Source: a virus (Duplodnaviria; Caudoviricetes). From it: a stretch of DNA of 25,969 bases. The position numbers were made by a program, and so were the translations under genes. Every line of letters begins with the position of its first letter. The stretch's first letter is position 1. Below the pieces are notes generated by a model. That model worked only from the letters and a program-made list of their open reading frames with translations. It had not been told where the DNA came from and searched no databases. The stretch is from the IMG/VR virus record IMGVR_UViG_3300046837_000043, positions 1 through 25,969 of that record. One strand, written 5' to 3'. Shown here piece after piece: positions 1 through 25,969 of this stretch.

Positions 1-98
1 CCATGGCCGTAGCCATAGCCGTATCCCCAGGGGAGCACGTCACCGCCGAGGCCACCGAAGAGGATTAGAATTAGGATTATCAATAAAATCAAACTCAT
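1..98 (-). CDS. Small membrane protein, DUF3309-like (3'-truncated by the window edge; not in ORF track)
   Basis: ATG at 98-96 overlaps the TGA (97-95) of the upstream gene. Reads MSLILLIILILILFGGLGGDVLPWGYGYGYGH..., a hydrophobic helix followed by GYGYGYGH, as recalled for DUF3309 proteins of Rhizobiales. Confidence 0.75.
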   Translation of the reverse strand, partial: MSLILLIILILILFGGLGGDVLPWGYGYGYGH

Positions 99-310
99 GT
101 TTTGCCCCTTTCTGCTTTTCCTTCGAGCACACCCTTTGCGCGCTCAGCTTCGCCAGTGACCTTCACCAGCGCGTCCTTGATACTGTTGGTATTTGTAGAT
201 AGTTCTTTTATATCCTTCGCATGTTTGCGTGAGACAATCAAGTTATAGACCGCGATACAGGCAAAGATAAACTCTCCCATTCCGCGGAGGAAGTCGCCTA
301 TATCTCCCAT
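95..310 (-). CDS. Hypothetical 71-aa protein with one N-terminal hydrophobic segment (lysis-module accessory?)
   Basis: Start moved from 379 to ATG 310, which follows AAGGA directly after the holin stop. MGDIGDFLRGMGEFIFACIAVYNLIVSRK..., then a charged coiled-coil-like tail. Confidence 0.7.
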   Translation of the reverse strand: MGDIGDFLRGMGEFIFACIAVYNLIVSRKHAKDIKELSTNTNSIKDALVKVTGEAERAKGVLEGKAERGKT

Positions 311-323
311 AACACAGATCCTT

Positions 324-722
324 TTACGTTTTAACTTTCTCACTCGGAGAGGCATCGGCCACTGCCTGGGAGGTGACAACCACCGCCTTCACTTCAGGTT
401 GGGCTGCAACCGCATCCCGCAGCGTCGCTGGCGCCACCGCCTGCACAGCCTGTACCAACGCACGAGGCTCCGCAGCCTGCACCGCAGCGACCTTGGCTTG
501 CGTTGTGGCATTATGCGCTGACCACCAACCCATGGCAAGGGTGGCTATCGGCCCCACGCCAATGGCGATTTCCTTTATCCCATTGAAGATATGGTCGAAG
601 TCGGTCATCAGATCTGTACTGGAGGTCTGGGACATAATCCCAAACACCGTCGCTGCGCCAGCAACGTAGGAAACAAGATGCTTCCCACTAGCCAGCAGTA
701 CACTCAACTGATCCTGGGTCAT
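324..722 (-). CDS. Putative holin-like membrane protein
   Basis: Directly after the endolysin (ATGA overlap). Two moderately hydrophobic segments (HLVSYVAGAATVFGIM; IAIGVGPIATLAMGWWS) and an Ala/Val-rich tail. Confidence 0.6.
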   Translation of the reverse strand: MTQDQLSVLLASGKHLVSYVAGAATVFGIMSQTSSTDLMTDFDHIFNGIKEIAIGVGPIATLAMGWWSAHNATTQAKVAAVQAAEPRALVQAVQAVAPATLRDAVAAQPEVKAVVVTSQAVADASPSEKVKT

Positions 723-1588
723 GAGGTCCGCGCTGGAAACGACGCTTTAATCTGAGCCGCGATGACTTCAAGCTGCTTAGCGATGATGGCTCCAACATTC
801 CCGCCAGCCTGGATTTCCATGACCGCCTGAAGCAGCCCATCTAGGATAGGCAACAACGGCAGGATAGCCTTAAGCGGAGGGAAGAACGTCGCTACGATTG
901 GTAGAATGCTCCCTACGGTTTTCAGGGCATTCTCAATATCAGCTACATTGATTTGCGGGAAAGTAAACTGCTGCCCCGTGGCAGGGTGAGTGACTACTAC
1001 GGTAGGAACGGCCGGTGTATCGGGCATCTTAGTCTCCTCAAATGCGATAGCGCCACTGTGCTCTAAAGCTTTCAATATGGCGGCGCACCCACATTGAACA
1101 TCCACTACACCTGGACTGAAGACATGATCAGCAGTGTACTTCCCGCTGACGTATTGATTCGTCCACGACCAAATATAAGGGGAGTTGATGTTTTTACTAA
1201 AGTACCCAAAGCCATTATACGCCTCTGAGTTGTATAGACAAAACTCAACCGTCCAAGGCAGTGGATTGCGGTACTTCTTAAGTGCCTCAACCGCTCCCGC
1301 TTCCCAGGAATCCCAAGGACCCAGACCTGCAGGGACTTGCGTGGTTACTTGGTTGAGTGGCTGGCCGTTGCCGAGGAAGGTATCGAAATCAAAGTTCGCC
1401 TCGCGGTAGTGCCAGCAGCCGATGACAAACCACGGTACCTCTGTTTGAGCTTCGACAGTTTGATACCTCGCTTTGTTCGAAACGATTTTATCCGCCAATG
1501 CAGCTGCAGCTGCGGCCTTCTCTGGCTTGGTAACGCACGCATTCCAGAGGTTGCGATATCCAGCTTCTGTGACTTCGGGTGTAATCAT
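719..1588 (-). CDS. Endolysin, lysozyme-family (COG5526-like), with hydrophobic C-terminal extension
   Basis: Motifs VPWFVIGCWHYREA, LGNGQPL..TTQVPAG.GP, EAYNGFGY, NSPYIWSWTNQYVSGKY.AD and Q.GCAAILKAL are characteristic of this family. Sits before a holin-like gene. Confidence 0.85.
   Translation of the reverse strand: MITPEVTEAGYRNLWNACVTKPEKAAAAAALADKIVSNKARYQTVEAQTEVPWFVIGCWHYREANFDFDTFLGNGQPLNQVTTQVPAGLGPWDSWEAGAVEALKKYRNPLPWTVEFCLYNSEAYNGFGYFSKNINSPYIWSWTNQYVSGKYTADHVFSPGVVDVQCGCAAILKALEHSGAIAFEETKMPDTPAVPTVVVTHPATGQQFTFPQINVADIENALKTVGSILPIVATFFPPLKAILPLLPILDGLLQAVMEIQAGGNVGAIIAKQLEVIAAQIKASFPARTS
1034..1039 (-). promoter_or_regulatory. Internal Shine-Dalgarno (GAGGAG) 6 nt before in-frame ATG 1027 inside the endolysin gene
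   Basis: Minus strand reads TTT GAGGAG ACTAAG ATG CCC GAT, exactly at the boundary between the catalytic domain and the C-terminal extension. Confidence 0.6.
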
Positions 1589-4500
1589 TTCCGTCTACCT
1601 TCCTTTGTTACCGTTTCAATACCACGCTGGATTATATCCGGCTGGCCAATCGCCTTGCCTGTCGTCAACGCTCGGTATGTCTCCGCAGGTGACCTTGGAG
1701 CCTGCTTCGATCCCTGCATCGCATTCCAGCCCGCCTCCAGGATATTCCCCGCTGCCCCAGGTAGGCCTGTTCCAAGTCCAATGATATTAGTAATCCCCTT
1801 AATCGTCTTTCCACCCTGCTCTTTGTCCATCATCTTTGCCCCTTTATTGAGATCCATCAACCCCGATGCGACCGTTTTCAGTTCTGTATCCAACATCCCC
1901 GCCCCAATTTCACCGGAAGTTATATACCCATGAACCAGTTCTCGGGCAACTGGAATCCCAAGTGTCCCAGCCTCAGCAAGAAATTCTCCAGTCGCAGCCA
2001 ACCAACTTTGTTTCTTCTTTCTATCTGAATCAGGAGTGACCATGTGCTCAACCATCACTGGCCATAGAGATGAGGTGGCTATTAGCAACGCTGCCTTCCC
2101 AATATGCCCTCGAAGTTCACCATATTCTAGTTCCTTGTAATTATCCTTCGCGTATTTGGTTCTCCAATACGCTTCAAACTGGCGCTGGAGCATTTGATTA
2201 AACACGGAATACAGCGATGTAAACAGCCTCGACATAGGCCCCCCACGCATAACTCCTGGCCGAGCGGTGATGGCAGTCGAGCCATGCGCACGGAGCACGA
2301 TGGAGTTCGCAATCTCAATCGCGGTTCCCTCATACTCATCCGGCAGCTTGTTCGGAAACTTCTCCCCAAGCTCTGCCATCTGCTTCTTGTACTCTGCTAG
2401 CCAACTTGGCACAGATGACATCATATCCGACCAGCCAACCAAGAACCCACCCTTCTCTAGCATCCACTCCCGCGCTGCCCAGAAGCCTTTGTTCTTGAAT
2501 TCCAACCCCTCCCACCGCCCACCAAGGGTTTCACGAATGGTTTGGAATCTCCTCTGGAGCTCCAGGCTTTTGCGTATGGCAAACTCAAAATTGCTTGTAA
2601 ACCCATCAGGGGAAGTAGCGAATAGCGTTTTAACTTCTCTAGAGAAGTTCACAGGCCCTACCTCCGCGATCGAGTTAACTGCCGCTGTCAGTCCATGCTT
2701 CTCCGCAGTATGCACATTCAGTCCAATAAGTGAACCAATCATGCTTCGGCGAAAATATTCCGAAATTTGCCCGAGCGCCGAATCCGAAACCGTACTCACC
2801 CCCTTCCCGCCACCGATGATATCCCTCAGCCAATCGTCCATCATATGCAGCACAGCTTCGCCGGAATGACGTTCTATCGCATGCCGGAACTCGGTGTCTC
2901 GGAGCATCTTGCCGAAGTTGATCACAAACGGCCGGAAGGAGGTGTCATATAGAATCTGCGACATCCTCTGCGGCAGGCGGTTCAAGGTTAAATCCGTTGG
3001 CGCTGCGTAAGACGTGCGTCGGATTTCCGATCCCGTAGCGGTGGTGGACTTAAAGTACCCGGTATCGAATAACCCACCCAGGCTCTCTGGGTTGATCGCT
3101 GACAGCCCCTCCGCAGCCCGGCTAGTCCCAAGCTCCTTTTGATCATAAATCATCGGGGAATACCACCCCTCACGCATCACACCGTGGGGGTCCTCGAACG
3201 GGTGCAATTCGACTAGGTCCGGCACCACACCGTTCTGATCACGGATCATCTCCCGCAAATCGGAGAAGGCTTCTTTATTAATATCCCCCACCTTCTGCCA
3301 GGTGTCCCACATCTCCTTGGTGGAGTGCTCTTTCAAATACGCCCACAGTTGATCCTTATCCACCTTCCAGCCACGAACAAACTTATCCATGTTATTCGGA
3401 TTACCCATGTCCATGATAATCCGCTGTAGGTTCTCCATGGTCATGTTGACCATTTCATCCCGAGACGCTCGCTTCAATAGATCCGGTAGGGGTGCCTTGA
3501 GATTGACATCCTTGATCCCCTTAAACGCCTCATCTAGCTTCGATCCGTACTCCTTAATTCTCGCTGAAAGCTCCGACGCTGCCGACATGGCCGGATAGAC
3601 CACGTTCATATTAAAGAACCCATGCTTGTCGCCCAGGTCCCAGCGGTTGAACACCGAGAAATTCTGAATCAGCTTTCCATAAACTATGTCCTTCACCGCG
3701 CCCGTTAGCTTCCCAATCCCCTGCACATTATATGGCGTTCCCGTCTCTCCCTGCTTTGCCAACTGTGGAATGGCTTGGTTCTCTATAACCTCTCGCAGGG
3801 CAACCTTCCCAGCCCTAGTCGTGTATACCTTATCCTCCCTCCCAAGCTTATACAGCTGCATCACCGCGTCCGAAAACCCTTTGAATTGCTCATAGGTCAT
3901 CTTATCCAGAGGGATCTTTTCTCCAGCGTAAATCCAATCAGGCAGCAGTATCTGCATTGCCTTCATATTCGATTCGCTCTCAACGAACTGCGCAAGCGGC
4001 TTGGCAGCCCTGACGTCGTCCTCGAGGCCTTGAATAGACTTCCCCGTCTTCAGCCCAGCGTTGCCTACGATATCCCGCAGATGCGCAAGGTAGTTCTTAT
4101 CCATCCCGTTGTACTTAGGACTAGCTATCCGATCGGTGATCTTATCCGTTGCCTTCCGCAGCTTTTCGTAAGCCTTGGCTTCGTTCGCCATCAGCATGGA
4201 GATATACTGCTGCTGCTTAAATTTGAAGGCCTCCTTAAAGTCCCCATCAAGCAAGGCAAGCTCCGTAGCCCGCCCTGCTCGGCCTGCGGCGGCAAGGTAC
4301 TTATCCACACTGTGCGCCGAAATTGGGGTTTCCGCAAACACCCTCTTCACCCCCTCCTTGAGCTTGGCTTTTGTGAAGGGAAGCTCATCGGTATTCTTTG
4401 CCAGGGCAATTGTTTCTTGATGCAGAATGTCAAGCTGAGTTTGGGATACTACGTGGTCCTTTGCCTCCTCAAGGATCTGCTGCTCCAGATCCCCAAACTC

Positions 4501-7404
4501 CCGCCCCATCCTATCCTGCGTGATCTTCTCCACGATTTTATTAAGGTGCTCCCTAGGCCCAAGCTTCCCACGCTCAGCGTGAAGCTGCTTCAAACCATCC
4601 AACATCAACTGCGCGGTGGGGTACCCAAGCTGAGTCGCAGCGTCGTCAGGATTCATCCCTCCAGGCTTAAGATAGTCCTCCGGCAGCCCAGCCTTTTGCT
4701 CGGCGCTGAGTTTATCACTATCCAGCCGGACCCGCCCAGGAAGCTTATCCCCCAAATACGACCCTTCCCTAAACAGACTATCCGCTGCAATATCCGGCCG
4801 CCCAAGCAGGCGCTCCCTCACCTCCTTCTTAACCTGGGCCTCCATAGTCTTCCATTCAGTCGTCTGCCTCAGCCTCTCCTTCTTCTCCGCATCCAGACGG
4901 AACTTCTCCATATCTTCTTCCGCCTGCTGCCGGATCTTCTCCTGATACTGCCGATACTCCTTAACCTTCATCCCCGCATCGGAGGCTTTATCGAATGCCT
5001 CTCGATCCTCCATCCGGGTGAGCCCAGGAAGCTCGAGTTGGGTATCCTTAATCGCATCCGTCGAAACCTTCCCTTTCACCTCCGCCCTCAGCGCCTCGAT
5101 GTCCTTGCTTAGGCTGAAGATCGCATCTATGGCAGTCTTCGGCACAACTCTCCCAGTCAGCAGCCACTCCCAAAGGTCCTTGACAATATTCTTCACCGCT
5201 TCCCAGGCGGTACCGGTGCCAAGGTCGTTAACGAGTTCCCTTGGGATGGGGATGGACTTCAGATCCTCCTGAAGGCTCTCCTTCGACATTGCCTCCGCTA
5301 TGAACTCCTTGACGTTCTTGAAGGCGTAGCCGTGCTCCTCTAGCCACTCCGGTGGCAGCTGGGTCTTTACATGGTTCATCAACGACTGAATCTTAGCCCG
5401 GATCTCTGGGAACTTCTCAATCTGCGCAACCGTAATAGCATGGCTGCCTTCGTGCATCAGCACATGCAACGCCACCTCAGGGGGCCAGCCGGTCACATCA
5501 TCCCGAACATAGATATGGCTGCTCCCATCCCCACGAAGCTGGTGAAACCCAGCGTAGCCCTTTCCAAGAGTCCGCTCCATATCCGCCATGGAGATAACAT
5601 GCAGCGGTACGTCCTTGGCGAGGCGGGTAATCGTCTCCCCAAAGTGCTTTATAATCGGACTGTCGGTGGTGTACTCGATCGCGGATTTGGGGAGAACTTC
5701 TCCTAGGGTTGTGGAATGGAGGGGCTCAACACTATGAGCATTCCCTTTTAAATCCCCAACCGTATGCGTCTCCCCCGTGCGCAGGAAGTCGGTGATCTGC
5801 TTCGGGGTTGGGCGGAGGGGGATGGAAACCTTCGTCGGCTGCTCTCGTGCGCCACTAACACGTAGACCTTCGATATGCTCAGCGTTGGGAAACTCAACTT
5901 GTAACTGCCGAAGCAGCCCAGTCAACTGACGCTGACCCAAGAACCCAGGTAGCCCCTCTGTGGTACCCGCAGCAACATGGCCAATGGTCAGCGTCTTACC
6001 ATCCTCGCTTTCCTCAATCGTTGCTCCGCCGATCCGCTTTCCTTGAGGATCCTCAATATCAAACGAGTGCCCAGGAACACCCTCCTCCGGCTCAACTCTC
6101 GTCAACCTCATCTGCCCTGGCGCAGCGATTGGATCCAACCCCGCACTCCGTCGGATAGCATCCACCGAATCAATCGGCGCTGGCTTCTCCTCACCCTTCT
6201 CCAGCTTCGCCTCGTTAAGCGTCATCCCACCCTTGCGGAACCGAATGTCATCTTGCAGCGCCTTGAAAACATCCGGCTCAACTCGAGCCAAGAACGCCGA
6301 AAGTGGAACCTCTACGTCCCCACCGTACGTCTCGGCTGCCTCAAGCTGCTTTGTCAGATCGGGGATGAATCCAAGGATCCCATCATCCTCAGTCGGCGGC
6401 TTATCCCCATACAGCTTCCTTACCGCCTCAGCGCTGATATCCACCGACGCATCAGTATGCTGCGCAACGAAGTTCTCAAGCAACTCTGGGGCGCGCTCCT
6501 TGGTGGTGCTCTTTCCAATCTCCTTTACCACATCCCCCAGATTTCCTATATCCTGCTTCGCCTGATCGGCATAGATATCATCAATAACCTTATCCAGCCC
6601 AATCGGAGGCTTCACCCCCTGCTCGAGATACGGCCTGACCTTTCGATAAAGCTCCGCAGCCTGGCGATTTTGGCTGTCCTGCGCAGCCTTCTTCACCGCT
6701 CCTTCCCCGGGCTCGACGTGAGGGATCTCCCCCGTCATACCCATCTGCATCAGGGTTTCGGCAGTTCCAAGGGCAGCTTCTTTGATTTGCGCTGCGGCCT
6801 CGGGGCTCGCACCCATTCGCTGCGCACCGGTTTCAACCGCAGCCCCACCACCTTCTAGCGCTCCGGAGATGGTGCGGTTCACCGCCTCAGGCAGGACACC
6901 AATGGTCTGCGCAAGCCGAGCAAGGTTGTTCCAAAGGAACGGATAGTCCCTCGCCCAATCAGGAGGCTGCTCTGCGATAGCCTTACCAAATCTACCCTGC
7001 TCAGTGAAGGACTTGTAGAATCCTTTAACCGCACTCTCAGCCGCGTCGGTAGGAGCGCTCAGGATACCCGTGGCTGTTGGGCCGAGAAAGTGCAATCGGT
7101 GGGAAATCTCATCAAGCTGACCAAGGTCGCCGTTGGAAACTGCAGCCGCAAGCGGATGGGAGTTAATAAAACTTGCAATAACTGGATTGTTTCTTACAAT
7201 ATCCCCGGCCAGCGCCGCCTTGTGCTGAGCTTCAAACCCTTCTACGTCGCCGTAGATCGCAGTGCTGGGAACCCCAGTAGCCTTCTCAAGCTCCAACGCG
7301 CGCGCAGCCTTATCAGGGTCGTCATCGATTGCTCCAACCGCAGACATCTGCGCGGTCTGGCGTCTGCTGTCTATTCCAGTTACAAGATCGTCAAGTTCGC
7401 TCAT
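1585..7404 (-). CDS. Large internal virion / DNA-ejection protein (T7 gp16 positional analogue), polyvalent, with zincin HExxH domain
   Basis: 1939 aa, helical and charged, no Cys, last of three internal-protein genes after the tail tube genes. HVLMHEGSH (5440-5454) plus downstream EFIAEA. ATGA overlaps at both ends. Confidence 0.8.
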   Translation of the reverse strand: MSELDDLVTGIDSRRQTAQMSAVGAIDDDPDKAARALELEKATGVPSTAIYGDVEGFEAQHKAALAGDIVRNNPVIASFINSHPLAAAVSNGDLGQLDEISHRLHFLGPTATGILSAPTDAAESAVKGFYKSFTEQGRFGKAIAEQPPDWARDYPFLWNNLARLAQTIGVLPEAVNRTISGALEGGGAAVETGAQRMGASPEAAAQIKEAALGTAETLMQMGMTGEIPHVEPGEGAVKKAAQDSQNRQAAELYRKVRPYLEQGVKPPIGLDKVIDDIYADQAKQDIGNLGDVVKEIGKSTTKERAPELLENFVAQHTDASVDISAEAVRKLYGDKPPTEDDGILGFIPDLTKQLEAAETYGGDVEVPLSAFLARVEPDVFKALQDDIRFRKGGMTLNEAKLEKGEEKPAPIDSVDAIRRSAGLDPIAAPGQMRLTRVEPEEGVPGHSFDIEDPQGKRIGGATIEESEDGKTLTIGHVAAGTTEGLPGFLGQRQLTGLLRQLQVEFPNAEHIEGLRVSGAREQPTKVSIPLRPTPKQITDFLRTGETHTVGDLKGNAHSVEPLHSTTLGEVLPKSAIEYTTDSPIIKHFGETITRLAKDVPLHVISMADMERTLGKGYAGFHQLRGDGSSHIYVRDDVTGWPPEVALHVLMHEGSHAITVAQIEKFPEIRAKIQSLMNHVKTQLPPEWLEEHGYAFKNVKEFIAEAMSKESLQEDLKSIPIPRELVNDLGTGTAWEAVKNIVKDLWEWLLTGRVVPKTAIDAIFSLSKDIEALRAEVKGKVSTDAIKDTQLELPGLTRMEDREAFDKASDAGMKVKEYRQYQEKIRQQAEEDMEKFRLDAEKKERLRQTTEWKTMEAQVKKEVRERLLGRPDIAADSLFREGSYLGDKLPGRVRLDSDKLSAEQKAGLPEDYLKPGGMNPDDAATQLGYPTAQLMLDGLKQLHAERGKLGPREHLNKIVEKITQDRMGREFGDLEQQILEEAKDHVVSQTQLDILHQETIALAKNTDELPFTKAKLKEGVKRVFAETPISAHSVDKYLAAAGRAGRATELALLDGDFKEAFKFKQQQYISMLMANEAKAYEKLRKATDKITDRIASPKYNGMDKNYLAHLRDIVGNAGLKTGKSIQGLEDDVRAAKPLAQFVESESNMKAMQILLPDWIYAGEKIPLDKMTYEQFKGFSDAVMQLYKLGREDKVYTTRAGKVALREVIENQAIPQLAKQGETGTPYNVQGIGKLTGAVKDIVYGKLIQNFSVFNRWDLGDKHGFFNMNVVYPAMSAASELSARIKEYGSKLDEAFKGIKDVNLKAPLPDLLKRASRDEMVNMTMENLQRIIMDMGNPNNMDKFVRGWKVDKDQLWAYLKEHSTKEMWDTWQKVGDINKEAFSDLREMIRDQNGVVPDLVELHPFEDPHGVMREGWYSPMIYDQKELGTSRAAEGLSAINPESLGGLFDTGYFKSTTATGSEIRRTSYAAPTDLTLNRLPQRMSQILYDTSFRPFVINFGKMLRDTEFRHAIERHSGEAVLHMMDDWLRDIIGGGKGVSTVSDSALGQISEYFRRSMIGSLIGLNVHTAEKHGLTAAVNSIAEVGPVNFSREVKTLFATSPDGFTSNFEFAIRKSLELQRRFQTIRETLGGRWEGLEFKNKGFWAAREWMLEKGGFLVGWSDMMSSVPSWLAEYKKQMAELGEKFPNKLPDEYEGTAIEIANSIVLRAHGSTAITARPGVMRGGPMSRLFTSLYSVFNQMLQRQFEAYWRTKYAKDNYKELEYGELRGHIGKAALLIATSSLWPVMVEHMVTPDSDRKKKQSWLAATGEFLAEAGTLGIPVARELVHGYITSGEIGAGMLDTELKTVASGLMDLNKGAKMMDKEQGGKTIKGITNIIGLGTGLPGAAGNILEAGWNAMQGSKQAPRSPAETYRALTTGKAIGQPDIIQRGIETVTKEGRRK

Positions 7405-9179
7405 TGTGACAACGGGACTTCAGGTGAGGTAGGAGGATTACCTTTACCAGTCGTAGGCTTTATCTTTGACCCGCCCCCATAAAGCTTTTGATATTGCTGT
7501 CTTGCATATTCTCGGCGAAGATCCTCATCGGATGGTATGGGTTGGCCACTGTTTCTGTAATGCTCTTTAGCGGCCTCAAGAAGCGCACTAGGGATAGGAG
7601 CCTGGAACAAGGGAGCGTTGCGGTTGAAGAACAAATTCCCCGTAGCCTGCTGCTGCATCAACTGCATTCCCATTTGTTTCACTTCCTCAGGTTTCGGGTC
7701 TCTTTTATTCTCTCCATGAAAATCTCGCAAGGCATCAGACAGTGCACCCTTGAACTGTTGACGCTGGTCTTTGTCGTCCATGATTCCGGCTGCGACCAGC
7801 GATGGCTCAAGTAGCTGCATTGATTTGGTAACTTCTGGAAAGCTGTCTGCATTTTGCTTGACCTTCTGTTGAAGATTAATCAACTCCTTCCGCGCAGACA
7901 TTGGGATGTGTTCGCCAACGATAGGCAGGTCGAGGAACCCACTTGGATCATCCGCGGCCATGCCCTTTATCTGCTGATACCGCCGCAGCCCATCAACGGT
8001 CCAACTCTTATCGCCTTTGTTATTCTCCGCTAGCTGCCTTAGATAACCGCGTTGCACTGTTGCAGGGAGATGATCCCAAGCTGCTGCCACCTTTGGGCTA
8101 ACAGCCTTCAATTCCTCTACGTTAGTAGGAAGGGCTCCAGTCCCAGCGGCTCCTACAAGCGCACCAGCGACCGTGTTGTTGTTTTGGAATTGGAAATCTC
8201 TCACTGCCCCCATTTGTTTATTGTAATCGGTTTCGATTCTATTCCGTACATAATCTGGAAACTCGGGATCATTTGGATGGTTCTTCCGCGCAATCTCCAC
8301 ACCTTCCTGAACCCGTGCTTGCAATCCCTTCTCGGGCCGCGTTGGATCGGGAGTCTCGTATAGATCACTATTAACGCTTTGCGATATAACCCGTGAGCCA
8401 GTTTGATGTAGCTGTGCTTGAGCGGTTTTGAAAGCTATTTCGTAATTAGCTTGCCCAAGCTGCTTTTTGACCGCGGGATCATTTAGCATATCCATTGCAG
8501 CGGAAGGGTCTGTGAGCGAGATCTCTTTAATCTGCCCAAGCTTAATGCTCGAGATCTGCTTCGCAGCAGCATCGGCTTGCTGCGCTGGTGTCCATCCTGA
8601 AGTGTCGGATAATGTCTGTATATCCCGTTGCGAGTCTTTGATCTTGTCGTCAAATTCAGATGTGTTTTTTGGATCTACCCAATTTCGAGCAGTGAGATCT
8701 AAGTTAGCTTGCGCAGTGCCAATCACGCTTCGCTTATTCTCATCCGCCGCATGCCCAGCAGCAGAGAAGATATTCCGCTGCATGAAAGGAAGCGTGTCAC
8801 GATCATAGTAGCGCTGGGCGTATTGGGTCTTAAGACCATCACGAAACTGAGTTCGGAGATCGGCTTGAGCTTTGATATAGCCTTGCAGGCCGTCGGCTGC
8901 GGCTTTGCCTTCCAGCGCACCGTATTGCGCATGAAGTAGGGAGGCCTGTTCAGCGTATTGCGTCTGCGCTTCGCGGGCGTCTGTTTCGTTCCGCAGGTCC
9001 TGCAACGCCATAGCGCGGGTGAAGAGTTCCCCACCAACTTGTTCCGTAGTCGCACCCAAGCCTTGCAGCGCAGCGCCGATATTGGCACCAAAGGCTGCGG
9101 GCGGGGCAGAGACGGAAAGCTGTTCGCTACCACCAGCGGGCTCGACGGAGGAATAGGATTGGTACGGAACCTGAGCCAT
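7401..9179 (-). CDS. Internal virion / ejection protein (gp15 positional analogue)
   Basis: 592 aa from ATG 9179 (TGATG overlap). Ala/Gln-rich, helical, N-terminal AAFGANIGAALQGLG segment, no Cys. Synteny supports the call. Confidence 0.72.
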   Translation of the reverse strand: MAQVPYQSYSSVEPAGGSEQLSVSAPPAAFGANIGAALQGLGATTEQVGGELFTRAMALQDLRNETDAREAQTQYAEQASLLHAQYGALEGKAAADGLQGYIKAQADLRTQFRDGLKTQYAQRYYDRDTLPFMQRNIFSAAGHAADENKRSVIGTAQANLDLTARNWVDPKNTSEFDDKIKDSQRDIQTLSDTSGWTPAQQADAAAKQISSIKLGQIKEISLTDPSAAMDMLNDPAVKKQLGQANYEIAFKTAQAQLHQTGSRVISQSVNSDLYETPDPTRPEKGLQARVQEGVEIARKNHPNDPEFPDYVRNRIETDYNKQMGAVRDFQFQNNNTVAGALVGAAGTGALPTNVEELKAVSPKVAAAWDHLPATVQRGYLRQLAENNKGDKSWTVDGLRRYQQIKGMAADDPSGFLDLPIVGEHIPMSARKELINLQQKVKQNADSFPEVTKSMQLLEPSLVAAGIMDDKDQRQQFKGALSDALRDFHGENKRDPKPEEVKQMGMQLMQQQATGNLFFNRNAPLFQAPIPSALLEAAKEHYRNSGQPIPSDEDLRREYARQQYQKLYGGGSKIKPTTGKGNPPTSPEVPLSQ

Positions 9180-9763
9180 CAACTCACGTTGAATCCATAG
9201 TTCGAGTATGTCGGATCAGTCGCCTGTGGCGGGGTCACTCCCCCAAACGCCGGTCCCATTTGCAGCCACTTACTCGATACCGACCCAACCCCACCGATGA
9301 TGCTGGAGATGGCACCGATGGTCCCAGCTTCCTTTGAGGTCGTAGCTGCGGTGCTCAGTGCCCCAGCCGACGCCACATCCCCAGCCGCGGCTACCTCATA
9401 CCCATAAGCCCGCTTCGCAGCATTTGCCGCGATGATCCCCTGATTCTGCTGTCCCACCTCAACCTCGCTCGCGATCACGCGATCCTGACTCGCCCCCGCG
9501 ATATTGCTTGCACCGAACGCAGCCCTGGTCGCACCAATAACCGCCCGCTCACGCATCCCGGCCTGTTCTGCCTGCACCCCTCCGGACTCGATCGCGTAGT
9601 TCGCATCTTGCTTTTTAATGTCCGCATTAACCCTCGCCACCCCGGCTTGGTAGTTATACATCGCTGCTTCAGACTGACCCTGCTGAAGCTTTCCAAGAGC
9701 ACCGATCCCTGCGCCTGCGGCAGTGGATGCCAGAGCAATACCTGCGGTTACTGGATCAGCCAT
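9179..9763 (-). CDS. Small internal virion / ejection protein (gp14 positional analogue)
   Basis: 194 aa, MADPVTAGIALASTAAGAGIGALG... with Gly/Ala hydrophobic ends and a Gln/Ala helical middle, typical of podovirus outer-membrane ejection proteins. No Cys. Confidence 0.75.
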   Translation of the reverse strand: MADPVTAGIALASTAAGAGIGALGKLQQGQSEAAMYNYQAGVARVNADIKKQDANYAIESGGVQAEQAGMRERAVIGATRAAFGASNIAGASQDRVIASEVEVGQQNQGIIAANAAKRAYGYEVAAAGDVASAGALSTAATTSKEAGTIGAISSIIGGVGSVSSKWLQMGPAFGGVTPPQATDPTYSNYGFNVS

Positions 9764-10184
9764 GGGCGGCCTTCTTTCGGATCATAAAAGGAATCTTCCC
9801 GTCCGCTGTGGGGCCAAACTCCGCTCCCAGCCAGCCCAGCCAGCGCTTGCCGGAAGGGTTATCGCACATCACGTCCCCTACAATCGTTGGGTAGATTTTC
9901 AGCGCCTCCTCAATATAGCGCTGGCTGTGCCGAACGAGGAGGAACTTATGCTGCGCTGCGACCTCGGTCGCAAGCATCCAGAGATAGGCTGTGGTGGAGA
10001 GCAGCGTGGGCGGGATCAGTCCCCACATACAAGCCAGTTGGCCGTCCACGAAGCCGTATCGGATATCGATGCTCCGATGCACACACTCACGTAGGATCTT
10101 CTCTGCATTCAGCCTCCCTGCAACCGGACTTCGACGGAGAACCTCCTTCAGGGAGATGTCACTGCTCCGAGAGATCGATATCAT
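9756..10184 (-). CDS. T7 gp13-like / acetyltransferase-fold virion assembly protein
   Basis: Start ATG 10184 (ATGA overlap with tail tubular B stop). Motifs DGQLACMWGL, AYLWML, N..GKRWLGWLGAEF. Lies between the nozzle and ejection genes. Confidence 0.72.
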   Translation of the reverse strand: MISISRSSDISLKEVLRRSPVAGRLNAEKILRECVHRSIDIRYGFVDGQLACMWGLIPPTLLSTTAYLWMLATEVAAQHKFLLVRHSQRYIEEALKIYPTIVGDVMCDNPSGKRWLGWLGAEFGPTADGKIPFMIRKKAAHG

Positions 10185-13100
10185 TTTCCATCTCCCACAG
10201 TCGTTTCCGGCATCGCACCGAGGATCGTCGCGGGGTAGGGCAGGTTTTGCTGAATACAATAATTCCCCGCCGTGTCCCATTCCTGATCAATGATTGTCCG
10301 ACCATCCCCACTCACGAGGTCGCTCACCATTGCCACTCCCGTTGAGGTGGTTGGGACGTTCCCGAGTGTGAAGTCCTTCATCGCCACAACCGTCGCGAAG
10401 GTCTTGCCGACCTGAAGGCCCAATGTGTCCGCCACCCTCAACGTCAGCCCGGTGATTTTCTTTCGCTTCCCCTGCACCGTTGGCTCGCCCAGGTCCAGCG
10501 GTAAGGTCTGGAGTTGTGGGAGGTAGGCCAACCCTAGGGTAACCTTGGTGGCTGTTAGACCCAAGGCTACAGTTCCTAAGGCTGAGACAGTATACGGCCC
10601 TACGGCCACGCCATCGGCCACACCAACAACACTCTGACCGATCAGCTGGGTCAATCCACTCACGCTCGTAATCGGGGTCCATATGGTATAGCCTGTTGTG
10701 ACTGGGCTGGGTTTGTTGGTATAGGAATTGATGAGTGTCGGAGGACGTATGACGGTGGCAGTTATTTGCGCGGAGGAGGTAAAGGTAACGATTTTATAGA
10801 TACCTCCTCCGGCACGGATGACCCAGCCATTGGTGGCCATCTGAGAGGTGAAGGGAGCTCCACCTGGGTCTTGGAAGGTAACTGAGTTGCCGACTTGGCT
10901 AGCGTCGTTAAAGCCGAGGAGGGTGCTGGTTGGGGACAACGCAGGTTGAGTTTGCAGTGCGCAGTCTACACTCCAAGCATCTTCGTAGCCATAGGTAAAA
11001 TACCGATCGGCCATGCGTTCAACGTAGGGAACTAGTGTGCCTTGAACCAATCGTTGAACTACTAAATAGATCGCATCAACCACATTGCCGGTTGAAACTG
11101 TCTCAATCACCGAGCACACTGACTGAAACTGACCGTTGGTATCATGATGAGCCCAACCAACAAGCTCTTGCTCTTTTACATATCCGAGCGACAGCATCTG
11201 CCCATCGCCTCGGATAGCCCACAGGGTCTTGAACGGCTCCTCAGCCCAAGCCCAATCGAGGAGGTAGTTGTTAAAGAAGAGGTGGTTGGATAGGACGGAG
11301 ATGTCCGAGCCGGTGAAGAGTTGGGTATAGATGCTATAGCTCAGACTCCGAATGTAATTGCCCTTGTTGGTAGCATAAAGGGTATCAGAGTTGATCTTAA
11401 TCGGGCGCAGGTCATTAACGCCGTTAAAGGACTGAGGCTGCGCGGTGGCGTTGGATGGGGTTATCGGAACCTGAGTAGAAATGCCGCCGCCGCCATTGAT
11501 CAGCCATGCACCCTTGCCAGTGCCAGCGATGATTCCAGTCGGAACTGGGAGCAGCCAACGGATATCGTTCAGCTCCTCAGAGATGATCGTGCCAGAGATT
11601 GCATCGTCATCTTGTGATGGGTTTGAGACGTTAAAGTTAAAAAAGCTTCCGGGCTGGGAGAAGTTGAACGATTGAATTGCCTGCGAGGAGCCAGCAAAGG
11701 CCAGGCGTTCTTGGATAAATCCTGGCACACCAGGATTCCCCGAGCTAGCAGGGCCAATCACAGCTGTAGCCGCGGCCGCCCCGGCAGAGAAGGTCACGGC
11801 AGGAGCAGTAACATAACCGTTCCCACCCATGACCGGTAGGATATCCTTCACGCCCCAGGTAAAGCTGATGCCAAAGGAGCCGCCGCTAGCATTAAACCCA
11901 ACAAACCCAGCAGCGGTACAACCGCCAGGGCTTACAGGATTAGTCGGAGTAGAACCAGCAGTGATCGATCCAGAGCTAACCGGGGATGCTCCAACGCTGG
12001 TAACTTCCCAAAATGAATGCCCACCTCCTGTGCCGATAAGAGCGGTACCAGTGATACGAAGTATAATTCCGTTTGAAAAAGTGAGCAGTGACCCGTTTGG
12101 ATCTGGCCCAGTTGTGAGAATATCTTGATTTCCAGTCGCGTGCGTGATGGCGCCTACGACAGTGACCCCAAGCGATGTAATAGACGTTGCGGTCTGCCCA
12201 CTCGGCGGTGCTGCAACGATCACGCCTGGAACGGTGGTATAGGCCCCAGCAGCTGTTACGTTATAGCTTGTAACCCCTGGGCCGATGAATGGATTCTCAA
12301 TAATAGGCGGAGTTTGCGAGAAGTCAGCGACGATACCCGGATATGCTTCATTGAAAACAGCAGTTGTGACATTGCCAACAAAACCATATTGAGCACCAGA
12401 TGATGGTACAGAGCCATTGATTGGAAGGGTTTTGTAGACGTTATAGCTAGCCGCTCCGGTTACCGCTGTCCAGGTTACTTGGATAGTACCAACGGTTGTG
12501 CCAATGTACAACAAAGAACTGAGGATCAACGCCACCGACGGCCCACTTTCCTGGCCGTTTATATCCACGGCCGCGACACGATAGCCGTAGAACCAAGTCC
12601 CAGCGCCGATGTTGGTCCCTGCGCCGTTTGCAAGGCCGGTTGGGGTGCTTATAGCTGGGCCAAAAGCCGCATTCACCAAAGTCCAGCTAGTCGCGGAGTT
12701 GATAGTCAAGACCGCAGGGGCGTATGACGGATGGGTGATAATAAGTGAAGTTACGTTCTGTACCCACTTGAGCCCAGGGTTGCCGGTGACAGGATTGGGA
12801 AAGAGGTCGCTAGTGTTGTATGGACTAGTGATGGTATAGACTCGATGAGCCAAGCCACCACTGGTATAGGCACCGAAGGCAGTGGTATTAATAGCGTTAC
12901 CGTTCAGGTCGGTCAGGGTATAGGTATTGACCCCGGTGTTAACAACGATGTAGTAGTTGCCGTTAAGTTGAGTCATCCCTCCAACTTGACTAATCAAAAC
13001 CCAATCACCAGTAGCATAGCCATGGGCAACGTCAGTCACAACTCCAGGGTTGGCCTGGGTTATTCCAGTGATAGCTGTGCCCGTCTCGACGATCGGTGCG

Positions 13101-13375
13101 CCGTTGGAGTGGAACCGGATGTAGTTCTGCCCAAACTCAAGGACATACGACAGCGTTGTGGAGGGCTGGAAGGGAATCAACCTCGCGCCAGCGGACTTGG
13201 CTTGGTTGATGAACTTCGTGCCCTGCCGAGTCGAGGCACCGCCGCCGGAGTAGTCAACATAGAAGTTGCGCAGCAGCGCGGCACCAGAGTGGTATTTTTG
13301 AATATCCACCCGCGAGCGGAGCTTCGGTGCCCACTCACCAGAGGCAAAGGAGGTTTTGATCGAGGGCTGTGCCAC
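10181..13375 (-). CDS. Tail tubular protein B (nozzle; T7 gp12 / BPP-1-like) with inserted beta domains
   Basis: GTG start (TAGTG overlap). N-terminus SFASGEWAPKLRSRVDIQKY..GAALLRNF...GG...RQGT, RLIPFQ, YVLEFGQNYIRF, plus QERLAFAG and EQELVGWAHHDT are hallmark nozzle motifs. Confidence 0.9.
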   Translation of the reverse strand: MAQPSIKTSFASGEWAPKLRSRVDIQKYHSGAALLRNFYVDYSGGGASTRQGTKFINQAKSAGARLIPFQPSTTLSYVLEFGQNYIRFHSNGAPIVETGTAITGITQANPGVVTDVAHGYATGDWVLISQVGGMTQLNGNYYIVVNTGVNTYTLTDLNGNAINTTAFGAYTSGGLAHRVYTITSPYNTSDLFPNPVTGNPGLKWVQNVTSLIITHPSYAPAVLTINSATSWTLVNAAFGPAISTPTGLANGAGTNIGAGTWFYGYRVAAVDINGQESGPSVALILSSLLYIGTTVGTIQVTWTAVTGAASYNVYKTLPINGSVPSSGAQYGFVGNVTTAVFNEAYPGIVADFSQTPPIIENPFIGPGVTSYNVTAAGAYTTVPGVIVAAPPSGQTATSITSLGVTVVGAITHATGNQDILTTGPDPNGSLLTFSNGIILRITGTALIGTGGGHSFWEVTSVGASPVSSGSITAGSTPTNPVSPGGCTAAGFVGFNASGGSFGISFTWGVKDILPVMGGNGYVTAPAVTFSAGAAAATAVIGPASSGNPGVPGFIQERLAFAGSSQAIQSFNFSQPGSFFNFNVSNPSQDDDAISGTIISEELNDIRWLLPVPTGIIAGTGKGAWLINGGGGISTQVPITPSNATAQPQSFNGVNDLRPIKINSDTLYATNKGNYIRSLSYSIYTQLFTGSDISVLSNHLFFNNYLLDWAWAEEPFKTLWAIRGDGQMLSLGYVKEQELVGWAHHDTNGQFQSVCSVIETVSTGNVVDAIYLVVQRLVQGTLVPYVERMADRYFTYGYEDAWSVDCALQTQPALSPTSTLLGFNDASQVGNSVTFQDPGGAPFTSQMATNGWVIRAGGGIYKIVTFTSSAQITATVIRPPTLINSYTNKPSPVTTGYTIWTPITSVSGLTQLIGQSVVGVADGVAVGPYTVSALGTVALGLTATKVTLGLAYLPQLQTLPLDLGEPTVQGKRKKITGLTLRVADTLGLQVGKTFATVVAMKDFTLGNVPTTSTGVAMVSDLVSGDGRTIIDQEWDTAGNYCIQQNLPYPATILGAMPETTVGDGK

Positions 13376-13833
13376 TAAGCAAACTCACCTAGCAAATTAT
13401 AACGTGCTGCTTGATACACCGCAGTAGCTTCTTCTGCAGATTCAAACGATCCTAATTCATGCCTTACACCATTCACTTCTATCCTCGAACGATATTTAGT
13501 GCCATGTACTTCATAGCCTAACGCATTCTTCTTAGCAGCAGCATTATTTTGTGCATTAGTACATTCCCGCAAATTGGAGATTCTATTATCCCAACGCTTC
13601 TCATTTATATGATCGATCTGTTCTGGCATGTACCCATAAGTCAGAAGCCACGCTAATCTATGACCAGATAGTCTATAGCCAAGCAAGCCGATTTGCCAAT
13701 AACCCAAAGCGTTTGGGCAACCAGCAATCTGTCCAATTTTGCTTGGACCTCGACTATTGGTGTTAGCTACCCAATAAAAGTCGCCTGTATCAGGCTCGTA
13801 TTTAAGGTATTTCTTTACGATTTCAGGTTCCAT
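13375..13833 (-). CDS. Free-standing HNH homing endonuclease with C-terminal AP2-like domain
   Basis: Start ATG 13833 after GAGGA. YEPDTGDFYW, HRLAWLLTYG..PEQIDHINEKRWDNRISNLRECT..QN (HNH_3 type) and YRSRIEVNG..ELGSFESAEEA..Y (AP2-like). Visibly AT-richer than its flanks. Confidence 0.92.
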   Translation of the reverse strand: MEPEIVKKYLKYEPDTGDFYWVANTNSRGPSKIGQIAGCPNALGYWQIGLLGYRLSGHRLAWLLTYGYMPEQIDHINEKRWDNRISNLRECTNAQNNAAAKKNALGYEVHGTKYRSRIEVNGVRHELGSFESAEEATAVYQAARYNLLGEFA

Positions 13834-13840
13834 GTGTTCC

Positions 13841-15022
13841 TCAGTAAGGTGAGTAAGAAGCACCCCAGTCAAAGGAAAGATTCGGAGAATACTCAAAGTT
13901 CGGCCCAACACCATAACCCCCACGGGTTCGAATGAAGTCAGGGGTTACATCGTTGACAGTGATGCCCTCATTGCCGTCAGCCTTGCGGGCTTCCATCACC
14001 ATGCTATTAGCAAGTTGGATTTGTTGATTTGCAAGAGCCTTATCACCAGCGAGTTGGAAGGTTAGCCGCGCTGCAAGAATGTGTACCCACGCATCTTGAA
14101 AAAGAGGATCCATTACGTTAGGATCAACAACCTGGGTGTTATAACAAAGGATGGCTTGTGATTGATTACAAAGAATTACTCGTTGGGTAGTTGAGAAAGG
14201 AGTGAAGGTTAGGTTAAAGGTTGCACCAGCGCCCACGCTTGGGTTGCCTCCTACGCCAGCCACTGATCCTTGCGCAACAGGGTTGACCGGAATTGAAAAG
14301 TAGCTACCACCACCTGGACCGAGAGTAGCAACAGGAAACTCGCCTATGATTTGAGCTAGGACTAGAACTCCAGTCACAGCGCCGCTTCCGCTAACACTAG
14401 AAACTAAAAGCTGCGCAGGTGCTCCGGCATCCATTGTATAGGAAGTGATCGAAGGTGGTTGGCCAACCGGAGCAGAATTTTGCTTAAAGCTATAGACCGG
14501 TTGTTGCAAGGTGATAATGTCGTTGACTGAGTAACCTGAACCGCCACTTGCGATTGCTGCGGTTAGCACAGTGAAGAAAGAGTCAGTGGCGATTTTGAAT
14601 TTGAGCGCAGGGCCGGTCCAGCCAGGCTGGCCTGCACCAGTGACAGTCCCCGCCGGGTAGATCGGCACACCTCCAGCTTGGGTGGTGTACTGCGGGATGA
14701 TCATTCGCGCACGAAGACAATCGAAAGGATACTGATACTCATAAGTCCAAGGAATCGGCGGCTGGCCAACTTGCCAAAGTGGGGCGCCTGCCTGTGGATT
14801 CTCAGGGTTGCCTGGGAGAGTTGATATATACGTGAGCGGAGCCCACTTCGTCACGCAGTCCCAAGGGGCCATCCGGTTTAGCTCGTCGCGGAGTTGGAAC
14901 ATAATCAGCTGGCATTGGATGGCCTCGTTCGAGGACTGCGCGTTGAACTCTGCCAAGGTCATGTTTGTGCGCGAGCCCATAACCTGTAAGGCACGATTGG
15001 CGATGTCAAGGTTGGTGGTCAT
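13841..15022 (-). CDS. Tail tubular protein A / head-tail adaptor (T7 gp11-like) with internal insertion
   Basis: MTTNLDIANRAL..MG, RDELNRMAPW, WTYEYQYPFDCLR, DPLFQDAWVHILAARL...LAGD and A..ADGNEG match adaptor proteins. 393 aa is longer than usual. Confidence 0.85.
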   Translation of the reverse strand: MTTNLDIANRALQVMGSRTNMTLAEFNAQSSNEAIQCQLIMFQLRDELNRMAPWDCVTKWAPLTYISTLPGNPENPQAGAPLWQVGQPPIPWTYEYQYPFDCLRARMIIPQYTTQAGGVPIYPAGTVTGAGQPGWTGPALKFKIATDSFFTVLTAAIASGGSGYSVNDIITLQQPVYSFKQNSAPVGQPPSITSYTMDAGAPAQLLVSSVSGSGAVTGVLVLAQIIGEFPVATLGPGGGSYFSIPVNPVAQGSVAGVGGNPSVGAGATFNLTFTPFSTTQRVILCNQSQAILCYNTQVVDPNVMDPLFQDAWVHILAARLTFQLAGDKALANQQIQLANSMVMEARKADGNEGITVNDVTPDFIRTRGGYGVGPNFEYSPNLSFDWGASYSPY

Positions 15023-15025
15023 GGA

Positions 15026-15078
15026 TTAGTACTTTCCCTGCTACCGCAACAGCCGTGGTTGGAGCCATGAAGCCCTGG
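15026..15078 (-). pseudogene. Frameshifted remnant of the 3' end of a homolog of gene 17038-17232
   Basis: Reads GGG CTT CAT GGC TCC AAC CAC GGC TGT TGC GGT AG- CAG GGA AAG TAC TAA (GLHGSNHGCCG[S]QGKY*) versus GIGGSNHGCCGSQGKH* at 17038-17088. Confidence 0.8.
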
Positions 15079-15080
15079 GG

Positions 15081-16613
15081 TCAATGCACCGTCTTTACCA
15101 TGTCTGGTAGCATGGTATAGTTTACTACCACGCTCGCGTGTGGGTCTAGGTTTATTGTACAATTCTGTGTACCAGTGCAGTTAAAGAATCCACTAACAGA
15201 TACGTCGCTAACGGCACCACCGAATATATAAACAGTTTCCGGTGAGTCTCCAGCTGTATAGGTAAATGGCGAGGCGCCGACTGTAAGCATCGAACTACCT
15301 ACTGGATTGTATCCCCCATTATCCTTTATGGTGTTGTTGGATCCTACATCTGTAATCGCAGTGGTGTTGCCTCCGAAGAAATTGCCTTGGACGAGGGTGT
15401 TGAAGGCACTGCCTAACATCGCTAGCCCTATACCGCAGAACTGAATTTGGTTACTGATGATGTTGGTCCCGTCCCCCTGCAAAGCGATACCGTGCGTAGC
15501 CGTTAGCGAGTCACAAACAATTACATTGCCAGTAATTGTAGTGAACGCTTGGTTGGTGTCCTGGATGTCAATTGCCGCGAAGTTGGCACCTGGAGCGATG
15601 AGGTTGCCAGTGAAGGTCGAAAGGTTGTAAGATGTCCCGATCAAGATCGAGTCTTTGACAGTGGCAAACTGATTATTGCTCACCAACATTTCTAATAGGT
15701 TCCCTGGCGACGAGCCAGGTACAAGGATGCCAAAGTTAGAGCCCTGTAAGTTGCTCTGGGTTAGAGTTAACCCCTGTGTGTAACCACCCAACACGATGCC
15801 GTTGTTCAGGTTGTTGAGTGTGTTCTTTGAAATGTTGTGATAGATCGAATAGCCAGTAGTGGTGCCGCAGTCGACTGGGTTGCCGGCGATGTTAATACCA
15901 TTTCCCTGTGCAGAACCAGAACCGAAGCCGCCGTACAGTGTCAGTCCATCATAATTAATTCCCGAGACACCGACGATGTTGATCGCATTGCTCCAATAAT
16001 CAGTGATCGCTGCATAGGCATCGTCACCACGAAACGTCACCCGGTAAAAGTCAGATTGAGCAAAATCGGCTAAGCAGTCGGTCTGCGTCAACGTTACGCC
16101 GTTACCGCTATTAGCCGCTCCTGTTGACACGGTACAATCGCGCATGTGGAATGAGTTACCATGGAATACATAGTTGACCGTTATGCCATTCCCTGTTGGC
16201 CAGAACAGGATAGTGTTATCGGCACCGGAACAGGCGATCGACAAAGAGTGCACACCAGTAGCGATATTATAGGTGATGGCCGAAAGGAATTTGTATTTAC
16301 CAGGATGAGAGAATATAACATTACTACTATCAGACAAGGCACTATTGAAAGCACTCGCTGAGTCAGCTGCGCCAGTTGGATCGGCCCCATACCAAACCGG
16401 GTCGGCATAGCCAAAAATAGCAGTGCAAACTGTGGGTATTAAAATGCAGGTGGTAGTGATAAGACCACCAGAGCTAGGAATAGCTTTAGGCGGTGCAGGG
16501 CTTGCGGTGGAGTTGCCGCAGACAGTGCTAGGAGGAAACAACCCATTGCACTGAGCCGAGGCAGCCCCACACAGCCCAATCAGGATCGCGAGGGAAAGGA
16601 GGATTTTTTTCAT
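15081..16613 (-). CDS. Signal-peptide-bearing parallel beta-helix protein (pectate-lyase-3-like tailspike/depolymerase)
   Basis: MKKILLSLAILIGLCGAASA|Q Sec signal. WYGADPTGAADSASAFNSAL..PGKY is the Pectate_lyase_3-type N-terminal motif, followed by Asn/Gly/Ile ladders (ITGNVI, ISNQI, VQGNFF). Confidence 0.8.
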   Translation of the reverse strand: MKKILLSLAILIGLCGAASAQCNGLFPPSTVCGNSTASPAPPKAIPSSGGLITTTCILIPTVCTAIFGYADPVWYGADPTGAADSASAFNSALSDSSNVIFSHPGKYKFLSAITYNIATGVHSLSIACSGADNTILFWPTGNGITVNYVFHGNSFHMRDCTVSTGAANSGNGVTLTQTDCLADFAQSDFYRVTFRGDDAYAAITDYWSNAINIVGVSGINYDGLTLYGGFGSGSAQGNGINIAGNPVDCGTTTGYSIYHNISKNTLNNLNNGIVLGGYTQGLTLTQSNLQGSNFGILVPGSSPGNLLEMLVSNNQFATVKDSILIGTSYNLSTFTGNLIAPGANFAAIDIQDTNQAFTTITGNVIVCDSLTATHGIALQGDGTNIISNQIQFCGIGLAMLGSAFNTLVQGNFFGGNTTAITDVGSNNTIKDNGGYNPVGSSMLTVGASPFTYTAGDSPETVYIFGGAVSDVSVSGFFNCTGTQNCTINLDPHASVVVNYTMLPDMVKTVH

Positions 16614-17038
16614 GACTGATTCGTCCAGCCCCTAAGGGCATTGCTGGGGTAAAGAATAAAGCCACCGTAGGCTGAGGAGATTTGAATCGAAGAGAGACTC
16701 ATGATAGTCTCAGCACCCGAGGTAGGTTGGATGGTAATTGGATGCGTTGCGGCATTACCACCGATGTCGACGATGCCAATTGAGTTCTTGGCGTAACCCC
16801 CAGGAAGGGCACCTGCTGGAACACCTGGATCAGTCGCTGGAGGCAGGGTGATTGTGACTGCCCCTGCCACGTTTACATGAACTAGATTTGTACTAGGGTC
16901 TAGAATGTAAGTTCCAGCGGCAGTGATTGTGAGCAAGTTCCTCGCTGGAATTCGCACCCAGCCCACGCTTGAACCAAGGTAGGTATTCACCCACTCACGA
17001 GAGGTTCCACCTTGGTCCAAGTCGAGTTGGGAGGGCAT
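16610..17038 (-). CDS. Small beta-rich fibre-associated/adaptor-like protein, no signal peptide
   Basis: Start ATG 17038 (TAATG overlap). VNVAGAVTITLP..IVDIGGNAATHPITI..ETI..SSIQISSAYGGFILYP resembles a domain I recognise from phage fibre proteins. Confidence 0.65.
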   Translation of the reverse strand: MPSQLDLDQGGTSREWVNTYLGSSVGWVRIPARNLLTITAAGTYILDPSTNLVHVNVAGAVTITLPPATDPGVPAGALPGGYAKNSIGIVDIGGNAATHPITIQPTSGAETIMSLSSIQISSAYGGFILYPSNALRGWTNQS

Positions 17039-17232
17039 TAGTGTTTCCCTTGTGATCCGCAGCAACCGTGGTTGGATCCACCGATCCCAACGCTCTGGCT
17101 CATTTGCCCAGACGGGCCCTTCGGTGGAGAGTAGGGGAGGGGCTTGGCCTGGGTTACCCCACCCGACGACGCCGTGGGGCGTTGGTTGCTGGGGGAATCA
17201 GGGCCGTATTCAGAGAGGATATCCCGAGCCAT
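17038..17232 (-). CDS. Hypothetical 64-aa Pro/Ser/Gly-rich protein ending GSNHGCCGSQGKH
   Basis: GGAGG SD, ATG abutting the upstream TAA, stop overlapping the next ATG. The C-terminus is conserved at amino-acid level in the remnant at 15026. Confidence 0.75.
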   Translation of the reverse strand: MARDILSEYGPDSPSNQRPTASSGGVTQAKPLPYSPPKGPSGQMSQSVGIGGSNHGCCGSQGKH

Positions 17233-17517
17233 TTATGCCTCCTCGGTGCGCCGGAAGAACGGGGTGGGGCTAGGCCTATCGGCCTCAGCTTTGGCTTTGT
17301 TAGCTTCGGCGTTAGCCTTAGCCGCAGCTGCCGCCTCGACTTTGGCATCTTCCTCAACCTTCTTCGCCATAGCGTCGGCGTTCTCCTTCGCTGCGCCTTC
17401 TGCATGGCCTTCAAGCTCACGCTGCGCAGCATCGGTCAGTGCCTTCAACCTCGGCCACTGATGAGCCAGATCCGAAATCGAAAGCAGCTTATGCACCGCA
17501 TCCCAGTTAACACTCAT
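17233..17517 (-). CDS. Hypothetical 94-aa protein, Ala/Lys/Glu-rich helical C-terminus
   Basis: AGGAGG SD, ATGA overlap, fills the operon without a gap. Confidence 0.75.
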   Translation of the reverse strand: MSVNWDAVHKLLSISDLAHQWPRLKALTDAAQRELEGHAEGAAKENADAMAKKVEEDAKVEAAAAAKANAEANKAKAEADRPSPTPFFRRTEEA

Positions 17518-17750
17518 GTATGCCTCCTCTGGCTTCCGCCGTGGTGGATGGTTTTCCCCGAGTCCTTCGGGGCCTCAAAGCCTCGACCGGCGTCCATGGA
17601 GATCGAGGAGCCGTGGAGGATCTTTCCGGTATCGGTTGCGTGGTTGCCCATGGCCGAGCCAATTTGACTCACACCCGCAGGGGAGATTGCGTGGGCTCGA
17701 GGCTCACGCTTCCCAGCGCTCATTGAGTTATGTCCTGATCCTTGTCGCAT
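17514..17750 (-). CDS. Hypothetical 78-aa Gly/Ser/His-rich protein
   Basis: AAGGAG upstream of ATG 17750; an alternative coupled start is ATG 17723. Ends HHGGSQRRHT. Confidence 0.65.
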   Translation of the reverse strand: MRQGSGHNSMSAGKREPRAHAISPAGVSQIGSAMGNHATDTGKILHGSSISMDAGRGFEAPKDSGKTIHHGGSQRRHT

Positions 17751-18124
17751 TCACCATTCTCCTTTGGTTTGGTTAGCAGTCGTGTGTGATCCCAGCGGTT
17801 CTCGGGGTCGGATGCCATGTCGCGGCGGACTTTATTGAACGTCCCGCCTTCGGCATTTTGCTCCGTCATCAGCTGGCGGAAGCGGTCGTCACAGCGTTCC
17901 ATCTCACGGAGTTGGTGGGCTGGGACCGTGTGACCGAGTTCTTCGTACATGTACTTGATATCATGAAGGTCATGCATGTAGTTCATAAACCGCCGGATCT
18001 TCTCCGGGACTTCCTTCTCCGCCTCGCTGATGTAGAAGATCACCTTCACCATCATCTCGCGGATCATCTTCATCTCGCGGGCGATGCGTTCGAGGGTTAC
18101 TTCCTGGGAGGTTTCATCTGCCAT
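17720..18124 (-). CDS. Hypothetical 134-aa helical, charged, Met-rich protein
   Basis: TGATG overlap with the upstream gene; codon pattern like neighbouring genes. Confidence 0.75.
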   Translation of the reverse strand: MADETSQEVTLERIAREMKMIREMMVKVIFYISEAEKEVPEKIRRFMNYMHDLHDIKYMYEELGHTVPAHQLREMERCDDRFRQLMTEQNAEGGTFNKVRRDMASDPENRWDHTRLLTKPKENGECDKDQDITQ

Positions 18125-18627
18125 CAGACCCTACGCGTTTCCGGCTTCTTCGCCTGAAGCTCTGCGTTCTGCATCATGAGTTCGGCGAGTTGGGCTTGGA
18201 GGGCTTCGAACTCCGCACGGCTCACACCGGATTCGGTGACGGTCACGGCAGGCACCGGCATCTTGGAAGTGAGCTCCGCGAGTTGCTTCTCCAGCGAGCC
18301 CAGAAGGCTGGCGCTGAAGCCCTGACCGGGGAGGGATTCGATTGGGTGCTTCCAAGACGCAGCGTGCTGGGCTGAGATAGCCTCAGCCTCGGCGTCCAAC
18401 GGATCCATCGCTGGGGTTGGGGTGCCTTCGAAGATCGAGTCCGAAGCCAGCCCCTTACCCTCAAGGCAGACGAGAGTTTCAGCTTCAAAGTAGAAGGGGA
18501 CTTTGAACCGCTTCCGCCGCTCTCGGCCGTTGACCCGATCGGTTTCCTTGTACTCCCATTCAACCTCGTCGAGGTCTGGCGGGCGGCCATAGAGATAGTG
18601 TGGTTCGGTTAGTTTCCAACGTGCCAT
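18124..18627 (-). CDS. Hypothetical 167-aa protein with C-terminal coiled coil
   Basis: Start moved to ATG 18627 (AAGGAGA SD right after the upstream TAA). MARWKLTEPHYL...EFEALQAQLAELMMQNAELQA. Confidence 0.78.
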   Translation of the reverse strand: MARWKLTEPHYLYGRPPDLDEVEWEYKETDRVNGRERRKRFKVPFYFEAETLVCLEGKGLASDSIFEGTPTPAMDPLDAEAEAISAQHAASWKHPIESLPGQGFSASLLGSLEKQLAELTSKMPVPAVTVTESGVSRAEFEALQAQLAELMMQNAELQAKKPETRRV

Positions 18628-18638
18628 TAAAATCTCCT

Positions 18639-20888
18639 TTATGTGAAGTGTCCATTTGCTGGGTCGATCCAGGTAGGGAACGCGGCGGTGGTGGCGGTGG
18701 AGTTGGGGTCGAAGTTGGAGCCGAGGGCTTGCCAAGCGGTGAAGGTCAGCACCGAGCCGCTGTCCTTGTTGAACTGCGAAGCGTTCGTCCCGCCATTGGT
18801 GGCGTTGGGGCACAGATAGTTGTTACGATCGATGATCGAGGTGGCATGCTGTGTTGCCGCGGACTGCAGTTCAACAATGGAACAAGTGCTCCCTGTTCTT
18901 ATGTCTTCAATCTGATTGTCCGTAAACACGAGAGGCCTGGTTGCGGTCAGGGTGGTTCCGCCATCGATGTTGAACACCGCACTTTGTGCGTTGTATATTT
19001 TGTTCCTATAAAGTTGGTAGCGACAAGTGGCGGCCATGGTAGCTGCGACGGCACCACTAATACCAAAGTTTGAAAACCCTTGACCTTGTATTCCCCAAGC
19101 AAGATTGTCCCGGAATGTTGCCGTAAGACATCCCGCAGTTTCGAAATATGCCCCCAGAGTAAGATTAGGTATTGCATTCTTTTGTGCAACCACATTCTTC
19201 CATTGACACGAAAGGGCACAGTTGAAACCATCATCCAGGTCCAAGGAATATTGCGTGCCAAAGAAGTAGTTGCTGTCCATGCACCAATATTGGGCATAGG
19301 CCGTCGACACCACACCAATGCAGGTAAACAATGGTATCGAAATCGATCCATTGCTGATGTTATAGGTTCCAGCCCCGCCTGTCCCTGTTCCTAGAGACGT
19401 GATCGTACCAATTACTTGACTGATGATAGCTGGATTGAACAGTGTCATCCCGACCTGGAACGGCGGGCTTGAGTTAGCTGCCAGGCCAATAGTCAGAACA
19501 CCGCCAATTATACTATCAGTCGGCCCGCCGGAATAGTTGCTGAAAGCGGTGGTGTGATTGTTGAAATCTCCATTTATGCAATAAGACCGCGTAGGATCAC
19601 CAGTACCATTTAACACACTCGTGCCGAAATCCATCCATCGTACTAGGAAATTGTTTTGAATAACAGGATAGATGTGATGATCCTGAGCTCCGCCTTGACC
19701 ACAGCCAACGATTGATCCGCCCACGATGAATAGCCATTGTTCCCAAGTGGCAATGTCCATGCCCATACGGTTAGGAGGACTGCCAGTAATTGGACTTGAG
19801 ACTTTCACATTCCAACAACCTGCGCGCACTTTAAGAGGAACCCCAAACGCGGTATTTGGTGTTAGGCAAAAAACATCCTGTGAAGTTAAAGCCGCTGTTG
19901 TAGTTGAAATCACCGTCACATTGTCAAAGTAAAAATCATTGACCTCCAGCAATGGGTCGTCATTTTGACCAAGCAAGCCACAGGCAATCTGCGCAGTGTT
20001 ACCGGGTCCGCATTTAGCCACGACATTTGAAATGACGATGTCCTGCAACCATACACCGCCGGAAGATCCTGCAGACCCAGTGCTGAATTGAATGGGGGCG
20101 TATGTATTTACGTTGTCCTCACGGATGGGATCGGCCCCGACACCATAGGCATCGACACGAAAACCGTTGACCGGTGTAGTATTGCCATTGCCAATGCCAG
20201 CAGCGCCATTGAGAAAAAGCGACCCACGCTTCAAATGCATCGCGCAGTTGGTGAAGCCCGCTGCGTTAAGTACAGTGAAAGCATCGCCTAGATTATTGAA
20301 TGGCGACAGGAGTGTTCCACTGCCTCCGCCAGCAGCAGCAGAATCAACCCACACTTCTGCACCGGAAGCATTGAAGGTGCTGGCAGTGAAAGTCGTCGTT
20401 GCGGTAGCTGTGGTGAAGCCTGCGCCGTTAGCGCCCCGAATCGTCAGGGTAACGGTATATGTGTCAGCTACGCGGCAGACAAATGCAGCCTCGGGGCCGG
20501 TTTGGTCGGTGTTGGCGTTGACGGTCGGACCGCCGGTGGAGTAGGGATAGATCGATGGATTGGTGAAGTTCTCGGCGGCAACAGAGCCACCAGCGCGAGT
20601 TAGAGTCCAAGTGTATTCAAGGTCTTCGTAGGGCTGCACAATGCCACCAACCGCAGTCGCGGTGATGTTCATGGCTGATGCTTGGAAGAACGCAGGCAGT
20701 TGGCCCGAGGAGCGAGACAGCTCGATGCCACCGCTAACGTCGATGGCTGTGATCTGGACATTGGGGTTGCCGCCGAATCCTGCGGGAGGTGGGGAGCCAG
20801 CATTACCATGGGTCCAAGCGAGCGAAGGAATTGCCCGCCAAATGGCTAAGAAACTCGCGCCAGCTAATAGGTTGCGTTTAGTCAACAT
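18639..20888 (-). CDS. Exported (Tat-like signal) PKD/Ig-like + parallel beta-helix protein
   Basis: Start ATG 20888 (or TTG 20885). MLTKRNLLAGASFLAIWRAIPSLA|W signal; LEYTWT..YTVTLTI (PKD-like); VWVDS..GGSGTLLSPF, LKRGS.F, AYG.GADP; C-terminal TFTAWQALG.FDPNS..P.WIDPANG.F as in secreted bacterial beta-helix proteins. Confidence 0.72.
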   Translation of the reverse strand: MLTKRNLLAGASFLAIWRAIPSLAWTHGNAGSPPPAGFGGNPNVQITAIDVSGGIELSRSSGQLPAFFQASAMNITATAVGGIVQPYEDLEYTWTLTRAGGSVAAENFTNPSIYPYSTGGPTVNANTDQTGPEAAFVCRVADTYTVTLTIRGANGAGFTTATATTTFTASTFNASGAEVWVDSAAAGGGSGTLLSPFNNLGDAFTVLNAAGFTNCAMHLKRGSLFLNGAAGIGNGNTTPVNGFRVDAYGVGADPIREDNVNTYAPIQFSTGSAGSSGGVWLQDIVISNVVAKCGPGNTAQIACGLLGQNDDPLLEVNDFYFDNVTVISTTTAALTSQDVFCLTPNTAFGVPLKVRAGCWNVKVSSPITGSPPNRMGMDIATWEQWLFIVGGSIVGCGQGGAQDHHIYPVIQNNFLVRWMDFGTSVLNGTGDPTRSYCINGDFNNHTTAFSNYSGGPTDSIIGGVLTIGLAANSSPPFQVGMTLFNPAIISQVIGTITSLGTGTGGAGTYNISNGSISIPLFTCIGVVSTAYAQYWCMDSNYFFGTQYSLDLDDGFNCALSCQWKNVVAQKNAIPNLTLGAYFETAGCLTATFRDNLAWGIQGQGFSNFGISGAVAATMAATCRYQLYRNKIYNAQSAVFNIDGGTTLTATRPLVFTDNQIEDIRTGSTCSIVELQSAATQHATSIIDRNNYLCPNATNGGTNASQFNKDSGSVLTFTAWQALGSNFDPNSTATTAAFPTWIDPANGHFT

Positions 20889-21814
20889 ATTCCACCTGAG
20901 ACACCACCTAGCGCGGTAAGAGCAACGTTGGTTGCATGGCACAGGTCGGTAATGTCTGCGCCCGACAGGCCGCCACCAATGGAGAAGGTCATGATCTGGC
21001 GAGCCGAGCCACCTCCAACCCCGGTGCCGGGAACATTGTAAGCAAGAACATAGAAGTTGCCGTTAGTTGGAGCGGCGGAACCTTTGCCCATGATCATCTG
21101 GTCAGCCGCGTTCCAGTATCCAAGGTCTGCCGTAAGATTGGTCCTGTTGGCAAGGAAATGTCCCAGGCTGTTTCCTGATGGGGTCGCACCACTGGCAAAG
21201 GCGTTGGCGTTCGCCGTGTATGACGAATTTCCAGCTGACGCCGCCGAGAGGCCCGCAGATATGTAACTCGCAACCGGCGTTGCGACATCGATCAATCCCA
21301 TATCGACTTCGTTACTGGGAGCCGGGCTGTTGCTGGTGTTGCTCCAAAACGCCAGGTGGGCGGAGTTCTGCGTGTAGTGGCCTCCAGCCGTCGAAGGGTT
21401 GAAGTTAGTGTCGAGCGCGATGGTGGTGCTGGCATCGACTCCCGTATATCCACGATTGGCCGTAAATGTCGGAGTGCTAATTTCAGTGGTGTTGAATGTA
21501 CCTGGCTGTGCCATGTTGATTAAGGCATCAGCCTTATTCGTCAGTGCCAGGAAGTTCCAGACATCAAGCTTGGCAAAGACGCCGCTGGTTACTCGACCGC
21601 AGATCAGCGTATCGAGGGCGGTCTTTTCGCCTCCGGTGAGAGTGGTAGCGGCTGCGAAGTATGCAGTTGATTGCGAACAGGATCCACCAGCACCGCTGCT
21701 AGGTGGGTTATTGTAAGCCGAGTCGCGAGTCTGCCAATAAGCGCGGGTCGGCACCTGCGTCAGGCAGACAATTCCGGCGAGCAGAAGTGCCCAGACTGTA
21801 AAGCGGTGCCACAT
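20882..21814 (-). CDS. Exported protein with probable ConA/LamG-like beta-sandwich
   Basis: Start ATG 21814 (TAATG overlap). MWHRFTVWALLLAGIVCLTQVPTRA|Y signal, then FTANRGYTG..LDTNFNPST..YTQNSAH and FSIGGGLS. The fold call is inference. Confidence 0.68.
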   Translation of the reverse strand: MWHRFTVWALLLAGIVCLTQVPTRAYWQTRDSAYNNPPSSGAGGSCSQSTAYFAAATTLTGGEKTALDTLICGRVTSGVFAKLDVWNFLALTNKADALINMAQPGTFNTTEISTPTFTANRGYTGVDASTTIALDTNFNPSTAGGHYTQNSAHLAFWSNTSNSPAPSNEVDMGLIDVATPVASYISAGLSAASAGNSSYTANANAFASGATPSGNSLGHFLANRTNLTADLGYWNAADQMIMGKGSAAPTNGNFYVLAYNVPGTGVGGGSARQIMTFSIGGGLSGADITDLCHATNVALTALGGVSGGIC

Positions 21815-23013
21815 TAGAGCTGATATCCCCAAGCCGAGACGGACACAACGCCACCAGTACCTGGTGCTCCAGATACCACGTTGATTGCTGTGTTTGTTGC
21901 GCTAGATGGGATGCAGGGCGAGAAGATCATTTCAGTCACGCCCAGACCGCTCGCATTCGGCGCGGTCCATTGGGTGAAGTTCATGGTCGCGGTAACGACG
22001 CCAGTCAGCGTGGCGTTGTTAGTCACCGCCGCCGTTGCGTTGGCGCGGATCGAGAATCCGCAGATATAGGTCTTGAGACCGCTACCGGAAGCCGCGAGCG
22101 TGGCAGTGGTGGCTGCCGTGGTGCCGGTTGCGGTCGCCGTGATCGGCACAGCGCCGTCTGCATAAGGAGCAGTTCCGACTGTGCCGATATGGGCGGTGCC
22201 AGCAGGAACGGCCGCGCCGGTGTTCGTGGCGATCGTAGAAAGGGAGGCAAGCTCGGTGGTTTGGTTGGCGGACGTAGCCGCGCCAGTTGGTAGAACACTA
22301 GCGTCTACGCTAGTGGAAAGCTGGTTGCTGGCGTTGACGTTGGCCCCTCGGGCGTTGCCAGCGGCATCGCGGATGATTCCATAGGCGCCATTCAACGTAC
22401 CTGGCGCCGCCACGTAAGCAGTTCCGTTATAGAGATAATTAACTACCGCACCAGTGTTGTTGCCGTTGACACCAGTGGTTGGATTGAGGGCAAGAGCGGT
22501 AAGCCAATTCTGCGTGTTGGTTCCATCGCTCAAAGCAACGCGAACAGGATTGCCAACAAGCGCAGCACCCGTGGCGCCAGGGCCGACGACCTGGGCATTG
22601 AGGTTCGAGGCGGTGGCCTGGGTGGCTGCGGTGGTGGAACCAGTGTCGATAACTGCGTGAAGGTTGGTACCAGTCGCCTGCGTGACAGCAGTCGTCGAGC
22701 CGGTATCGATCACTGCATGAAGATTAGTTCCAGTCGCTTGCGATACAGGCTGGGTAGTGGTGCCTGTTGGGTCGACTCGTACTGGGGCACCGGAGACGCC
22801 GATTTCGGCTCCTGCAGAGTTGACCAAACCTACGGCCTGGCATTGAGTGTTGGCCGCAGCGCAAAGGGCGGAGCCTCCGTGGGTTGCGTCGAAGGCTCGG
22901 ATCAGAAGGCCGGAGCCAGAGCTTGCGCCGTAGTCAGCCAGGGCGTAGATGGGCAGGATGGAGATAAGGCCAAGGTAGGCCAAGCGGAGAAAGCGTAGAT
23001 GCCATTTGTTCAT
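21814..23013 (-). CDS. Exported Thr/Ala/Gly-rich fibre-like protein with C-terminal beta-sandwich paralogous to 23192-23623
   Basis: MNKWHLRFLRLAYLGLISILPIYALA|D signal, 20-aa tandem repeats, C-terminal TYICGF...PCIPSSATNT...SAWGY. Confidence 0.75.
   Translation of the reverse strand: MNKWHLRFLRLAYLGLISILPIYALADYGASSGSGLLIRAFDATHGGSALCAAANTQCQAVGLVNSAGAEIGVSGAPVRVDPTGTTTQPVSQATGTNLHAVIDTGSTTAVTQATGTNLHAVIDTGSTTAATQATASNLNAQVVGPGATGAALVGNPVRVALSDGTNTQNWLTALALNPTTGVNGNNTGAVVNYLYNGTAYVAAPGTLNGAYGIIRDAAGNARGANVNASNQLSTSVDASVLPTGAATSANQTTELASLSTIATNTGAAVPAGTAHIGTVGTAPYADGAVPITATATGTTAATTATLAASGSGLKTYICGFSIRANATAAVTNNATLTGVVTATMNFTQWTAPNASGLGVTEMIFSPCIPSSATNTAINVVSGAPGTGGVVSVSAWGYQL
22591..22746 (-). 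repeat. About 2.5 copies of a 60-nt / 20-aa in-frame tandem repeat (QATGTNLHAVIDTGSTTAVT)
   Basis: Lines 22621-22680 and 22681-22740 align in register with mostly third-position differences. The third partial copy is QATASNLNAQV. Confidence 0.9.
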
Positions 23014-23195
23014 GGCGCACCTCCAAGCATGGGCAGCGCACAGCCCACGGAAAGGTCAATTACCCCTGCGCAGGTTGGACCAACAGGGGTGCCTCCGCCA
23101 GAGAGGGAGTCGGTGACTCCGCGAAGGAGTTGCGCCGAGGCGGATACAGAGAAGATCAAAAGAAGAGCGGTTAGGTGGGTGAATAGGCGGGTCAA
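23010..23195 (-). CDS. Exported mini-protein (about 40-aa mature peptide, 2 Cys)
   Basis: Likely TTG start at 23195 overlapping the upstream TGA (alternative ATG 23210). MTRLFTHLTALLLIFSVSASA|QLLRG...TCAGVIDLSVGCALPMLGGAP. Stop overlaps the next ATG. Confidence 0.68.
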   Translation of the reverse strand: MTRLFTHLTALLLIFSVSASAQLLRGVTDSLSGGGTPVGPTCAGVIDLSVGCALPMLGGAP

Positions 23196-23623
23196 TTTGT
23201 ATACCCCCATGCGGTTATCGCGGCGACAGTGCCAGCGCCCCCAGCAGGGAGGGTTACAACGATGGAGGTGTTGACTGCGGAGGAAGAGATGCAACCCGGG
23301 AAGGCGACGCCGAGAATGCCCTGGCCAGAGGAGACAAAGGCGTATTCATAGTTCATGGTAGCGAGGGTGCCGGTGATTGCAATGTTGCCGAGGGTAGCAG
23401 AGGTGGTGCCTGCGGAAGTAACGACGAAGCCACAGAGATAGGTCCACTTGCCTGCAACGCCGGTGAGGGTTGCGGTGAAGGAACCAGTGGTGCCAGTTGC
23501 CGAGGCAACGAGGTTATTGGGTTGGCCTCCCTGCGGGAATGGGGCGGTAGTGACGATTTGAGCCTGGGCTGGCGCTATGCCCAGGAGAGCAGCGAGGAAA
23601 AGCGCCAGTCCAAGGTTTCGCAT
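23192..23623 (-). CDS. Exported single-domain beta-sandwich protein
   Basis: AGGAG SD; MRNLGLALFLAALLGIAPAQA|Q signal; TYLCGF...PGCISSSAVNT...TAWGY. Confidence 0.8.
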   Translation of the reverse strand: MRNLGLALFLAALLGIAPAQAQIVTTAPFPQGGQPNNLVASATGTTGSFTATLTGVAGKWTYLCGFVVTSAGTTSATLGNIAITGTLATMNYEYAFVSSGQGILGVAFPGCISSSAVNTSIVVTLPAGGAGTVAAITAWGYTN

Positions 23624-23632
23624 CGGGGTCTC

Positions 23633-24085
23633 CTACGACGAGCTAACGCACATATAGGCGATGGTATTGTTAGCGGTCGAGGTTTGGGTGATGGTTAGGG
23701 TAGTAGTGGCAGTGGCATAGGAGAGGGCCGCAAGGATTGCGGACTTCGGGGTCAGGAGACAGACCGGAGCGGTGACAAAGGGCGTGCCGAAGGTGAGCAC
23801 GCAGGAGGTGGTGGCGGAAGTGCCGACGGTGATGACCCCAGCGAAGTCGGTGCCGACAACAGATGGAGAGGTCGTACCGCAATTGGCTGCTGCCACCGTC
23901 GGAGGTGGGCCACCTCGGGTTGTGGTAAGGAGGTGGTTAGGGAGGTAGATATTGTTAGAGGTATCGTAGCCGATAAGACCGGTTGGGTCCTGAGAGAGTT
24001 GGACTGCTTTGTTGATGTTCTGAGCAAAGGCTAAAGCCAGGCCAAGGGCCAGGATCACAGCCGAGGGGAGTAGGAGCTTTTTCAT
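23633..24085 (-). CDS. Exported beta-rich protein, fibre-tip/H-type-lectin-like C-terminus
   Basis: GGAGG SD and ATGA overlap; MKKLLLPSAVILALGLALAFA|Q signal. CVLTFGTPFVTAPVCLLTP...IAYMCV resembles fibre C-terminal domains (inference). Confidence 0.75.
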   Translation of the reverse strand: MKKLLLPSAVILALGLALAFAQNINKAVQLSQDPTGLIGYDTSNNIYLPNHLLTTTRGGPPPTVAAANCGTTSPSVVGTDFAGVITVGTSATTSCVLTFGTPFVTAPVCLLTPKSAILAALSYATATTTLTITQTSTANNTIAYMCVSSS

Positions 24086-24726
24086 TGTGGTGCCTCCGTC
24101 CAGCGGAATGTTACGTTGAGAAGAGCGGTGGGTGAAGTGGCGTTGAGGTTCACGCAGATTTGCTGCGCTGCGCCTCGTAGAGTTGGGGCTTCGGAGAAAG
24201 TCCGCTCGGCGTAGTCGAACAGGACGTAGGGGGTTACCGCCGCACCGACGGTGGTTGCGACCAAGCCAAGGTTGGCACTGCTGATAATGCCAGGGGCAGA
24301 GTCAGGAATGGTAGGGTTGGCTGTGTAGGAGACGAGGGTTGCGGTGGAGGTTGGGTTGGTACTGTCCAAAGCGTAGGCTACAGGGAGGACGACACCAGTA
24401 CCAGGAGTGCCACCGGTATCGGCGGAGGCGTTCTTCTTGATCAGCACAGGGACGGAGATAGCTGTGCCACTACCGCTGACACGAACCGATTGGACACGGA
24501 TCACGCGGGTAGCAGAGCCTGCGATGCAAGCGATGTCGGTTGCGGAAGCAGCAGGAATGATACCTACGCCAGTGGCGGCATAGGTTGCGACGGAGGGTTC
24601 CTGGGTACAGGTGACGCCGACTTGGGGGACGTTGTTAACGCCACCAACGCCAACGCAGGAGACCTGAGCTTGGGCCGCCCCCGCAAACGCGAGGGAAGCA
24701 ACAAGGGCAAGGAGGAGTTTCTTCAT
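24082..24726 (-). CDS. Exported beta-rich (jelly-roll/decoration-like) protein
   Basis: Start moved to ATG 24726, one base after the cement TAA. MKKLLLALVASLAFAGAAQA|Q is a textbook Sec signal; 4 Cys. Confidence 0.8.
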   Translation of the reverse strand: MKKLLLALVASLAFAGAAQAQVSCVGVGGVNNVPQVGVTCTQEPSVATYAATGVGIIPAASATDIACIAGSATRVIRVQSVRVSGSGTAISVPVLIKKNASADTGGTPGTGVVLPVAYALDSTNPTSTATLVSYTANPTIPDSAPGIISSANLGLVATTVGAAVTPYVLFDYAERTFSEAPTLRGAAQQICVNLNATSPTALLNVTFRWTEAPQ

Positions 24727-24727
24727 G

Positions 24728-25261
24728 TTAGTTCGCCACCGTGATGCCAGCAGGGTAGCCGCCGAGGACCGCGTTCTTGGTGGATTGGTACATTTGATCA
24801 TGGCGGTCGAGGACGATGTAGGCTGCGATGGTTGGGTTGCAGGTGGAGACGGTGGTGTAGACCAACTTGAGGAAGCGCGGGACAGCCACGCCAGCGGGTG
24901 GACGAGGCATGTCCATATCCATCAAGCGGGCGCCAACGACAAGCTGGGCGGTGGTGTAGGCTGGAGAGACCCACCAGACGGAGAAGGTGGATGGGACGCC
25001 AGCGGCAGTGTCGATTGCGCCCTCGAGGGTTACGGTCATCGAGGTGCCGGTGGAGGCAGCGGTGATGACTTGGACCAGGAGCTTGAGGGCTGGATCGTCA
25101 CCGATGCCGATATCGCGAGCTTGGCCTACGCCAAGGATAGTCGCGGAGGTGGTTGGCAAACCAAGGTTGCCAAGGTCGATGATGTTTGCGGAGTCTTGGG
25201 TAGTGCCTGACGCCGTGATGAGAGACCCGGTGTCGAAGGCGAGGAGTGCGTCGAGGATCAT
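24728..25261 (-). CDS. Capsid cement/decoration protein, Bbp16 (BPP-1) / epsilon15 gp10-like
   Basis: Immediately after the capsid gene with GGGAGG SD. MILDALL.FD....TAS....SANIIDLG and P...PRFLKLVYT match the Bbp16 pattern. Confidence 0.85.
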   Translation of the reverse strand: MILDALLAFDTGSLITASGTTQDSANIIDLGNLGLPTTSATILGVGQARDIGIGDDPALKLLVQVITAASTGTSMTVTLEGAIDTAAGVPSTFSVWWVSPAYTTAQLVVGARLMDMDMPRPPAGVAVPRFLKLVYTTVSTCNPTIAAYIVLDRHDQMYQSTKNAVLGGYPAGITVAN

Positions 25262-25275
25262 GGTGCATGCCTCCC

Positions 25276-25969
25276 TTAAGTGAGCGCTGCTTCGTTGTTG
25301 AGGATGGCGTCACAGGTTCGCACCGGGATGCCGCGGAAGGTGGTGACGGGTTTGCCATCGAACTCCTCGATGCGGAGGAGGACGTTGGTTTTGTTCATCG
25401 CCTGAAGATCGAGGTAGGTTCGGATGACACGGTTGCAGTAGATGACGGAGCGGCCCATGTTCGCACGGACCTCAGGAGTGTCGGAGGTCTGGATGGTGCC
25501 GGCTGAGACGGGCTGGGTCGGGAGTTTGTAGATGGCCCGGACCAAGAGGTTGATGAGGTTAGCCGCGGACACGCCGGTGAGTTGGGTGATGTCAATGTTC
25601 GCGATCCGGACGATATAACGCCAGTCGCGGAGGACATAACCGATCTCCCACTTAAAGTGATCGCGATAGGCTTGGTAGGTGTTGCCCGAGGCATCGGTTA
25701 CCGGCCACTCACCCATGTCGCGGTGCTGAAGGCCGGTGATCTTGCCCTTAGGGAAGGTTGCGTGGGCAGTGTCGTCGCCCCAGACCTTGAGCCAGATCGA
25801 AGTGTTGGTCGAGGCTGCGCCGCCGCCATCGAGGACGTTGTTAGCGGTTTGAGAACTGGCGGTGGTCTTCGTGGAGTATCGAGGGGACAGCCCGGTGAAC
25901 CGCTCTGGGTTCACGAACTGGTTCCCGTAGATCATTGTCGCGGCGATCTGCTGGGACATGCCTTCGAGG
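25276..25969 (-). CDS. Major capsid protein, BPP-1 Bbp17 / epsilon15 gp7 type (5'-truncated by the window edge)
   Basis: EGMSQQIA.TMIYG..PERFTGLSPRY, SIWL.VWG, PKG..GLQHRDMGE, YRDHFKWEIG..LRDWRYIVRIANID and F.GIPVRTCDAIL.NEA follow the Bbp17 sequence closely. The frame is open to the window end. Confidence 0.95.
   Translation of the reverse strand, partial: LEGMSQQIAATMIYGNQFVNPERFTGLSPRYSTKTTASSQTANNVLDGGGAASTNTSIWLKVWGDDTAHATFPKGKITGLQHRDMGEWPVTDASGNTYQAYRDHFKWEIGYVLRDWRYIVRIANIDITQLTGVSAANLINLLVRAIYKLPTQPVSAGTIQTSDTPEVRANMGRSVIYCNRVIRTYLDLQAMNKTNVLLRIEEFDGKPVTTFRGIPVRTCDAILNNEAALT

Follow-up and report, generated by a model that had tools for sequence, protein, structure and literature searches.

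Signal-peptide-bearing late proteins of an epsilon15/BPP-1-like podophage as candidates for periplasmic folding and docking on the virion at lysis

According to the textbook view, tailed phages complete their assembly in the cytoplasm. The virion proteins pIII and pVIII of the Ff phages carry signal peptides, and pIII forms disulfides in the periplasm; both are membrane-anchored and are assembled during extrusion, without lysis. To our knowledge, the tailspikes of epsilon15/BPP-1-type podophages are leaderless. Within the open-access literature, searched by title and start of abstract, we found no description of exported virion proteins of tailed phages. In the available parts of the papers on gp37/gp38 of the Klebsiella podophage KP32 (PMC13352976) and CBA120 TSP4 (PMC8825819), a variable sugar-acting body is carried on a peptide and the partners come from neighbouring genes; the gp37 branching domain and the conserved gp38 peptide combine a T4 gp10-like domain with a short N-terminal peptide. 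The term 'signal peptide' is absent from the main text of the KP32 paper. Residues 74–176 of CBA120 TSP4 form the XD1 domain, which Chao et al. (PMC8825819), in the part available, called an apparent spacer of incompletely understood function; docking has been proven for XD2 and XD3. On the head side, the accessible descriptions of the RcGTA head spike (jelly-roll base Rcc01079 and fibre Rcc01080, PMC7296036), the HFTV1 turret (bioRxiv 2024.12.09.627619) and the KHP40 trimeric cement (PDB 7DOU) share a jelly roll with an N-terminal arm, encoded beside the capsid genes; in the RcGTA type, glycan-binding fibres are held by short N-terminal tags. Disulfides in virion proteins are described for Milano, crAss001 and the siphovirus of PMC13576161, and neither signal peptides nor folding in the periplasm is reported in the accessible portions of these sources; as the source of the disulfides, PMC13576161 proposes host DsbA or spontaneous oxidation, and in the same portion it calls disulfide machinery in phages undescribed.

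Here we analysed a window of 25,969 nucleotides from an uncultured phage, whose virion operon is, judged from its genes, of the epsilon15/BPP-1-like short-tailed (podophage) type. Genes are named by their start coordinates (24726, 24085, 23623, 23195, 23013, 21814, 20888, 16613 and 17038), and all those described lie on the minus strand. The major capsid protein (25276..25968; Pfam PF20911, E 1.7e-84; NCBIfam NF045672) is of the epsilon15/BPP-1 type and is 44–48% identical to its best cultured-phage matches; the 5′ part of its gene runs beyond the window, and the complete version in the relative L006 is leaderless. The Bbp16-type capsid cement (24728..25261; PF21190, E 1.7e-5, slightly below the cut-off) is leaderless and contains one cysteine. 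The tail adaptor (13841..15022; phrog_394, E 1.4e-29) and the tail nozzle (10181..13375; phrog_376, E 1.9e-147) are leaderless too, as are the core proteins; the adaptor has an internal insertion and the nozzle inserted domains, which might serve receptor binding without any exported protein. Like the epsilon15/BPP-1-type podophages, the phage keeps the order of capsid, cement, adaptor, nozzle and core; in contrast, cultured phages gave zero matches to 24726, 24085, 23623 and the XD1 adaptor 17038.

The span 15081..24726 contains eight leader-bearing genes and also six leaderless genes (18627–16610). The first-pass annotation had described the eight as tightly joined to their neighbours and unlike classical morons, and both statements held. 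The intergenic gaps before the eight, from 24726 through 16613, are +1, −4, +9, −4, −4, −1, −7 and −4 bases, overlapping or nearly abutting; between 13000 and 25969, promoter-like sites (10 versus 7.6 ± 3.1 expected) and terminator-like sites (10 versus 11.2 ± 3.3 expected) are at chance level, in contrast to the own promoter and terminator expected of a classical moron. In a near-identical genome (G001, 99% complete), no further Thr/Gly-rich leaderless fibre was found among the ORFs of at least 110 aa outside the window. The early region of the near-identical genome carries a gene for a VPLPA-CTERM-like surface protein. Host labels from four MAG contigs conflicted and were set aside as host evidence.

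All eight starts and cleavage motifs that had been reported are present in the sequence: AQA↓Q21 in 24726, AFA↓Q22 in 24085, AQA↓Q22 in 23623, ASA↓Q22 in 23195 (TTG start), ALA↓D27 in 23013, TRA↓Y26 in 21814, SLA↓W25 in 20888 and ASA↓Q21 in 16613. An in-house heuristic (a basic n-region plus an uncharged 10-residue window with mean hydropathy of at least 2.0) passed 8/8 leader genes, compared to 9 of the 1,923 windows taken from inside their mature chains. In the leaderless families it passed none (cement 0/41, tail adaptor 0/9, g18627 family 0/28, g17038 family 0/117). The leader of 20888 may be of the Sec or the Tat type: its n-region has K-R in place of R-R, and no NCBIfam family matched it up to E 1. 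As claimed before, none of the eight contains a lipobox pattern or, by inspection, a C-terminal anchor; one doubtful lipobox case occurs among the non-redundant leader proteins of related loci. The predicted conservation in homologues was borne out, with leaders in 113 of 119 members of the 24726 family and 85 of 87 of the 24085 family. Of 52 distinct loci, 45 have a leader on the gene behind the cement, and at least two leader genes occur in 26 of 27 related long loci; as far as sequences tell, the pattern is clade-wide. Export of the eight proteins is, on these leaders and the cysteine parity described below, very likely.

Exported proteins could act on the host envelope instead of the particle, through receptor masking, superinfection exclusion or surface remodelling, with an O-antigen-ligase-like gene of some relatives involved. 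In 6 of 80 capsid loci, the cluster includes this Wzy_C-type membrane gene, which could encode a glycosyltransferase acting on proteins or a ligase for LPS; together with the VPLPA-CTERM-like gene it speaks for such a role. However, the eight proteins are without lipobox or anchor, their coupling to late genes points to expression just ahead of lysis, the Wzy_C gene is absent from the window's own lineage (G001), and the leaderless adaptor described below would be left without explanation. We consider an envelope role highly improbable.

The first-pass annotation overlooked that the cysteine counts are even and that 16610–17038 encodes a leaderless partner. The mature chains of all eight leader proteins (8/8) contain an even number of cysteines. 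In related loci, the numbers of proteins with even, odd and no cysteines are 123, 5 and 5 for leader proteins (n = 133) and 48, 83 and 78 for leaderless proteins (n = 209), counts that are inflated by kinship and, in the leaderless set, include mis-called ORFs. Within a single domain family, the corresponding numbers are 45, 7 and 0 for leader forms versus 44, 35 and 10 for leaderless forms (p 2e-4). The leader proteins thus show the even-cysteine bias expected of oxidatively folded proteins. Phage disulfide networks do exist without reported export in the accessible accounts of Milano and crAss001, which is a counter-point to the export reading; different from these phages and the PMC13576161 siphovirus, the parity here is limited to leader-bearing accessory proteins. 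Owing to the leaders and the paired cysteines, secretion, periplasmic cutting and disulfide folding are likely.

Gene 17038 (16610..17038) encodes a leaderless, cysteine-free XD1-type (T4 gp9/gp10-like) protein of 142 aa. Its AF2 model (pLDDT 89.8) matches residues 74–176 of CBA120 TSP4 with a Foldseek E of 1.6e-5 and a VIA Z of 11.2 (rmsd 2.0 over 97 residues). The family is leaderless in 117/117 and cysteine-free in 103/117 members, and in 96 of 105 relatives it is followed by a leader-bearing gene. Residues 1–28 are conserved and lie outside the XD1 match; we infer that the protein is likely to attach at the tail adaptor (13841..15022). The gene that follows, 16613 (15081..16613), encodes a leader, a docking motif (Q21-C22..C32-G33) and a beta-helix spike with 12 mature cysteines; Pfam recognizes a NosD-type beta-helix (E 1.8e-8). 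In 89 of the 105 neighbour genes of the 17038 family, the mature chain opens with Q-C-x-G-x-F…C-G before a variable body, and the 62 complete bodies behind the constant motif sort into 39 groups. The spike thus appears, by sequence, to combine a constant anchor with an exchangeable body, like a tailspike. One spike gave a weak match (E 2.7e-4) to the S74 chaperone, a tailspike-typical domain, and GDSL, BNR, pectate-lyase-like and arabinofuranosidase-like domains occur in related clusters.

We modelled the 16613 motif together with 17038 as a 3+3 complex, using our own alignments and an assumed stoichiometry. The model scored 0.83 versus 0.00 for the best control, against a mark that 116 of 157 solved pairs attain, compared to 2 of 215 mismatched ones, and that applies here only roughly. 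Contact agreement between the runs was at least 97%, and the partner pLDDT was at least 83. The predicted interface joins mature spike residues 1, 3–7 and 19–24 to adaptor residues 91–97, 113–127 and 140–142; the residue that leader cleavage would free sits inside it. The tightest contacts run from spike G4 to adaptor G125 and D91; of these residues, G4 and G125 never vary, and D91 is conserved to at least 90%. The pass may reflect resemblance to solved fibre complexes. By these models, 17038 is the predicted docking adaptor of the 16613 spike.

A different role for 17038 would be that of a cytoplasmic chaperone of the spike precursor, or else the hydrophobic N-termini could be uncleaved anchors; either way there would be no docking at lysis. 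Adaptor and spike are co-translated, with a −4 overlap in most loci, and the function of XD1 is unsettled in the available part of PMC8825819, both of which would suit such a role. Yet the spike family has Ala at −3 in 86/90 and a leader of 19–20 residues in 78/90, both fitting cleavage, the residue that cleavage would free falls in the predicted interface, and the proteins that the adaptor most resembles in structure are structural components of virions; the chaperone or anchor explanation is quite improbable. A leaderless spike form made from an internal start was also considered and ruled out: a start codon at −3 to +1 of the motif occurs in only 10/90 spikes, always at the variable −2 position, and therefore no leaderless form is conserved.

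Compared to the branched receptor-binding systems, 17038 has the T4 gp9/gp10-like XD domain and lacks an XD2/XD3 jelly-roll docking domain; it is predicted to act like a branching domain, yet is not classed as one. The conserved N-terminal peptide on variable bodies is present, and the complex model predicts that it binds the XD domain. Different from the accessible accounts of KP32 and CBA120, the peptide here follows an export leader and has a cysteine pair that closes it, and the partner is a stand-alone XD1-type protein, whereas XD2/XD3 there lie within a long spike. The two partners here would also be made in different compartments.

Seven leader genes follow the cement. The first, 24726 (24082..24726), encodes a predicted single jelly-roll domain with an N-terminal arm and four cysteines (AF2 pLDDT 87.9). 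Its VIA matches are middling (Z 7–9): nanovirus capsid 9.3, HFTV1 turret chain 8.3, KHP40 cement 7.3 and Ena pilin 7.2; Foldseek returned no PDB match at E ≤ 0.001. Four cysteines are kept in 112 of 113 leader-bearing homologues. As in the jelly-roll decoration proteins, a single jelly roll with an arm is found, and the model makes 24726 a likely capsid decoration or spike base. Gene 24085 (23633..24085) encodes a beta protein of 129 aa with four cysteines, for which Pfam and PDB gave no real match; all 85 leader-bearing homologues have two or four cysteines. We presume its C-terminal half to be similar to lectin-like fibre tips. Gene 23623 (23192..23623) encodes a small beta-sandwich with two cysteines, whose Atlas neighbours are unnamed phage clusters. 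It is a paralogue of the C-terminal domain of 23013 (blastp 40–44% over 121 aa); a profile comparison gave no homology between 24726 and 23623. Gene 23195 (23010..23195) encodes a mature peptide of 40 residues with two cysteines and no family match, possibly a linker, and 23013 (21814..23013) a repeat-containing fibre with four cysteines that ends in the 23623-type domain.

The product of 21814 (20882..21814; four mature cysteines) contains a domain of phrog_26223/18498. Two of its homologues, P0356 and P0357, lack a leader and have an N-terminal Leu-Gly repeat that resembles the anchor of the RcGTA head fibre. The domain occurs in 75 matching records, including Flavobacterium, Sinorhizobium, Microcystis and Klebsiella phages; the two annotated matching regions list it only in hypothetical proteins, and our literature search found no virion data for it. 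Gene 20888 (18639..20888) encodes a parallel beta-helix with 16 cysteines (Atlas TM about 0.5 to beta-helix proteins; feature matches, all under 0.9, serve as leads only). Its N-terminal part is likely Ig/PKD-like, and the protein is likely a sugar-acting spike. Just two of the eight were named by Pfam, PHROGs and NCBIfam, 16613 as a beta-helix and 21814 through unknown PHROGs, and sequence searches of solved structures gave no real match for 24726, 16613, 24085 or the XD1 adaptor. Unlike RcGTA, HFTV1 and KHP40, the phage has leaders and cysteine pairs on its jelly roll and fibres and keeps a separate leaderless Bbp16-type cement.

The resemblance of 20888 to secreted bacterial beta-helix proteins, together with the enzyme-like domains of related clusters, would also suit soluble lectins or polysaccharide-cutting enzymes that are exported, stay off the particle and, freed at lysis, loosen capsule or biofilm for the progeny. 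But a free enzyme has no need for a motif that stays fixed in 39 body groups, or for a coupled XD1 gene; the spike motif is predicted to bind the XD1 protein, one spike has the weak S74 match, and the Atlas clusters nearest to the jelly-roll protein 24726 are 97–100% viral. We regard off-particle action as unlikely.

The best reading, and a likely one, is Sec export, disulfide folding in the periplasm and docking on the particle at lysis. The eight late products would be secreted through Sec into the host periplasm, cleaved by signal peptidase and folded with disulfides by host Dsb-type oxidation. The XD1 adaptor 17038 would be fixed to the tail by its first 28 residues, which are conserved. 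Lysis would then mix the compartments, and the exported parts would clip onto the cytoplasm-built particle: the 16613 spike would dock on the leaderless adaptor through its freed mature N-terminus, and the seven post-cement proteins would assemble into head spikes or fibres. The first-pass annotation had proposed export, periplasmic folding and docking; conserved leaders and cysteine parity strengthen the first two, and docking gains a predicted virion partner for one of the eight, 16613, while for the other seven it draws on fold and family likeness. That the 16613 spike joins the particle is, given the models, quite likely; for most of the seven joining the head, the balance tips slightly in favour.

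Taken as a whole, a broader picture is evenly poised. Across the clade, head, cement, tail and the small XD1 socket would be made in the cytoplasm, and all host-recognition parts (tail spike, head spikes and fibres) would be secreted and disulfide-folded, to attach by short tags that signal peptidase exposes. Some members might glycosylate the exported parts in the periplasm via the phage O-antigen-ligase-like enzyme. Lysis would be the last arming step, and co-infecting phages might exchange spikes.

The adaptor and its 13-residue tag form a small pair, possibly a plug-in socket for placing disulfide-rich binders on phage particles. Unlike the Ff coat proteins, the proteins considered here are anchorless and belong to a lytic, tailed, cytoplasm-assembled phage. 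If the proposal is true, export would be one route by which phage proteins gain disulfides, and signal-peptide genes in viruses, which are often dismissed as morons or as genes of the host, could have structural roles. Periplasmic maturation of the receptor-binding parts in a phage clade would then break the rule of cytoplasmic assembly.

The window carries, on its minus strand, the morphogenesis operon of an uncultured podophage, which encodes a GP7/epsilon15-type capsid, a Bbp16-type cement protein, a tail adaptor, a nozzle and T7-like internal proteins; after the internal-protein genes come two probable lysis genes without family match. The capsid is less than 48% identical to its best cultured matches. 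The near-identical record G001, which is 48,173 bases long and 99% complete, additionally encodes a terminase, a portal protein, DNA polymerase A and a helicase, and no integrase was present among the 16 G001 proteins scanned. The tail adaptor (13841-15022) is about 200 aa longer than phrog_394, owing to an internal Gly/Thr-rich insertion that is kept in the relative L046, and the nozzle (10181-13375) contains FCCH/Ig-like inserts; the inserted domains of both proteins might bind receptors. An HNH endonuclease gene (13375-13833) is located between them; a similar gene lies between capsid and cement in the relative L014. Five small leaderless genes occupy 17038-18627; most are conserved across the clade in shuffled order and lack a reliable family match. 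The gene at 18627 encodes 167 aa and has 28 non-redundant relatives.

The first-pass annotation had claimed eight signal-peptide-type leaders, on near-abutting or overlapping genes starting at 24726, 24085, 23623, 23195, 23013, 21814, 20888 and 16613. All eight starts and cleavage motifs were confirmed in the sequence, and the gaps range from -7 to +9 bases. Our own simple heuristic, applied to N-termini, passes 8/8 of these N-termini; within the same proteins, it passes 9 of 1,923 internal windows. It rejects all 41 cement, nine tail adaptor and 28 g18627-family proteins (relatives of the leaderless gene at 18627). The expected conservation in homologues was borne out by the same heuristic (113/119 for 24726 and 85/87 for 24085); five of the eight negative homologues are leader-like by eye, and the rest are truncated or differently started. 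Restricting the 80 capsid loci to those with a distinct cement gene and at least 5 kb downstream leaves 27, of which 26 contain at least two leader genes of at least 100 aa. In 45 of 52 distinct loci, the gene after cement is a leader gene. Between the portal and scaffold genes of G001, one 102-aa ORF (L251 1963-2271, minus strand) has a leader-like N-terminus and three Cys; Pfam search gave no match to it.

Proteins oxidised in the periplasm are expected to be biased towards even Cys numbers. From 24726 to 16613, the mature chains contain 4, 4, 2, 2, 4, 4, 16 and 12 Cys, the additional Cys of 21814 and of 16613 lying inside the leader. We counted Cys in 450 non-redundant locus proteins, 343 of at least 90 aa (one polytopic). 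At this length, leader proteins are even, odd or Cys-free in 123, 5 and 5 cases and leaderless proteins in 48, 83 and 78, a contrast inflated by relatedness and mis-called ORFs, for which a within-family comparison is fairer. Among 149 relatives of the 21814 domain, minus eight without Met, the corresponding numbers are 45, 7 and 0 for leader forms and 44, 35 and 10 for leaderless forms (p 2e-4).

The gene before 16613 (16610-17038) encodes a leaderless, Cys-free protein, the XD1 adaptor. Its predicted fold is similar to residues 74-176 of CBA120 TSP4 (Foldseek E 1.6e-5; Z 11.2, rmsd 2.0, 97 residues), followed by T4-like gp10, a tailspike and a capsid spike. Passages of the TSP4 paper describe this segment, XD1, as an apparent spacer, the proven docking domains being XD2 and XD3 (PMC8825819). 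From 160 loci we obtained 158 complete adaptor genes, 117 of them distinct. All 117 are leaderless, and 103 are Cys-free. The next gene, callable in 105 loci, bears a leader in 96 and a Q-C-x-G…C-G motif at the mature start in 89, window-identical copy excluded. C2, G4, C12 and G13 are invariant, but were demanded by the selecting pattern; F6 and P22, which were not, are at least 90% conserved. Ala is found at -3 in 86 of 90 spikes and is the sole independent cleavage-site signal, since the pattern demanded Ala/Gly at -1; 10 of the 90 have a start codon close to this site, in each case at -2. A chaperone role for the adaptor, or uncleaved N-terminal anchors, is quite unlikely in our assessment. 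Behind the motif, 62 complete spike bodies form 39 groups, and 55 bodies have even Cys. In L193, L199, L200 and L202, the gene after the adaptor encodes a leader and a second domain, XD-like by eye, in place of the motif; this sequence arrangement suggests a different or branched docking mode. Short leader-bearing, Cys-free proteins directly follow the spike gene in L014 (19449-19661) and L019 (16972-17199); this family of three possibly comprises spanin-like proteins or assembly helpers.

We modelled three adaptors with three copies of 16613 mature residues 1-32. The complex scored 0.83, whereas none of three controls scored above 0.00. Among solved pairs, 116 of 157 attained this mark, and among mismatched pairs 2 of 215, counts only roughly valid for such a job. 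Contact agreement between runs was at least 97%, with partner pLDDT of at least 83. Spike residues 1, 3-7, 19-21 and 23-24 contact adaptor residues 91, 94, 97, 113-115, 118-127, 140 and 142 in the model, G4 facing G125 and D91. The prediction supports binding of the spike tag to the adaptor, and may be influenced by similarity to fibre complexes already solved. In KP32, as described in part of the source, the second spike is docked on a T4 gp10-like domain by a conserved N-terminal peptide (PMC13352976). The docking logic predicted here is the same; however, the window peptide lies behind a leader, so the inner membrane would separate the sites where adaptor and spike are made. Activity as free secreted enzymes, akin to the release against host polysaccharide first offered as an alternative, appears improbable.

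The model of mature 24726 (pLDDT 87.9) is a single jelly roll with an N-terminal arm of about 25 residues. Structural comparison gave a heterogeneous set of matches with middling scores: Z 9.3 to a nanovirus capsid, 8.3 to the HFTV1 turret chain, 7.3 to KHP40 cement and 7.2 to Ena pilin. Uncharacterised proteins of tailed phages are its nearest predicted relatives. 23623 and the C-terminal domain of 23013 are paralogous; 16613 and 20888 are beta-helix proteins. Two leaderless 21814 relatives open with a Leu-Gly repeat resembling the RcGTA head-fibre tag, which, in the portion of the paper concerned, fixes the fibre on a jelly-roll base (PMC7296036); by this analogy, the 21814 domain is likely a head fibre in other phages. 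In L070/L074 (12311-14632), leaderless fibre-like genes, including a 21814 homologue with five Cys, stand among leader-bearing ones; leader and leaderless routes coexist among clade members.

Taken together, the best explanation, which we hold to be probable, is that the eight precursors are exported, folded in the periplasm and joined to the particle at lysis, as first proposed. After late translation they would pass likely through Sec (20888 perhaps through Tat), signal peptidase would release short N-terminal tags, and host oxidases would close the Cys pairs while the folded parts are held in the periplasm. Head, cement and tail would be assembled in the cytoplasm, together with the XD1 socket; upon inner membrane failure, this socket would receive the spike, and head spikes on a jelly-roll base would be formed by the post-cement proteins. 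The rest of G001 holds no other leaderless fibre-like ORF of at least 110 aa, which we count as support for this mechanism, although receptors might be bound by the inserted domains of nozzle and tail adaptor.

Cell-surface functions for the eight seem to us the least likely reading. One gene in the early region of G001 (L251 13330-13980, plus strand) is probably a moron acting at the host surface and offers a clue to the host; its product bears a leader, lacks Cys and has a VPLPA/PEP-CTERM-like tail. The VPLPA-CTERM-like match in G001 is weak (E 6e-4, below cut-off) and hints at a Gram-negative host with exosortase; the labels of four MAG contigs conflict with one another. In 6 of 80 capsid loci, an O-antigen-ligase-like (Wzy_C-type) polytopic membrane gene lies within the leader cluster (L014 13227-14342, L016 9798-10877, L017 12728-13795, L019 12164-13300, L020 8804-9940 and L034 8449-9345), above the Pfam cut-off in two records; it is absent from G001. 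In three loci it directly follows a leader-bearing protein of 274-286 aa, which in L017 weakly matches T4 gp9/10. This candidate periplasmic glycosyltransferase could act on Ser/Thr-rich exported parts, or could modify host LPS.

In the titles and abstract openings of papers from non-subscription journals, we found no account of tailed phages that export virion proteins, and the passages seen of papers on disulfide-rich phages do not mention signal peptides. Filamentous phage coat proteins are a precedent for exported virion proteins, with a different assembly mode. The component folds are already known; the two-compartment assembly route, if real, would be of a new kind.
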